Shown: positions 1 through 64,000, counted from the first letter of the stretch. The stretch: 64,000 nt of DNA from Candidatus Poribacteria bacterium (GCA_965205065.1 CBDBFT010000001.1:2156836-2220835), one strand, 5' to 3'. Notes: a model not told the origin generated them from the letters alone. Made by a program: numbers and translations.

Positions 1-20
1 TCCGTCCACGACTGATCTAA

Positions 21-3000
21 CTTTTAATCGCACCAGTTTGGAATAGAAACGCTGTCAATGCACGTTGTGAAATCTGTTTTGCTTGTACTTTTAATCGCAC
101 CAGTTTGGAATAGAAACAAAAATTAAACGCATCGTCGTAGAATCGAATTTGTTGACCTTTTAATCGCACCAGTTTGGAATAGAAACGATTTTAAAGTGCG
201 AATAGAAATTATAAATGGGAAAACTTTTAATCGCACCAGTTTGGAATAGAAACCTTACCGTTTTCAAGCCTTGATGTGTAAGACATTTTCTTTTAATCGC
301 ACCAGTTTGGAATAGAAACGAAATTGTCCAGATGTCCCCGGCAAGATTGGCGCCGGGCTTTTAATCGCACCAGTTTGGAATAGAAACGAGATCGTAAGCG
401 CGCGCACGCCTGTCAGACTCCTCTTTTAATCGCACCAGTTTGGAATAGAAACAATGAATGATCAGACTGTTATTCGTATCTTTGATCAGCTTTTAATCGC
501 ACCAGTTTGGAATAGAAACCAAATGCGTTGCGGCAAGTTGGGGTTTGCATTCACCTTTTAATCGCACCAGTTTGGAATAGAAACTCCACCTTTGAAAGTT
601 TTCATTAGCTGATTGTTCACTTTTAATCGCACCAGTTTGGAATAGAAACTTCCCATAATATTTCAACTGGGTGACCTTCGTCTGTCTTTTAATCGCACCA
701 GTTTGGAATAGAAACCCTATAAAAGGTGAAATATGAAATCGCAAACAGAATGGAAACTTTTAATCGCACCAGTTTGGAATAGAAACGCAATTGCGTTGAA
801 GCCTCGCGTATCAAAGTTTTCACTTTTAATCGCACCAGTTTGGAATAGAAACACGACGAAGAGGGGCTTTACGAGTGAACTTCATTGACTTTTAATCGCA
901 CCAGTTTGGAATAGAAACAAACCTCCATGCAGTCAACAGGAACATAGGTTTATCACTTTTAATCGCACCAGTTTGGAATAGAAACCCAACACGTCACTTG
1001 AGAATGCGATCACACTGCAAGAACTTTTAATCGCACCAGTTTGGAATAGAAACCGGACAAAATAACATAGCTGTATCAGGTCTATCCTTTTCCTTTTAAT
1101 CGCACCAGTTTGGAATAGAAACATCATAAATGTCATGCGTTGGATTGTTGGGTCTTCAGCCTTTTAATCGCACCAGTTTGGAATAGAAACTGTACTTGAT
1201 TACCTCTCCCATATCTGCATCTTGATCTTTTAATCGCACCAGTTTGGAATAGAAACTCCAAAAATGATGTTTCTATCCTTGATCGGCCTTTACTTTTAAT
1301 CGCACCAGTTTGGAATAGAAACAGTTTATCAGAGTCTTTTTTCTCAATAATCACTTGTCTTTTAATCGCACCAGTTTGGAATAGAAACGTTTTTATGATA
1401 ACCCCGATTTATCAAATCCTTCGAGCTTTTAATCGCACCAGTTTGGAATAGAAACGAGTCTATAGTCGCTTTCCTAAGAAGGTTATGATACCCTTTTAAT
1501 CGCACCAGTTTGGAATAGAAACCTGGCACAACACCACCAGAAAGACGAGACGATATGGTCCTTTTAATCGCACCAGTTTGGAATAGAAACACGCTTACGA
1601 AACTCTTTACACACAGCCACCGTATTCTTTTAATCGCACCAGTTTGGAATAGAAACCCCTCATACGGATTAAATGTAACTTCATCAAGCACCCTTTTAAT
1701 CGCACCAGTTTGGAATAGAAACGGTGGCGACGGTAGAAGTCCGCTTGTGCGTTGCATCCTTTTAATCGCACCAGTTTGGAATAGAAACGTCTGACTGAGT
1801 AACCGGGTGGCGACGGTAGAAGTCCCTTTTAATCGCACCAGTTTGGAATAGAAACAGCACGGATAAAGTCATCTGTCGTTCTTATCTCTGTCGCTTTTAA
1901 TCGCACCAGTTTGGAATAGAAACCAAAGCCAGACAACTCTAAATCATCATACCAAATAAACTTTTAATCGCACCAGTTTGGAATAGAAACAACTCAAAGA
2001 AAATCACATAACGAAAATTATAACCACTTTTAATCGCACCAGTTTGGAATAGAAACATATTCTATAAGAATAGCTATAGTCTTCTTCGTTTCTTTTAATC
2101 GCACCAGTTTGGAATAGAAACACTTTTTACAAGATGATTGATACTACCAAGCGAGGTTCCTTTTAATCGCACCAGTTTGGAATAGAAACCCCCACGTGAC
2201 AGATCAGCAAACACTTGTGTATACTTTTAATCGCACCAGTTTGGAATAGAAACCGCGTCTCCGCAAAAATAAAAGCATGCAAATGGATGCGTCTTTTAAT
2301 CGCACCAGTTTGGAATAGAAACTGGTATCATTATTTTCTTGCTGGTGTGGTTGTTGGCTTTTAATCGCACCAGTTTGGAATAGAAACTGTCAAATAATAC
2401 TCTTTAATCAAGAAGAATACGACGCTTTTAATCGCACCAGTTTGGAATAGAAACGTTTAATTGGGAGAATTTACTTGCGATTTATAATTCACTTTTAATC
2501 GCACCAGTTTGGAATAGAAACGTCAAGGATTTCCTCGCCACGCGCATCTGTTCTACGTCTTTTAATCGCACCAGTTTGGAATAGAAACTGCCCATCTGTC
2601 AGTATAAAAGTCACTCTATTATCTTTTAATCGCACCAGTTTGGAATAGAAACATGTATAGGATATCGCATGCGGTCGAAAATGTTGTCTCTTTTAATCGC
2701 ACCAGTTTGGAATAGAAACCCGACCCAGTCTTTGAGTATTATATTACCATTTTTAACTTTTAATCGCACCAGTTTGGAATAGAAACTGTTATAACAGAGA
2801 AGAGTGTCAGTGAACTTGTAGATGAACTTTTAATCGCACCAGTTTGGAATAGAAACTCCTCTTTGTCACCTCCTCTCTGTGTTATCTATCTCTCTTTTAA
2901 TCGCACCAGTTTGGAATAGAAACTTTGTCGTTAGCCATTGCGTTTCCTCTTTCCTCTACCTTTTAATCGCACCAGTTTGGAATAGAAACTTCCACCACCC

Positions 3001-6000
3001 AGTCTTGTATGCTGATATTTCCTGCGTGCTTTTAATCGCACCAGTTTGGAATAGAAACATAGGTGTGATAGCCAGCAGTGCCAGAACCGAAGCCCTTTTA
3101 ATCGCACCAGTTTGGAATAGAAACACGCCTACGTGCAACCTATTGATGGGAGGAATTCCTTTTAATCGCACCAGTTTGGAATAGAAACGACGCTCAACGC
3201 CACCAATACCGATGCGAGCACCCCACCTTTTAATCGCACCAGTTTGGAATAGAAACGAGGATAACCAGTTCAGCGTTGACAGCGTTGTTGTCTTTCTTTT
3301 AATCGCACCAGTTTGGAATAGAAACAGTGTCCGCACGCAGACGCATATATTTTATTGCTACCTTTTAATCGCACCAGTTTGGAATAGAAACTTTTTCAAA
3401 ACTTGATATTCCATTATAAACCCCCTTTCTTTTAATCGCACCAGTTTGGAATAGAAACAAGAGGAGTATGGTGACAGCGACTTGTGGGACGCACTTTTAA
3501 TCGCACCAGTTTGGAATAGAAACTCTGAATAAAGAGTTGTTTTTGCCAGCATGGCATTCTTTTAATCGCACCAGTTTGGAATAGAAACTATTAATTATAT
3601 GATACAATTATAACGTGGAATCAGGTACTTTTAATCGCACCAGTTTGGAATAGAAACAACTCTGCTTCTGTCTGCTTTTGTGTCAGACCTTCAACTTTTA
3701 ATCGCACCAGTTTGGAATAGAAACTGCCTAATCTGACAGCCAAACAGGCTGCATTAGGCAAGCTTTTAATCGCACCAGTTTGGAATAGAAACGTGAGAAT
3801 TAGTCATTCAAAACTTCGCCAGTGTTTCTTTTAATCGCACCAGTTTGGAATAGAAACTTTATTTATTGATAAATTTCATCTATCTCTTTTTGCTTTTAAT
3901 CGCACCAGTTTGGAATAGAAACGATCAACCGCATCAGCTACATGTGCGGAAACGAGGGCTTTTAATCGCACCAGTTTGGAATAGAAACGCGCGCGGGATC
4001 GCATAGCTGCCGTCAAAGCCGAGATTGACTTTTAATCGCACCAGTTTGGAATAGAAACTTCAACTGCGAACGGTTTTCGCTGGTTAGTAACTATTCTTTT
4101 AATCGCACCAGTTTGGAATAGAAACGATATATATAGATGCAAAATCAGGTATTGTCTGCACTTTTAATCGCACCAGTTTGGAATAGAAACAGGACATGTC
4201 TGATATTGGATTATCAGATGTGTCTGTCCTTTTAATCGCACCAGTTTGGAATAGAAACGGTCTTATCTCATTTGAAGAAGCACCATATCAACGCGCACTT
4301 TTAATCGCACCAGTTTGGAATAGAAACATCCCGACTCGGCAATACTCACAAAAGAGGGTGTATATGCCTTTTAATCGCACCAGTTTGGAATAGAAACGCG
4401 ATTTAATATAAAACTGAAATGGTACGGAGAACGGACTTTTAATCGCACCAGTTTGGAATAGAAACAGTAAATCGGGATTCTGCTCAATTACTGCTAAAAA
4501 GCCTTTTAATCGCACCAGTTTGGAATAGAAACAGTCGTCTCAAGTCTATTATAGCAACTCTTATGAATTCAACTTTTAATCGCACCAGTTTGGAATAGAA
4601 ACTCGCATTCATGCTGACTTTCTTGAAAATCAGCACTTCCTTTTAATCGCACCAGTTTGGAATAGAAACATAATAATTTAACGTAATAGTCTATGTCAAT
4701 GACGTCCCTTTTAATCGCACCAGTTTGGAATAGAAACGACAGCTGCCCTGCCCGGTGCCTATTCATGATAATAGTCTTTTAATCGCACCAGTTTGGAATA
4801 GAAACGTGCGTTTTTCCTGTCTCGTTGTCAACGACTAAAATGCTTTTAATCGCACCAGTTTGGAATAGAAACTTTAATATGTTGATTCTTGATAGCATCT
4901 GACTATAAACCTTTTAATCGCACCAGTTTGGAATAGAAACTATTGTCCAGGCTTTCACTTCAGCAAATAATCATGAACTTTTAATCGCACCAGTTTGGAA
5001 TAGAAACTGCAATATCTATACCTGAATCTCCGCAAGCTGCCGTAGACCTTTTAATCGCACCAGTTTGGAATAGAAACGTTTGTCATTGACGCTGATCGTA
5101 TCCGTTTCATTCGCTTTTAATCGCACCAGTTTGGAATAGAAACCGTCTTGTTTCTGAACAATGAAACCGAGGGCCTTCACTTTTAATCGCACCAGTTTGG
5201 AATAGAAACCGCCAATATCGTAAGCCATTCCGTGCTTTAAGTCCTCGACTTTTAATCGCACCAGTTTGGAATAGAAACTCCAAGTGGGCAATTCAGAGTA
5301 CACCTGCCCGCACCTTCTTTTAATCGCACCAGTTTGGAATAGAAACTGACGATAAAAATCGTACTTGAGGGTAGTGAAATCACTTTTAATCGCACCAGTT
5401 TGGAATAGAAACCTATATCAAGAGCCAACAACTCAAGATTGGACAACCTTTTAATCGCACCAGTTTGGAATAGAAACGCAATCTTCGCATTAGCACAATG
5501 CTTCGCATTAGGTGACTTTTAATCGCACCAGTTTGGAATAGAAACGTGTATAATATATATAGGTTTAGGATTAAGAAGTTCACTTTTAATCGCACCAGTT
5601 TGGAATAGAAACAAATGCGTATGTAAGGCAGTGGTTTTCTTACAATCACTTTTAATCGCACCAGTTTGGAATAGAAACGATAATAGAATATATTAGATTC
5701 AAATTCAACAAATTCGCTTTTAATCGCACCAGTTTGGAATAGAAACGTATCGGCAACTCGTTTTCTACATCTTGAAAATGGACTTTTAATCGCACCAGTT
5801 TGGAATAGAAACTGTTTTTATTTGTGCCTTGACGATATCCTTCCATTGACTTTTAATCGCACCAGTTTGGAATAGAAACCTTGAAGGCGCAGTGATAACA
5901 ATAGAAAAGGTATTGTCCTTTTAATCGCACCAGTTTGGAATAGAAACAGACAATCCACAACTGCATCGCAAGCTTCCAGGTACTTTTAATCGCACCAGTT

Positions 6001-9000
6001 TGGAATAGAAACGATATATTTAATTCAAGCGACAGGAACAGTCGGCACTTTTAATCGCACCAGTTTGGAATAGAAACGCTTGTGCGCGTGCTGCATAGTC
6101 TTGTGTGGTTGCTTCTTTTAATCGCACCAGTTTGGAATAGAAACCTGGCTTTAGTGAGTATTCATGATTATCGGCTGCTGCACTTTTAATCGCACCAGTT
6201 TGGAATAGAAACTTATAGTTGCATTTGCTCCTATAACAAAAAGCAGACTTTTAATCGCACCAGTTTGGAATAGAAACAGCTGATCGCAGCACCGATGACG
6301 CCAGCAACGGATTTGCTTTTAATCGCACCAGTTTGGAATAGAAACAATCGCACCAGTTCTACACAATCACAGTCGCGACAACTTTTAATCGCACCAGTTT
6401 GGAATAGAAACGGCTACGATTTCAACGTCACGGATTACAAAACCACGTTAACTTTTAATCGCACCAGTTTGGAATAGAAACAGTGCATACGGACTCCCGT
6501 TGCACTTGGGTGCTTTTTCTACTTTTAATCGCACCAGTTTGGAATAGAAACAGATCATCTCGTGCAATCTATTGAGATGATTTTCTACTTTTAATCGCAC
6601 CAGTTTGGAATAGAAACTTCTGCAGATGGCGGGATAGAACTAAAAATAACGGGACTTTTAATCGCACCAGTTTGGAATAGAAACCCAAAGGTGCCCCCCA
6701 TCTTCGCACTTTTGGTTTTGGAGCTCTTTTAATCGCACCAGTTTGGAATAGAAACGCAGTAGAAGCAACTGCGGAAACGGAAGATATCCGCCTTTTAATC
6801 GCACCAGTTTGGAATAGAAACACCGTCAGTTCGGACGGTAGACGCTTCAACAATTTTCTTTTAATCGCACCAGTTTGGAATAGAAACCGGTTTGAATAAG
6901 AAAGATAAGAACACAGGGAGAACCTTTTAATCGCACCAGTTTGGAATAGAAACACACAACGCATGATGACGTAGTAACCTTTATCGGTGACTTTTAATCG
7001 CACCAGTTTGGAATAGAAACCGATCAAGTTCTAAAGTTCGCAGGTGAGACACGACTTTTAATCGCACCAGTTTGGAATAGAAACTTCGGTTTTTAGTCTT
7101 GACAATCGGTGTCTTGACTTGCTTTTAATCGCACCAGTTTGGAATAGAAACTTACTTTCTGATGATGATATGCTGCTTGGAGAATCTTTTAATCGCACCA
7201 GTTTGGAATAGAAACGAAGCAGATCCACCTGTGGCGGAGGTTCTTGAAACTGACTTTTAATCGCACCAGTTTGGAATAGAAACATTATTAAACTATAGTC
7301 TATTAGACTTTTGATTATACCCTTTTAATCGCACCAGTTTGGAATAGAAACTTACCTTTTAGTTCAGTTGTAAGGTCGGGAAAATCTGTCTTTTAATCGC
7401 ACCAGTTTGGAATAGAAACTTCAATTGAGTAGCTTTGTATGTGCTGATTTACAACTTTTAATCGCACCAGTTTGGAATAGAAACGCAATATTGGCGATTG
7501 CACTTCCAAACTCGGCAACTCAGCTTTTAATCGCACCAGTTTGGAATAGAAACGTGTTTAGTATTTCCTTTATTCTGCGTCTTGCGTTTCCTTTTAATCG
7601 CACCAGTTTGGAATAGAAACGATATTGCGTTCCGCTTTCGGATATGCATACTCAAGCTTTTAATCGCACCAGTTTGGAATAGAAACTCTGTCACGATAAC
7701 TAATTCTGGTCTCGTCAACAACCTTTTAATCGCACCAGTTTGGAATAGAAACTGTCACGAGCGAATTGTAAAAGACGCTCGTTTGAGCTTTTAATCGCAC
7801 CAGTTTGGAATAGAAACCCTGCTTTATGTATACGGTCACCTGACATACTCACTTTTAATCGCACCAGTTTGGAATAGAAACGGCTCCCATAGCAATTCTG
7901 ATATTCGTTACTATAACCTTTTAATCGCACCAGTTTGGAATAGAAACGTATCTCTTGTTGGACAGCTGATATTACACGCTTGAGAATACTTTTAATCGCA
8001 CCAGTTTGGAATAGAAACTATTTCAACTCTGCGTAGGTTTCTATGTCAACAGCTAACCTTTTAATCGCACCAGTTTGGAATAGAAACAAATACGTTCTGT
8101 TTCAATAACAACATTGTCCCCAACTCGCTTTTAATCGCACCAGTTTGGAATAGAAACAAGGGGGGTTGTAGAGTTGGCGAACAACACAGAAACTTTTAAT
8201 CGCACCAGTTTGGAATAGAAACGCGTTAGTCAAAAGGCAGATTGACAGTGTCAGACCATCCTTTTAATCGCACCAGTTTGGAATAGAAACTCGTTACGAA
8301 TCAAGTTCTTGAGATTGGCACATCTGCTTTTAATCGCACCAGTTTGGAATAGAAACAATATATATAGATGCCAAATCGGGTATCGTCTGCAGCACTTTTA
8401 ATCGCACCAGTTTGGAATAGAAACTCCATCAATTCCTGGTGGCTCCATAACCTCTTGGGTTCTTTTAATCGCACCAGTTTGGAATAGAAACTGAGAGTCC
8501 TCTTTCAAGACTTCGCTTTTACCGTGGTCTGTCTTTTAATCGCACCAGTTTGGAATAGAAACTTGAGATACGGAGCAGCGTTGAGAGTGGATACAGGACT
8601 TTTAATCGCACCAGTTTGGAATAGAAACTTGAAGTCTGTGTGGTCTACACATATCCACATAACCTTGCCTCTTTTAATCGCACCAGTTTGGAATAGAAAC
8701 ATAGGATCACACCTGCCGGCTATTTAGCTAATCAGTATACTTTTAATCGCACCAGTTTGGAATAGAAACGTTTGATACGGATTCTACTTCGGATGATGAT
8801 CATGCCTTTTAATCGCACCAGTTTGGAATAGAAACTATACTATTGATAATCTTCGTACTTCACAGGATTGGCCTTTTAATCGCACCAGTTTGGAATAGAA
8901 ACTGTGGCAACTCATAAACACGCAAGGGATCTGCCTTACTTTTAATCGCACCAGTTTGGAATAGAAACTTGACGTGAAGTACCATAAACCAAAGAATTAT

Positions 9001-9440
9001 TAGGTTCCTTTTAATCGCACCAGTTTGGAATAGAAACGTCTGCTGTTCCGTGTTGTGTGGTGGTTTCCGTTTACTCTTTTAATCGCACCAGTTTGGAATA
9101 GAAACTTGATACAAATTTCAAGTCCCATGTGTGATTTCTCTTTTAATCGCACCAGTTTGGAATAGAAACGCTCTTGTTGGACACTGATATTTCTGAGTTG
9201 TATATCTGCTTTTAATCGCACCAGTTTGGAATAGAAACAAACACTTTAGTGTTTCTCACAATTCTATTTTGTGGCTTTTAATCGCACCAGTTTGGAATAG
9301 AAACCATCCTCTCCAGGCTGCTGATTGATCGTGATGTGGTTCCCTTTTAATCGCACCAGTTTGGAATAGAAACACATTCGAACAGGTGCACCTGACACCA
9401 AAGCATCTCCCTTTTAATCGCACCAGTTTGGAATAGAAAC
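21..9440 (+). CRISPR. Large CRISPR array, about 141 copies of the 30-bp repeat CTTTTAATCGCACCAGTTTGGAATAGAAAC with 35-41 bp unique spacers. Truncated at the window start, so the leader is presumably upstream of position 1.
   Basis: Direct reading: perfect 30-bp repeats at about 67-bp period from 21 (first full repeat) to 9411-9440 (last). The repeat ends in ATAGAAAC, a type I/III-like 8-nt 5' handle, which implies + strand transcription. Spacers are unique apart from a few related pairs. Confidence 0.97.
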
Positions 9441-9608
9441 TGAGGAAGATGAAGTGGATGTCTAAAGTTTATGTCAGAATCGCGGATTATCGCGGATGAC
9501 ACGGAAGGGGTTTCTTGTGCATTTCAAGTTTACTTTCACAAATTGGCGTTAATTTTAGCATAACCCCATAGACGGCAATTTAGTACAGAGAAGGATAATG
9601 AAGGATGA

Positions 9609-10320
9609 ATGTTGTATAAAGAAGCACAATCAAGGATGAATGTGCTACGGCAGTATCAAAAGGGATGGTGTAGGGTGAAGGGGATAGGTGGAAGGTTGGA
9701 AGGTTGGAAGGTTGGAAGAGGGGAAGGATGGAAGGTTGGAAGGTTGGAAGAGGGAAGGATGGAAGAGGGAAGAATGGATGGGAGGAAGGTTGGAAGAAAA
9801 GAAGAGGGAAGGATGGAAGGGTGGAAGGTTAGAGGGTTGTATGGGTGGAAGAAAGAAGCACAATCAAGGATGAATGTGCTACGGCAGTATCAAAAGGGAT
9901 GGTGTAGGGAAAAGGGGATAGATGGAAGGTTGGAAGGTTGGAAGAGGGGAAGGATGGAAGAGGGGAAGGTTGGAAGAGGGGAAGGTTGGAAGAGGGGAAG
10001 GATGGAAGGTTGGAAGGTTGGAAGAAAAGAAGAGGGAAGGATGGAAGGGTGGAAGGTTAGAGGGTTGTATGGGTGGAAGAAAGAAGCACAATCAAGGATG
10101 AATGTGCTACGGCAGTATCAAAAGGGATGGTGTAGGGAAAAGGGGATAGATGGAAGGTTGGAAGGTTGGAAGAGGGGAAGGATGGAAGGGTGGAAGGGTG
10201 GAAGAGGGAAGGATGGAAGAGGGGAAGGTTGGAAGAGGGAAGGATGGAAGGTTGGAAGGTTAGAGGGTTGTATGGGTGGAAGGAAGAAGCACAATCAAGG
10301 ATGAATGTGCTATAGGCATG
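9609..10320. repeat. Composite dispersed repeat: three higher-order units of about 220 bp. Each unit carries the hairpin motif AAGAAGCACAATCAAGGATGAATGTGCTAC plus a GGAAGG(A/T)TGGAAGAGGG minisatellite.
   Basis: Seen in sequence: the 9609-9670 module recurs near 9850 and near 10080. The ORFs across it (9609..10304 and others) are low-complexity translations (EGWKRGRMEEGK / SSILPLFHPS). Confidence 0.85.
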
Positions 10321-10401
10321 ATCGCGGAAGGCACGGAGGAGGTGGATATGCTCCTGAATCTTCTGTGCAAAAACTTTACACACCCAAAGTCACATTAGCA
10401 G

Positions 10402-10431
10402 TTGCCATAATTCAATAGTATGCGTTATAAT
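10402..10431 (+). promoter_or_regulatory. Candidate sigma70-like promoter (TTGCCA-N18-TATAAT) upstream of the dam-cas10 operon.
   Basis: TTGCCA at 10402-10407 and TATAAT at 10426-10431 in an AT-rich region about 60 bp upstream of the 10489 start. The RBS GGAG precedes the ATG. Pattern only; no expression data. Confidence 0.3.
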
Positions 10432-10488
10432 AGGTAAACTATTAACTTCCTATAATATTATACTAACAAGAGAATTCAGGAGAAAGGT

Positions 10489-11511
10489 TTGGAAAACAGT
10501 AAGTTGTTATCATTCTACACGCCTAAAGAAGACTTCCTATTATCACTTAGAGGAAAGGGTAAGCATAAGTATGTACGTTACAACGGCCTCCCGCTGCGAT
10601 ATGCAGGTGGGAAGAGTCTCGGAGTAGGACATATAATTGAACACATTCCAGAAGGAATTGACAAACTTTCCTCTCCATTCATTGGCGGTGGATCAGTTGA
10701 AATCGCATGTGCAAAAGAACTTGGTATGCAGGTCAGAGCCTATGATGTTTTTGATATTCTCGTCAACTATTGGCAGGTGCAACTCTCCACAAGTCAACAA
10801 CTTGCAGAAAAACTTCTGGAATGGGAACCGACAAAAGAAAAGTATGCTGAAATAAAGACTACACTCAAGGGACATTGGACAGGTGAATCTCCTATTTCTG
10901 ATCCATTAGAGTTAGCTGCACACTACTGGTTTAATCATAACCTTTCATACGGACCCGGTTTTCTCGGATGGATGTCAAAGATTTACGAATCAACCAGCAG
11001 GTATATTTCAGCAGTAGAAAAAGTAAGAAAGTTTTCTTGTCCATCATTAGAAGTGCAACCCGGAAGTTTTGAACAAACCATTCCTCAACACAAAGAAGAA
11101 TTCCTTTATTGCGATCCTCCCTATTACCTTGATGATGGTAAAATGTTCAAAGGAATCTATCCACAGCGAAATTTTCCTGTTCATCATAAGGGTTTTAAAC
11201 ATGAAACCCTTCGTGACCTACTGTATGAACATGTAGGAGGGTTCGTGCTTTCATATAATGATTGTGATACAATCAGAAATTGGTATACTGATTTTGAAAT
11301 AATTGAGGTAAAATGGCAGTACACATTAGGACAAGGTGAAACACGGATTGGGAAAAATCGCATAGAAAAGGGTATGGGACATGTTAAAAAGTCTCACGAA
11401 TTGTTAATTATTGGAAAGAGAAAACGTTTATTATTGAACAGTTTTGGAAATAACGTAGAGGTAGAAAATCAGATTTCTGTATATGGCAGTGCAATACCTG
11501 ATTTAGATTAG
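10489..11511 (+). CDS. Dam-family (D12 class, alpha-group) N6-adenine DNA methyltransferase.
   Basis: N-terminal RYAGGK motif (compare Dam WAGGK), SAM-binding PFIGGGSVE (FxGxG) and catalytic DPPY (CDPPYYLDD). It lies 40 bp upstream of cas10 on the same strand. Confidence 0.85.
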   Translation: MENSKLLSFYTPKEDFLLSLRGKGKHKYVRYNGLPLRYAGGKSLGVGHIIEHIPEGIDKLSSPFIGGGSVEIACAKELGMQVRAYDVFDILVNYWQVQLSTSQQLAEKLLEWEPTKEKYAEIKTTLKGHWTGESPISDPLELAAHYWFNHNLSYGPGFLGWMSKIYESTSRYISAVEKVRKFSCPSLEVQPGSFEQTIPQHKEEFLYCDPPYYLDDGKMFKGIYPQRNFPVHHKGFKHETLRDLLYEHVGGFVLSYNDCDTIRNWYTDFEIIEVKWQYTLGQGETRIGKNRIEKGMGHVKKSHELLIIGKRKRLLLNSFGNNVEVENQISVYGSAIPDLD

Positions 11512-11550
11512 ATACATGAAAAAACATACGATACCAAAGGACAAACCACA

Positions 11551-13857
11551 TTGAAACAACAACTTTTAACACTCGCAGCACTCCTACACGACATCGGCAA
11601 ATTTCGGCAACGCGCCACCGGACGCTACACAAAACACCAAGAACATAGCTACGAATTCGTCAACAACGATTTCAATACTTTCTTCGATCCTTGTGGAGAT
11701 ACCTTCAAAAACGCTATCCTAAACCACCATCATAAACCAGAACAACTTCAGCATCTCATAGAAAAACAGGTAGTATTAGCAGACCGTCTCTCCGCATCCG
11801 AACGCGAAGATGAGGAACGAGAAACGGAGGACTTCGTTGCATCTCCGCTCGCTTCTATTATGTCACGCCTTAAATGTGCTGAGAAAGAACATCGCTACAA
11901 ACTGACAAAACTCAATTTTGAACGGGACACGGTCATCCCACAAGAAACCGTTGAGGTCAATGAAAATGATTATGCAGGTTTGTGGGAGAAGTTTAAAGAG
12001 GAATTCAGCACAGCAACAGAAGGTAAAACCTATGAACCAGCACATTATCAAACCATCGTAGCACTCCTACACAAATACACAGTTCGTATACCGTCCGCAA
12101 CGCCGTGGGAAAAAGACGGAAAGAAAACGATCCCAGATATTTCGCTCTACGACCATCTCCGCACAACCGCAGCCATTGCAGCCTGTATCGGACACGAACT
12201 AAATGACGAAAACGAAGTTGACGCAATACTTAATGATACTGAAAAATCAGATCGGCACATAGCCTCGCTTATCAAAGGCGACATTTCGGGTATCCAGGAT
12301 TTTCTCTATCACATCCAATCCGATGGCGCATCCAACCAACTGCGTGGTCGTTCATTCTACCTGCAACTCCTCACGGAAGCAATCGCGCACTATGTCCTAA
12401 AGCAGTTTGAACTTCCTATCACAAACCTAATTCTCGCAAGTGGCGGACACTTCTTTATCCTTGCGCCTTACACCGAATCCAAAGAGAAGTTAAGCACAAT
12501 TCGACAAGAAATATCCCAAAAGTTGTGGGAACTCCATAGAGGCGATATTTCCTGCATGTTAGCGGGTATCTCCATAAAAGCACGCGATTTTAAAACTGAG
12601 AATTTCACGGAAAAATGGGATGCCGTTTCAAAAAAAGTCAATGAAAGAAAACAGCAGAAATGGTCAGAATTAGAAGCAGAACAGATGTTTGATAACCTCT
12701 TTGAGCCAAGCGATGACAGAACTATTAATGAACAGGAAGATGACGAAGAGAAGAAAAGAGACCCTTGGCAGTTTGAAAAACTTGGAAGGAAATTGCGGGA
12801 TGCAAAATATCTTATCACTTACGATATAGCAAAATCAGATATCCTTCCACAACCCAAATGGCACGATGCAATCAATGCCTTCGGTTTAGATGTTGAAGTC
12901 CTGGAAGATACCCGTGCCAAACCTGAACTGCAGGGAGTAAATACTGTTGTCTATAGACTCGGGGATACACGTTTTCTCGAAAATTCAGAAGATTTTCAAT
13001 CGGAAAACAACTTTGTTAGCTACGATTTCCGAATATTTAAACCCGTAATCGCATATCGGCACGATACAGATGAACCCGATAAAATCGCTGATTACAATCA
13101 CCTCGCAAACGCATCAGAAGGTGTTAACTGGTTCGGTGCACTCCGCATGGACGTTGATAACCTCGGCACCGTCTTCAAAGATAAACTTGAGAACGCAACC
13201 ATCTCACGGCATGCAACCTTAAGCAGAGAAATGCGCCTATTTTTTGAAGGATATGTCCCGAAACTATGTAAAGCATATAACGAGAACAAAAATAAACAGA
13301 TTCTTGAACTCATCTACGCTGGTGGTGATGACCTATTCCTTGTCGGTGGGTGGAGTGCGTTGCCTGATATAGCAGAACATATCCGCTCCGAATTTAAACA
13401 CTTTGTCACAGGTGCCCACGTAACGCTTTCAGGTGGTATCGCCATTGAACACATGAAGTATCCGCTTTATCAGTTTGCAGAACGGAGTGGCAATGCAGAA
13501 GACGCTGCAAAGGGTATTGATGAAAACAAGGATGCGATCTCATTTTTACAACTACCGATGAAATGGGAAGAGTTTGCTAAAGTGCGCGAATGGCACGAAA
13601 AGTTTACGAACGTACTAACAGGTCAAGACCAACTACCGCGCGACATACTCACCCGTCTCAGCCAGATATATGAAGATAAAGAGCGGTGGGCATGGCGTTC
13701 ACTCTACTACTTCCATCGACTACAAGAGAGATACAAATATGACGAACAGAAAGATTTTCTACGTGAACTAAAACAGAAACTTAACCACGAAGATTCTTCT
13801 CAATTTAGAGAGGAACTCATCCATGTCATTACCAGATGGACCGCACTACGTATCAGA

Positions 13858-13866
<9 letters not shown>
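11551..13866 (+). CDS. cas10: Cas10 (Csm1-like) large subunit with an N-terminal HD nuclease domain and a GGDD cyclase/Palm motif.
   Basis: LHDIGKF HD motif at residues about 11-17. IYAGGDDLFLVGGW GGDD motif in the C-terminal half. 771 aa. First gene of a csm2-csm5 series. Confidence 0.9.
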
Positions 13867-14632
<766 letters not shown>

Positions 14633-14644
14633 AGGAGGAAACAC

Positions 14645-15478
14645 ATGCCAAGTATTAAACTACACGGAAAAATCTTTCTAAAAGGCACAATAAACGCCTT
14701 AACAGGTTTACACATCGGCGGCAACACAGGTGAATTAGACATCGGCGGTATTGATAATGCAATCATACGAAACGCCTTCAACCGACAGCCTTACATTCCC
14801 GGTTCGTCCCTACGTGGAAAGATGCGAGGTTTACTCGACAGGCACTTTGCAAAGGAATTGAATAGACCTGTCGGTAGAGATGTCCGAGTTAACGAGTGCA
14901 AAACACCGGAAGAATATTATACATGTCCAATTTCTCAAGTTTTCGGTGTCGCACCCATACAACAATTAAGAGGTAAAACGATGCCGACACGTGTGATCGT
15001 CCGAGACACCTTTTTAACTGACGAATCACTGGCAGTACTGGAAAAAGCCGATACCGACACAGATTTCACTGAAATCAAAACAGAGGTAGCAATTGACCGA
15101 ATCACCTCAGCGGCAACACCACGTCAACAAGAACGTGTCCCCGCAGGTGCAAAATTCGGACCATTTCAAATAGTCCACAGTCTCTATACACAGCACGGCA
15201 CTAATTACGACAATCAACTTCAAGACGAACTCAAACTTTTCGACACCGTCCTAAAAGGTATGGAACTCCTTGAAGACGATTACCTCGGCGGCTCCGGTTC
15301 GCGCGGCTCAGGGCAGATAGCATTTGAGAATCTGACGATGACCTTCAAATCGCGTGAATGCTATGAAAAAGTTGATATAGATCCGATAACTATCAATTTG
15401 CCCGAAAACGCAGACATCAAAGCAGTCCGTCAATCCGAATACGTTGAGCAAATTCGGAATGCAATCCCCGCGGAATAG
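14645..15478 (+). CDS. csm3: Csm3 (Cas7-group RAMP backbone subunit).
   Basis: G-rich loop LTGLHIGGNTGE and a QPYIPGSSLRGKMRG motif typical of Csm3. Position in operon. Confidence 0.85.
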   Translation: MPSIKLHGKIFLKGTINALTGLHIGGNTGELDIGGIDNAIIRNAFNRQPYIPGSSLRGKMRGLLDRHFAKELNRPVGRDVRVNECKTPEEYYTCPISQVFGVAPIQQLRGKTMPTRVIVRDTFLTDESLAVLEKADTDTDFTEIKTEVAIDRITSAATPRQQERVPAGAKFGPFQIVHSLYTQHGTNYDNQLQDELKLFDTVLKGMELLEDDYLGGSGSRGSGQIAFENLTMTFKSRECYEKVDIDPITINLPENADIKAVRQSEYVEQIRNAIPAE

Positions 15479-15486
15479 GTACACTT

Positions 15487-16518
15487 ATGGAAGATTATAC
15501 CGTCTATTGCTTACAGTTCAAAACCCAATTACATCTCGGACGCGCCACAGGTGCAGCACAAACTGGCAGCCTCGGCTTAGAGAAAACCGAGACCTACATC
15601 CCCGCAGACACCCTCTTTTCTGCGATATGCCAAACATGGTCAACCTTTTACGACACCGCAAGCCTCACCGATTTTCTCAATCAATACACAGCAGAAAACG
15701 GGACGCTTCCCTTTACCTTAACCTCTGCATTCCCGTACGCACAAAACATCTGTTTCTATCCCAAACCGATGATATGGACAGATAGATCAAAAGAAAGCAA
15801 ACGTATCCAATTTGTGTCGGACAACATATTTCAGCAGATTATTGCAGACAATCCACCAGCATTCGATAAAAAGCAGTTGATTACCGGAGAAAATGTTTGG
15901 ATAAGCGATACGGAAAAAAATCTGTTGAAGATAACAGATGGGGATGATTATGAAATTTGGAAAACTGCTACGCGTCCGCGCGTTACCATCGGTGCACAAA
16001 ACGCCGGATCCGAAATATGGCACGTCCAAACCGTCCAATTCAACAAAAACTGTGGACTCTGGTTCGCTGCGAAATTTGACTCTGATGCAACAAAACAGAA
16101 AGTAGAAACACTACTCCGAGTGCTTGGAGATAACGGCATCGGTGGTGAACGCAACGCTGGATATGGGCAGTTTGAGTTTGCCGAAGCAGAATGTAAGATA
16201 CCGTCAGCAGAAGATAGCACCCAATTTGTAACGCTTTCACCGATATGTCCCAAATCATCGGAGCAACTTGAGCATCTCCTCAAAGGTAATATCGCTTACA
16301 ACCTAAATCCATTAACAGGATGGGTAGGTTCACCAGGTACACATAAAAGGAGAAAAAAGGGCAATATGTTCGCTGAAGGTTCTGTTTTAAATGCTTATGA
16401 CGAACCCGTAGGCAGGTTGATAGATTTAAAACCGAAGGACTACCCGCATCCCGTCTATCGCTACGGATACGCATGGCAGGTCGGTATCAAAGTAGGAGGG
16501 AACTCCGATTCCCGATAA
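15487..16518 (+). CDS. csm4: Csm4 (Cas5-group RAMP).
   Basis: N-terminal LQFKTQLHLGRATG...YIPADTLFSAICQ pattern characteristic of Csm4. Position between csm3 and csm5. The C-terminus runs into the tandem repeat. Confidence 0.8.
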   Translation: MEDYTVYCLQFKTQLHLGRATGAAQTGSLGLEKTETYIPADTLFSAICQTWSTFYDTASLTDFLNQYTAENGTLPFTLTSAFPYAQNICFYPKPMIWTDRSKESKRIQFVSDNIFQQIIADNPPAFDKKQLITGENVWISDTEKNLLKITDGDDYEIWKTATRPRVTIGAQNAGSEIWHVQTVQFNKNCGLWFAAKFDSDATKQKVETLLRVLGDNGIGGERNAGYGQFEFAEAECKIPSAEDSTQFVTLSPICPKSSEQLEHLLKGNIAYNLNPLTGWVGSPGTHKRRKKGNMFAEGSVLNAYDEPVGRLIDLKPKDYPHPVYRYGYAWQVGIKVGGNSDSR

Positions 16519-16700
16519 GGTAGGAGGCCAACTATATAAAACTGGCCGATTCCCGATAAGGTAGGAGGGAACTCCGATTCCCGATAAGGTAGGAGGCCAA
16601 CTATATAAAACTGGCCGATTCCCGATAAGGTAGGAGGGAACTCCGATTCCCGATAAGGTAGGAGGCCAACTATATAAAACTGGCCGATTCCCGATAATGT
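16492..16700. repeat. Three tandem 69-bp units filling the csm4/csm5 junction. Each combines the GGGAACTCCGATTCCC hairpin with a GGCCA-N12-TGGCC hairpin and GGTAGGAGG boxes.
   Basis: Direct reading of 16492-16700. Same core as the 13858-14048 repeat. The core was not seen elsewhere in the window. Confidence 0.9.
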
Positions 16701-16713
16701 TGGAGACATCAGA

Positions 16714-17877
16714 ATGAAACAGAAATACAAACTTGAAACCATCACCCCTGTCCACATCGGATCAGGCGAAACGTTGAATCATATAGATGGCTATTACGTT
16801 AACGGCAGGTGGTATCGCATAGATTTAGACAAAGTATTAGCACATCCATCAACAAACATCAACGCGTTAACCTCCGAAATGTCCAAGCGTGATTTCCGTT
16901 GGAGCGATTACTTCTCACGACACAACATAAATGGTGCTGAACTGTCGGCGTATAGTCTGCTGTGTTCGCAAAGTCCCGAAACAGTCGACATTCGAGAGGC
17001 AATCAAATCTGTTGACAACCGTCCCTACATTCCCGGTAGCAGCATCAAAGGTGCAATCCGCACAGCGTTGTTATCGGATCTGATAAACAGTGATGAAAAC
17101 AGAAAACTCTATAACGATAGTTCAAAATATCTCAACAGGGAAATTGATAAAGGCGCGCCATCAAGACGTAGACCAGAACATCCTGCACGACAGATAGAAA
17201 ACTTAGCTTTTGGTAAAGACCCAAACCATGATTTATTGCGTGCATTACAGGTGAGTGATACTGAACCGCTTGAAAGTGAGGCACTTGCAATTGAAACGGC
17301 ATGGACGGTTACGCTCAACCAAAACAATCAACTTGTTCAGAAGATTGAGGGCAATACAGAATACAAAAACTGTGCAGAGGTAATTCAGGGTGGACAATCA
17401 TTGACATTTACACTCAAAATTGATGATTGGTTACTTGATGATCCTGCATACACTAAACTTGGTTTTACCGATACACAATATGGAGCTATCCACAGTATAT
17501 TTGATGTTTGTTATGGGGTAAATAAAAATTTTATAGATAAAGAAATAAAATTCTATAATAATTTCGCGAGTATCTATAATCTCTATAACGGACTAAACAA
17601 TACGAATGAATCACTCTCAAACGGGGTGTTCATACTGCAAATTGGATGGGGCACAGGATACCTTTCTAACACAGTAACCTCGTCCTTTACGCAAGCAGAG
17701 GATGCACCTGTAGACATTATGGCATTACGAGAACGTTATCGTTTAGGCAGGAGTCGTTCTAATCAACGGCAACCTTATGATGCCCGCGAATTCCCGAAAA
17801 CACGTCGTATCTTATACCGAGGACCAAACCCCATCGCACCACTCGGCTGGGTTAAAATATCACCAATAGAGGATTAA
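16714..17877 (+). CDS. csm5: Csm5 (Cas7-group RAMP).
   Basis: ITPVHIGSGE near the N-terminus and RPYIPGSSIKGAIRTALLS motifs. 387 aa. Last gene of the csm operon. Confidence 0.8.
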   Translation: MKQKYKLETITPVHIGSGETLNHIDGYYVNGRWYRIDLDKVLAHPSTNINALTSEMSKRDFRWSDYFSRHNINGAELSAYSLLCSQSPETVDIREAIKSVDNRPYIPGSSIKGAIRTALLSDLINSDENRKLYNDSSKYLNREIDKGAPSRRRPEHPARQIENLAFGKDPNHDLLRALQVSDTEPLESEALAIETAWTVTLNQNNQLVQKIEGNTEYKNCAEVIQGGQSLTFTLKIDDWLLDDPAYTKLGFTDTQYGAIHSIFDVCYGVNKNFIDKEIKFYNNFASIYNLYNGLNNTNESLSNGVFILQIGWGTGYLSNTVTSSFTQAEDAPVDIMALRERYRLGRSRSNQRQPYDAREFPKTRRILYRGPNPIAPLGWVKISPIED

Positions 17878-17881
17878 AGAA

Positions 17882-18228
17882 CTTTTAATCGCACCAGTTT
17901 GGAATAGAAACTGACAATACTATGTAAAATGTGGTATAATTAAGTACTTTTAATCGCACCAGTTTGGAATAGAAACCATTATAATTGGAGACGGAATATT
18001 TTGCAGTCTAAACTTTTAATCGCACCAGTTTGGAATAGAAACGGGTGATTAATGACTCCCCGTAGCTCAGTGAATAGAGCATGAGGTTTCTACCCTCAGT
18101 GTCACAGGTTTGAATCCTGTCGGGGAGTCCACTTTTAATCGCACCAGTTTGGAATAGAAACACTCCCAAGTTGGACATGACTTATCAATAATGAAAAGCT
18201 TTTAATCGCGCCCGTTGTGTAAAGTTTT
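17882..18228 (+). CRISPR. Second, leaderless mini-array: four perfect copies and one degenerate terminal copy of the same 30-bp repeat. One inter-repeat unit is a tRNA-like gene.
   Basis: Perfect repeats at 17882-17911, 17947-17976, 18013-18042 and 18132-18161. A degenerate copy at 18199-18228 (CTTTTAATCGCGCCCGTTGTG...) marks the trailer end. The first repeat starts 4 nt after the csm5 stop. Confidence 0.9.
18056..18131 (+). tRNA. tRNA-Arg(UCU)-like gene with genome-encoded CCA, sitting between two CRISPR repeats.
   Basis: Manual fold: acceptor CTCCCCG/CGGGGAG, D-stem GCTC/GAGC, anticodon stem TGAGG/CCTCA with loop TTTCTAC (anticodon TCT), T-stem ACAGG/CCTGT, discriminator T, then CCA. Non-canonical D-loop (AGTGAATA, no GG pair) and T-loop (TTTGAAT). 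A19-U56 could covary. It may be a divergent or pseudo tRNA. Confidence 0.7.
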
Positions 18229-18689
18229 TGTCCCTATATGTTTCTGGTGGCTAAAGTTCTCGTCAATAGACAGGTGAAATTAGCAATCTCCTCTGTCTTT
18301 AGCTTACAGAGCAGCTTATGGTTGTGAAAAAACTTTGAAATTCACAAAAACCCCTTCCGTGTCCTCCGTGTCCTCCGCGTAATCCGCGATTCAGACAGTT
18401 AAGTGCCAAATCTTTACACACCATTAGCGTCAATTTAGTTAAATACGTTAGTGAGTTTGATACACCTTTCGCCTCTCTGAGGCTTTGGAAAATCACATAT
18501 CAGCACCCGACAAATCATGACGAATACCAAACGCGTATTCGTCCAAGCGCATTTGGCGTTGATTTCGGTGCAGAAGGTGTATATAGAACACGAATCCGCA
18601 TAAACCTAAGCACCAGTGGTGCGAAAGGTATGGGGCTAAAATCGGTCTTATATAGCCTACCAACAAGAGGGAATATCCTTAAATTGACG

Positions 18690-19270
18690 CAAAAGGTGGT
18701 TGTATAAAGAAGCACAATCAAGGATGAATGTGCTACAAAGAAGCACAATCAAGGATGAATGTGCTACAGCAATATCAATATGGATGTTGGGGGGAGAGTG
18801 GTATTATGAGGATGAATGTTGTAGAAAGAGGCACAATCTAACAGAATGTGCTACAAAGAAGCACAATCAAGGATGAATGTGCTACAGCAGTATCAAAATG
18901 GATGGTGTAGGGGAGAGTGGTATTATGAGGATGTATGTTTTTGAAAGAGGCACAATCTAACAGAATGTGCTACAAAAGAGGCACAATCTAACAGAATGTG
19001 CTACAAAGAAGCACAATCAAGGATGAATGTGCTACAGCAGTATCAAAATGGATGGTGTAGGGGAGAAGGGTAATGAAGGATGAATGTTGTAGAAAGAGGC
19101 ACAATCTAACAGAATGTGCTACAAAGAAGCACAATCAAGGATGAATGTGCTACAGCAGTATCAAAATGGATGGTGTAGGGGAGAGTGGTATTATGAGGAT
19201 GTATGTTTTTGAAAGAGGCACAATCTAACAGAATGTGCTACAAAAGAGGCACAATCTAACGGAATGTCTA
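18690..19270. repeat. Higher-order tandem repeat: about three units of about 190 bp. Each alternates two hairpin motifs (AAGCACAATCAAGGATGAATGTGCT and AGGCACAATCTAACAGAATGTGCT) with GGATGGTGTAGGGGAGAG blocks.
   Basis: Direct reading. No unique spacers, so it is not CRISPR-like. It sits in an about 2.2-kb non-coding, repeat-dense stretch (18230-20560). Confidence 0.8.
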
Positions 19271-19818
19271 TTATTGGTGAAGGTATTGAAGGTTAAGTGA
19301 CAAAAAGTTTACACACCCCAGACGTAACTCAGGTTGCGACGGAGCAGGCATTGGATGTATAATATATAAAACCAGATAGGAGTATAAACAATGCGTATAC
19401 GTTGGAACGTATCAAACATTGGATGTATAATCATCCAATTATGTATAGGGGCTATATTGGTTGCGATCACAATAAAAATCATTAGGTGGATATTATGAGC
19501 TTATAATCGCATCCGTATCGCACACTTGATATGTCCTAAATCTAAAAATAGGTGCGGAATCCACCTCAGTAGACCGTGTTGTTACCGAGTACGTTATAAT
19601 CCTGAAAATCCTATAATCCTGAAAATCTTGGTTCAGACAAGAAAAAATTCATATACCCAAAAACACATGCATTGAGAAATAACTTTACACACCCTTTTCT
19701 ATATACCTGTCGCCCCTCTGGGGCTTACTCTGGTAATATTGACGTTTTCTATATACCTTTCGCCCCTCTGGGGCTTGGCAGGGTGTGGGGACGTTCTTCT
19801 ATAAACATATCGTCCCTA

Positions 19819-19936
19819 ATGAAGATTAAGTTATTAATTGGGTAATATGCGGGCGGGGAAACCCCGCCCCTACGAAATCTTACTCCTACGATGAGGCATA
19901 TCAGTAGAATTACCTGATTATTTATTTAATCTTCAT
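19819..19936. mobile_element. MITE-like element, family A. 118 bp, perfect 11-bp TIRs ATGAAGATTAA/TTAATCTTCAT, internal GC hairpin GGGCGGGGAAACCCCGCCC.
   Basis: Near-identical copies at 20053-20170 and 28646-28763, and a rearranged copy at about 42230-42393. The empty-site sequence GTCCCTACGGGAC occurs nearby (about 19990, 20225, 20290). Confidence 0.75.
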
Positions 19937-20052
19937 ACGGGAATGAAGAGAGGTGGGGTACACATTCTTCTGCTATAAACATATCGTCCCTACGGGACTT
20001 GGGAGCGGGGTAGGGACGTTAGGGACGTTCTTCTATAAACATTCCGTCCCTA

Positions 20053-20170
20053 ATGAAGATTAAGTTATTAATTGGGTAATATGCGGGCGGGGAAACCCCG
20101 CCCCTACGAAATCTTACTCCTACGATGAGGCATATCAGTAGAATTACCTGATTATTTATTTAATCTTCAT
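20053..20170. mobile_element. MITE-like element, family A, copy 2.
   Basis: Near-identical to 19819-19936 including TIRs. Same flanks, CCCTA / ACGGGA. Confidence 0.75.
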
Positions 20171-20339
20171 ACGGGACTGAAGATAGGTGGGGTACACATT
20201 ATTCTGCTATAAACATATCGTCCCTACGGGACTTGGGATGGGTAGGGACGTTAGGGACGTTAGGGACGTTCTGCTATAAACATTCCGTCCCTACGGGACT
20301 TGGGACTTGAGAGGCTTTCTGCCTGGAAGAATCCTTAAG

Positions 20340-20560
20340 GTTACACCCATAGAAACGATGTTTTCATCCTTCCAATCTTCCCATCTTCCCATCTTCCACT
20401 CTTCCACTCTTCCACTCTTCCACTCTTCCATTCTTCCGGATCGGATCGTTTTACGATTGAGTCTCGTGGGTGCATCCTTCCCTCTTCCATCCTTCCCATC
20501 TTCCATCCTTCCCATCTTCCATCCTTCCCTCTTCCATCCTTCCCATCTTCCACCCATCCT
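20340..20560. repeat. GGAAGG-type minisatellite (reverse-complement orientation CTTCC/ATCTTCC).
   Basis: Direct reading. ORFs 20291..20578, 20307..20564 and 20341..20553 are low-complexity artefacts. Confidence 0.85.
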
Positions 20561-20567
20561 CTGAAAC

Positions 20568-23267
20568 CTATTTAACAACTATTAGTCGTCGAGTCTGTTG
20601 GAATGACTCTGTTGTCAACTGGTAGAAATAGAGTCCACTTGCGACACTTTCACCGAAGGCGTTCTTACCATCCCAATAGGCAGCACGACCTCGGTCTTGA
20701 TAGAATCCTACCGATTGGAAACCGAGTGAAAAGGTTCGGACAACGCTACCTGTTGCGTTATATATCGTGATGGATACGTTGCTGTCTTCTGATAGACGAT
20801 AGGGTATCCACGTCTCTGGATTGAATGGGTTGGGATAGTTTTGTAATAACTCGCTCTGTTTCGGTGTGCCAATGCTGTCGAGTGTGACGGATAGAACAGC
20901 TTCTGCGACACTGGGGGGTGTTACTTCAAAGGTGAACGCGTCAGATGCAATATTACCGTCTGAGTCGGTAACGATGAGTTGCATGGTATCACCAACCTGA
21001 ACGACACTTCGGTAGCTGAGGTCCGCTGTAGCAGCGGCGAAGTAGTTATCCTTCACTTGTGTGGTCATAACGTTGTGCGTTCGCAGGTTTTTGACTGTGA
21101 TGTGATAACCGTCGTATGTCTGTTTACCGTCTAAGTGTCCACTTACGATAAATGCCCAATTCTGCTGCTGTGTTGCGATTTCCGTTGCGCTGGGAGCTGC
21201 AGCTGCGTCAGTTTTGTTGCGCCACTCTGCACCGACGAACGTGACATCGCGATCTGTTGTGACATTGACGATATAACCCTGTCCACCCTCAATTTGAAAT
21301 CCGTTATCCGGAGCGTTTGGTGTCCAACCGATGAACCTTTGGTTATCGGCATCAAGTGCGATGACCATTGTTGAACCTGTCAAACCTGCAAATGCTCTTG
21401 CATTCACCGGTTTCGGTGTTGCTAAAGGTAGCGATAGCATGTTCAAGCCTTTTGACAACTTTAGATTGAATATGTTGGCATACCGGTCGCTGTCTTCCTT
21501 GGTGGCGGGTCTCGCGATAAATCCGTGTTTTCGTCCATCGGCTGAGTTATAGTTCCCCACAACAGAACCGTCCTGATTGATATTCCAACCTTCTGTGCTA
21601 ACACTGCCTGGGAATACCAATGGACGTAGTCCGTACTGTAGTGATCCGACAGAAGTTCGGACGATATCGTCTAATCGTTTGGATCTGCCAACGAGAGTTC
21701 CCACATCGTTGATACCGTGCACAAAAAAGTACTCAAACGATGCAGCTTGGGGTAGGTCAAGGGAAATTATCCTCCCGTTAGGTTGCTGCACAAATGGATG
21801 ATAAACACCTTCATCAGAAATGTAGCTACCCACAATCTGTCCACTTGCATTTATAAAATATGCAAAAGTTTCCTGTGCATCTGTTGCTTCAATGATGATG
21901 TCTCCAGAGAATCCGCGTCGGATACCAGCGTCGTCTATAAAGTGTCCTGTTAGTGCGCCAGTTGCATCACTGATGCCGTATATCTCGGTTTGGACAGCAT
22001 TTGGGTAATCGTATTGTGTCAGTTCACCATTTTCTAAGATGACACCGTGAAACAGACCGTCGCTATCCTGATAGTGTCCGGCAGCTGATCCATCGTTTCC
22101 AAGTGCATAGAAATGCGTTTTCTGAGAGTCTGGATAATCATGAGTGGTAAAGACGCCGGAGATGAGCGTAAAAGCGACCTCTTTTCCAGCGGCATTCCGC
22201 GTGTATCCAGCATAATCGTCAAAGTCGCTACTTGCAGTCACCGCTAAAAAGTCTACACCGGGGACATCAATACTCTCAAAAGTAAAGTTGAGTTCTCCAG
22301 GTGTAGGGGTCGGAACGGGAATGTCTACGCCCGGTTCATCAGTGTCTGTTATAGGTCTTGCGATGAATCCGTGCCTCCGTCCATCTGCTGTTTCATAGTG
22401 TCCAACGATGGATCCATCTTGATTGATATTATATCCTTCTGTGCTAACGCTGTCTGGAACCCTAAGGATCTTTAACCCACCTTGAAATGTACCGACAAGT
22501 GTGCCCGGGAAATCATCAATGCGTTTAGTTCGGGCAACGACAACATTAGAATCGTTGATACCGTGTACAAAGAAGTATTCCAGCTGCGCCGCACCTGGCA
22601 GGTCAAGAGAAACAAATCGGCCCCTCGGTGTTCTGACATAAGGATGATATAAACCGTCAGCATCTATGTAACTTCCGACCATACCACCGCTTGCGTTGAC
22701 GAAATCAGCGAATGTTTCAGTCGCGCCGGGGACTTCAATTATTTCGTCTGCCGAGAACCCGCGTCGAACCCCCGATTCGTCTGTAAAGTTTCCTGTTAGT
22801 GCACCTGTGGCGTCACTAATACCGTATATTTCGGTTTGGACGGAACCTGGAAAATCGTATTGTCGCATCTCACCATTTTCTAAGACGACACCGTGGAACA
22901 GTCCATCGTTATCTTCGTAGTGTCCGGCAGCGTTTCCATTATTACCGAGTGCAAAGAAATATGTGTTTTTTGCATCGGGGAATTCGTAAGTTTTAAAGAC
23001 TCCATCAATGAGGGTGAAGGCGACATCTCTTTCGCCATCAGCACTGCGCGTATAACCTGCATAATCCTCAAAGTCGCTACTTGCAGTAATAGATAGACTG
23101 TCTACACCGGGAACCTCTATCGTTTCAAAAGTGTAGTTATCGCTGATAGAAGCGATAACAGGTTGAACGTTCCCTTGCGCGTCAATGTGCAATGGGAAAA
23201 ATGCATTGAGACACATGAAGAACGTAAACACAAAAAACAGTGAACTGGATTTAATCAAATTTCGCAT
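20568..23267 (-). CDS. Secreted multi-repeat protein with a T9SS C-terminal sorting domain (Por_Secre_tail). Paralog 1 of 2.
   Basis: The C-terminal about 80 aa (LLQNYPNPFNPETWIPYRL...ITIYNATGSVVRTF...YWDGKNAFGESVASGLYFYQL) match the T9SS CTD consensus. N-terminal signal peptide (MRNLIKSSSLFFVFTFFMCLNAFF). Two internal about 300-aa duplicated modules. Start set at the ATG at 23267, which has the RBS AAGGAG. Confidence 0.75.
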   Translation of the reverse strand: MRNLIKSSSLFFVFTFFMCLNAFFPLHIDAQGNVQPVIASISDNYTFETIEVPGVDSLSITASSDFEDYAGYTRSADGERDVAFTLIDGVFKTYEFPDAKNTYFFALGNNGNAAGHYEDNDGLFHGVVLENGEMRQYDFPGSVQTEIYGISDATGALTGNFTDESGVRRGFSADEIIEVPGATETFADFVNASGGMVGSYIDADGLYHPYVRTPRGRFVSLDLPGAAQLEYFFVHGINDSNVVVARTKRIDDFPGTLVGTFQGGLKILRVPDSVSTEGYNINQDGSIVGHYETADGRRHGFIARPITDTDEPGVDIPVPTPTPGELNFTFESIDVPGVDFLAVTASSDFDDYAGYTRNAAGKEVAFTLISGVFTTHDYPDSQKTHFYALGNDGSAAGHYQDSDGLFHGVILENGELTQYDYPNAVQTEIYGISDATGALTGHFIDDAGIRRGFSGDIIIEATDAQETFAYFINASGQIVGSYISDEGVYHPFVQQPNGRIISLDLPQAASFEYFFVHGINDVGTLVGRSKRLDDIVRTSVGSLQYGLRPLVFPGSVSTEGWNINQDGSVVGNYNSADGRKHGFIARPATKEDSDRYANIFNLKLSKGLNMLSLPLATPKPVNARAFAGLTGSTMVIALDADNQRFIGWTPNAPDNGFQIEGGQGYIVNVTTDRDVTFVGAEWRNKTDAAAAPSATEIATQQQNWAFIVSGHLDGKQTYDGYHITVKNLRTHNVMTTQVKDNYFAAATADLSYRSVVQVGDTMQLIVTDSDGNIASDAFTFEVTPPSVAEAVLSVTLDSIGTPKQSELLQNYPNPFNPETWIPYRLSEDSNVSITIYNATGSVVRTFSLGFQSVGFYQDRGRAAYWDGKNAFGESVASGLYFYQLTTESFQQTRRLIVVK

Positions 23268-23525
23268 AATATACTCCTTTTTTGGGACTTTCCTACCAAA
23301 GAACAATAATATCATTAGGTCTATGTTTCCATCGTAACGTTTTTTAAGATTATACCCTTTATGGTGTGAAATGTCAACCTACTGCACACTGAGAGTGTGT
23401 AAAGTTATTGTCACTAAACATTCAATACCTTCACCAATAATAGACATTCCTCTCTTGCATCTTTCCACTCTTCCACCCTTCCATCTTTCCACTCTTCCAC
23501 CCTTCTATCCACTGAGAACTGAAAC

Positions 23526-26189
23526 CTATTTAACAACGATCAACCGTCGGGTTTGTTGGAATGACTCTGTTGTCAACTGGTAGAAATAGAGTCCACTTGC
23601 GACACTTTCACCGAAGGCGTTCTTACCATCCCAATAGGCAGCGCGACCCCGGTCTTGATAGAAACCTACCGATTGGAAACCGAGTGAGAAGGTTCGGACA
23701 ACGCTACCTGTTGCGTCATATATCGTGATGGAAACCTTGCTATCTTCCGATAGACGATAAGGTATCCACGTCTCTGGATTGAACGGGTTGGGATAGTTTT
23801 GTAATAGCGCACTATGCTTCGGTGTGCCAATGCTGTCAAGTGTGATGGATAGAACCGCTTCTGCGATACTCGCGGGAGTTACTTCAAAGGTGAACGCGTC
23901 AGATGCAATATTACCGTTTGTATCGGTTACGGTCACTTCCATAGTATCACCAACCTGCACGACATTTCGGTAACTGAGGTCTGCTGTAGCCGCGGCGAAG
24001 TAGTTATCTTTTACTTGGGTGGTCATAAGGTTATGCGTTCGCAGGTTTTTGACTGTGATGTGGTACCCATCGTATTTATGCTTACCTTCCAAGTGTCCGC
24101 TTACGATAAATGCCCAGACTTCTTTTTGCTTAGATACGGCAGCGGGTGCAGCGGTTATCTCCGATTGATTTGTCCAGGGTGCCCCGACGAATAGAACACT
24201 GCGAGTTTCTGGGACGTTGACAATATATCCTTGTCCACCTTCAATTGTGAATCCATCGTCGGGCGCGCTTGGTGTCCAACCGATGAACCGTTGGTTTTCA
24301 GCATCAAGTGCGATTACCATTGTTGATCCAGCGATTCCCGCGAGTGATTTTGCTGTCATCGGCTGCTGTGTTGCTAAAGGTAGCGACAGCGAGTTCAGAC
24401 CTTTGGTGAGTGTAACGTTGAAGATGTTGCCGAAATTGTCACTTACTGTTTTTTCAGCGAGTCTTGCGATAAATCCGTGTCTGCGTCCATCCGCTGTATC
24501 ATAGTGTCCGACGACAGAACCATCCTGATTGATATTCCAACCCTCCGTGCTAACAGCACCGGGAAACTGCAATTCTTGTAGGTTGAGAGGACTGCCGACA
24601 TAAGTACGTGGAACATCACCGACCTCTTTGGCTCTACCAACGACAGCTCTTGCATTGTTGAGTCCGTGGAGAAAGAAGTATTCCAGGTTTGTTGCGTTTG
24701 GCAGGTCAATAGATAGAAATCTTCCGATTGAACTGCGCATGTATGCATGATATACCCCTGCGGCATCCTGGTAGCTGCCGACGATATGGCCTGTCCAACT
24801 CACAAAATCGGCATAAGTTGCCGATGCACTGGGAGCTTCAACTACTGTATCCCCTGAGAACCCACGACGAACACCAGAGGCATCTATATAACTGCCTGTC
24901 AATGCCCCCGTTGCATCACTTAGACCGTATATCTCGGTTTGAACTGCATCCGGAAAATCGTATCGTCGCAATTCGCCATTCTCTAAGATGACACCGTGGT
25001 ACAAACCATTGCTATCTTTGTAGTGTCCAGCAGCTGTCCCGTCATTACCGAGTGCATAGAAATAGGTTCCCTGCGAGTCAGGATAATCATAAGTGGTAAA
25101 AACGCCATTGATAAGTGTAAAAGCGACATCTTTTTCATCATTAGCATTCCGCATGTTGCCGGCGTAATCAAAAAAGTCGCTACTGGCAGTTACCGCTAAG
25201 AAATCTACACCGGGAACATTAATACTCTCAAAAGTATAGTTGAGTGCGGGGGGCACAACACCGGGTCGCGCTTGTGGAGTCCCCGGTTTCGGTCTCGCGA
25301 TAAACCCGTGTCTACGTCCATCCGCAGAGTCATAATGTCCTACGATAGAGTTGTCCTCATTAACATTCCATCCTTCCGTGCTGACGCTGCCTGGAAACTG
25401 CAATTCTTGTAAGGCGACCGGATTACCGGCATAAGTGCGTGGGACATCACCCGCCGTTTTGGCTCGACCGACAGCAATCAGGGCACTGTTGATTCCATGG
25501 AGAAAGAAGTATTCGAGATTTGCTTCTACAGGAAGGTCGAGTGTTGCAAAACTACCCCCTGGTCCACGCAGGTATGCATGATAATTACCTTCGGTGTCTA
25601 CGTAGCTACCCACGACATTGCCTATCGTGCTTACAAAGTCAGCATAAGTTTCCGTTGCGCCAGGATACGCAATTATTTCATCTCCTGAAAAACCACGACG
25701 CACACCGGCAGCATCCGTAAAATTACCAGTCAGTACACCCGTTGAATCGCTATACCCGTATATCTCCGTTTGGACAGCACCCGGATAATCGTATTGCCGC
25801 AACTCCCCGTTTTCTAATATGACGCCGTGGAAGAGTCCGTCGCTATCTTCGTAGTGTCCGGCTGCGACCCCATTATTACCGAGTGCGTAGAAATAAGTAT
25901 TTTGTGCCTCAGGGAAATCATAAGTTGTGTAAACGCCATCTATGAGTGTAAACGCGACGAATTTTTCACCATCAACACTATGCGTATAGCCTGCGTAATC
26001 CTCAAAGTCGCTACTGGCTGTTAAAGCTAAGAAATCTACACCGGGTACTTCTATCGTTTCAAAAGTATAGTTGTCACTAAGGGATGCTGCAACGTTTTGC
26101 GCTGTAGCGTTTGGTGGAAAAAAGGCATTGAGACATAGAGACATTGAAAACATGAAGAATAGAAAATAGGTTTTAATCAAATTTTGCAT
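23526..26189 (-). CDS. Secreted multi-repeat protein with a T9SS C-terminal sorting domain. Paralog 2, tandem to 20568..23267.
   Basis: Same architecture. The C-terminal 190 aa are nearly identical to the neighbour's. Signal peptide MQNLIKTYFLFFMFSMSLCLNAFF. Confidence 0.75.
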   Translation of the reverse strand: MQNLIKTYFLFFMFSMSLCLNAFFPPNATAQNVAASLSDNYTFETIEVPGVDFLALTASSDFEDYAGYTHSVDGEKFVAFTLIDGVYTTYDFPEAQNTYFYALGNNGVAAGHYEDSDGLFHGVILENGELRQYDYPGAVQTEIYGYSDSTGVLTGNFTDAAGVRRGFSGDEIIAYPGATETYADFVSTIGNVVGSYVDTEGNYHAYLRGPGGSFATLDLPVEANLEYFFLHGINSALIAVGRAKTAGDVPRTYAGNPVALQELQFPGSVSTEGWNVNEDNSIVGHYDSADGRRHGFIARPKPGTPQARPGVVPPALNYTFESINVPGVDFLAVTASSDFFDYAGNMRNANDEKDVAFTLINGVFTTYDYPDSQGTYFYALGNDGTAAGHYKDSNGLYHGVILENGELRRYDFPDAVQTEIYGLSDATGALTGSYIDASGVRRGFSGDTVVEAPSASATYADFVSWTGHIVGSYQDAAGVYHAYMRSSIGRFLSIDLPNATNLEYFFLHGLNNARAVVGRAKEVGDVPRTYVGSPLNLQELQFPGAVSTEGWNINQDGSVVGHYDTADGRRHGFIARLAEKTVSDNFGNIFNVTLTKGLNSLSLPLATQQPMTAKSLAGIAGSTMVIALDAENQRFIGWTPSAPDDGFTIEGGQGYIVNVPETRSVLFVGAPWTNQSEITAAPAAVSKQKEVWAFIVSGHLEGKHKYDGYHITVKNLRTHNLMTTQVKDNYFAAATADLSYRNVVQVGDTMEVTVTDTNGNIASDAFTFEVTPASIAEAVLSITLDSIGTPKHSALLQNYPNPFNPETWIPYRLSEDSKVSITIYDATGSVVRTFSLGFQSVGFYQDRGRAAYWDGKNAFGESVASGLYFYQLTTESFQQTRRLIVVK

Positions 26190-26238
26190 AATATATTCCT
26201 TTCTTGGGTCTTTTTATTTAATGATCAATAACATGCAT

Positions 26239-27048
26239 TTAGAAAGTGCTATTATTTGTCCCTGCAGCCAAACCTGATGTGAACCGCTTCACTGCAGCAA
26301 GCATCTTCACTTCGTCGTCCATATATTCTTCAATTACATTGATGATTGCACTCCCCACAATAACGCCGTCAGCGACTTTTGCAACCTGTCCTGCCTGTTC
26401 AGGTGTTGAAACACCAAACCCGACACTAATCGGTTTATCGGTATGCTTACGCAGTTCAGTTATCATCGGTGCGACTTCGTCAGACAAAGTTGCCCGCGCA
26501 CCTGTTACACCTGTCAATGAGACACAATAGATAAATCCTGTACTCACCGATGCAATACGCTGCATCCGTTCTGGTGAACTTGTCGGAGCGACAAGAAAAA
26601 TGGTTGAGAGATTATAGTACGGAGCCACTTCCAAAAGAGGTTGTGCCTCCTCTGGTGGTAAATCAGGGACGATAACACCGTCAACACCTGCGTCTTGAGC
26701 AGTTTCACAAAACAGTGATTCCCCTATACTGAAGATCGGATTATAGTAACTCATCAGTGCAATGGGAATATCTGTATGCTGACGGAGTGTTTTTACCATC
26801 TCAAGTATCTGTTGCAGTGAGGTACGATGTTTGAGCGCACGTTCGCTGGCACGTTGGATCGTAGGGCCATCTGCTATCGGATCAGAAAAGGGGACACCGA
26901 GTTCTATAAGGTCAGCACCTGCTTCTTCAAGTGCCAGGAGCAGTTTTTCGGTGTGTTCGAGCGTCGGATCCCCCGCACACAAGTAAGGCATAAATGCGCG
27001 CCTGTTTTGCTCGCGGAGAATTTTAAATTTCTTGTCAATTCGATTCAT
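26239..27048 (-). CDS. trpA: Tryptophan synthase alpha subunit.
   Basis: GVPFSDPIADGPTIQ motif. 269 aa. TIM-barrel TrpA family pattern. Confidence 0.85.
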   Translation of the reverse strand: MNRIDKKFKILREQNRRAFMPYLCAGDPTLEHTEKLLLALEEAGADLIELGVPFSDPIADGPTIQRASERALKHRTSLQQILEMVKTLRQHTDIPIALMSYYNPIFSIGESLFCETAQDAGVDGVIVPDLPPEEAQPLLEVAPYYNLSTIFLVAPTSSPERMQRIASVSTGFIYCVSLTGVTGARATLSDEVAPMITELRKHTDKPISVGFGVSTPEQAGQVAKVADGVIVGSAIINVIEEYMDDEVKMLAAVKRFTSGLAAGTNNSTF

Positions 27049-27179
27049 AGATAGGATTTTTTTTTCTACTTACAAGGGACTTGACTAAATTATACGATGT
27101 ATAGAGCGAATTGTCAAGTAGTTTTCTGAGGACACAACAACAACCAAAATTGATTGAAAATACGCAAATACTATGCTAT

Positions 27180-27545
27180 TATAGATGTATGGAAGGATGG
27201 AAGAGGAAGAGGAAGAGGAAGATTGGAAGAGGAAGGTTGGAAGAGGGGAAGAGGGGAAGGATGGAAGAGGAAGATTGGAAGGGTGGAAGAGGGAGATTGG
27301 AAGGATGGAAGGGTGGAAGAGGAAGATTGGAAGAGGAAGATTGGAAGGGTGGAAGAGGGAGATTGGAAGGGTGGAAGAGGAAGATTGGAAGAGGAAGATT
27401 GGAAGAGGAAGATTAGAAGAGGAAGATTGGAAGGGTGGAAGAGGGAGATTGGAAGAGGAAGATTGGAAGAGGAAGATTGGAAGAGGAAGATTGGAAGGTT
27501 GGAAGAGGGAGATTGGAGGAGTGGAAGAGGAAGAATACGGCAGAG
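27180..27545. repeat. GGAAGA/GGAAGG minisatellite (GAAGAGGAAGATTGGAAGGGTGGAAGAGGGAGATTG units).
   Basis: Direct reading. The overlapping ORFs 27111..27416, 27154..27579 and 27185..27556 are artefacts. Confidence 0.85.
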
Positions 27546-27579
27546 TAACAGTTTAAGAGTCTATTTCAGGAGATTTTAG

Positions 27580-28632
27580 ATGATAATCAGAACAAGAGCA
27601 CCCGTTCGTATTGATTTTGCTGGTGGTTGGAGTGATGTGGCACTCTTCACAGAAGAATCAGAAGGACGTGTCGTCAACGGGACGATAAATCGTTACGCTT
27701 ATGCAACGCTCGTATGTGAAAGTCAAACCGAATTTCCCGATTCAGTTGAATTGCAGCGTGTCTTGGATAAAAAGATTAGTATCTACTCCGCCGATTTTGA
27801 TATGTTTGTGGAGGCAGAAGATGTCCGTCAACTTGAATACGACGGAAATATTGACCTCGTTAAGGCAGCTGTTCGTCAAATGTCAATCCAGATAGGGAGC
27901 TTTGACCTTATTACACAGTCAAATGCACCCCCTGGGAGTGGACTTGGTACTTCCGCTGCTATGGGAGTCGCATTAATTGGCGTGTTAGGGGCAATTAAGG
28001 ATGTTACATATCTGCCTTACCAATATGCAGAACTTGCAAGTCGTATTGAACGGCATGAGCTCGGTATCCTCGGGGGCAAACAAGATCACTACGGTAGTGC
28101 TGTCGGTGGTATCAATTTTATGGCGTTTCAAGGTGAAGATGTCAAAACATCACCGATAAAATTACCTCCACAAATTCGTTATGAATTGGAAAAAAACCTT
28201 GTGTTGTGCTATACTGGACAATCTCGACTTTCTGGCGATATCCACAAGAATGTCACACAAGCGTATAAGAGCGGTGAACCGAGTGTGCGGACAGCTCTTG
28301 AAAACCTTAAAGCAATCGCAGAATCCACTAAGACAGCACTCATGCGCGGTCGTCTAACAGAATTCGGTGAACTCCTAACTGAGAATTGGCAGAACCAGCA
28401 GAAACTGCACCCATCTGTCTCAAATGAACAGATAGATAAACTATTCAAGATAGCACATGAACAAGGTGCTATAGGTGGAAAAGCTTGTGGTGCGGGTGGC
28501 GGAGGATGTCTACTCTTTTACTGTCAACCTACACGCGAACACAACGTCCGTAAGAAACTTGAAGAAACAGGGACTCAGATAATTGACTTCAACTTTGATT
28601 TTGAAGGACTCCAGATATGGAGATCGGAATAA
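27580..28632 (+). CDS. GHMP-family sugar/small-molecule kinase.
   Basis: GHMP signature PPGSGLGTSAAMGVALIGVL and a C-terminal GGGGCLLFY. The specific substrate cannot be called. Confidence 0.7.
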   Translation: MIIRTRAPVRIDFAGGWSDVALFTEESEGRVVNGTINRYAYATLVCESQTEFPDSVELQRVLDKKISIYSADFDMFVEAEDVRQLEYDGNIDLVKAAVRQMSIQIGSFDLITQSNAPPGSGLGTSAAMGVALIGVLGAIKDVTYLPYQYAELASRIERHELGILGGKQDHYGSAVGGINFMAFQGEDVKTSPIKLPPQIRYELEKNLVLCYTGQSRLSGDIHKNVTQAYKSGEPSVRTALENLKAIAESTKTALMRGRLTEFGELLTENWQNQQKLHPSVSNEQIDKLFKIAHEQGAIGGKACGAGGGGCLLFYCQPTREHNVRKKLEETGTQIIDFNFDFEGLQIWRSE

Positions 28633-28645
28633 ACAGTACCATTGC

Positions 28646-28763
28646 ATGAAGATTAAGTTATTAATTGGATAATACGCGGGCGGGGAAACCCCGCCCCTAC
28701 GAAACCTTACTCCTACGATGAGTCATATCAGTAGAATTACCTGATTATTTATTTAATCTTCAT
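28646..28763. mobile_element. MITE-like element, family A, copy 3.
   Basis: Same 118-bp element, with TIRs, between the GHMP kinase and moxR. Confidence 0.7.
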
Positions 28764-28789
28764 CAAATGGTACTAAAACGCAATATCTA

Positions 28790-29818
28790 ATGAAAGGCAT
28801 ATACATGGAAAACAAACATATTGAGACAGATTTAGAGGCAGCAGAATTTTTAAAGACTGCTCGGGAAAATATACTAAACGAAATAAAAAAACGTATCGTG
28901 GGACAAAGTGATGTTATTGATCAACTTCTCATAGCACTCTTTTCGCAAGGACACTGTCTCCTTGTAGGTGTACCCGGATTAGCGAAGACTTTACTCATCA
29001 GTACCTTTTCCAAAATACTTGAACTTCCATTTAATCGCATCCAATTTACACCTGACCTCATGCCTTCAGACATTATCGGAACGGATATTATTGAGGAGGA
29101 AGTGAATACGGGGAAACGTGCTTTTCGTTTTATTAAGGGACCTGTTTTTGCCAATGTCGTTCTCGCTGATGAGATTAACCGCACCCCCCCAAAAACGCAA
29201 GCCGCACTCCTACAAGCAATGCAGGAATACAAGGTTACAGCAGGTGGCAATACTTACGGATTAGAACTCCCCTTCTTTGTGTTAGCTACGCAGAACCCAA
29301 TTGAGCAGGAAGGAACATACCCTCTACCTGAAGCGCAACTTGACCGCTTTATGTTCAACATCTACATTGACTATCCAGAGAAATCTGAAGAGAAAGAAAT
29401 TGTGCTGACAACGACTTCCGCTTATGAGCCTGAAATTGAACCGATTATCACAGGTGAAGAGGTGTTGAGATTACAACAGATAGTACGTAAAGTGCCAATT
29501 GCTGAAGCGATGGTAGACTACGCTGTGGAATTGAGCGTCAATACCCGTCCTACACAACCCGATGCACCAGATTTCATTAAAGATTGGGTTAATTGGGGAG
29601 CAGGTCCACGGGCATCACAATATCTTGTGTTGGGTGCAAAGGCGCGCGCAATCATGCACGGACGTTATCACGTCAGCTACGAGGACATAAAGGCTGTGGC
29701 AAAACCTGTCCTACGACACCGAATATTGACAAACTTTAATGCGGAAGCAGATGGAATTACCAGTCTGGATATTATCTCACAATTGCTGGAAAAAGTTGAA
29801 CCACCAGAGGTAAATTGA
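28790..29818 (+). CDS. MoxR-family AAA+ ATPase.
   Basis: Walker A GHCLLVGVPGLAKT, about 340 aa, MoxR-like layout. Confidence 0.8.
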   Translation: MKGIYMENKHIETDLEAAEFLKTARENILNEIKKRIVGQSDVIDQLLIALFSQGHCLLVGVPGLAKTLLISTFSKILELPFNRIQFTPDLMPSDIIGTDIIEEEVNTGKRAFRFIKGPVFANVVLADEINRTPPKTQAALLQAMQEYKVTAGGNTYGLELPFFVLATQNPIEQEGTYPLPEAQLDRFMFNIYIDYPEKSEEKEIVLTTTSAYEPEIEPIITGEEVLRLQQIVRKVPIAEAMVDYAVELSVNTRPTQPDAPDFIKDWVNWGAGPRASQYLVLGAKARAIMHGRYHVSYEDIKAVAKPVLRHRILTNFNAEADGITSLDIISQLLEKVEPPEVN

Positions 29819-30002
29819 TTCTCACATCATACAGATGAGAACGTTATGAAAAAAGAAAATACTGACCTTGATACTCTTAGGATAGATAGAAGCAAACTCT
29901 CTGTTATATCACTGTTTGATAAATCAGATGATAAAACGTATTGGCTTTCAAAAACACCACAGGAACGCTTAGCAGCACTTGAATTGATGCGGCAAATAAA
30001 CT

Positions 30003-30449
30003 ATGGCTACGATCCAACTACCGCACGACTTGAAAGAGTTCTTGAAATTGTTGAATTCCCATCAGGCTGAGTATCTTCTCATTGGAGGATACGCTGTAAG
30101 TTACCACGGATATCCACGTACAACATTTGACATGGATATATGGGTCGCAACACAGAGAGAAAACGCAGAGAAGATGGTTGACGTTTTGAGAGAATTCGGT
30201 TTTGAAACCGATCAATTGACTGTAGACCTTTTTATGAAACAGAATCAGATTGTCAGATTGGGAAATCCACCGTTCAGAATTGAAATCATGACAACGATTT
30301 CTGGTGTTAGCTTTGAGGATTGTTATCCGAAGCGGATTACTGATGTGATTGATGGTGTTGATGTTAAAATTATCAATTTAGAACACCTGAAAATAAACAA
30401 AAGTGCAAGTGGTCGTCATAAAGATTTAGAGGACTTGGAACATCTTTGA
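30003..30449 (+). CDS. Nucleotidyltransferase-fold protein, possibly a toxin-antitoxin-type partner of the overlapping small ORF 29846..30070.
   Basis: EYLLIGGYAVSYHGYPRTTFDMDIWV resembles minimal nucleotidyltransferase domains. It overlaps the upstream 74-aa ORF. Weak call. Confidence 0.4.
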   Translation: MATIQLPHDLKEFLKLLNSHQAEYLLIGGYAVSYHGYPRTTFDMDIWVATQRENAEKMVDVLREFGFETDQLTVDLFMKQNQIVRLGNPPFRIEIMTTISGVSFEDCYPKRITDVIDGVDVKIINLEHLKINKSASGRHKDLEDLEHL

Positions 30450-30475
30450 GATTTGACGGGCTGAGGTATACGTAA

Positions 30476-31066
30476 ATGGAAGATAGAGAACTTAAACCAC
30501 ACAATTCAGAATTACCATCCATGCAACCTACACTCCTCACAGCTGAAGACCTATGGAAACAAGCTGATGACGGCTATCGATATGAATTGGTAAAAGGCGT
30601 AATACATAGAAAACCCTTCGTTGGATTTGCACACGGTGTTCTGAGGAGTAAGATTGCAAGTTGTCTTTATAAGTCTGTTAAAAAGAACAAATTAGGGTGC
30701 GTATGTAGTGCAGGCACAGGGTATAAGATCTCTCAAAATCCAGATACCGTATTGGCACCAGATGCATCCTTTATTCACAAAGCAGCAATTGATGAAAAAG
30801 GCATTCCGAAAGGTTACTGGGAGGGTGCGCCTGATCTTGCAGTTGAAGTTATCTCTCCAAGCGATACTTACACAGAGGTAGCGGAGAAGGTAGATGAATG
30901 GTTACACGCGGGTTGCGCGATGGTCTGGGTAATAGATCCGCGTAGAGAGACTGTGGCAGTGTATCGGTCGCCTGAAGATATGACTGTTTTGCGGGGAGAT
31001 GATATCCTTGATGGCGAGGATGTTATTGAAGGGTTTGCGTGTCAAGTGCGGGACCTTTTCGTGTAA
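30476..31066 (+). CDS. Uma2-family (DUF820) putative endonuclease.
   Basis: YELVKGV near the N-terminus, PDLAVEVISPSD core and C-terminal GFACQVRDLF, typical of Uma2. Confidence 0.7.
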   Translation: MEDRELKPHNSELPSMQPTLLTAEDLWKQADDGYRYELVKGVIHRKPFVGFAHGVLRSKIASCLYKSVKKNKLGCVCSAGTGYKISQNPDTVLAPDASFIHKAAIDEKGIPKGYWEGAPDLAVEVISPSDTYTEVAEKVDEWLHAGCAMVWVIDPRRETVAVYRSPEDMTVLRGDDILDGEDVIEGFACQVRDLFV

Positions 31067-31073
31067 GATCTAT

Positions 31074-32444
31074 TCAACCGTCAGTGTTGTTTTCCTGTTC
31101 GTATTCGTCCAGTTTTCTGTATATCGTTCGCACACCGATACCGAGTATTTTTGCCGCTTCTGTCTTATTGTTACCCGTTTCTTTAAGTGTCTTATAGATG
31201 GCTGCTTTTTCAATCTCCTCCATTTTCATGCCGACCCATCCGATGACCTTTTCCTCATCCAGTATTGGCAGAAATTCGTCTGTCTTTTGCAGGTCTCCCC
31301 GCTGTTCTACCGATGTAGCTATTGATGTCACCTCTTCTGGTGTCAGATTCTCCAGTTCCTGTTGACTCGCTAAGAGCACATCATAAGCTTTTCTAAAAAC
31401 ATCAGCAGCATCGTCAGTATCTGCGTTATGCATCAAATCTTTTTCCGCATCGGTCATTGGGATGGACGTCTGATCTTCAGGGTTAGTCGTTGAATTAAGC
31501 AAGCGCGACCCATACGCAATCAATGCAAGGATTGTCTTGTATATGGCTTCATTTTTTGCAGCGACACTCTCAGGTGTTGGATTTATGACCTGTATAGATG
31601 TACCGCGTTCATCTACAACGTGAACAGGAAGTTGGGAATGTCCGAGTCCTAACTCCTTAGGAAAATCTTCAATCTGAAGTTCATCTGAAGTTGCTATGAT
31701 CATCGCGGATTCAACCGCATTTTTGAGTTGTCGGATATTTCCGGGTAAATCTGCATTTTTGAGATAGTCGAGTGCATCCGCTTTTATGCCGGTAACGGTT
31801 TTGTTATGTCTGTCGTTCAATTCTGCTATGAAAGCATCTACAAAAAGGGGTATGTCTTCGCGTCTGTCCCGCAGCGGAGGGATGTGGATCTGAAATAGGT
31901 TCAGTCTATAATATAGGTCTTGCCTAAACTTGTTCTCCTTGACCGATTGACCGAGATTGACGTTTGTTGCAGCGATAATACGTACATCAACTTTTACGTT
32001 TCTTTCTCCGCCGAGTCGTGTGAATTCTTGTGTCTCTAACACTCGGAGAAACTTCACCTGTACTTCGGGAGACATTTCTGCTATTTCATCAAGGAATAAC
32101 GTGCCACCATCTGCAAGTTCGAACATACCACGTCGTTGACTCGTAGCACCTGTAAAAGCCCCCTTTTCATGTCCAAAAAGTTCACTTTGCAGGAGGTCTT
32201 GGTAAAGCACGCCGCAGTTTACTGCTTGAAAGGAACGGTTGTTGCGAGGACTGTTCTCGTGGATGGTTCTTGCGATAACATCTTTTCCAACACCTGTTTC
32301 CCCTGTGACGAGGACAGTTGCGGTCGTCGGTGCAACCTGCTGGACTTTACGTATAACAGCCTGCATCGCTTCAGATTCACCGATGATGGAGGTCGTATTA
32401 GGATTAGCAGGAGATTTTGGATGCTTCATTTTATCTCCCTTCAA
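31074..32444 (-). CDS. Sigma-54-dependent transcriptional activator (AAA+ sigma54-interaction domain plus C-terminal Fis-type HTH), with no receiver domain.
   Basis: GETGVGKDVIARTIH Walker A, ESELFGHEKGAFTGA (GAFTGA motif), and C-terminal AAKILGIGVRTIYRKL. Confidence 0.85.
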   Translation of the reverse strand: MKGDKMKHPKSPANPNTTSIIGESEAMQAVIRKVQQVAPTTATVLVTGETGVGKDVIARTIHENSPRNNRSFQAVNCGVLYQDLLQSELFGHEKGAFTGATSQRRGMFELADGGTLFLDEIAEMSPEVQVKFLRVLETQEFTRLGGERNVKVDVRIIAATNVNLGQSVKENKFRQDLYYRLNLFQIHIPPLRDRREDIPLFVDAFIAELNDRHNKTVTGIKADALDYLKNADLPGNIRQLKNAVESAMIIATSDELQIEDFPKELGLGHSQLPVHVVDERGTSIQVINPTPESVAAKNEAIYKTILALIAYGSRLLNSTTNPEDQTSIPMTDAEKDLMHNADTDDAADVFRKAYDVLLASQQELENLTPEEVTSIATSVEQRGDLQKTDEFLPILDEEKVIGWVGMKMEEIEKAAIYKTLKETGNNKTEAAKILGIGVRTIYRKLDEYEQENNTDG

Positions 32445-32460
32445 TAACGAGGTAGGTTTG

Positions 32461-33198
32461 CTAAACTATTATGTCAAGAATTATTTGCGGATCTTTCTTC
32501 ACTTCCTCAAACACCTGAAAACCATCACGACACGCAGCTTCGCACAATCTTCTCATCACAACGCCTTTGAGGGCATAATTTGAGGTGCGGAGTTTTTTCT
32601 GTAAATCTCTGCCGGTTTCAACCACGTGGACATTCTGTAAGTCCTCATTAACTGCCTTTCTCTGACTTTTTGGCAGTAGGAAAATTAGTGGCACTGAACG
32701 TTCCACTTCAAAAACACGCTGTAAAGATTGAATGTCGTCAGGTCTCAATAACGAGAATACGAGGTCGTAATACTCAAGCAGTTCTATTGTGCGTTCAGGA
32801 ACACCACTCTCACCAAATTCCAATATCTCAAGTTCGTGAAGTGGCGCGGTATCAAAGGGGATAACGATATCCTTTTCGTTGACAGGTTCCATCTTCTCGT
32901 CAACTCGGCAGTAATACCACGGATAATAGAGGTCGATGGTAGTTTTACCGTAGTCTTCGTGTTCACGGACCAGCTTTAAACCTTCACGCAATTGGACAGA
33001 CATAGGTCCGGTGAACATCTCTCCAGCGGGTAGTCGGTAGTCTCTATCCTTGTTATACCACCCCTCTTCATTGAAACCACACAGTTCCTTTATACGAGAC
33101 TTAAGACGATCAGAAGAACGACAATCTTCAGATCTAAGCGGGTTTTCAAGTTTGTGCTTTTGTCCTGTTGTGTATGCGTTAAAGATCAGAATTTTCAT
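32461..33198 (-). CDS. Hypothetical protein.
   Basis: 245-aa ORF with no recognisable motifs. It abuts secF. Confidence 0.4.
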   Translation of the reverse strand: MKILIFNAYTTGQKHKLENPLRSEDCRSSDRLKSRIKELCGFNEEGWYNKDRDYRLPAGEMFTGPMSVQLREGLKLVREHEDYGKTTIDLYYPWYYCRVDEKMEPVNEKDIVIPFDTAPLHELEILEFGESGVPERTIELLEYYDLVFSLLRPDDIQSLQRVFEVERSVPLIFLLPKSQRKAVNEDLQNVHVVETGRDLQKKLRTSNYALKGVVMRRLCEAACRDGFQVFEEVKKDPQIILDIIV

Positions 33199-33201
33199 AT
33201 A

Positions 33202-34368
33202 TTATGCTTCCGCTTCCTGTTCTCGTCGTTGCCATAGATATACGATTGGACTGGCGATAAACACTGAGGAATATGTTCCGATTAGCACACCAACGATGAG
33301 TGCTAAAGCGAATGTGTTGATTTCCTCACCCGAGCTGGAAAGTACAAAAATCACAGCAACAACAAACAACGTCGTCAGGGATGTAATCACAGTGCGACTT
33401 AGCGATTGATTGATGCTACGGTTTAGTACTTCTACATATTCTGTGCCGCGTAAAGAGATGCCGTTTTCTCTGATTCGGTCAAATACAACGATTGTGTCAT
33501 TGAGCGAGTATCCGATAATCGTGAGGAACGCTGCGACGGTAGGCAGATTAATCTCTTTTGATAACACAGCAAACAGACCTAACGTGATCAGAACATCGTG
33601 AACGAGTGCTGCGATTGCGCCGATGGCAAAACGGAACTCAAACCGCCAAGAAATATAAATCAGCAGAATAGCGATAGATGAGAGAACAGACCAAAGGGCT
33701 GACCACTTAAGGTCGCGTCCTACACTGGGTCCGACTTCAGTAACATTTACACTATCAGAAACAGCATGCCAATCATCTCCACCTTCCAAGAGTGCTTCTG
33801 TAAGTATTCCACCGATACTTGCCTGTAATTGGACAATAGCATTCTCCGTTAGGTCTATGCCAAATTCATTTAGAAAGACAAGTTGAATTGCGGTACCATC
33901 AGCGAAGGTTTCTACTTGCTCAATTTCGTTACGTCGTTGTAAATTGCCGTCAATTAATTCAACTGTTGTACCGGGTTTCAGTAGATGTGCTTTCTCTATT
34001 GAACTGCTCAATTGAAGACTTTTTGCAGTCGCGTCACCGGGGTCTCCCATGACGGGTATATCATAAGTCTGTTTCTGAAATTCAGGACGATGTCCCATTG
34101 AGATGAAGGCTTTATTTTCGTTAGGTTCAAGTTGTATCTTTACGTCTTCGTATCCTAATTCGGCTAACTTCGTTTGCAATTCTACTGCTGTTACCGATTT
34201 ATCAAATTTCGCTTCTATTTTCACGCCTCCGCGAAAATCGATGCCAAAATTGGGTCCCCCGTGAGCGACAAGGAATACGATACCGATAAGGATAATACAA
34301 GCAGAGAACAAAAACCCTGCACGATGTTTACTGATAAAATCAAACTTAGTATCTCTTAAAAATTCCAA
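33202..34368 (-). CDS. secF: Protein translocase subunit SecF, with an extended periplasmic insert.
   Basis: PNFGIDFRGG and IIGYSLNDTIVVFDRIREN SecF motifs. Confidence 0.85.
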   Translation of the reverse strand: MEFLRDTKFDFISKHRAGFLFSACIILIGIVFLVAHGGPNFGIDFRGGVKIEAKFDKSVTAVELQTKLAELGYEDVKIQLEPNENKAFISMGHRPEFQKQTYDIPVMGDPGDATAKSLQLSSSIEKAHLLKPGTTVELIDGNLQRRNEIEQVETFADGTAIQLVFLNEFGIDLTENAIVQLQASIGGILTEALLEGGDDWHAVSDSVNVTEVGPSVGRDLKWSALWSVLSSIAILLIYISWRFEFRFAIGAIAALVHDVLITLGLFAVLSKEINLPTVAAFLTIIGYSLNDTIVVFDRIRENGISLRGTEYVEVLNRSINQSLSRTVITSLTTLFVVAVIFVLSSSGEEINTFALALIVGVLIGTYSSVFIASPIVYLWQRREQEAEA

Positions 34369-34424
34369 TTTTTTATCCTTTCCAATTGTGCTTTGGCTAC
34401 ACGGACGGGAAAACTCCGCCCATA

Positions 34425-36377
34425 CTAAATACTTAATTTCTGCACGTCACGATTACCGATGACTAAACCGTATATCTCACGGGTGACGACAATTGCCGTG
34501 AACATACTTGCCAGAATACCGATACCAAGTGTGACCGCAAACCCCCTAATTGGACCGGTACCAAAATGATATAAGACGAGAGCAGTAAAGAAAGTTGTAA
34601 GATTAGCATCCAAAATTGTTATAAATGCGCGTTGATAACCGCTCGTAATCGCAGCCCAAACAGCCTTACCTGACCGTAACTCCTCCCGTATCCGTTCAAA
34701 GATGAGCACATTTGCGTCAACAGCCATGCCGATGGTAAGCACAAGTCCAGCGATACCTGGAAGTGTTAATGCCGCGCCAAAACCTGCCAAAGCACTTATG
34801 ATGATGACCATATTAAAGATAAGGGCAATAATCGCGATGATGCCTGACAACCTATAGTAAATTATCATAAAGACCAGGATAAATGCCATGCCAATCACAG
34901 CTGCTTTTATACCGTTATCAATAGACTCTTGACCGAGGGTGGGACCGACAGTCCGTTCTTCTCCGACTTGAACGCCAACAGGAAAAGCACCTGCATTCAA
35001 GATATTTGAAAGATAGTTTGCTTCCTCACTTGTAAAATTTCCCTCAATCTGAGCATGTCTTCTAAGCTGATCTCTGATGACTGGAGCAGACTGTACCTTA
35101 TCATCAAGAAGAATTGCCAAGTGTTCTCCGATATGGTCACCAGTGACTTTTGCGAATTTGCTGCTACCTTGACTATCCAATGTCATAGAAACCACGATGT
35201 TAAAGTTGGGTCCAGTCTGAGGTCTTGAATCCTCAATGTTGTGTCCTGTTAAGAGTACCGGACTTTCCAAGACATACCAGGCACCGGTTTCGTGATGATA
35301 ACGAATTTCTTCGTTATCTCCCAGTTCTTCTTCTGAAGGTGGAGGCGTATTTGCTGAACCGGTCCACAGGCTGCCACCTGTTGGTGATTTCTTTGCCATT
35401 TTAAATTCTAAGCGTCCCATAGTCTGGACAATACGGAGCGGTTCTGATGAGTCTTTTGCACCCGGCAACTCTATGATTATTCTTGGACGATTCGCCTCCT
35501 GGCGAATAGAAGGTTCTGCAACACCGAAAGCATCCACTCTATTACGCAACACGATCAACACCTGTTGAATTGCCTCATCGCTGTACTCTTGCATGCCTTT
35601 TTCAGTTAGACTGAGACGGTACATTGATGCTGAATCTGTTTCCGTAACGACCTCTGCATCCTCAAAAAAGTCTACATTGTTCAAAAGTTCAACTGCTTTT
35701 TTCAGATATGTTTCCTTTTCATCCTTTTCAGATTTCAAACGGGAAGGGATTTCAACAAGAACGTCAAGTGCATCTTCACCACTCACCATTTCGGCTTGTC
35801 GGCATATAATCTGTTCAGCTTTAAGCGTTTCGGGAATAGCATAAGCATTATCTCTTAGCAATGCTGCCTTTGATTTTTCTAAATCAACTTCAAGCACAAG
35901 GTGAACGCCACCTTTCAAATCTAATCCTAATTTCAGTCGGTTTGCGGGTAGAAGTCTCCTTAACGTCGTCGGGATACTCCCGTATAGATGCAAATTCTCA
36001 AGTGTTTCAGTCGGGTTTTCTTTTGCTTTATCAGATATGAGTCGGACGAAAAATTCTTTTTCTTCAGTACTGTCAAACTCATAGTCGACATTTTCTTCAA
36101 ATTCCATGTTCTTTAAATGGACATTGAAGACGTCTTGCAGTTCATCGATTGCTTCTTGTAAGTTTTTACCTTCAGGGTAGTCGACGTCTGCTAAGTTTAC
36201 CTTAAAAGCGTTATCCTCTGTGAATTCAAAAGGAGGAAGGTCTTCTTGGATCCACAGCGGTAGGTTACCGTACAGGGGTAGGTATAAACTATCCGGTGTA
36301 GGCATAAGGTACAAAAGCGATAATAGCAAAACGCCGATGATTAAAACAATTTTCCAGATATTGAATCTGTACATCAA
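34425..36377 (-). CDS. secD: Protein translocase subunit SecD.
   Basis: LTLPGIAGLVLTIGMAVDANVLIFERIREE. 650 aa. Adjacent to secF. Confidence 0.9.
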   Translation of the reverse strand: MMYRFNIWKIVLIIGVLLLSLLYLMPTPDSLYLPLYGNLPLWIQEDLPPFEFTEDNAFKVNLADVDYPEGKNLQEAIDELQDVFNVHLKNMEFEENVDYEFDSTEEKEFFVRLISDKAKENPTETLENLHLYGSIPTTLRRLLPANRLKLGLDLKGGVHLVLEVDLEKSKAALLRDNAYAIPETLKAEQIICRQAEMVSGEDALDVLVEIPSRLKSEKDEKETYLKKAVELLNNVDFFEDAEVVTETDSASMYRLSLTEKGMQEYSDEAIQQVLIVLRNRVDAFGVAEPSIRQEANRPRIIIELPGAKDSSEPLRIVQTMGRLEFKMAKKSPTGGSLWTGSANTPPPSEEELGDNEEIRYHHETGAWYVLESPVLLTGHNIEDSRPQTGPNFNIVVSMTLDSQGSSKFAKVTGDHIGEHLAILLDDKVQSAPVIRDQLRRHAQIEGNFTSEEANYLSNILNAGAFPVGVQVGEERTVGPTLGQESIDNGIKAAVIGMAFILVFMIIYYRLSGIIAIIALIFNMVIIISALAGFGAALTLPGIAGLVLTIGMAVDANVLIFERIREELRSGKAVWAAITSGYQRAFITILDANLTTFFTALVLYHFGTGPIRGFAVTLGIGILASMFTAIVVTREIYGLVIGNRDVQKLSI

Positions 36378-36536
36378 ATGCTCCTATTTTCTAAACTATA
36401 GTAGATTTTAGATTTACTTGGACACTCTCCATCGGTTCGGTTAGGAAACCGAACTTACTGTGAAGCGGAAGCGTATATTTATTTCTATGTTTCATTATAT
36501 ATTTCAGATGCAGAATTAGGCATATTACATAATGGA

Positions 36537-36609
36537 TGCGCCTGGGAGGAATCGAACCCCCGACACGAGGCTTAGGAAGCCCCTGCTCTATCCGCTGAGC
36601 TACAGGCGC
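36537..36609 (-). tRNA. tRNA-Arg(CCU).
   Basis: Reverse-complement fold: acceptor GCGCCTG/CAGGCGC, D-arm TAGCTCAGCGGATAGAGCA, anticodon loop TTCCTAA (anticodon CCT), T-arm GGGGGTTCGATTCCTCC. No encoded CCA. The ORF 36391..36612 is an artefact. Confidence 0.85.
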
Positions 36610-36693
36610 CAATCCGTTAGAACTCCATAATTTTAAGTTTCAATCTGTCCCCTTCTGTTAATGGCGCAGTTCGGAATTGAACCATATTTTCAG

Positions 36694-37218
36694 TTAAATT
36701 TCAACCAGAGAAAAGATCGGTTGATTCGGTACTTTTCTACGTCCCTCAAATTTCGTAAGTTCTAACAATAGCGCAATACCTACAACGTTCCCGCTAAGTT
36801 TTTTAACAAGTTCAATGGATGCTGCAAGTGTGCCACCCGTAGCTAAGACATCATCGCAAATCAGAACGCGACTTCCGTCTGGAAAAGCGTCCTGGTGGAT
36901 AGCGAGTGTGTCAACACCGTATTCCAGATCGTAGGTCACCTCGTAACAGTCATAAGGTAACTTGCCACTCTTACGAATAGGAACAAACCCGATTCCCAGA
37001 CGATGTGCAAGAGCAGCACCGAGAATAAAACCACGAGCGTCAATCCCTACAACTACGTCTATCATCTCAGATTTGAAACGGTTTACGAATATATCAATTG
37101 CAGCATTAAAGGCTGACCCATTACTTAACAGCGGTGTAATATCTTTAAAGGATACGCCGGGTTTGGGAAAATTAGGTATATCTCGTATAAACTTTGTAAA
37201 GTCGCTCATAGATGTCAA
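36694..37218 (-). CDS. apt: Adenine phosphoribosyltransferase.
   Basis: VVGIDARGFILGAALA PRPP-binding region. 174 aa. Confidence 0.85.
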   Translation of the reverse strand: MTSMSDFTKFIRDIPNFPKPGVSFKDITPLLSNGSAFNAAIDIFVNRFKSEMIDVVVGIDARGFILGAALAHRLGIGFVPIRKSGKLPYDCYEVTYDLEYGVDTLAIHQDAFPDGSRVLICDDVLATGGTLAASIELVKKLSGNVVGIALLLELTKFEGRRKVPNQPIFSLVEI

Positions 37219-37259
37219 TCAGTTTTTATATGGTATTTATACTGCGCCATTTTCCGTTC

Positions 37260-38312
37260 TTAGGTTGATGCAGCGTGAGGATGCATCATAATCTTCATGC
37301 CCTGTCGGGACTCCATTACTTCAAATGCCTTTTCTATCTCAACAAGTGGGAAGTGGTGTGTGATAAGCGGTTCTACGCGAACTAAACCTCTTTCAAGAAG
37401 ACGAACTGCCAATTCATGATGACGCGGAACACATCCATGGGAACCGGTTACAAAACACTCTTTATAGTGAATTGTATTGGAAAGCACTTGCATTGGACGC
37501 ATCGTCTTTGGTAGTCCTCCGAATAGGTTTACATAGCCGCGGTGTGCTACCATATCAACACCTTGCTCGTGTGCTTCAACGGAACCACAAGTCGTTACGA
37601 CTATATCCGGACCTTCACCATCCGTTTCTTCAAGACAACGTTCAACGACATCCTCCTCTTCAGAAGCGATATAAATATCTGCTTCGTAGAACTTAGCTAT
37701 CTCCATCCGAAGTTTGCTTCTTTGTATACCGATAACCTTTGTCGCTCCCATCACTCGCGCGAGGTCGATCATCATACATCCAATCGGTCCCAATCCGATA
37801 ATGGCAACGGACTTTCCAAGCGACATATTGACGAGTTCAAGTCCGTTAATAGCACAAGCGAGCGGTTCAGCAAGCGCAGCATCATCAAAACTCAGACCTG
37901 TACCAAAGGTTGTGACGGGACCTTCCTCTAAAACAAGACGCGGGAGTTTCATATACTGTGCAAAAGCACCCGGAATTTGGTAACCGATGGCGTAATTGAT
38001 ATGGCAATTATTACCGAGACCGTTTCTGCACCAATGGCACTGACCACACGGCACATCCGCACCGATGGATACGCGATCTCCCTCCTTAACACGCGTTACA
38101 TCCTTGCCGACTTTGACAATTACACCTGAATTTTCATGTCCGATAATGGTGGGAGGTTCAACACGAGGATTGCCGTGGTGAAAGATGCGGACATCTGACC
38201 CGCATATACTGACAGATTCTACTCGCATCAATGCAGATTCGTTATCTATTTCGGGTTCTGGAACATCCCGAACATCAAACTTTTCAAGGCTTTCAAGTAT
38301 AGCCGCTTTCAT
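37260..38312 (-). CDS. Zn-dependent medium-chain dehydrogenase (threonine/sorbitol dehydrogenase-like).
   Basis: CGSD, GHENSGVI, CGQCHWC zinc motifs and a GLGPIGC Rossmann motif. Confidence 0.8.
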   Translation of the reverse strand: MKAAILESLEKFDVRDVPEPEIDNESALMRVESVSICGSDVRIFHHGNPRVEPPTIIGHENSGVIVKVGKDVTRVKEGDRVSIGADVPCGQCHWCRNGLGNNCHINYAIGYQIPGAFAQYMKLPRLVLEEGPVTTFGTGLSFDDAALAEPLACAINGLELVNMSLGKSVAIIGLGPIGCMMIDLARVMGATKVIGIQRSKLRMEIAKFYEADIYIASEEEDVVERCLEETDGEGPDIVVTTCGSVEAHEQGVDMVAHRGYVNLFGGLPKTMRPMQVLSNTIHYKECFVTGSHGCVPRHHELAVRLLERGLVRVEPLITHHFPLVEIEKAFEVMESRQGMKIMMHPHAAST

Positions 38313-38336
38313 ATTTTTCCTTGTTGTTTGTAAGGT

Positions 38337-39410
38337 TTACGATGGATGTATAAGCACTTTTGCGTAAAACTCGCTTCTATTTTTCATCAGGTGTAGTATG
38401 TTCATGCTATCTTTTAGCGAAACTGTGTGTGTTATCAACGGATACAGGTCTAACTTATGCGTTGCCATTGCCTGTAAAACTGTGCGCCAATCGTCGTTAT
38501 TTCCGGATGTGCTGTAATCAGAATTCCACGTTCCGAACACTTTCGCTTCTCTCCGCATCAACTGTGAAATAAGCGGTGCAGGTAATGTTACATCTGCAGC
38601 GGGATTGCCGAGTAGAACGACACTGCCTCCACGTCCAACATTTCTGAAGACGTTGCGATATGTTTCTGGTACACCTGCAGCTTCAATACAGACATGCGCG
38701 CCTTTTCCTTCAGTATAGTCGTTCACGACGTTAACTGCGTCTGCTTCTGTGCTGTTAAAGACATTTTCAAATCCGACACGTCGTGCAAGTTCAAGTTTTT
38801 CTGGAACAACATCAAACAGAAGCACCTGTGCTGATCCCATGATTTTTGCCCACTGTGCGACCATTAACCCTATCGGTCCGGTTCCAAAAATAGCAACCGT
38901 TTTGCCGACAAGTGGCTCTTGAACCCTCCGAATTGCATGGAGTGCCACTGCAGCGGGTTCGGTCTGTGCTGCTTCTTCTAATGAGACACCATTTGGCACT
39001 CGGAGTATGTTCTCTTTCGGTGCGACAACATACTCTGCAAATGCCCCGTTACTTCGTGATCCGAGGTAATCGTAGTCGCTGCATTGTGCGTATCTTCCAC
39101 TCTCACATGCAGTGCATTTACCACACCATAAAAGTGGAAAAACAACGACCTTTTCACCTACCGCAATACTATCAACTTCTGAACCGCAAGCGTCAACAGT
39201 TCCAGCGAATTCGTGTCCACAGACTGTTGGGAATCTGTATGTTCCTTTTGAGAAAATCCGTGGGATATCTGAGCCGCATACACCACAGAAACCGATTCTG
39301 ACACGGACTTGTCCATCAGAGACAGTCGGAATAGGTATCTGTTCTAATCGCAAATCTCCAACCGCGTGCAGGACAAGTGCCTCCATCAACGGGTTGCTCA
39401 TCATCCACAT
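38337..39410 (-). CDS. Zn-dependent medium-chain dehydrogenase, second paralog.
   Basis: CGVCGSDIP, GHEFAGTV, CGKCTACESG and GTGPIG motifs. Confidence 0.8.
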   Translation of the reverse strand: MWMMSNPLMEALVLHAVGDLRLEQIPIPTVSDGQVRVRIGFCGVCGSDIPRIFSKGTYRFPTVCGHEFAGTVDACGSEVDSIAVGEKVVVFPLLWCGKCTACESGRYAQCSDYDYLGSRSNGAFAEYVVAPKENILRVPNGVSLEEAAQTEPAAVALHAIRRVQEPLVGKTVAIFGTGPIGLMVAQWAKIMGSAQVLLFDVVPEKLELARRVGFENVFNSTEADAVNVVNDYTEGKGAHVCIEAAGVPETYRNVFRNVGRGGSVVLLGNPAADVTLPAPLISQLMRREAKVFGTWNSDYSTSGNNDDWRTVLQAMATHKLDLYPLITHTVSLKDSMNILHLMKNRSEFYAKVLIHPS

Positions 39411-40192
39411 CTCTCTTTAAGACCCTGTGCGATTGCCTGACGGATCTGTTGGATATTCTCTCTTCGGGACCCGGATGTATGAAATACACTGCTGCTGCCG
39501 CCGACCAAAATATCTGCCCCTGCTGCTACCATTTTAGGGATATTTTTGAAACTGACATTTCCATCAACTTCTATCGGTAGTTCAGCACCGTTTTTATCCA
39601 AAAAAGTGCGACATTCCTCTATTTTTCGCAAAGTCGCCGGTACTAATTTCTGTCCAGCAAATCCTGGGTTGACCGTCATAATAAGCACGAAGTCCAACTT
39701 ATCAACAACATACGTTAATGCGGAAAGCGGCGTTGCTGGATTCAAAGCAACACCCGATTTTATACCGTGCCCCTGAATAAGAGATAAAGTCCTATCCAAA
39801 TGGATAGCAGATTCAGCATGGATTGCGATCTGTTGGACACCGATGTTGGCAACTGCTTCCACAAAGAAATCGTTATTGTTTACCATCAAGTGAATGTCAA
39901 AAGCGCAGTCTGTTTTTTGACGTAGTTGTTCAATGAGTGCCAACCCAATCGGCATGTTTGGAACGAAGTGTGCGTCCATCAAGTCAAAATGAAGCAGGTT
40001 TATTCCCGCTTTTTCTAACTCACGTAAATCTTCTTCCAGGTTACAGAGATCAGCACACATCACTGAAGGTGCTATGCTGATATTTTTATCTGCGGGACTA
40101 AGGCTTTGACTCTCATGAGTCGGCAAGATATTACTCCAATCAAATACGGGTTTCTCAAATATTATTATAACATTAATTGAGTAAATTGTCAA
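39401..40192 (-). CDS. rpe: Ribulose-phosphate 3-epimerase family protein, with an N-terminal extension.
   Basis: IAPSVMCADLCNL...HFDLMDAHFVPN matches the Rpe core (IAPSILSADF...DVMDGHFVPN). Confidence 0.7.
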   Translation of the reverse strand: MTIYSINVIIIFEKPVFDWSNILPTHESQSLSPADKNISIAPSVMCADLCNLEEDLRELEKAGINLLHFDLMDAHFVPNMPIGLALIEQLRQKTDCAFDIHLMVNNNDFFVEAVANIGVQQIAIHAESAIHLDRTLSLIQGHGIKSGVALNPATPLSALTYVVDKLDFVLIMTVNPGFAGQKLVPATLRKIEECRTFLDKNGAELPIEVDGNVSFKNIPKMVAAGADILVGGSSSVFHTSGSRRENIQQIRQAIAQGLKERCG

Positions 40193-40195
40193 ATA

Positions 40196-40800
40196 ATGGT
40201 TAGATTAGATGGAATGGGAAGGTTGGAAGAGGGGAAGGATGGAAGAGGGGAAGGATGGAAGAGGGGAAGGATGGAAGAGGGGAAGGATGGAAGAGGGGAA
40301 GGTTGGAAGAGGGGAAGGTTGGAAGAGGGGAAGGTTGGAAGAGGGGAAGGTTGGAAGAGGGGAAGGATGGAAGATGGGAAGGATGGAAGATGGGAAGGAT
40401 GGAAGATGGGAAGGTTGGAAGAGGGGAAGGATGGAAGAGGGGAAGGATGGAAGATGGGAAGGATGGAAGAGGGGAAGGTTGGAAGAGGGGAAGGATGGAA
40501 GAGGGGAAGGTTGGAAGAGGGGAAGGATGGAAGAGGGGAAGGATGGAAGATGGGAAGGATGGAAGATGGGAAGGTTGGAAGAGGGGAAGGATGGAAGAGG
40601 GGAAGGATGGAAGATGGGAAGGATGGAAGAGGGGAAGGTTGGAAGAGGGGAAGGATGGAAGAGGGGAAGGATGGAAGATGGGAAGGATGGAAGATGGGAA
40701 GGATGGAAGAGGGGAAGGTTGGAAGAGGGGAAGGATGGAAGATGGGAAGGATGGAAGAGGGGAAGGATGGAAGAGGGGAAGGGGTTGTTGTATAAAGCAG
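40196..40800. repeat. About 600-bp GGAAGG(A/T)TGGAAGAGGG minisatellite, the largest copy.
   Basis: Direct reading. All overlapping ORFs (40189..40809 and others) are artefacts. Followed by the AGCACAATCAAGGATGAATGTGCT hairpin and a GTGTAAAGTTTTTGTC motif. Confidence 0.9.
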
Positions 40801-41003
40801 CACAATCAAGGATGAATGTGCTACGGCAGTATCAAAATGGTTGAGGTAGGGTGAACGATAATGAAGGATGGGTGTGTAAAGTTTTTGTCACTATAAGTGT
40901 CAATTTTGGGATCTCATAAGCTCTTAATAGTAGTAGGCACTCTCCGAGTGCCGTTGTCCGAAACATTTTACTGCAAAAGCTCTTAATAGTAGTAGGCACT
41001 CTC

Positions 41004-41118
41004 ATGAAGTTTAAATAATTAAACGGGTAATTTCTTGTTTGCATAATGCAGGCACACCATTCTGCTGGCGAGGTTTCCTAACCTCGCCAAATTACCCAAA
41101 TATTTTCTTTAACTTCAT
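41004..41118. mobile_element. MITE-like element, family B. 115 bp, TIRs ATGAAGTTTAAAT.../...AACTTCAT, internal hairpin GGCGAGGTTTCCTAACCTCGCC. Inserted in a palindromic REP-like unit.
   Basis: Flanks GGCACTCTC | element | CCGAGTGCC reconstitute the palindrome GGCACTCTCCGAGTGCC that is seen intact at about 40935. A second copy is at 53241-53355. Confidence 0.65.
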
Positions 41119-41216
41119 CCGAGTGCCGTTGTCCGAAACATTTTACTGCAAAATCAATATGTTTTTTGGTATACTTGAGATATAATACCATTTCTACAGT
41201 AAATTAGGAGAAAAAC

Positions 41217-42224
41217 ATGAACAAACCACCAGAAGCGTTCATCAGCGTTGATGAAGAACGACTTCTCAGCTTCAGCACTGCTTGTTTTGAAAAAGCAGGT
41301 ATCACACACGAACATGCCGCACTTATCAGCAGATTGCTTGTAAACTCCGATCTACGCGGAGTCCGAAGCCACGGGACACGAACACTCAGCGGATACTGCG
41401 GCGGATTCGAAAACGGCAGCCTCAACCCCAATCCAAACATCCACGTTATGCATGAAACACCGACTGCAGTCGTGCTAAATGGAGATGGAACACTCGGATA
41501 TCTTCCGATGGTGCGTGCCACAGAACATGCAATCGCTAAAGCGAAAGAGGTCGGTATCGGTATGGGACTCGTCCGTTATATCGGACACTACGGCTCCGCA
41601 GGACATTATGCCCGTCTATGTAACGCAGCAGGCTGCATCGGTTTTTCCGTGCAAGGTTACCAGAACCATGGAAATGCCGGCGGGCAGGATCCAAAACCGC
41701 AACTCGGTTACTACGGTAACCCGCCTATCTGTTTTGCGATTCCGTCTGCCGATGAACCACCGGTCATACTTGATGCAGCAACATGCATTATGGCAGATTA
41801 CCAACGCGGTCCTGAATATGATGAACTGCTCTCCTTTATCCCCGCAGCATTCTTCAAGAGTATCGGTTATACCGCAGTCGCCTGTCTACTCGGTGGGGCA
41901 TTAACCGGTTTCACTGAACCCGCACCCGAAGATACAGCAAAATGGGGTGGTGCAAAACGCCACGGCGGAATGGTACTCGCTATACATATTGAATCGGTTG
42001 TGCCACCCGAACTTTTCCACGCTGAGGTTGACCGAATGGTACGGGACATCCGAGAAACATATCAACCCTTGCCAGGTACAGATGAAGCACTCCTACCCGG
42101 TGCAATTGAAGAAGAACGAACTGCGCTGCATCGTCGCGAAGGTATACGATACGGGGAAATGGAGCAAGCCTCCGCACGTGCAGTAAGTGAAAGGCTCAAC
42201 GTGCCGCTACCGTGGGATGAATAG
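41217..42224 (+). CDS. Ldh_2 family (malate/L-lactate/sulfolactate dehydrogenase-like) oxidoreductase.
   Basis: DLRGVRSHG motif and overall Ldh_2 layout. 335 aa. Confidence 0.65.
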   Translation: MNKPPEAFISVDEERLLSFSTACFEKAGITHEHAALISRLLVNSDLRGVRSHGTRTLSGYCGGFENGSLNPNPNIHVMHETPTAVVLNGDGTLGYLPMVRATEHAIAKAKEVGIGMGLVRYIGHYGSAGHYARLCNAAGCIGFSVQGYQNHGNAGGQDPKPQLGYYGNPPICFAIPSADEPPVILDAATCIMADYQRGPEYDELLSFIPAAFFKSIGYTAVACLLGGALTGFTEPAPEDTAKWGGAKRHGGMVLAIHIESVVPPELFHAEVDRMVRDIRETYQPLPGTDEALLPGAIEEERTALHRREGIRYGEMEQASARAVSERLNVPLPWDE

Positions 42225-42229
42225 GTTTA

Positions 42230-42393
42230 AAGGTAGTAATACGCGGGCGGGGAAACCCCGCCCCTACGAAACATTACAGGATTACAGGATTTTAGCAGGA
42301 TAAGACAGCGGGCGGGGAAACCCCGCCCCTACGAAACATTACTCCTACGATGAGGCATATCAGTAGAATTACCTGATTATTTATCTAATCTTC
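42230..42393. mobile_element. Rearranged family-A MITE-like copy with a duplicated GC hairpin.
   Basis: Two GCGGGCGGGGAAACCCCGCCCCTACGAAAC cores, then the shared 3' half ending CTAATCTTCAT. The left TIR is missing. Confidence 0.55.
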
Positions 42394-42441
42394 ATCCGAG
42401 TGCCGTTGACTTAAAGGTAGTAGGCACACTCCGTGTGCCGT

Positions 42442-45147
42442 TCACTTACGGTAACTGTTTGTATGTTCATGAATAGGTTGCCGTTCTCGGTTAGCGTCTG
42501 GGTCTGCGCGGCGAGCAATACCTGTAATTGCATCTACAGATTCATCTGCCTTAAATCGCTGATATAGTTTATGCGACTTTGCAGCCATAGATGGATTCTT
42601 CAAGGCGCGATAACAACGCATCATATTGTAATGTGCGTCTAAATCTTCAGGATCAACCGTAAGTGTTTCCTGAAACTGTGTCAAAGCCGTTTCATACTCA
42701 CGTTTTAGAAAGTGCATTCTCCCCAATTGATTTAGCACACGGGTGTCACGTGGGAACTGTGCTACTGCACTTTGAAGATGCTGAATCGCTGTGTCGTAAT
42801 TGCCGTAGGATTCTTGAACGAGTGCAAAAAAGTAGTGAACCTTTGCCCGATGTAGATTAGTCGGCAGCATGCTTCGCTGAATTTCAAAGGCTTTATTGAG
42901 CATCGCTTCTGCAGTTTTCATGTCCCCCTCTTTTATGCTACATCGTGCCAGATTCACCCATCCATCTAAATAATCAGGTTCAATTTTAGTTACTTCCCGA
43001 AAAGCAGTCTGTGCTGCTCTGAGGTCTCCTTGTAGGAACAGTCCTATCCCGTAGTCATTCCATCTTTCGCGAGCATTTGCTATCTTTGTATAGTCTTGTT
43101 GTTCGTGGCTCGTCGTAACATCTCGCGTTGTTGGTTTGACATCCGTTTTTACATGAAGGGTTGCTTTTGCATCTGCCATGACGGTAATCGGTAGATTTGG
43201 AATTGCTTTGATTTCTCCTGCAACATCTGATGTATCACCTGTCCAAACCCATCTCCCGTTGTCATAGCCTTTGCCGACTTGTAAGTCTGTATGTTCAGGG
43301 TCTCGAACACCTGCATAAGCCCACTGCGTATGCCACCAATTGAACTTACGGTAGTTTAGTTTTGCTTCAACAGAGAGCATGCCGTCACTGTCGGGTGGGA
43401 TTTCCAAACGGTATCGGACGGTATCGGCAGCACCGGGAGGTATTGTGCGGGAATAGAGTACAGTTCGCATTGCCCACACATTCCGTTTGTTGATAAGGTT
43501 GCCGTGTGCATCAAGCATATAACTGCGGTAAAAATGTGCCCCCGGATCAACAGGTCCGTTGCCATCCGGCTCTGCAATATGACCATTCCAGAATACGATT
43601 TTTCCATTTTCATCACTGATCTTTAGCTCAAGCCAGATGTCAAAAGCATCAATTGTTCCTGTGGGGAATTGATGACCAACCCCGCGTGTGCGAACAACAA
43701 CCTCAATTAAGGGTTTTTCACCACGTGCAACCTGAACCCCATCTTTGGGTATCGGTTTACCGTTAGCAAACAGGTCTAAAGTTATGACATCATTCTGCAA
43801 AAAGTCTATCACAGCTTGGAGTTGTGCCTCATGTTTATTGACATAAGGGAGAGCAGTATTCGCAGCGGGAAAGCGATGGCTATGAACCTTACCATCTATA
43901 TTTCCAGCATCTTTAGAATCTACAAGAGGCATGTGACAATCAACACATTTCTGTGCAGTATCGGGATAATAGAACGACAAAGCACCTTGATGGGAAACGC
44001 CGCTTTTTTGCCATTGATCGTAGTCGTTGAAACCGCGGACCCAGCGAAAATTGTTGACAGGAAAATCCAGATGTGCCTTATGACAAGTTGAGCAGAATTC
44101 TGCAGTATTGTTGCGATGGAAGGGTTTGAGGAAACTCTTCTTATGCGGTTCTGGATCAAGACGGATGAGATAGTTATGCAAACTTCGGATAAGGCGGTTG
44201 TTGCTTGATGCTAAATCGTGTAGTGGTGGATACTTTATTATGTATCCGCTGTTTCCCATTGTATCCTTTACGGTTTCCATAGAGTGGCAGGCAGTGCATG
44301 CTAATCCTGCTTGTGCTGCGGGGGTATGCATATTCTCTCGTATCGGTTTATCCATCACCCCATTGAGCAGTATTGCAGGATCATGGCAACCTCCGCACCA
44401 TTTTGAGGATTGTATGTCGTTGACCTCCTGCATATAGATGATAGATTTTCTGTACCACTGGTTATTGAACGAGGAGAAGTGATGCGCTGATTCGTTCCAC
44501 TGTTTATATATATCGGGATGACATCCTGCAGTAGCACATGTTTCAGAAGTTAGAAAAAAATCGGTTGGAATGAGATCGCCAGTTTCCGTTTCGACAGAAG
44601 CTGGAAAAAAATGTCCTGTAGGTCCACCACCTTCGTCATACATACTTGCTGGTGGAAATGCGGGGTTCTTGACAAGATAGTTCTCTTCTGGAAAAAAGTG
44701 TTGAGATAACTTAGCACCAATCGGGAAAAATACAATACCAATTAAAACACCAATAATGATCTTCTTGAATATCGGTGTGAGGTCGTTATTGTCTCGTAAC
44801 AGATGAATGCAAAAAAGAAAACTACCTATGCTGATGCTGACGATATGTAAATAGAGAATCCAACGGTAAGGGGTAATCGAGCCGACAATCATTAGACACA
44901 CACCTGTAACGATACCGACGATTATGCAGATAACGCTGACGCGACCGAGGGGCGTTATTTTTTTTAGTGTCTTATAGATATACACACTAAATGGTATGAC
45001 TAATAGAATACCGAGAACTAAGTGCAACAGGATGTTGGATATATAGAAGAGAGTCGGTTCACCGAAACTGAAAAGATACGCGCTATTTAAGAGCAATAGG
45101 AGAAAAACAGATATGATAAATTTTCGCATGCATTCACCCGTTAACAA
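42442..45147 (-). CDS. Membrane-anchored multihaem cytochrome c with a C-terminal TPR domain.
   Basis: N-terminal hydrophobic helices. Haem motifs CGGCH, CTACH, CSTCH, CVDCH plus CATAGCH. TPR-like repeats in the C-terminal 250 aa. Confidence 0.7.
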   Translation of the reverse strand: MLTGECMRKFIISVFLLLLLNSAYLFSFGEPTLFYISNILLHLVLGILLVIPFSVYIYKTLKKITPLGRVSVICIIVGIVTGVCLMIVGSITPYRWILYLHIVSISIGSFLFCIHLLRDNNDLTPIFKKIIIGVLIGIVFFPIGAKLSQHFFPEENYLVKNPAFPPASMYDEGGGPTGHFFPASVETETGDLIPTDFFLTSETCATAGCHPDIYKQWNESAHHFSSFNNQWYRKSIIYMQEVNDIQSSKWCGGCHDPAILLNGVMDKPIRENMHTPAAQAGLACTACHSMETVKDTMGNSGYIIKYPPLHDLASSNNRLIRSLHNYLIRLDPEPHKKSFLKPFHRNNTAEFCSTCHKAHLDFPVNNFRWVRGFNDYDQWQKSGVSHQGALSFYYPDTAQKCVDCHMPLVDSKDAGNIDGKVHSHRFPAANTALPYVNKHEAQLQAVIDFLQNDVITLDLFANGKPIPKDGVQVARGEKPLIEVVVRTRGVGHQFPTGTIDAFDIWLELKISDENGKIVFWNGHIAEPDGNGPVDPGAHFYRSYMLDAHGNLINKRNVWAMRTVLYSRTIPPGAADTVRYRLEIPPDSDGMLSVEAKLNYRKFNWWHTQWAYAGVRDPEHTDLQVGKGYDNGRWVWTGDTSDVAGEIKAIPNLPITVMADAKATLHVKTDVKPTTRDVTTSHEQQDYTKIANARERWNDYGIGLFLQGDLRAAQTAFREVTKIEPDYLDGWVNLARCSIKEGDMKTAEAMLNKAFEIQRSMLPTNLHRAKVHYFFALVQESYGNYDTAIQHLQSAVAQFPRDTRVLNQLGRMHFLKREYETALTQFQETLTVDPEDLDAHYNMMRCYRALKNPSMAAKSHKLYQRFKADESVDAITGIARRADPDANRERQPIHEHTNSYRK

Positions 45148-45168
45148 ATTGTAACTTTTGCGTCTACG

Positions 45169-45939
45169 TTATCCTGCCGTATATCCTCCATCAATTGGCA
45201 AGGCGATACCGGTGACGAATGCGGATTCATCGGAGGCAAGGTATAAGGCACCATAAGCGATTTCATCGGGTTGTCCGAGTCTCCGCATCGGATGTTTATT
45301 GGCGAGTTTCTGATATTCTTCTGGGGTTCTGACGACTCCAGCAACTAAAGGGGTTTCTACAAAACCTGGACAGATACAGTTGACCCGGATATTGTCCTCC
45401 GCATAGTCAAGTGCCATGCCGCGGGTCAAGTTTGTGACTGCCCCTTTTGATGCTATGTATGCAGCGCGAACATCAGCACCTACCAATCCATAAATTGAGG
45501 ACATATTGATGATTGATCCACTACCATTCTCCTTCATTGCAGGTATAGCTGCCTTTGAACAGAGAAAGACACCGTTCAAGTTTACATTTAGACAACGGTG
45601 CCAATCCGCTTCTGCTAAATCAGCGACAGGTAGACGCATAGCAATACCGGCATTGTTTAGGAGAATATCAAGTTTTCCGAATAGTCGGATGGTATGCTCC
45701 ACCATCTGCTCAGTGTTATCTCTTATTGTCACATCGGTGTGAATGAAAGCAGCTGCGTTGTTGTTCTCTTTGATGTTAGCGACGGTTTGGTTTCCGCCCT
45801 GTTTATCTATATCTGCTACAACTACCTTTGCGCCGTGTTGTGCAAAAAGTATGGCAGTTGCTTTGCCAATTCCAGATGCTGCACCTGTGATGATTGCCAC
45901 CTTACCTTTGAGTCGCACAGTTAGATTTTTTCCTTCCAA
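45169..45939 (-). CDS. SDR-family oxidoreductase.
   Basis: TGAASGIGKA Rossmann motif and an SDR catalytic-region pattern (S...Y...K). Confidence 0.8.
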   Translation of the reverse strand: MEGKNLTVRLKGKVAIITGAASGIGKATAILFAQHGAKVVVADIDKQGGNQTVANIKENNNAAAFIHTDVTIRDNTEQMVEHTIRLFGKLDILLNNAGIAMRLPVADLAEADWHRCLNVNLNGVFLCSKAAIPAMKENGSGSIINMSSIYGLVGADVRAAYIASKGAVTNLTRGMALDYAEDNIRVNCICPGFVETPLVAGVVRTPEEYQKLANKHPMRRLGQPDEIAYGALYLASDESAFVTGIALPIDGGYTAG

Positions 45940-46901
45940 GCAGCGGGATTCTGTTCGGGTTCCCCGATTCTGTTTCTCAACACCCCGATATTTTCAACTT
46001 CAAGTTCAATGACATCTCCCGGTTGTATCCATCTGTCAAGTTCCCATCCACATCCTTTCCCGACAGTACCGGATCCTAAGAAGTCTCCTGGAAAGAGGGT
46101 TTCTGACTGTGAGACAAAAGATATCATCTCAGCGAAAGAGTAATACATATCCGAGGTATTTCCTTCTGTCCAGATTTCTCCGTTTACGCGTGCGATCATA
46201 TTGAGATTATACGGATTCCCGATTTCATCAGGTGTTACGAGCCAGGGACCCATTATGTTACTATTATCAAAATCCTTTCCTTTTGCGGGCCCGAGTGACA
46301 ATGTCATGTGTCGGAATTGAATGTCTCGTGCGCTAATATCGTTATAAATTGTGTATCCAGCGATGTATTCTGGTGCTTCATCTATTGAGATGTTTTTTCC
46401 TTGTTTCCCGATGTATATTCCCCATTCAAGTTCAAAATCAAGTTTTTCTGTGTAGTTGGGCCACGTAACGACTGCTTCGTGACCGGCAATAGAGGCAGGG
46501 CTTGTACTGCCGCGATAGTAGTTTGGCAGTTTGTACCATTCTGGCGATATTTCTTTTCCTGTAATGCGCGCTGCAGCGTCCATATGTTCTTTGAATACGC
46601 CGAAATCGCGTAGACTTGTTGGTTGTGGAATTGGTGCCAGTAGTTCTACTTCTGAAATGGGAAAAATGCCCTTAGACGCATCAGCATGTATATTAGGTTC
46701 ATCCTGTTTGCGTGATTTTTGGATGCGTGCAATATAGTCTGATGTTTCGTCAATACAATCATGAGCAAAAACCTCAATCATATTTCGCGCACTTAGATTG
46801 AGATTCAGAATACTGTCTTTATCAATCCACACGCCGATATGTGCATCATCAAGTGTAGCAGATTTGTCAAACGATGGGTGTTTGAAAGTTACCAATTTCA
46901 C
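45921..46901 (-). CDS. Fumarylacetoacetate hydrolase (FAH) family protein.
   Basis: FAH-fold length and a conserved C-terminal region. Moderate confidence, from pattern only. Confidence 0.6.
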   Translation of the reverse strand: MKLVTFKHPSFDKSATLDDAHIGVWIDKDSILNLNLSARNMIEVFAHDCIDETSDYIARIQKSRKQDEPNIHADASKGIFPISEVELLAPIPQPTSLRDFGVFKEHMDAAARITGKEISPEWYKLPNYYRGSTSPASIAGHEAVVTWPNYTEKLDFELEWGIYIGKQGKNISIDEAPEYIAGYTIYNDISARDIQFRHMTLSLGPAKGKDFDNSNIMGPWLVTPDEIGNPYNLNMIARVNGEIWTEGNTSDMYYSFAEMISFVSQSETLFPGDFLGSGTVGKGCGWELDRWIQPGDVIELEVENIGVLRNRIGEPEQNPAAWKEKI

Positions 46902-47218
46902 AATAGTACCTCAACAGAAATTAAAAAATAACTATGAAAGGACAATTACCACGTAAGGAATTATAGCATTTTTTACAGTTTTTATCATCACATTTATCCG
47001 CATAGCCAATAAGACATCTATAACAAGTTGCATTGATGAATGTGTTGCAAAGTTACAAAGAAGCACAATCAGGACTTACGCATTTTTATGAAATGGTGTA
47101 TACTATTTAGCAAGGAAGTTGACTTTTCGCTTGACTTTTACACCCAACAAGATGTAAACTTAATACATATATACATTCAAAATTCACCATAATGTAATTC
47201 TTAGGGAATTGAAGACGC

Positions 47219-47809
47219 ATGAAACATCATTTTTCATATCAGAAACCGCTTGCACTGCTATTATGTTGTATCTTTATACTAATTACGAGTATCCAACCTG
47301 CTGATGCGGGTAAAGGAAATCGGACTTTGTCAATCTCACTGCTTGTATCGGGCTTAGGATTACAAGTCGGTAGCACGTTCCTAAATGCCTCTGCTGAAAA
47401 CAGGTATGAAGACTACCTCTCTGCTGTTATCCAATCCGATATTCAGAGTCAAAAGAGCGATGTTGTCGCTTACAAAAATGCCAGTGTATCAATGTCTCGC
47501 GCAGGATATGGATTTATCGGACTCGCCGTAATCATATCTATTCTTGACCAATTGAGTGAGAGTTCAAAAGACTCGGAGACTGTACCACAACAAGATATGA
47601 ACACCTTGTCCGGAAGAATGGGACAGAATATTTTTAGTTCGTCAAGCCTTTCATATTTAATGGCACACTTAAACACATCTTTTCATCATTCACCTTTTGA
47701 GTATTCAAAGGGACAATATTCAAGGGGTGTTGGTTTGTATCCCTCTTATGCCATTTCTTATGACTGTGAAAGGCAGAGGACAAACCTACAGTTCACGTTC
47801 CGTTTTTAG
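47219..47809 (+). CDS. Hypothetical secreted protein.
   Basis: Signal-peptide-like N-terminus (LALLLCCIFILITSIQPADA). Confidence 0.45.
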   Translation: MKHHFSYQKPLALLLCCIFILITSIQPADAGKGNRTLSISLLVSGLGLQVGSTFLNASAENRYEDYLSAVIQSDIQSQKSDVVAYKNASVSMSRAGYGFIGLAVIISILDQLSESSKDSETVPQQDMNTLSGRMGQNIFSSSSLSYLMAHLNTSFHHSPFEYSKGQYSRGVGLYPSYAISYDCERQRTNLQFTFRF

Positions 47810-47877
47810 GTCAACCGAATATATGAATATTACGAGAAATTTTCAAAGAGGCCATAATTTTCAAAGAGGATATTAGG

Positions 47878-49020
47878 ATGAATTCACACCGTACTATTGC
47901 TCAAACACTATCTCAAAACTTGACTCTGAAAACCGCATCACTGCTATACCTCTCTTTTTTTCTTATTGCTGTTCTATCTGCTGGTTGTACCAATAGTGAA
48001 GACTTTGCCAATCCATTGGATGCTGATAACTTGAAAACAGCAGGTGCACCTGAATTGAAACTTTATGCGGGGGATAAAGAGGTTAGAGTTACTTGGATAG
48101 ATACCGAACAAGAGGGAATAAAGGCATATAAGATATATAGGCGTTCAAGAAGTGACTCAGATGAACCGTTTGCGTTAATTGCTACGGTGGATGCGCCAGC
48201 TAACGAGTTTATTGACACAGATAACATAGAAAATGACCGTCTTGATGAGTTCGGACGACCACTTGCGTATGCGTATCGTATCTCATACATTGACACTAAT
48301 GATGTTGAAACCCCCGATCCGACTAATCCTCCGGGCTCGAATCAAGAACCGTTTCGACATTGGCAGATAGCCACTGTAAAGCCGAGTATTGCACCACCTG
48401 TCCCTGTTGTCACACTTGGTGATCCGGTAGACCTTGCCGTGCATCTATTTTGGAGCGACTACGAATTTCCTAATGATTTTGCTACTTTCCGTGTATACGC
48501 TGTAATAGATGATGGAAAAACTGAGTATCCTGTCTTTAGACATATCGCTGAAATAGAACGAGATGATCAAGGGGTCATTGATAAGGGTTATGCTGACGAA
48601 AATTTCAGTGAGGATGGTGTGACAAAGATATATCGTGTTGCTGCTGTGGATATATTTGGTGTTGAAGGCATTACCACTATTTCTGCGACATCCCCTAATT
48701 TGCCGCCTGCCCCTCCATCAAATGTTCAGGCAGCATATATTTTCCGTTCACTGTTTAACAACAAGTATGATGCTACGATTTCTTGGACTGCAAATACAGA
48801 GCCAGATCTTGCAGGATACCAAATCTTCACCGAAGATGCAGAGGGTAATTTGTTCGTCCGCGGAACAGCGAACCGTTATGAGACAGAAATCACTTTCCCC
48901 GGTGAAGACCCGCCGCCAGGAGGTGAGGAACCTTTTCGAACCTATTATATCACAGCGTATGACAATACGCCTGGACCTGATGGGAAACGCGACCATAGCG
49001 AGATGGTAATGGCAGAATAA
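47878..49020 (+). CDS. Hypothetical lipoprotein with fibronectin-III-like repeats.
   Basis: Lipobox-like LSAGC. Repeated 'VTWIDTE...YKIYRR' and 'ISWTANTEPDLAGYQIF' FN3-like segments. Confidence 0.5.
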   Translation: MNSHRTIAQTLSQNLTLKTASLLYLSFFLIAVLSAGCTNSEDFANPLDADNLKTAGAPELKLYAGDKEVRVTWIDTEQEGIKAYKIYRRSRSDSDEPFALIATVDAPANEFIDTDNIENDRLDEFGRPLAYAYRISYIDTNDVETPDPTNPPGSNQEPFRHWQIATVKPSIAPPVPVVTLGDPVDLAVHLFWSDYEFPNDFATFRVYAVIDDGKTEYPVFRHIAEIERDDQGVIDKGYADENFSEDGVTKIYRVAAVDIFGVEGITTISATSPNLPPAPPSNVQAAYIFRSLFNNKYDATISWTANTEPDLAGYQIFTEDAEGNLFVRGTANRYETEITFPGEDPPPGGEEPFRTYYITAYDNTPGPDGKRDHSEMVMAE

Positions 49021-49077
49021 TATTTATAATTGCTTTATGAGATTAGATCAATAAAGAGGATGTGGGGAGGATATAAA

Positions 49078-50031
49078 ATGCACCTTAGTTTTCGCTTTTT
49101 ATTTGGATTAGTGATCGTTATACTATTAGCAAGTTCACCGCCCAGTTGTTATTTTTCTGCCCAGACTGTCCCTGTTTCGCAGCTTACGACGATTCAGACA
49201 GCGGAACCGATAGGCAAAGGGGGTTCAAACACCTCAATTGGGTTCTTTCAACATTCTGTTGAAAGGGTGCGGCCCGATCCTATCCAAGATGTTGTAATTG
49301 GAGGTTTTGAGAAATCTCACCACGTTTCACTTGAAGTTGAGACATATCTTCTACCTGTCCGGTTTACTTACGGCTTAAGCGACCAACTTGATTTAAATCT
49401 CGGTGCGACTGTCTCTATAGGTGATGTGCATAAAATAGTACACAATTTCTATGATACTGTAAATCCCGAGCTCGCTTCCGACCGCGTTTACGACCAACCC
49501 GTCTATGATGGTATGATTGGACTAAAGTATAACTTAAAACCTGAACGCAATGATGGGTTTCCAAGCATATCTGTTGGCGGAAATTTTTTCTCTGGATTTA
49601 CCGCAGATGACAGACTTAATTCTGACAGGGAATTTCTTGATCATAGTCCAATTGATGGTTATCCTTATGCTGCTATGAACGCCTATTGTGTAGGTACTCA
49701 AAGGTTTCGAAAGTATTTCAAATTCCACGCTGGTGCCGGGGTATACTTATCTTCCAAATCGCTTAGGACGACAGATTCTTTTCCGCTGACGTGGCAGTTG
49801 GGAGGCGAAATCGCAATTGCGGACAACATGTGGTTTGCTGCTGATTACACAAATATCATTCACCATGTAGGAATACATATCTCAAATATTATCGGTCTGG
49901 CATTCCGATATGAAACGTCCAAATCATTGGCATTCCAACTCGGTCTTAACAACCAACCAGGGTTTCATTTCAGTCTGACGTTAGGCGGAGAAAAAGCACA
50001 AGAAGTTGAGGGTAATAAACTACTTTTTTAG
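49078..50031 (+). CDS. Hypothetical outer-membrane beta-barrel protein.
   Basis: Signal peptide (MHLSFRFLFGLVIVILLASS), alternating amphipathic strands and a C-terminal Phe. Start set at the ATG at 49078, which has the RBS GGGGAGG. Confidence 0.5.
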   Translation: MHLSFRFLFGLVIVILLASSPPSCYFSAQTVPVSQLTTIQTAEPIGKGGSNTSIGFFQHSVERVRPDPIQDVVIGGFEKSHHVSLEVETYLLPVRFTYGLSDQLDLNLGATVSIGDVHKIVHNFYDTVNPELASDRVYDQPVYDGMIGLKYNLKPERNDGFPSISVGGNFFSGFTADDRLNSDREFLDHSPIDGYPYAAMNAYCVGTQRFRKYFKFHAGAGVYLSSKSLRTTDSFPLTWQLGGEIAIADNMWFAADYTNIIHHVGIHISNIIGLAFRYETSKSLAFQLGLNNQPGFHFSLTLGGEKAQEVEGNKLLF

Positions 50032-50081
50032 TTAAACCCGTCATGCAAAACAGCACTTGACAAAGCACTAATTTCATATAA

Positions 50082-50543
50082 TTGGCATATAATATGAGAG
50101 CAGTTATACAACGTGTCAAATCAGCAAGTGTGAAGGTAGATGGTGAACTCGTTTCTGAAATTGGAGCGGGTTTACTTATTTTTCTCGGCATTGCACATGA
50201 TGATAGTCAAGCAGAGATAGATTATATTGCAAACAAAGCGGCACATTTGCGTATCTTTGAAGATGCTGATGGAAAAATGAACTGTTCGCTTCTTGACACC
50301 GGTGGTTCAGCACTCGTCGTATCACAATTTACGTTATATGGAGATTGCCGCAAAGGTAGACGTCCAAGTTTTATCCATGCTGCCCGTCCAGAAACAGCAA
50401 ACGCACTTTATGAGGCGTTTATCGCTGCCCTAAAACAGCAGAACATACAAACTTATGGTGGGACTTTTCAAGCGATGATGGATGTGGAATTGATTAACGA
50501 TGGACCGGTTACAATTCTATTGGATAGTGATAAGCAGTTTTGA
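50082..50543 (+). CDS. dtd: D-aminoacyl-tRNA deacylase.
   Basis: [15 protein letters not shown]...LLIFLGI and SQFTLYGD motifs. 153 aa. Confidence 0.85.
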
Positions 50544-50581
50544 ACCAAACATGAGCAAGGCTCTAAGACACAAAACATAAA

Positions 50582-51439
50582 ATGCAACATTCTGAGTACA
50601 TTAATACAATCAAACAAGGGGACTGCATTGCGTTGATGTCAGAAATGCCACCTGCATGTGTTGATCTTGTCATAACAGACCCCCCTTTTGCTATTGACTT
50701 TAAAGCTACTCGGCACAACTATAATCGTACAGGAGACCGCGTTCTTCAAGGTTATAATGAAATTGAGGGAAGTGACTACTTAACTTTTACACTTGATTGG
50801 CTTTCAGAAGCAACAAGAGTGTTAAAAGAATCTGGGAGCATGTATATCTTCTCAGGTTGGAATTATCTGAAAGACCTCTTGATTGCTATTGATGAATGTA
50901 AACTTATAACAATCAACCATCTCATTTGGAAATATCAGTTTGGGGTTGTTACCAAGCGAAAGTACGTGACGTCTCACTATCATTGCCTTTTCTTATGTAA
51001 AAACGACAAAAAACGACAATTTTACCCGTACTGCCGTTTTGATAAAGATACAAAGACTGAAACTGGTGGATCTGCACACTATAAAGACAAGGAGGATGTC
51101 TGGGAAATCAAGAGAGAATATTGGCAAGGTGCTATAAAAACACCGACTAAACTGCCAGCTGAACTCATTGAAAAAATACTTGATTATTCCAGTCAGAAGG
51201 GTGATGTTGTTTTGGATCCGTTTTTAGGTTCTGGACAAGTCGCAGTCGTTAGCAAAATGAAGGGTCGTCATTATATAGGTTTTGAGATTGTGCCGGAATA
51301 TTATGAATTTGCTTGTAAGAGAGTTGAATCAGGAAAGTATTTAATTCATAAAACAGAAGCTGAATGGATTTCTTTTGAAAATAACGGACTTGATGACACA
51401 ACGGACATTTTTGGTATGGCGTTGAATCAACAATCATAA
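50582..51439 (+). CDS. Beta-class DNA N6-adenine/N4-cytosine methyltransferase, apparently an orphan.
   Basis: Motif IV LVITDPPFA near the N-terminus and motif I DPFLGSGQ near the C-terminus (the beta permutation). Confidence 0.75.
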   Translation: MQHSEYINTIKQGDCIALMSEMPPACVDLVITDPPFAIDFKATRHNYNRTGDRVLQGYNEIEGSDYLTFTLDWLSEATRVLKESGSMYIFSGWNYLKDLLIAIDECKLITINHLIWKYQFGVVTKRKYVTSHYHCLFLCKNDKKRQFYPYCRFDKDTKTETGGSAHYKDKEDVWEIKREYWQGAIKTPTKLPAELIEKILDYSSQKGDVVLDPFLGSGQVAVVSKMKGRHYIGFEIVPEYYEFACKRVESGKYLIHKTEAEWISFENNGLDDTTDIFGMALNQQS

Positions 51440-51478
51440 TTCAGATTATGCAAATTTCATGAAAAGGAGGACAAACAA

Positions 51479-52279
51479 ATGACGCAAGTTGTTCCCTTAC
51501 GATACGACACCGCTTTTAAAAAAGCGTTCAGCCAACCAGAGATCTTCTGTCACTTTGCTGAAGATGTCTTAGGTATCAAATTCCATACCGATGAGGTACA
51601 TCGCGGTTACAAATTTCTTAAACCCATCGGGCAGGTTGATATTGAATACGATCTGTTTGCCGAGGATCCTGAATCTCGTATTGTGGTTGAGATACAACAC
51701 GTTAAAGAACATCATTTCTATGATCGTTTCCTATATTATCATCTCATCAATCTCGTGGAACAGGTAAAAAACAGCAAGGCATACCAGTTCGATCGGACAG
51801 TTTATACGATTGTTGTCTTAACGAGTCCTTATAGTGAAAACGAAATTGACTTTAGTGTGGCTATCACGGATTTCAACCCTATCAACGAATTTAACCGCAA
51901 AGTCGATGTATATCCACATCAACTTGTATTTGTGGTGCCTCGTATGCTCAACGATAAGACACCAACCGGTATAAAAGCGTGGTTGGAACTTGTACTGGAT
52001 TCTCTGGATGGAGAGATGGACGAGGGTCGCTACAACTCACCGATTTTTGAACAGGTGATTGATGCGGTTAAAATTGACAACATTTCGCCTGCTGAGCGTA
52101 GGATACTTAAGGATGAAGAGTCTTGGGAAGATACCTTAATTGACGTAACGCAGCGGGAAACGCAGCGTGAAAAAGAGACGATTGCCCGCGCACTAATTAG
52201 CGAAGGGGTAAGCACCGAAGTCATCGCAAGAGCAACAGGTATCCCGGAAATTGACATCGAAAAACTGAAGCAATCATAG
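51479..52279 (+). CDS. Rpn/YhgA-family PD-(D/E)XK recombination-promoting nuclease / putative transposase.
   Basis: N-terminal RYDTAFKKAFSQPEI (compare RpnA HDAVFKQFL), DIEYD...VVEIQH core and a C-terminal GVSTEVIARATGIPEIDIEKL tail. Confidence 0.65.
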   Translation: MTQVVPLRYDTAFKKAFSQPEIFCHFAEDVLGIKFHTDEVHRGYKFLKPIGQVDIEYDLFAEDPESRIVVEIQHVKEHHFYDRFLYYHLINLVEQVKNSKAYQFDRTVYTIVVLTSPYSENEIDFSVAITDFNPINEFNRKVDVYPHQLVFVVPRMLNDKTPTGIKAWLELVLDSLDGEMDEGRYNSPIFEQVIDAVKIDNISPAERRILKDEESWEDTLIDVTQRETQREKETIARALISEGVSTEVIARATGIPEIDIEKLKQS

Positions 52280-52293
52280 ACATTGAGGTGTGC

Positions 52294-53139
52294 TTATGGA
52301 TCTCTTTTGTGAAACGCATCAATCTTTTCCTGCAAAAACTTTACACAGTATGGAATCTGTTCTTCGGTAAGTCCATGCAGAACAACTGCACCATCATAAC
52401 CGCACTCGCTTAGTAAACGGAGATATTGGTCGTAATCCAGCAGTCCTGTTCCTGCAGCAAGATGTCCCGCTTCTCCATCCCGGTCCAAATCTTTCGCGTG
52501 TGCAAGGACAATGTCTTTTCCTAAGAGCGTAAAAGCCTCGTCAAGAATATCCCGCATCTGTGGTAATTCACCTTTATGGAATATGTTTGCCCCATCCATA
52601 ACTACCTTCAGGTAAGGTGATTGCATTTCATCAAGTAGGCGGCGTGCCTTCTTTGCGGAGTCAATCACATTGGAAACTTCCGGTTCCATTGCCAACGTAA
52701 CTCCATATTCCTCAGCAATCTCTAACGCTTTCTCCATTGACTGAACAAGATCATGCCATGCGTCTATTGCGTTGTTATCAGGATGAGCCCGCCACATACT
52801 GTGTGGGTTGCGTGAACCAGTACATAACGTTATCACTGATGTTCCAAGTGGCTTACACTGTCCTGCAACATAACGCAATTTATCTAAACCCGCTTCCCGT
52901 TTTTGAACATTTGGGTCAATCATATTGTATGTTCCAGATAGCGCAACGATTTTTATTCCTCTATCCTCTATCGCTTGACGAATCTTGTCAGTAGATGTTC
53001 CACCTTTTGAAACATGGTACTGTAAGAAATATACCTCTTGTGTCACCACAGAATCAAGCGTTTCTTCTAAAGTCTCTCTATGAATAGTACCTTCCATAAG
53101 ACCAATGTTCATACGTCTCTCCAAATTTGTTAGTAGCAC
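52294..53139 (-). CDS. Sugar-phosphate isomerase/epimerase (xylose-isomerase-like TIM barrel).
   Basis: Family-level pattern: length and conserved His/Glu/Asp positions. Moderate. Confidence 0.55.
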   Translation of the reverse strand: MLLTNLERRMNIGLMEGTIHRETLEETLDSVVTQEVYFLQYHVSKGGTSTDKIRQAIEDRGIKIVALSGTYNMIDPNVQKREAGLDKLRYVAGQCKPLGTSVITLCTGSRNPHSMWRAHPDNNAIDAWHDLVQSMEKALEIAEEYGVTLAMEPEVSNVIDSAKKARRLLDEMQSPYLKVVMDGANIFHKGELPQMRDILDEAFTLLGKDIVLAHAKDLDRDGEAGHLAAGTGLLDYDQYLRLLSECGYDGAVVLHGLTEEQIPYCVKFLQEKIDAFHKRDP

Positions 53140-53240
53140 TTATTATTAACCCATAGGTGTAAAGTTAAGATAGCTTAGAAGCTCTGAGGAATCACTCTGA
53201 ATCCTTATGGTTATACGGGTTTTCTTCTTTTCAGTCCCTA

Positions 53241-53355
53241 ATGAAGTTAAAATAATACTTTGGGTAATTTGGCGAGGTTAGGAAACCTCGCCAGCGGGGG
53301 AATGAACCTGCATCATGGGAACAGACAATTACCGAATTAATTATTTGATCTTCAT
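53241..53355. mobile_element. MITE-like element, family B, copy 2.
   Basis: ATGAAGTTAAAATAA...GGCGAGGTTAGGAAACCTCGCC...TTTGATCTTCAT, flanked by CCCTA / ACGGGAC like the family-A copies. Confidence 0.65.
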
Positions 53356-53597
53356 ACGGGACTGAAGAGGGTTTCTGGCATCGAAAATCCTTAACTTTAC
53401 ACCTATAGTAGCATTTATTCTTAACCCTACAATAAACAGACAGCTCCTTGATTATACATTACGAATAATCAAATGACAAGGATAGTGTCCATTTGGGGTG
53501 TGTATGTATTTTGTCACCTTTTTCAGAAGAGACGGCACTCGGAGAGTGCCTACTACTATTAAGATCAATTATAAGAAATTGACGGCGCGGCGTAATT

Positions 53598-54782
53598 GTG
53601 ATAGAATCTGACCTTATGAAGATAATCGTTGCTCCTGATTCATTTAAAGGAAGCGTCACGGCATTGGAAGCAGCGAAGTCAATTGAACAAGGACTTCGAC
53701 GTGTACTTCCAGATGCAATCATAGATAAAATCCCAATGGCTGATGGGGGTGAAGGTACTGTTCAATCTCTTGTTGATGCGACAGGTGGACAATTCCGTAC
53801 TGAACGCGTTCTTGATCCTCTCGGCAACGAAATTGAAGCACAATACGGATTACTATCTGATGGTGCCAGCTCATATAACTGTGCTGTCATTGAGATGGCA
53901 TCTGCTTCAGGTTTAACACTCGTTCCAACTGAGAAACGAAACCCGCTACTTACGACAACTTACGGCACAGGTCAACTTATACGTTCCGCATTAGAAAGGA
54001 GATGTAGAAGACTGATTATCGGGATCGGTGGCAGTGCGACAAACGATGCAGGTGCTGGTATGGCTGAAGCACTCGGTGTACGTTTCTTGAATGTAGATGG
54101 CAATCCAATTAACATGGCAATAGGACGCGGCGGAGGAGGATTGACAGAAATAACATCTATAGATATTGCGGGTATCCATCCAGCAATATCTGAAACCGAG
54201 ACTGTTGTCGCATGTGATGTCAACAACCCTTTGACAGGTTCAGATGGAGCATCTCACGTCTATGGACCGCAGAAGGGGGCAACACCGGAGATGGTGAGAA
54301 CTCTTGATGACAATCTATCCCACTTTGATGACATCCTAACACAAACGTTTGGTCAATCTTATGATAGTATTCCCGGTGCAGGGGCTGCGGGTGGTTTGGG
54401 TGCTGGTCTTATGGCGTTCCTCAATGCCAGATTAAGACTTGGCGTTGATATTATGATTGATGCTGTTAATCTGAGAGAACGCATGAAAGGAGCATCACTG
54501 GTGATTACAGGAGAGGGACAGATAGATTTTCAGACAGCGTTTGGGAAGACACCTATAGGTGTTGCTAAGGTCGCAAAAGAAGCCAATATTCCTGTCATAG
54601 CAATTGCAGGGGGAATCGGTGAAGGTGCCGAAACTGTTTATGCCAAAGGTATTGATAGCATGTTAGGTATCGTCCACGCACCGATGTCTCTTGAAGATGC
54701 GGTTGAAGGTGCTTTGCAATTAATTGCTGATACTGCTGAGCAAGCTGCGAGATTAGTCATGATCGGTAAACATCTTCATTAG
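53598..54782 (+). CDS. glxK: Glycerate kinase.
   Basis: MKIIVAPDSFKGS N-terminus and a GGSATNDAGAGM motif. Confidence 0.85.
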   Translation: MIESDLMKIIVAPDSFKGSVTALEAAKSIEQGLRRVLPDAIIDKIPMADGGEGTVQSLVDATGGQFRTERVLDPLGNEIEAQYGLLSDGASSYNCAVIEMASASGLTLVPTEKRNPLLTTTYGTGQLIRSALERRCRRLIIGIGGSATNDAGAGMAEALGVRFLNVDGNPINMAIGRGGGGLTEITSIDIAGIHPAISETETVVACDVNNPLTGSDGASHVYGPQKGATPEMVRTLDDNLSHFDDILTQTFGQSYDSIPGAGAAGGLGAGLMAFLNARLRLGVDIMIDAVNLRERMKGASLVITGEGQIDFQTAFGKTPIGVAKVAKEANIPVIAIAGGIGEGAETVYAKGIDSMLGIVHAPMSLEDAVEGALQLIADTAEQAARLVMIGKHLH

Positions 54783-54890
54783 ACGTGAGTTTGATAAATC
54801 AGAACAAATAACTACGTAGGTTGGGTTGAGGTACGAAACCCAACATCTTTACGCATTATAGGCGCCTAAATGTTGGGTTTCGTGCCTCAA

Positions 54891-56353
54891 CCCATAGGTG
54901 TCAACTTAAGAAAGATTAACGTTGTTTTTATACGATTAAAAGTGTTGCAAAAATTAAACACCTCTTGCATAATATAGAGTAAAGTTATTTTTATCTTATA
55001 AACTTATCAAGAGGTGTTCCAATGTTCATAATAACACAAGTTTCTAACATCATGCAAGAACTTTTCAACCCTTCAGTCGATCAAATAGTTCGGGAGTTAG
55101 GGATTATCCAAAGAATCCGAAAACTCCCGTTTGCCCGCTTCATTCAGACACTTGTATGTGGGTGGTTCGAAAAACCAGATGCGAGTTATGCTGATCTTGC
55201 TAATACAGCACAAGATTTGGGTATTGATATTTCTCGACAAGCGATTGCAAAACGGATGACCCCTGAGACAGCTAAAATACTCAAGGCAACACTTGAAGTA
55301 GCAGCAACTCAAGTCCTGACTGCGAGGAAGCAATATCTTCCGATGTTGGATCAGTTCACTGGTGTATATGTACAAGACAGCACTTGGATTGCCCTGCCAG
55401 ATGAACTTCACACAATACATGAAGCACCACGCAATAAGGGCAAACAACCCAAATCTGCCTTGAAACTCCAACTTTGCTTTGATGTTTTGACAGGCACTTT
55501 TCATCACTTTGATCTAACTGATGGGGTCATACCTGATAGTAAGGCTGCAGAACATTTTTCACCATTGCCTGAGGGAAGTTTGTGTTTAGCAGACCTCGGA
55601 TACTTTTCATTGGATGCGTTTGAAAAAATGACACAAAAGGGTGTCTCTTGGATATCAAAACTCAAAGCCAGATGTAAGCTATTTGACGAACTTGAAGAAC
55701 ATCTTTGTTTGACAGAGCGTCTTACCTCAGAAACCTTAGACGTTATTGATTTTAACTGCTTCATCGGTGCTACTAAGAAACTGCCTATACGGCTTGTCGC
55801 ATTACGACTTTCTGAAGAACAAGCAAACAGCCATCGCCGTGCCATCAGACGCGAAGCGGCGCGAAGAGGGGACACTCCATCAAAAGAACGCCTAAAACGC
55901 GCTGAGTGGTATGTTTTTATTACAAATGTTGATGCGACACAACTATCAGTAGAACAGATTGCAGCAACCACTCGCGTTCGATGGCAAGTTGAACTCATGT
56001 TTAAATGTTTCAAAAGTGTCGGAGAAGTAAACAAATCACGCAGAGAAAAACCATATGCTATTTTATGTGAGGTATATGCCAAACTTATAACACAACTCCT
56101 AAGACACTGGGTTATGATAGCAAGCGGTTGGCGATGTATACACCACAATATCATCAAAACAGCAGAACTCATTAATCTATACGCACGCAAAATTACAATC
56201 AGTTTGGGTAAATCCAAAACCGCACTACGAAAAACTCTTGAAGAAATAAAACAAACCTTACAAAAAAGTCAGAAGAGGATACAAAATCAAGGGAAAAACA
56301 CAACTTTAGTACTTCTACAAGGAGTAGAAAATCCTTAAGTTGACACCTATGGG
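54891..56353 (+). mobile_element. IS4-family insertion sequence (transposase CDS 55022..56338) with about 18-bp TIRs CATAGGTGTCAACTTAAG, inserted in a long palindromic intergenic element.
   Basis: Transposase with DDE_Tnp_1-like motifs (VYVQDSTW, CLADLGYFS, RVRWQVELMFKCFK). Inverted termini read directly. A direct duplication GGGTTTCGTGCCTCAACCC flanks the element. Confidence 0.75.
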
Positions 56354-56482
56354 TTTCGTGCCTCAACCCAACCTACGGATACATTCTTGATTTAATTATC
56401 AAACTCACGTTCATTAGAGATAGTGTGGGTTGGATTTCGCCAAAAAACGTATCCCAACCCACAAGCAGATATAATTTCCTGT

Positions 56483-57817
56483 TTACAACAATACTGCGAC
56501 ATCCTTCATGAAATCATCAGTTTCGTTCTGCCATCTCTTGAGTTCATCGGCTAAGGATTGAATGCGTTCCGCATGTTCAGGTTGTTCTGCGAGGTTATTC
56601 ATTTCCCACGGGTCTGCTTCTAAGTCGAAAAGTTGGATATAGTCAGTCCCTTTACCTGTGTTTTTAGAAACATAGTGTCGGATGAGTTTCCATTTTCCGT
56701 TGCTGACAGTGCGATGAATGTCTTTGTAAGCAGCGAAAACTGAATCGCGAACTTTGTCTACGCATCCTTCCATCAACGGAACTAAGCTGATACCTTCAAC
56801 TGTATCTGGACAGTCGACGTTTGTCAGATCACATACTGTTGGGAACAGGTCGTATAGATAGGTTAGAGCATCTACGGTTTGACCTTCAGGAATGCCAGGT
56901 CCAGCGAATATTGAGGGGACACGGATACTGTGATCGTAGACGTTCTGTTTGCCAAACAGACCGTGTTGTCCTACAGCGAGTCCATGGTCAGCAGTATAGA
57001 TGACGATGGTGTTATCAAGATGACCACTTGCTTCCAATGTTTGTATGACGCGTCCCATTTCATAATCTTGATGTGAAATCATACCGTAGTAATCTGCGAT
57101 GTGTTGCTGTACGACTTCTGGTGTGCGTGGGAACGGTGCCAATACTTCATCACGAATCCGCATCTCTCCGTTGTCAAACGGATGTTCGGGAAGAAAGTTC
57201 TCTGGGAGTGGAATGTCTTCTGGTGGATACATTGTTGCGTATTCACCTGGTGGTGTTCTGGGATCGTGCGGCGAAGTAAAGGAGAGATAAGCGAAAAACG
57301 GGTCTTCTCGGTTGTATGTTTCTATAAACTCAACAACAGGGTCTGTGAAAAGTGTCGTAGAGAACTTATCTCCAACGTATCTGTCATCAGCTGGGTATTT
57401 GCCTGTCGGGTCAAAATCAAAGACATTGACTTTATATTGGTTGCTCATACCGCCGAAGAAGATTTTGGCACCACCATCAAAGCTGTTATTAAACGTATTT
57501 CTGTCATTGTGCCACTTGCCGGCAAAGAATGTGTTGTATCCCGATTCGCGCATGGTTTGAGGCCAAACAGCTAAATCAGGGTTAAGTTGGTTTCCTCCGC
57601 TGCGGAATAGGTTTGCACTTGTAAGGACAGCGGCACGACTTGGTACACAGACTGCCCCGACGAGAGACCCCATAATATGTGTCTGTCGGAAGGTTGTGCC
57701 GCGTTCCATAAGTGAATCCATTGTTGGTGTTTTGACGGTTGGATCGCCCATCCCACCGATGGCATCCCATCTGTGGTCGTCAGCGATAATAAATAGAACA
57801 TTAGGTTGTGATGGCAT
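56483..57817 (-). CDS. Formylglycine-dependent sulfatase.
   Basis: CVPSRAAVLTS (C-x-P-x-R) motif. 444 aa. Confidence 0.85.
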   Translation of the reverse strand: MPSQPNVLFIIADDHRWDAIGGMGDPTVKTPTMDSLMERGTTFRQTHIMGSLVGAVCVPSRAAVLTSANLFRSGGNQLNPDLAVWPQTMRESGYNTFFAGKWHNDRNTFNNSFDGGAKIFFGGMSNQYKVNVFDFDPTGKYPADDRYVGDKFSTTLFTDPVVEFIETYNREDPFFAYLSFTSPHDPRTPPGEYATMYPPEDIPLPENFLPEHPFDNGEMRIRDEVLAPFPRTPEVVQQHIADYYGMISHQDYEMGRVIQTLEASGHLDNTIVIYTADHGLAVGQHGLFGKQNVYDHSIRVPSIFAGPGIPEGQTVDALTYLYDLFPTVCDLTNVDCPDTVEGISLVPLMEGCVDKVRDSVFAAYKDIHRTVSNGKWKLIRHYVSKNTGKGTDYIQLFDLEADPWEMNNLAEQPEHAERIQSLADELKRWQNETDDFMKDVAVLL

Positions 57818-57906
57818 GATTCCTCCTATGATGAGTTGTCAGTTGTCAGTTTTTAGTTATCAGTTAATTTAGCGTTCTTATGAAAACTTGTAAAGGAAAA
57901 ATTCTA

Positions 57907-59052
57907 ATGAAGATTGCAACTATTGAACAATTCTATCCACGTCGTCGGATGCGGTTTGTAAAAATTACAACGGACACCGGCATCGTTGGATGGGGTGAAA
58001 CAACACTTGAAGGTAAACCGAAGAGTACCTGGTCGGCAGTTGAAGAACTTGCCGAGTATTTTATCGGTAAAGATCCGTTACGTATTGAACACCATTGGCA
58101 GCATGTCTACCGATCCGCATTCTTCCGAGGTGGCAATATCTTGATGTCTGCCTTGTCCGGAATTGATCAAGCACTATGGGATATTGCGGGCAAATTTTAC
58201 GATGTGCCGACGTATCAACTCTTAGGTGGTGCTGTGCGTGACCGAATCCGCGTTTATGCACATTGGGGTATCGGCAGTTTAACTGACGAAGGCAAAGCCG
58301 CTGCAAAAGAACGGCTTGAATCTTTACAGCAGAAAGGCGGTTACACAGCGTTTAAGAGCGGTCCTGGTGGCAAATGGCGTGGTCATGAACCTCCTGCCGT
58401 GATTGACGCGTTTGTTGAACGTGCCTATCTGATGCGCGAATGGGTAGGTCCGGATGTTGAACTTGCCTTTGATTTTCACGGTAAGATGACACCTGCACTT
58501 GCGATTGAAATCTGTCATGAACTTAAAGGTATGCGTCCAATGTTCGTTGAAGAACCTGTCCCACAAGAGAACGTTGATGCGTTAAAGGTAGTTTCTGACC
58601 ATGTTCCATTTCCGATTGCCACAGGCGAACGTCTGCTGACACGCTGGGGTTTTCGTGAAGTTTTTGAGAAACAAGCAGTTGCTTATCTACAACCTGATAC
58701 TTCCCACGCTGGCGGTATTACCGAACTGAAGAAAATCGCTAATATGGCTGAGGTGTACTATATGCATATTGCACCGCATTGCGCGATTGGACCGATTGCT
58801 TTTTCTGCCTCCCTTCATGTTGATGCTGTTGTGCCGAATTTCTTAATCCAAGAACAGATTGATGCCGGTTTAGGTGCTGGTTTGTTTAAAGAAGATTGGC
58901 AAGTGAAAAACGGACACATTGAATTACCAACGAAACCCGGACTCGGTTTTGAGATTGATGAGAAAGAGGCGGAACAGACGCTTGATACCTATCCAGAAGA
59001 ACTCGGCGGCGAATACTATTATGACATTGACGGTAGCGTTGCGGATTGGTAG
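57907..59052 (+). CDS. Enolase-superfamily dehydratase (D-galactonate dehydratase / mandelate racemase-like).
   Basis: MKIATIEQF...ITTDTGIVGWGE N-terminus and metal-ligand D/E positions. Start set at the ATG at 57907. Confidence 0.75.
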   Translation: MKIATIEQFYPRRRMRFVKITTDTGIVGWGETTLEGKPKSTWSAVEELAEYFIGKDPLRIEHHWQHVYRSAFFRGGNILMSALSGIDQALWDIAGKFYDVPTYQLLGGAVRDRIRVYAHWGIGSLTDEGKAAAKERLESLQQKGGYTAFKSGPGGKWRGHEPPAVIDAFVERAYLMREWVGPDVELAFDFHGKMTPALAIEICHELKGMRPMFVEEPVPQENVDALKVVSDHVPFPIATGERLLTRWGFREVFEKQAVAYLQPDTSHAGGITELKKIANMAEVYYMHIAPHCAIGPIAFSASLHVDAVVPNFLIQEQIDAGLGAGLFKEDWQVKNGHIELPTKPGLGFEIDEKEAEQTLDTYPEELGGEYYYDIDGSVADW

Positions 59053-59073
59053 ACGCAATCCATCAGACAAAAT

Positions 59074-60234
59074 TATACCATTTAAATTATATATTTTCCC
59101 TTTTATATATTTTTGATTTCTGCTATACTTTTTTTAATTCTACAAATTAGAGGTTAGAAATCAATGAACATCAAACCCCCAGAGATTACAGAAAGTGTTT
59201 CAGAGTTGAAGCGTTTGATAAGAAAATCACCAAAAGGTTTTCACAAGCAAAGACTTACAATGCTATATCTATATCGGAGCGGCCAGGTAAAAACTCGTAA
59301 AGAAGCAGCAGAGATGATAGGTGTCCACCGAAAAACGGTTGGAAAATGGTTATCAACTTATGCCTCCGCAGGACTTAATGGACTTTTGGAACGAGATTAT
59401 TCCTCTGGGCGTCCTCATCAACTCACTAAAGAACAACAAGAACTTTTGCGTGAGAAACTCCAAGACCCGGAAGGTTTCTCAAGTTACCACCAGATTATAG
59501 ATTATATTGAAGAGACATTTGGTGTCAAAATGAACTATCATGCTGTTTATGCTTTAGTCCACTATAAATGGAATGCCAAACTCAAGGTGCCCCGCAAAAG
59601 TCACGAAAAAAAAAACGAAAAAGCGTGTGATGAGTTCAAGCTAAACTTCGGAGAAACAATCAAGACTGCCATTTCAGAGAAAGTTTCTTCTTTTGAAACG
59701 ATCCGGATCTTTTGTCAAGATGAGACAAGATTTGGTTTATTGCCTGTTTCATATCGGCGTATTACCTTGCCCGGTATCAAACCGATTACTAAGGTCAGTT
59801 ATACTTATGAGAACTTTTATCTATATGGTGCTGTAGAACCGATAACAGGACAAAGTTTCTTTCTTGAGATGCCTTTGCTCAATGGTTCTTGTTTCCAAGT
59901 ATTCCTTGATGAGTTTGCTAAAGTTTATCATTCATCTCTAAATGTCCTTGTTCTTGATAATGGGCGTTTTCATCACGGGAAATCTCTACAAATACCTGAT
60001 AATGTCATTTTGGTTTTTCTACCACCTTATAGTCCTGAACTGAACCCTATAGAAAGACTTTGGCAAGACACAAAAGCAAAGTTATTTGAAAATGTCTTCA
60101 CAGCCATAACAGAAATGCAGAACAAACTTACCGAAATATTGAAAAAATATACGGAAACCACTATTGCAAGTATAACAAATACCGATTATATAACAAAAGT
60201 GGCAAATGGAATATAATTTAATACAAATGGTATT
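59074..60234 (+). mobile_element. IS630-family insertion sequence (transposase CDS 59164..60216) with imperfect about 20-bp TIRs.
   Basis: Transposase with N-terminal HTH and a DDE region with YSPELNPIE. Left TACCATTTAAATTATAT and right ATATAATTTAATACAAATGGTA are inverted. Confidence 0.75.
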
Positions 60235-60239
60235 ATATA

Positions 60240-60986
60240 TCAAACAACCGGTTTACGATGTGAAACATAAGGCGGTTCAAGCATTAACTTCTGATCTTCC
60301 TCAGTCATCATATTGTGGAGTGCTTCGTCATATCTTTCTCGTCCCCAAGAGGCATGTCCTGGAGAATACTTGAACAGAATTGAACGACGTTGATGTGTTG
60401 CTGTCCACGGTAAAGTGCCGTGCGTCAACGCTTCTGTGAAGATGACAACATCACCTGCTTTCTGATGGACTGGTGCCATACAGGTTCTGTTTTCTACTAC
60501 GGGACGGAACTGTGGCGGACACGGATAGTTGCTTTTATGACTACCAGGAATACAACAGAATCCACCATGTCCAGGAAGCATGTCTGTCAATGCCCACGAC
60601 ACAACGGTCAAACCGTTATACATCCTGTCATTACGAAAGACATAGTATTGTGATGGATCGTAAGGTGTACCGCCACCATGAAGTGTACCGCCTGGATTCC
60701 CATCTATCATCAAGATTCCGTAGACATGATCAAGTCGGAATTTTGGTCCGACAATTTCTGCTAAACACGGCATGATGCGGGGGTGATTGAGAAGTTTACG
60801 AAAAGCATCGTTTTCCCAGCTTAAGAATCCACCGAATCGTTGTGAATGGATGTTATCATTAGCCGGTGCAGGATAGTTTTGTGCGTCTATCAACGCATTC
60901 AATTCCGTGAGTTCATCATTTTGTAAAACACCTTCAATATTGACATATCCCCATAGGTCAAACAGATATTTTTCTTCAGCGTTCAT
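60240..60986 (-). CDS. Phytanoyl-CoA dioxygenase (PhyH)-like Fe(II)/2OG oxygenase.
   Basis: H-x-D...H pattern and GGFCCIPGSHK. Moderate. Confidence 0.55.
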   Translation of the reverse strand: MNAEEKYLFDLWGYVNIEGVLQNDELTELNALIDAQNYPAPANDNIHSQRFGGFLSWENDAFRKLLNHPRIMPCLAEIVGPKFRLDHVYGILMIDGNPGGTLHGGGTPYDPSQYYVFRNDRMYNGLTVVSWALTDMLPGHGGFCCIPGSHKSNYPCPPQFRPVVENRTCMAPVHQKAGDVVIFTEALTHGTLPWTATHQRRSILFKYSPGHASWGRERYDEALHNMMTEEDQKLMLEPPYVSHRKPVV

Positions 60987-61016
60987 ACAGTATCTCCCCA
61001 GTTTGTGCTATTACGC

Positions 61017-61340
61017 TTATTGATGTGGTGAGCGCGAGGTTGGTAGTAAACGTGTAACAACGATCTTGGATCGGTCGATGAGTTCACCGACTCGTGCTGA
61101 GATTTCGTTAACCCATCGGTCATCCTCATAGACTGCAGCGTAGAGCCGTTCCCGCTGTTCTTCACTTTCAAACCGACGGATCCAGACGTAAAGATCGTCC
61201 TCTTCTTCACCGATGAAACTACCGATAACGACCATACCTTTAGAAATTTGGAAAGGTATGACCGTTTCTTCCATGTATTTCACCCAGTTTTCATGTTGTC
61301 CGGGTTGTGTTCTATATTGACGTAGTTCAAAAAATGCCAT
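61017..61340 (-). CDS. NIPSNAP-family protein.
   Basis: MAFFELRQYRTQPG N-terminus. Start set at the second ATG, which has a GGAG RBS. Confidence 0.6.
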   Translation of the reverse strand: MAFFELRQYRTQPGQHENWVKYMEETVIPFQISKGMVVIGSFIGEEEDDLYVWIRRFESEEQRERLYAAVYEDDRWVNEISARVGELIDRSKIVVTRLLPTSRSPHQ

Positions 61341-61423
61341 ATAAATCTCCTTCATTTTTAAAAATCAAGATTCCAAAACGCCTTTATTGCTAACTTACTT
61401 TCATTAGATTAGACTTATATCTC

Positions 61424-62359
61424 TTACTGTTTATTTTCCTGCTCCGCAGGAATAGATTGACCTACAGGTTCTTTTTGCCACCGTTTCTGTATAGCATGAA
61501 CATGGAGGTAATTCCCCAATTCTTGCAAATCTATATGCTCATAATCCTCTTTAGCAATAACAATTGTAAGGTTTTCACAAAATTTCCTTTCGGTATATAT
61601 AGCTCTGATGAAGGATTCAATTATCTCAACAAGCATTATTTCTCGAGGGACTTGAATTCGAGCATCTTTTGTGCCTATAATTGGGATTACAAGGTTGCTG
61701 AGTCTACCATGTGTGCCGATATACTGCCAAAGTTTTGTGAGACTTTGCCTAACATTTTCAAGTGAACTTACTACACCTTCTTCATTCAACTCATCAATTG
61801 CGACTAAGTAAACGACCTGATTTTTAGGAGATACTTTTACCACAGTGCCAAAGTCGTAGCGTTTTGTGTTGCCAGACTTATTTTCCACTAGCGTATATTT
61901 TTCATCCTGCAATGTTCCCACTAATTCTTGGTGAAGATGATCGACCTTATCATAATACTTTTTTGTAAATTGCCCCTGCAAACTATCTTCAGAAATCATT
62001 CCATCTGACATATCTGTATCAAAAGTGGTATTTGTACCAATAATAATATCTCCTTTCATATTAAAAATGTTGCCTACTTGAATTATTATTGAAATGTCTG
62101 TTCCTTCTAAGCGTTCACGTACCGAAAGCATCCTTTTGGATTTTCGCCGGACATCTATAGTAGTGAAAACTAATGCTCCACTAGCGCATACAATTAATAC
62201 CCAAAAGTTCCCAGATGCCCATTGCATAGCATCAGGAATGAAAAAAGCGGACATTTCAATTAGCAACCAAGCCCCGCCTAGGATACTTAGAAAGGTTTTC
62301 AATCCCCCAATTAATAGGGATCGGCGTTGGTTTTTAGAAAGGAGAATAGGCAATTTCAT
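61424..62359 (-). CDS. ThsA-like Thoeris effector candidate: two N-terminal TM helices plus a macro-like domain.
   Basis: Hydrophobic helices at about residues 14-36 and 44-66. Macro-like motifs DISIIIQVGNI...GDIIIGTNTTFD and NLVIPIIGTKDARI. 4-bp overlap with the upstream TIR gene. Confidence 0.55.
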   Translation of the reverse strand: MKLPILLSKNQRRSLLIGGLKTFLSILGGAWLLIEMSAFFIPDAMQWASGNFWVLIVCASGALVFTTIDVRRKSKRMLSVRERLEGTDISIIIQVGNIFNMKGDIIIGTNTTFDTDMSDGMISEDSLQGQFTKKYYDKVDHLHQELVGTLQDEKYTLVENKSGNTKRYDFGTVVKVSPKNQVVYLVAIDELNEEGVVSSLENVRQSLTKLWQYIGTHGRLSNLVIPIIGTKDARIQVPREIMLVEIIESFIRAIYTERKFCENLTIVIAKEDYEHIDLQELGNYLHVHAIQKRWQKEPVGQSIPAEQENKQ

Positions 62360-62859
62360 AAACCTAATTTATCATATACACTTTCGGCGTAATAATATGG
62401 GCCTGTTTTTCCTTCTTGTTTCAAAGACGCATGGGTTTCAGGCCAAGTTGATAAGGCATGACCTAGAATAATGGCGTTGAAGCAGATATGAACAGCCAAT
62501 TGATCGTCGATAGTGGGCGGACACCGATCCGTATCTTGGAATCTTAAACCGTTCAAGTTAACGCCGATTATTGGTAAACCTAAATCCAATGCTTGTTCCA
62601 TTTCCCATTGTACAAACTTATGGAGGTAGCGCGTACTTTCACCAATCAAAACAATTAAACTTTTAGCCGACTGAATCCGTTTTCTGAGTTCGCGTTTGAT
62701 TTTTTCTTCTGCATTATATTCAGATGCCTTATTCAAGTCTTGTCCATGATAAAAGTTGAAGTGTGTATCGTGGTTTCGTTTCCACGTTTGCATTATCTGG
62801 TAGTAACGAAAGTCATTATAACCGTCAAAGCAAACGTAGACTCTGTCTTTATTTGCCAT
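62356..62859 (-). CDS. ThsB-like TIR-domain protein (DUF1863/MTH538 type).
   Basis: RVYVCFDGYNDFRYYQIMQTWKRN and SLIVLIGESTRYLHKFVQWEMEQALDLGLPIIGVNLN parallel the B. cereus ThsB segments RVFFSFHYQDVIDFRVNVVRNHW and VLIGSQTFNRRWVRYEIMKSIEKGNKIIGIHIN. Confidence 0.7.
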   Translation of the reverse strand: MANKDRVYVCFDGYNDFRYYQIMQTWKRNHDTHFNFYHGQDLNKASEYNAEEKIKRELRKRIQSAKSLIVLIGESTRYLHKFVQWEMEQALDLGLPIIGVNLNGLRFQDTDRCPPTIDDQLAVHICFNAIILGHALSTWPETHASLKQEGKTGPYYYAESVYDKLGL

Positions 62860-63598
62860 AATCTCACCTTCTTACTTTTAAAATTAATCAAAATTATGAT
62901 TTAATTTTGTAGCTAATTGCAGGTATATGTCTTATGTTACGTACATCTTCTCATAAGGATATCGATTAAAAACTGCCTATAGAAAATTAACGGATCTATT
63001 TCAAAAATTTTCATTATAGAGGCATAAGGCAATTTGTGGATCCTACGATGGACACTAAGTTCGATTCTTCAAGAATCATATATATAGTGAACTTTAGAAT
63101 TAATGAAACACTTCACAAAGGTCAAGGTGGCTTCGTCCTTATGCGGGGTGTTCTTTGTAAACGTTCAAATGTCCCATTAATTATTCACTTTACTATAGTT
63201 TACCACACTACAACCGATCATAACCATAACCTTTTCCAGTAATCTCATAAAGCGGAGATGCGGCTTGGAAATGTATATCCGCATCTGAGTCTTCCAAAAG
63301 AGTTTCAAGCAACTTGATCGGACTATCACTTTTTGCGTCTCCTAACGCTTGTATAATATTGATTCGGAATGCGCGTTCTGTTTGGTCAGCATGCAACTTC
63401 AACACGGAGGAATTCAATAGAATCTAACTCCGGTAGACATCCGGTTAAGTCCAGTGTTCTAATAGTGAGTTTAAACGGAGACTTAACTTTGTAATTGTTC
63501 ATGAGATATGACCTACCAATAATCAAGATTGTAATGAGGTATAAAAGTCTACCACCCGTTTTGTCTATGTGTCAAGTGGATTTTAAAGTTGAACAAGG

Positions 63599-64000
63599 TT
63601 ATCTATCGCCCGGTTGTCTGTTGGTTAGGCGGATATCGTTTAGGATGTCATCCCAATCCCACAGAAGCACAGTGCCATCTTCAGACCCGCTTGCAAGCGT
63701 TTTACCATCGGGTGAGAAGGTTAAAGCATTTATCGGCTCTGTATGACCGTAAAGTGTTAGCAGCCTAACGCCAGTTGTCATATCATATAACTGAATCTGT
63801 GCTTCACAGAACCAATCATGCAAGAGATGATGTGCCTCAAGAAAGATGGTGTTATCAGGGGATATTGCATAAACCCTTATGTTCAAGGATGAGTCACTTC
63901 CATCTATATCACCAATTGGAAGTGGTTCAGTTGGTACACTGACGTCCCATAATAAAACTTCAGAACGACTACCACAGGCGAGTATATTGCCATCTGCAGA
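63599..64000 (-). CDS. WD40-repeat protein fragment, partial at the window edge. An adjacent HEAT-like ORF is at 63208..63417.
   Basis: LASGSEDGTVLLWDW and HTEPINALTFSPDG WD motifs. The reading frame stays open upstream to the window end. Confidence 0.4.
   Translation of the reverse strand, partial: SADGNILACGSRSEVLLWDVSVPTEPLPIGDIDGSDSSLNIRVYAISPDNTIFLEAHHLLHDWFCEAQIQLYDMTTGVRLLTLYGHTEPINALTFSPDGKTLASGSEDGTVLLWDWDDILNDIRLTNRQPGDR

What the first reader, a model, noticed from the sequence alone, without database searches (positions are those of the whole stretch)
61424..62859. Type II Thoeris-like pair: TIR (ThsB) and 2TM-macro (ThsA)
62356..62859 carries the DUF1863 TIR signature, with segment-by-segment similarity to B. 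cereus ThsB. It overlaps by 4 bp a downstream gene with two TM helices and a macro-like fold (GDIIIGTNTTFD; PIIGTKDARI).

That architecture matches the TM-macro ThsA of type II Thoeris, where a TIR-made ADPR-derived signal activates a membrane effector. It is flanked by IS630, NIPSNAP and HEAT/WD40 fragments, an accessory context.
Basis: partly seen in the sequence, partly recalled or inferred. Interest (0 to 1): 0.7.

Follow-up and report, generated by a model that had tools for sequence, protein, structure and literature searches.

The report
Type II Thoeris anti-phage gene pair
Two overlapping genes encode an ordinary, intact type II Thoeris anti-phage system, in which a TIR enzyme makes an alarm molecule that switches on a membrane-anchored Macro-domain effector; it sits in a probable Poribacteria genome and is a new member of a well-described family.

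Summary
Window 62356..62859 (-) encodes a 167-aa ThsB (PF08937 5e-18; PADLOC ThsB 2e-61 over its full length). It overlaps by ATGA a 311-aa ThsA at 61424..62359 (-), which has two N-terminal membrane helices and a ThsA-type Macro domain (PF20016 1e-44; PADLOC ThsA 5e-61).

AlphaFold models (pLDDT 86 and 89) match solved type II Thoeris proteins best: EcThsB2 8v6t (TM 0.88), and the ThsA Macro structures 8v6q, 8r66 and 8v6s (TM 0.82-0.85). ThsB keeps the Tyr-Glu active site (Y8, E86) and the C-terminal tail (Y157, Y162) of the ThsB class found only in TM-macro systems. The thsB-thsA pair recurs in 70 of 81 related loci across many phyla, including archaea. Both genes are under purifying selection (dN/dS 0.19 and 0.25).

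The most likely mechanism comes from characterised homologues. ThsB senses infection and makes His-ADPR from NAD+. ThsA binds the signal, oligomerises in the membrane and stops phage replication.

One caveat: this pair belongs to a catalogued subfamily (PDLC00414/PDLC00429) different from the experimentally studied ones. Several ligand-contact residues differ (N97, Q128, D189, K231, A269), so the exact signal is inferred.

Verdict: new member of a known kind, low interest.

The parts
62356..62859 (-). thsB: a 167-aa TIR-like signal synthase of the EcThsB2-like 'subfamily 9' class
   Evidence: ORF. PF08937 5e-18. PADLOC PDLC00429 2.2e-61 over 1-167/167. PDB 8v6t 2.4e-20 full length and 7.8e-39 by profile. 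AF2 pLDDT 85.9. Foldseek 8v6t TM 0.88, rmsd 2.1 A.
62602..62604 (-). Codon for ThsB E86, the predicted catalytic glutamate (equivalent to EcThsB2 E89)
   Evidence: Alignment to 8v6t. Invariant in 68 homologues. The reference residue is given in PMC11204291.
62836..62838 (-). Codon for ThsB Y8, the active-site tyrosine that marks ThsB proteins of TM-macro systems (EcThsB2 Y8)
   Evidence: Alignment to 8v6t. At least 90% conserved in the family. Significance from PMC11204291.
62356..62359 (-). ATGA overlap of the thsB stop and the thsA start (translational coupling, one operon)
   Evidence: Sequence read directly. The same 0-nt junction occurs in the Poribacteria relatives L001-L005, L007 and L012.
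61424..62359 (-). thsA: a 311-aa effector with two N-terminal TM helices and a C-terminal ThsA-type Macro domain
   Evidence: ORF. PF20016 1.4e-44. PADLOC PDLC00414 4.9e-61. PDB ThsA Macro hits 9uuz, 8r66, 8v6q and 8v6s. AF2 pLDDT 89.1. Foldseek.
62237..62317 (-). ThsA TM helix 1 (residues ~15-41; contains K21 and E35)
   Evidence: Kyte-Doolittle peaks. AF2 helix 9-40. Four K/R before it, so the N-terminus is cytoplasmic.
62153..62212 (-). ThsA TM helix 2 (residues ~50-69), followed by a K/R-rich stretch (RRKSKR)
   Evidence: Kyte-Doolittle peaks. AF2 helix 52-77. Seven K/R in residues 69-85 place the Macro domain in the cytoplasm.
61556..62089 (-). ThsA Macro domain (residues 91-268), the predicted binding site for the ADPR-derived signal
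   Evidence: PF20016 positions 1-182/183. Foldseek 8v6q/8v6r/8r66/8v6s E 1e-14 to 1e-12, TMt 0.81-0.85, rmsd 2.2-3.3 A, against about 1e-7 for generic macro domains. Pocket residues mapped.
62864..62870 (-). Shine-Dalgarno-like AAGGTGA, 4 nt upstream of the thsB ATG
   Evidence: Sequence read directly. Its function is inferred.
63013..63040 (-). Possible sigma-70-like promoter (TCCACA-16-TATAAT) in the AT-rich 348-bp spacer upstream of thsB. Weak evidence only.
   Evidence: Consensus scan, 10 of 12 matches. The number of such sites in the region is no higher than in shuffles (9 against 8.7), so this is only a candidate.

Best explanation
This is an intact two-gene type II Thoeris anti-phage system, thsB followed by thsA, transcribed as one unit and translationally coupled.

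Shown here: the domain families, the folds, the active-site residues, the membrane topology, the conserved gene pairing and purifying selection.

Inferred from characterised homologues:
1. On phage infection the TIR-like ThsB becomes active. It uses E86, held by Y8, to displace nicotinamide from NAD+ and transfer ADP-ribose to free histidine, making His-ADPR.
2. His-ADPR binds the cytoplasmic Macro domain of ThsA, which sits in the inner membrane through two N-terminal helices (N-in topology).
3. Ligand binding drives ThsA dimers into higher-order oligomers. These cluster the TM helices and damage the membrane or arrest growth, so the phage cannot complete replication.
For: - Families: PF08937 5e-18 and PF20016 1.4e-44. 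PADLOC ThsB 2.2e-61 (1-167/167) and ThsA 4.9e-61.
- Solved relatives by sequence are exclusively Thoeris proteins.
- Folds: the ThsA model (pLDDT 89) matches EcThsA, BaThsA with His-ADPR, and PcThsA with IAD at TMt 0.81-0.85. The ThsB model (pLDDT 86) matches EcThsB2 at TM 0.88 over the full length, including the tail.
- ThsB residues: Y8, E86 (invariant), Y157 and Y162 (invariant) correspond to EcThsB2 Y8, E89, Y159 and Y164.
- ThsA pocket: kept are R234 (Ba R240, which contacts the histidine carboxylate), Q130 (Ba Q135), L127 (Ec L113), D114 (Ec D100) and N110.
- Topology: positive-inside charge pattern 4 / 0 / 7 K+R.
- Synteny: a subfamily-9 ThsB lies directly upstream of ThsA in 70 of 81 loci from many phyla.
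- Selection: dN/dS 0.19 (thsB) and 0.25 (thsA) against the 81-86% identical orthologues.
- Mechanism literature: His-ADPR signalling and its Macro-domain contacts (10.1101/2024.01.03.573942). Ligand-induced oligomerisation and the TM-macro-specific ThsB class (PMC11204291). A P. aeruginosa system with the same thsB-thsA order makes His-ADPR (10.64898/2026.06.04.730250). E. coli thsA-thsB2 is sufficient for defence and needs the TM helices (10.64898/2026.01.22.701046).
Against: - No experiment exists on this pair or on any member of its PADLOC subfamily (ThsA PDLC00414, ThsB PDLC00429). The characterised Ba and Ec ThsA Macro domains fall in PDLC00413, and EcThsB2 falls in PDLC00440.
- Several ligand-contact positions differ from the solved complexes: adenine-N6 Asp is N97, distal-ribose Asn is Q128, Ser is D189, the loop Gly is K231, and the adenine-stacking Tyr/His is A269.
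- Purified EcThsB2, the closest solved ThsB, showed no NADase activity in vitro (PMC11204291).
- The locus is not in a defence island, and its neighbours have no PADLOC hits.
- The host is uncultured, and its phages and the trigger are unknown.
Confidence: 0.85

Rival explanations
1. Same architecture and logic, but a different signal. This subfamily's ThsB would conjugate ADP-ribose to a base or amino acid other than histidine, or make a plain ADPR/IAD-like nucleotide, and the remodelled Macro pocket would be tuned to that molecule.
For: - Five of about ten ligand-contact positions differ from the His-ADPR, ADPR and IAD complexes: N97, Q128, D189, K231, A269.
- Q128 replaces the ribose-contacting Asn in 99 of 109 family members.
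- The pair belongs to PADLOC subfamilies different from the characterised ones.
- ThsA Macro domains can bind ADPR and IAD as well, and other ThsB proteins use other imidazole bases (PMC11204291).
Against: - The Arg that binds the histidine carboxylate (Ba R240) is kept as R234, and it is R or K in 80 of 109 homologues.
- The ThsB active site (Y8/E86) and tail are those of the class that includes the His-ADPR-producing BaThsB, according to PMC11204291.
- The D-to-N and N-to-Q changes are conservative hydrogen-bonding substitutions.
- Most contacts to the diphosphate and riboses are made by backbone atoms.
Confidence: 0.12
2. It is a type II Thoeris system, but the effector does not kill the cell through a membrane pore. 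Activation would instead cause reversible growth arrest or a non-lytic block of phage replication.
For: The E. coli ATCC 25922 thsA-thsB2 system has a ThsB2 of the same subfamily 9. It protected without NAD+ depletion, culture collapse or standard markers of cell death (10.64898/2026.01.22.701046). The ThsA mechanism is called 'poorly characterized' in 10.64898/2026.06.04.730250.
Against: Other sources describe oligomerisation at the membrane and a cell-killing pore. The two-helix TM module, with K21 and E35 in helix 1, resembles the amphipathic TM1 described for EcThsA and for CBASS TM effectors. Nothing in the sequence can tell the two outcomes apart.
Confidence: 0.3
3. It is a decaying or non-defence remnant: a TIR/Macro pair that no longer works as an immune system, or that serves a housekeeping ADP-ribose function.
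For: Transposases and a truncated HEAT gene show local rearrangement. The locus sits among metabolic genes. NCBIfam has no model that matches either protein.
Against: Both ORFs are full length against their HMMs and have no frameshifts. The catalytic and structural residues are intact. dN/dS is 0.19 and 0.25, well below 1. The ATGA coupling is kept. The MacroD-type hydrolase family is not the best match.
Confidence: 0.04

Closest known systems
Bacillus amyloliquefaciens Y2 type II Thoeris (ThsA TM-Macro, PDB 8r66/9uuz; ThsB, probably PDB 9uv0), the reference His-ADPR system
   Same: Two-gene system with a 2TM + ThsA_Macro effector and a single DUF1863/TIR ThsB. Same Macro fold (Foldseek E 7e-14, TMt 0.83, rmsd 2.3 A). 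R240, Q135, D119 and N115 equivalents are kept.
   Different: About 24% identity in the Macro domain. A different PADLOC subfamily (PDLC00413 against PDLC00414). D100 is N97, N133 is Q128, S194 is D189 and Y277 is A269. ThsB is only distantly similar (E 3.7e-5 with the single sequence).
E. coli CFT073 / ATCC 25922 TM-macro Thoeris (EcThsA 8v6q/8v6r; EcThsB2 8v6t)
   Same: ThsB is closest to EcThsB2, matching over its full length with the same Y8/E89 active site and the C-terminal tail tyrosines. The ThsA Macro fold matches. thsA plus thsB2 alone suffice for defence.
   Different: The E. coli locus has a second, unrelated ThsB1, and in ATCC 25922 thsB2 is described as oriented opposite to the other genes. 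Here there is a single ThsB directly upstream, overlapping thsA. About 30% (ThsB) and 21% (ThsA Macro) identity over the Foldseek alignments.
Pseudomonas aeruginosa MRSN11538 type II Thoeris (thsB-thsA)
   Same: Same two-gene thsB-then-thsA order. Reported to produce His-ADPR on infection, and defence needs the Macro-domain binding site.
   Different: The trigger there (side tail fibre plus chaperone) cannot be carried over to unknown Poribacteria phages.
Type I Thoeris (SIR2-SLOG ThsA plus TIR ThsB, 3'cADPR signal)
   Same: The same sensor-signal-effector logic, with a TIR-family ThsB.
   Different: The effector here has no SIR2 or SLOG domain. ThsA Macro domains do not bind 2'cADPR or 3'cADPR. 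The B. cereus ThsB match is weak.
CBASS two-helix TM effectors
   Same: A nucleotide-sensing cytoplasmic domain fused to two TM helices. Ligand-induced oligomerisation is proposed to disrupt the membrane.
   Different: A different sensor domain (Macro, not SAVED/STING or similar) and a different signal synthase (TIR, not CD-NTase).

Membership tests
Type II Thoeris (TM-macro ThsA + TIR ThsB) | Effector with a C-terminal ThsA-type Macro domain (PF20016) | tested here: met
   PF20016 1.4e-44, positions 1-182/183. PADLOC ThsA 4.9e-61. Foldseek best hits are 8v6q, 8v6r, 8r66 and 8v6s.
Type II Thoeris (TM-macro ThsA + TIR ThsB) | Two N-terminal transmembrane helices on ThsA, with the Macro domain in the cytoplasm | tested here: met
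   Hydropathy peaks at 14-44 and 47-72. AF2 helices 9-40 and 52-77. Positive-inside charge pattern. No dedicated TM predictor was available.
Type II Thoeris (TM-macro ThsA + TIR ThsB) | An adjacent, co-oriented TIR-like ThsB gene (PF08937) in the same operon | tested here: met
   4-bp ATGA overlap. PF08937 5e-18. The pair is conserved in 70 of 81 loci.
Type II Thoeris (TM-macro ThsA + TIR ThsB) | Catalytic glutamate in ThsB | tested here: met
   E86 aligns with EcThsB2 E89 and is invariant in 68 homologues.
Type II Thoeris (TM-macro ThsA + TIR ThsB) | Ligand-binding residues of the Macro pocket as in the His-ADPR, ADPR and IAD complexes | tested here: inconclusive
   Kept: R234, Q130, L127, D114, N110, G229 and T230 (Ser in Ec). 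Changed: N97 (Asp), Q128 (Asn), D189 (Ser), K231 (Gly), A233 (Thr), A269 (Tyr/His). The model coordinates could not be inspected to check pocket geometry.
Type II Thoeris (TM-macro ThsA + TIR ThsB) | ThsB produces His-ADPR on infection, and ThsA binds it | not testable with these tools
   Needs LC-MS and binding assays. Inferred only from homologues.
Type II Thoeris (TM-macro ThsA + TIR ThsB) | Confers phage resistance that requires both genes | not testable with these tools
   Shown for Ba, Ec and Pa homologues, not for this pair.
ThsB 'subfamily 9' (EcThsB2 class, specific to TM-macro systems; Shi et al. 2024) | An active-site tyrosine next to the catalytic glutamate | tested here: met
   Y8 aligns with EcThsB2 Y8 and is at least 90% conserved. 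The hydrogen bond itself was not measured.
ThsB 'subfamily 9' (EcThsB2 class, specific to TM-macro systems; Shi et al. 2024) | [quoted passage not shown] | tested here: met
   Y157 and Y162 align with Y159 and Y164, and Y162 is invariant. The full-length structural match to 8v6t spans 173 columns at TM 0.88, and the tail has pLDDT of about 96.
Type I Thoeris | SIR2-SLOG ThsA effector | tested here: not met
   ThsA has no SIR2 or SLOG hit; only PF20016 matches.
MacroD-type ADP-ribosyl hydrolase / DarTG-type macro antitoxin | Best match to a hydrolase macro family, with a partner DarT toxin | tested here: not met
   Generic macro domains match about 7 orders of magnitude worse than ThsA Macro. 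The partner is a TIR-like protein, not DarT.

The most novel reading that the evidence does not exclude
The PDLC00414/PDLC00429 subfamily to which this pair belongs has a remodelled Macro pocket (N97, Q128, D189, K231, A269). It has no experimentally studied member that I could identify. It might signal with an ADPR conjugate other than His-ADPR, which would add a new second messenger to TIR immunity. The subfamily is spread across bacteria and also occurs in archaea (Methanogenium marinum, a Halobacteriota MAG).
Probability: 0.1. Interest if true: 0.55.

Novelty: new member of a known kind. Interest (0 to 1): 0.2.

Why it matters
As it stands, this is a routine annotation: a standard defence-finder tool would call it a type II Thoeris system, and both proteins match existing PADLOC models end to end. 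There are three modest points of value.
- It documents an intact TIR-signalling immune system in a probable Candidatus Poribacteria genome, alongside a very large type III-A CRISPR array in the same 64 kb.
- It shows that the most common environmental subfamily of TM-macro ThsA differs at several ligand-contact positions from the three or four crystallised proteins. Whether His-ADPR is the universal type II signal is therefore still open for this clade.
- The same thsB-thsA cassette occurs in archaea, which is relevant to how TIR signalling spread.

Tried and rejected
- NCBIfam: no model matches either protein. This reflects library coverage, not evidence against the assignment.
- Exact-sequence look-up of the window's ThsA (P0001) found no contig on record. 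Context came from the 81% orthologue instead.
- Promoter and terminator scan: the counts are no higher than in shuffles, so no promoter or terminator claim is made beyond one candidate.
- Rfam over the whole window: nothing near the locus, only two tRNAs elsewhere.
- NIPSNAP and PhyH as possible third components: rejected. They accompany the pair only in the nearest relative (L001/L002; L048 has a distant 28%-identity PhyH hit about 5 kb away) and have no PADLOC hits.
- The three 350-aa ORFs as possible IS630 copies: rejected. The other two are a GHMP kinase and a zinc alcohol dehydrogenase, and the IS is single-copy in the window.
- The 'WxxxE' motif mutated in E. coli ThsB2: only the Trp (W26) is invariant here (WKRNH), so I did not use it as a membership criterion.
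One structure collection call failed and was repeated.
- Antisense ORFs at 61457..61765 and 62094..62471 (+) were treated as spurious, because they lie inside the two well-supported genes.

Full report
**1. The observation**

The junction reads GGTTT-ATGA-AATTG, so the upstream stop TGA overlaps the downstream ATG by 4 bp. An AAGGTGA Shine-Dalgarno-like element lies 4 nt upstream of the first ATG. Both quoted motifs are present. The flanks are also as described:
- an IS630-type DDE_3 transposase at 59164..60216
- PhyH at 60240..60986
- NIPSNAP at 61017..61355
- a 69-aa HEAT remnant at 63208..63417
- the 3' end of a WD40 gene that runs off the window

**2. What the proteins are**

- Pfam places the first protein in ThsB_TIR (PF08937, 5e-18). 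It places the second in ThsA_Macro (PF20016, 1.4e-44, covering 182 of 183 profile positions).
- PADLOC defence models match both nearly end to end: ThsB PDLC00429 at 2.2e-61 (1-167/167) and ThsA PDLC00414 at 4.9e-61. NCBIfam has no model for either.
- By sequence, the only significant solved relatives are Thoeris proteins. For ThsA these are the Macro structures 9uuz, 8r66, 8v6q/r and 8v6s (1e-10 to 2e-5 with the single sequence, 9e-25 to 5e-18 with a family profile). For ThsB it is EcThsB2, 8v6t (2.4e-20 and 7.8e-39).
- The AlphaFold2 ThsA model, built on a 76-sequence alignment, has pLDDT 89.1 and pTM 0.82. Its best Foldseek PDB hits are EcThsA, BaThsA bound to His-ADPR and PcThsA bound to IAD (E 1e-14 to 1e-12, TMt 0.81-0.85, rmsd 2.2-3.3 A). 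Generic macro domains follow at about 1e-7.
- The ThsB model has pLDDT 85.9. It superposes on EcThsB2 over its whole length (TM 0.88, rmsd 2.1 A). The next hits include DNPH1 and nucleoside 2'-deoxyribosyltransferases, the same resemblance noted by Shi et al. (PMC11204291).

**3. Anatomy**

ThsA has two hydrophobic helices, at about residues 15-41 and 50-69, which the model shows as helices 9-40 and 52-77. Four K/R precede TM1, none lie in the 10-residue loop, and seven follow TM2. By the positive-inside rule, the N-terminus and the Macro domain both face the cytoplasm. TM1 carries K21 and E35, while TM2 is more uniformly hydrophobic. This resembles the description of EcThsA.

In ThsB, Y8 and E86 align with the EcThsB2 active-site pair Y8/E89. 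Y157 and Y162 align with the tail residues Y159/Y164. Across 68 homologues, E86 and Y162 are invariant and Y8 and Y157 are at least 90% conserved. ThsB therefore belongs to the 'subfamily 9' class. [quoted passage not shown] They suggested it produces His-ADPR because the B. amyloliquefaciens ThsB shares its features.

**4. Conservation and context**

A genome scan returned 80 related loci. The closest (81% ThsA identity) and several others are Candidatus Poribacteria MAGs, so the window is probably poribacterial.

HMM searches of all 81 fetched loci gave these arrangements:

| Arrangement | Loci |
|---|---|
| Subfamily-9 ThsB directly upstream of ThsA, same strand, gap 0-124 nt | 70 of 81 (one cut by a contig end) |
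| A more divergent ThsB downstream of ThsA | 6 |
| Only a weak ThsB hit upstream | 2 |
| No ThsB found (one of these at a contig edge) | 3 |

The hosts span many bacterial phyla and two archaea: Methanogenium marinum and a Halobacteriota MAG.

In the nearest relative the order is HEAT(1303 aa)-thsB-thsA-NIPSNAP-PhyH. In the window the HEAT gene is reduced to its last 69 codons, and an IS630 element plus an enolase-family gene are inserted downstream. NIPSNAP and PhyH accompany the pair only in that relative and have no PADLOC hits, so they are not part of the system.

Against the orthologues, dN/dS is 0.19 for thsB and 0.25 for thsA, so both genes are under purifying selection. The pair is AT-richer than the window (37-39% GC against 42.7%).

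**5. Mechanism**

Shown here: the family assignments, folds, catalytic residues, topology, operon structure, conserved pairing and selective constraint.

Inferred from characterised homologues:
- ThsB is activated by infection and converts NAD+ plus histidine into His-ADPR, by displacement of nicotinamide at the catalytic Glu (10.1101/2024.01.03.573942 and 10.1101/2025.02.20.638879).
- His-ADPR binds the ThsA Macro domain.
- ThsA dimers then form open-ended oligomers along the membrane, which clusters the TM helices (PMC11204291).
- The outcome is described as a cell-killing pore. For an E. coli thsA-thsB2 system it was instead growth arrest without markers of cell death.
- A P. aeruginosa system with the same thsB-thsA order makes His-ADPR.

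**6. Where it differs from the characterised systems**

I mapped the ligand contacts of BaThsA (D100, N133, Q135, S194, R240, Y277) and EcThsA (D83, L113, N114, S175, S217, G218, T220, H259) onto this protein and 109 homologues.

- Conserved: R234 (contacts the histidine carboxylate), Q130, L127, the structural D114, and N110.
- Changed: N97 (D in 79, N in 24 homologues), Q128 (Q in 99 of 109), D189, K231 (G in 77, K in 28), A233, and A269 (S, H, Y or F in most).

The Ba and Ec Macro domains score best on PADLOC PDLC00413 (277 and 336 bits), while this protein scores best on PDLC00414 (204 bits, against 109 on PDLC00413). EcThsB2 is PDLC00440 and this ThsB is PDLC00429. The pair therefore belongs to a sister subfamily that is catalogued but, as far as I could establish, has not been studied experimentally. 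This leaves a small chance that its signal is not His-ADPR.

**7. Verdict**

This is a new member of a known kind, and standard defence annotation tools would call it. Interest is low (0.2). The only open point is the identity of the ligand for this subfamily.

Noticed in passing
window 21..9440 and 17882..18161: A very large CRISPR array: 141 perfect copies of the 30-nt repeat CTTTTAATCGCACCAGTTTGGAATAGAAAC, running off the window start, plus a 4-repeat mini-array downstream of the cas genes.
   Followed up: partly
window 11551..17877 (+): A complete type III-A effector module: cas10/csm1 (HD + palm), csm2, csm3, csm4 and csm5. A type II methyltransferase-like gene at 10489..11511 precedes it (PADLOC MTase_II 5e-118). 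No adaptation genes or accessory nuclease were looked for.
   Followed up: partly
window 18043..18131: The last 'spacer' of the mini-array is 89 nt long and contains a full tRNA (Rfam RF00005, 18056..18128 +, 61 bits), flanked by perfect CRISPR repeats at 18013..18042 and 18132..18161. A tRNA gene embedded between CRISPR repeats is unusual and unexplained.
   Followed up: no
window 9689..10284, 20369..20559, 23447..23509, 27190..27534, 40216..40782: Recurrent purine-rich tandem repeats with period 8/16 (TGGAAGGA; GGGAAGGATGGAAGAG x35 at 40216..40782). They generate ORFs in all six frames at about 40.2-40.8 kb. The 9609..10304 ORF is largely made of them.
   Followed up: no
window 60240..62859 vs L001 9495..12108: Against the nearest Poribacteria relative, synonymous divergence of thsB and thsA (dS 0.38, 0.42) is 2-3 times lower than that of the adjacent NIPSNAP and PhyH genes (0.88, 1.21), while dN/dS is about 5 times higher. 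This fits a more recent exchange of the Thoeris cassette between lineages, but it rests on one pairwise comparison.
   Followed up: partly
window 57880..60244 and 62860..64000 vs L001: Local rearrangements relative to the syntenic relative. The 1303-aa HEAT-repeat gene upstream of thsB is reduced to a 69-codon 3' remnant next to a WD40 gene. An IS630-type transposase plus an enolase-superfamily gene lie where the relative goes almost directly from PhyH to a sulfatase. A second transposase (DDE_Tnp_1) is at 55022..56338.
   Followed up: partly
window 20568..23315 and 23526..26189 (-): Two tandem paralogous proteins of about 900 aa, recognisable only by their C-terminal FlgD_ig / Por_Secre_tail (T9SS-type sorting) domains. 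The N-terminal ~800 residues have no Pfam hit at 1e-5.
   Followed up: no
loci L026 (Halobacteriota MAG), L032 (Methanogenium marinum DSM 15558): The same thsB-thsA cassette (ThsB E about 1e-86, gap 13-18 nt) occurs in archaeal genomes, which suggests inter-domain transfer of type II Thoeris.
   Followed up: no
loci L029, L033, L057, L061, L063, L069: In six loci, including Pectobacterium zantedeschiae, Chryseobacterium, Pedobacter and Rickettsiales, the order is thsA then a much more divergent ThsB (E 1e-19 to 1e-22 against the subfamily-9 profile). This is a distinct ThsB class paired with a similar ThsA.
   Followed up: no
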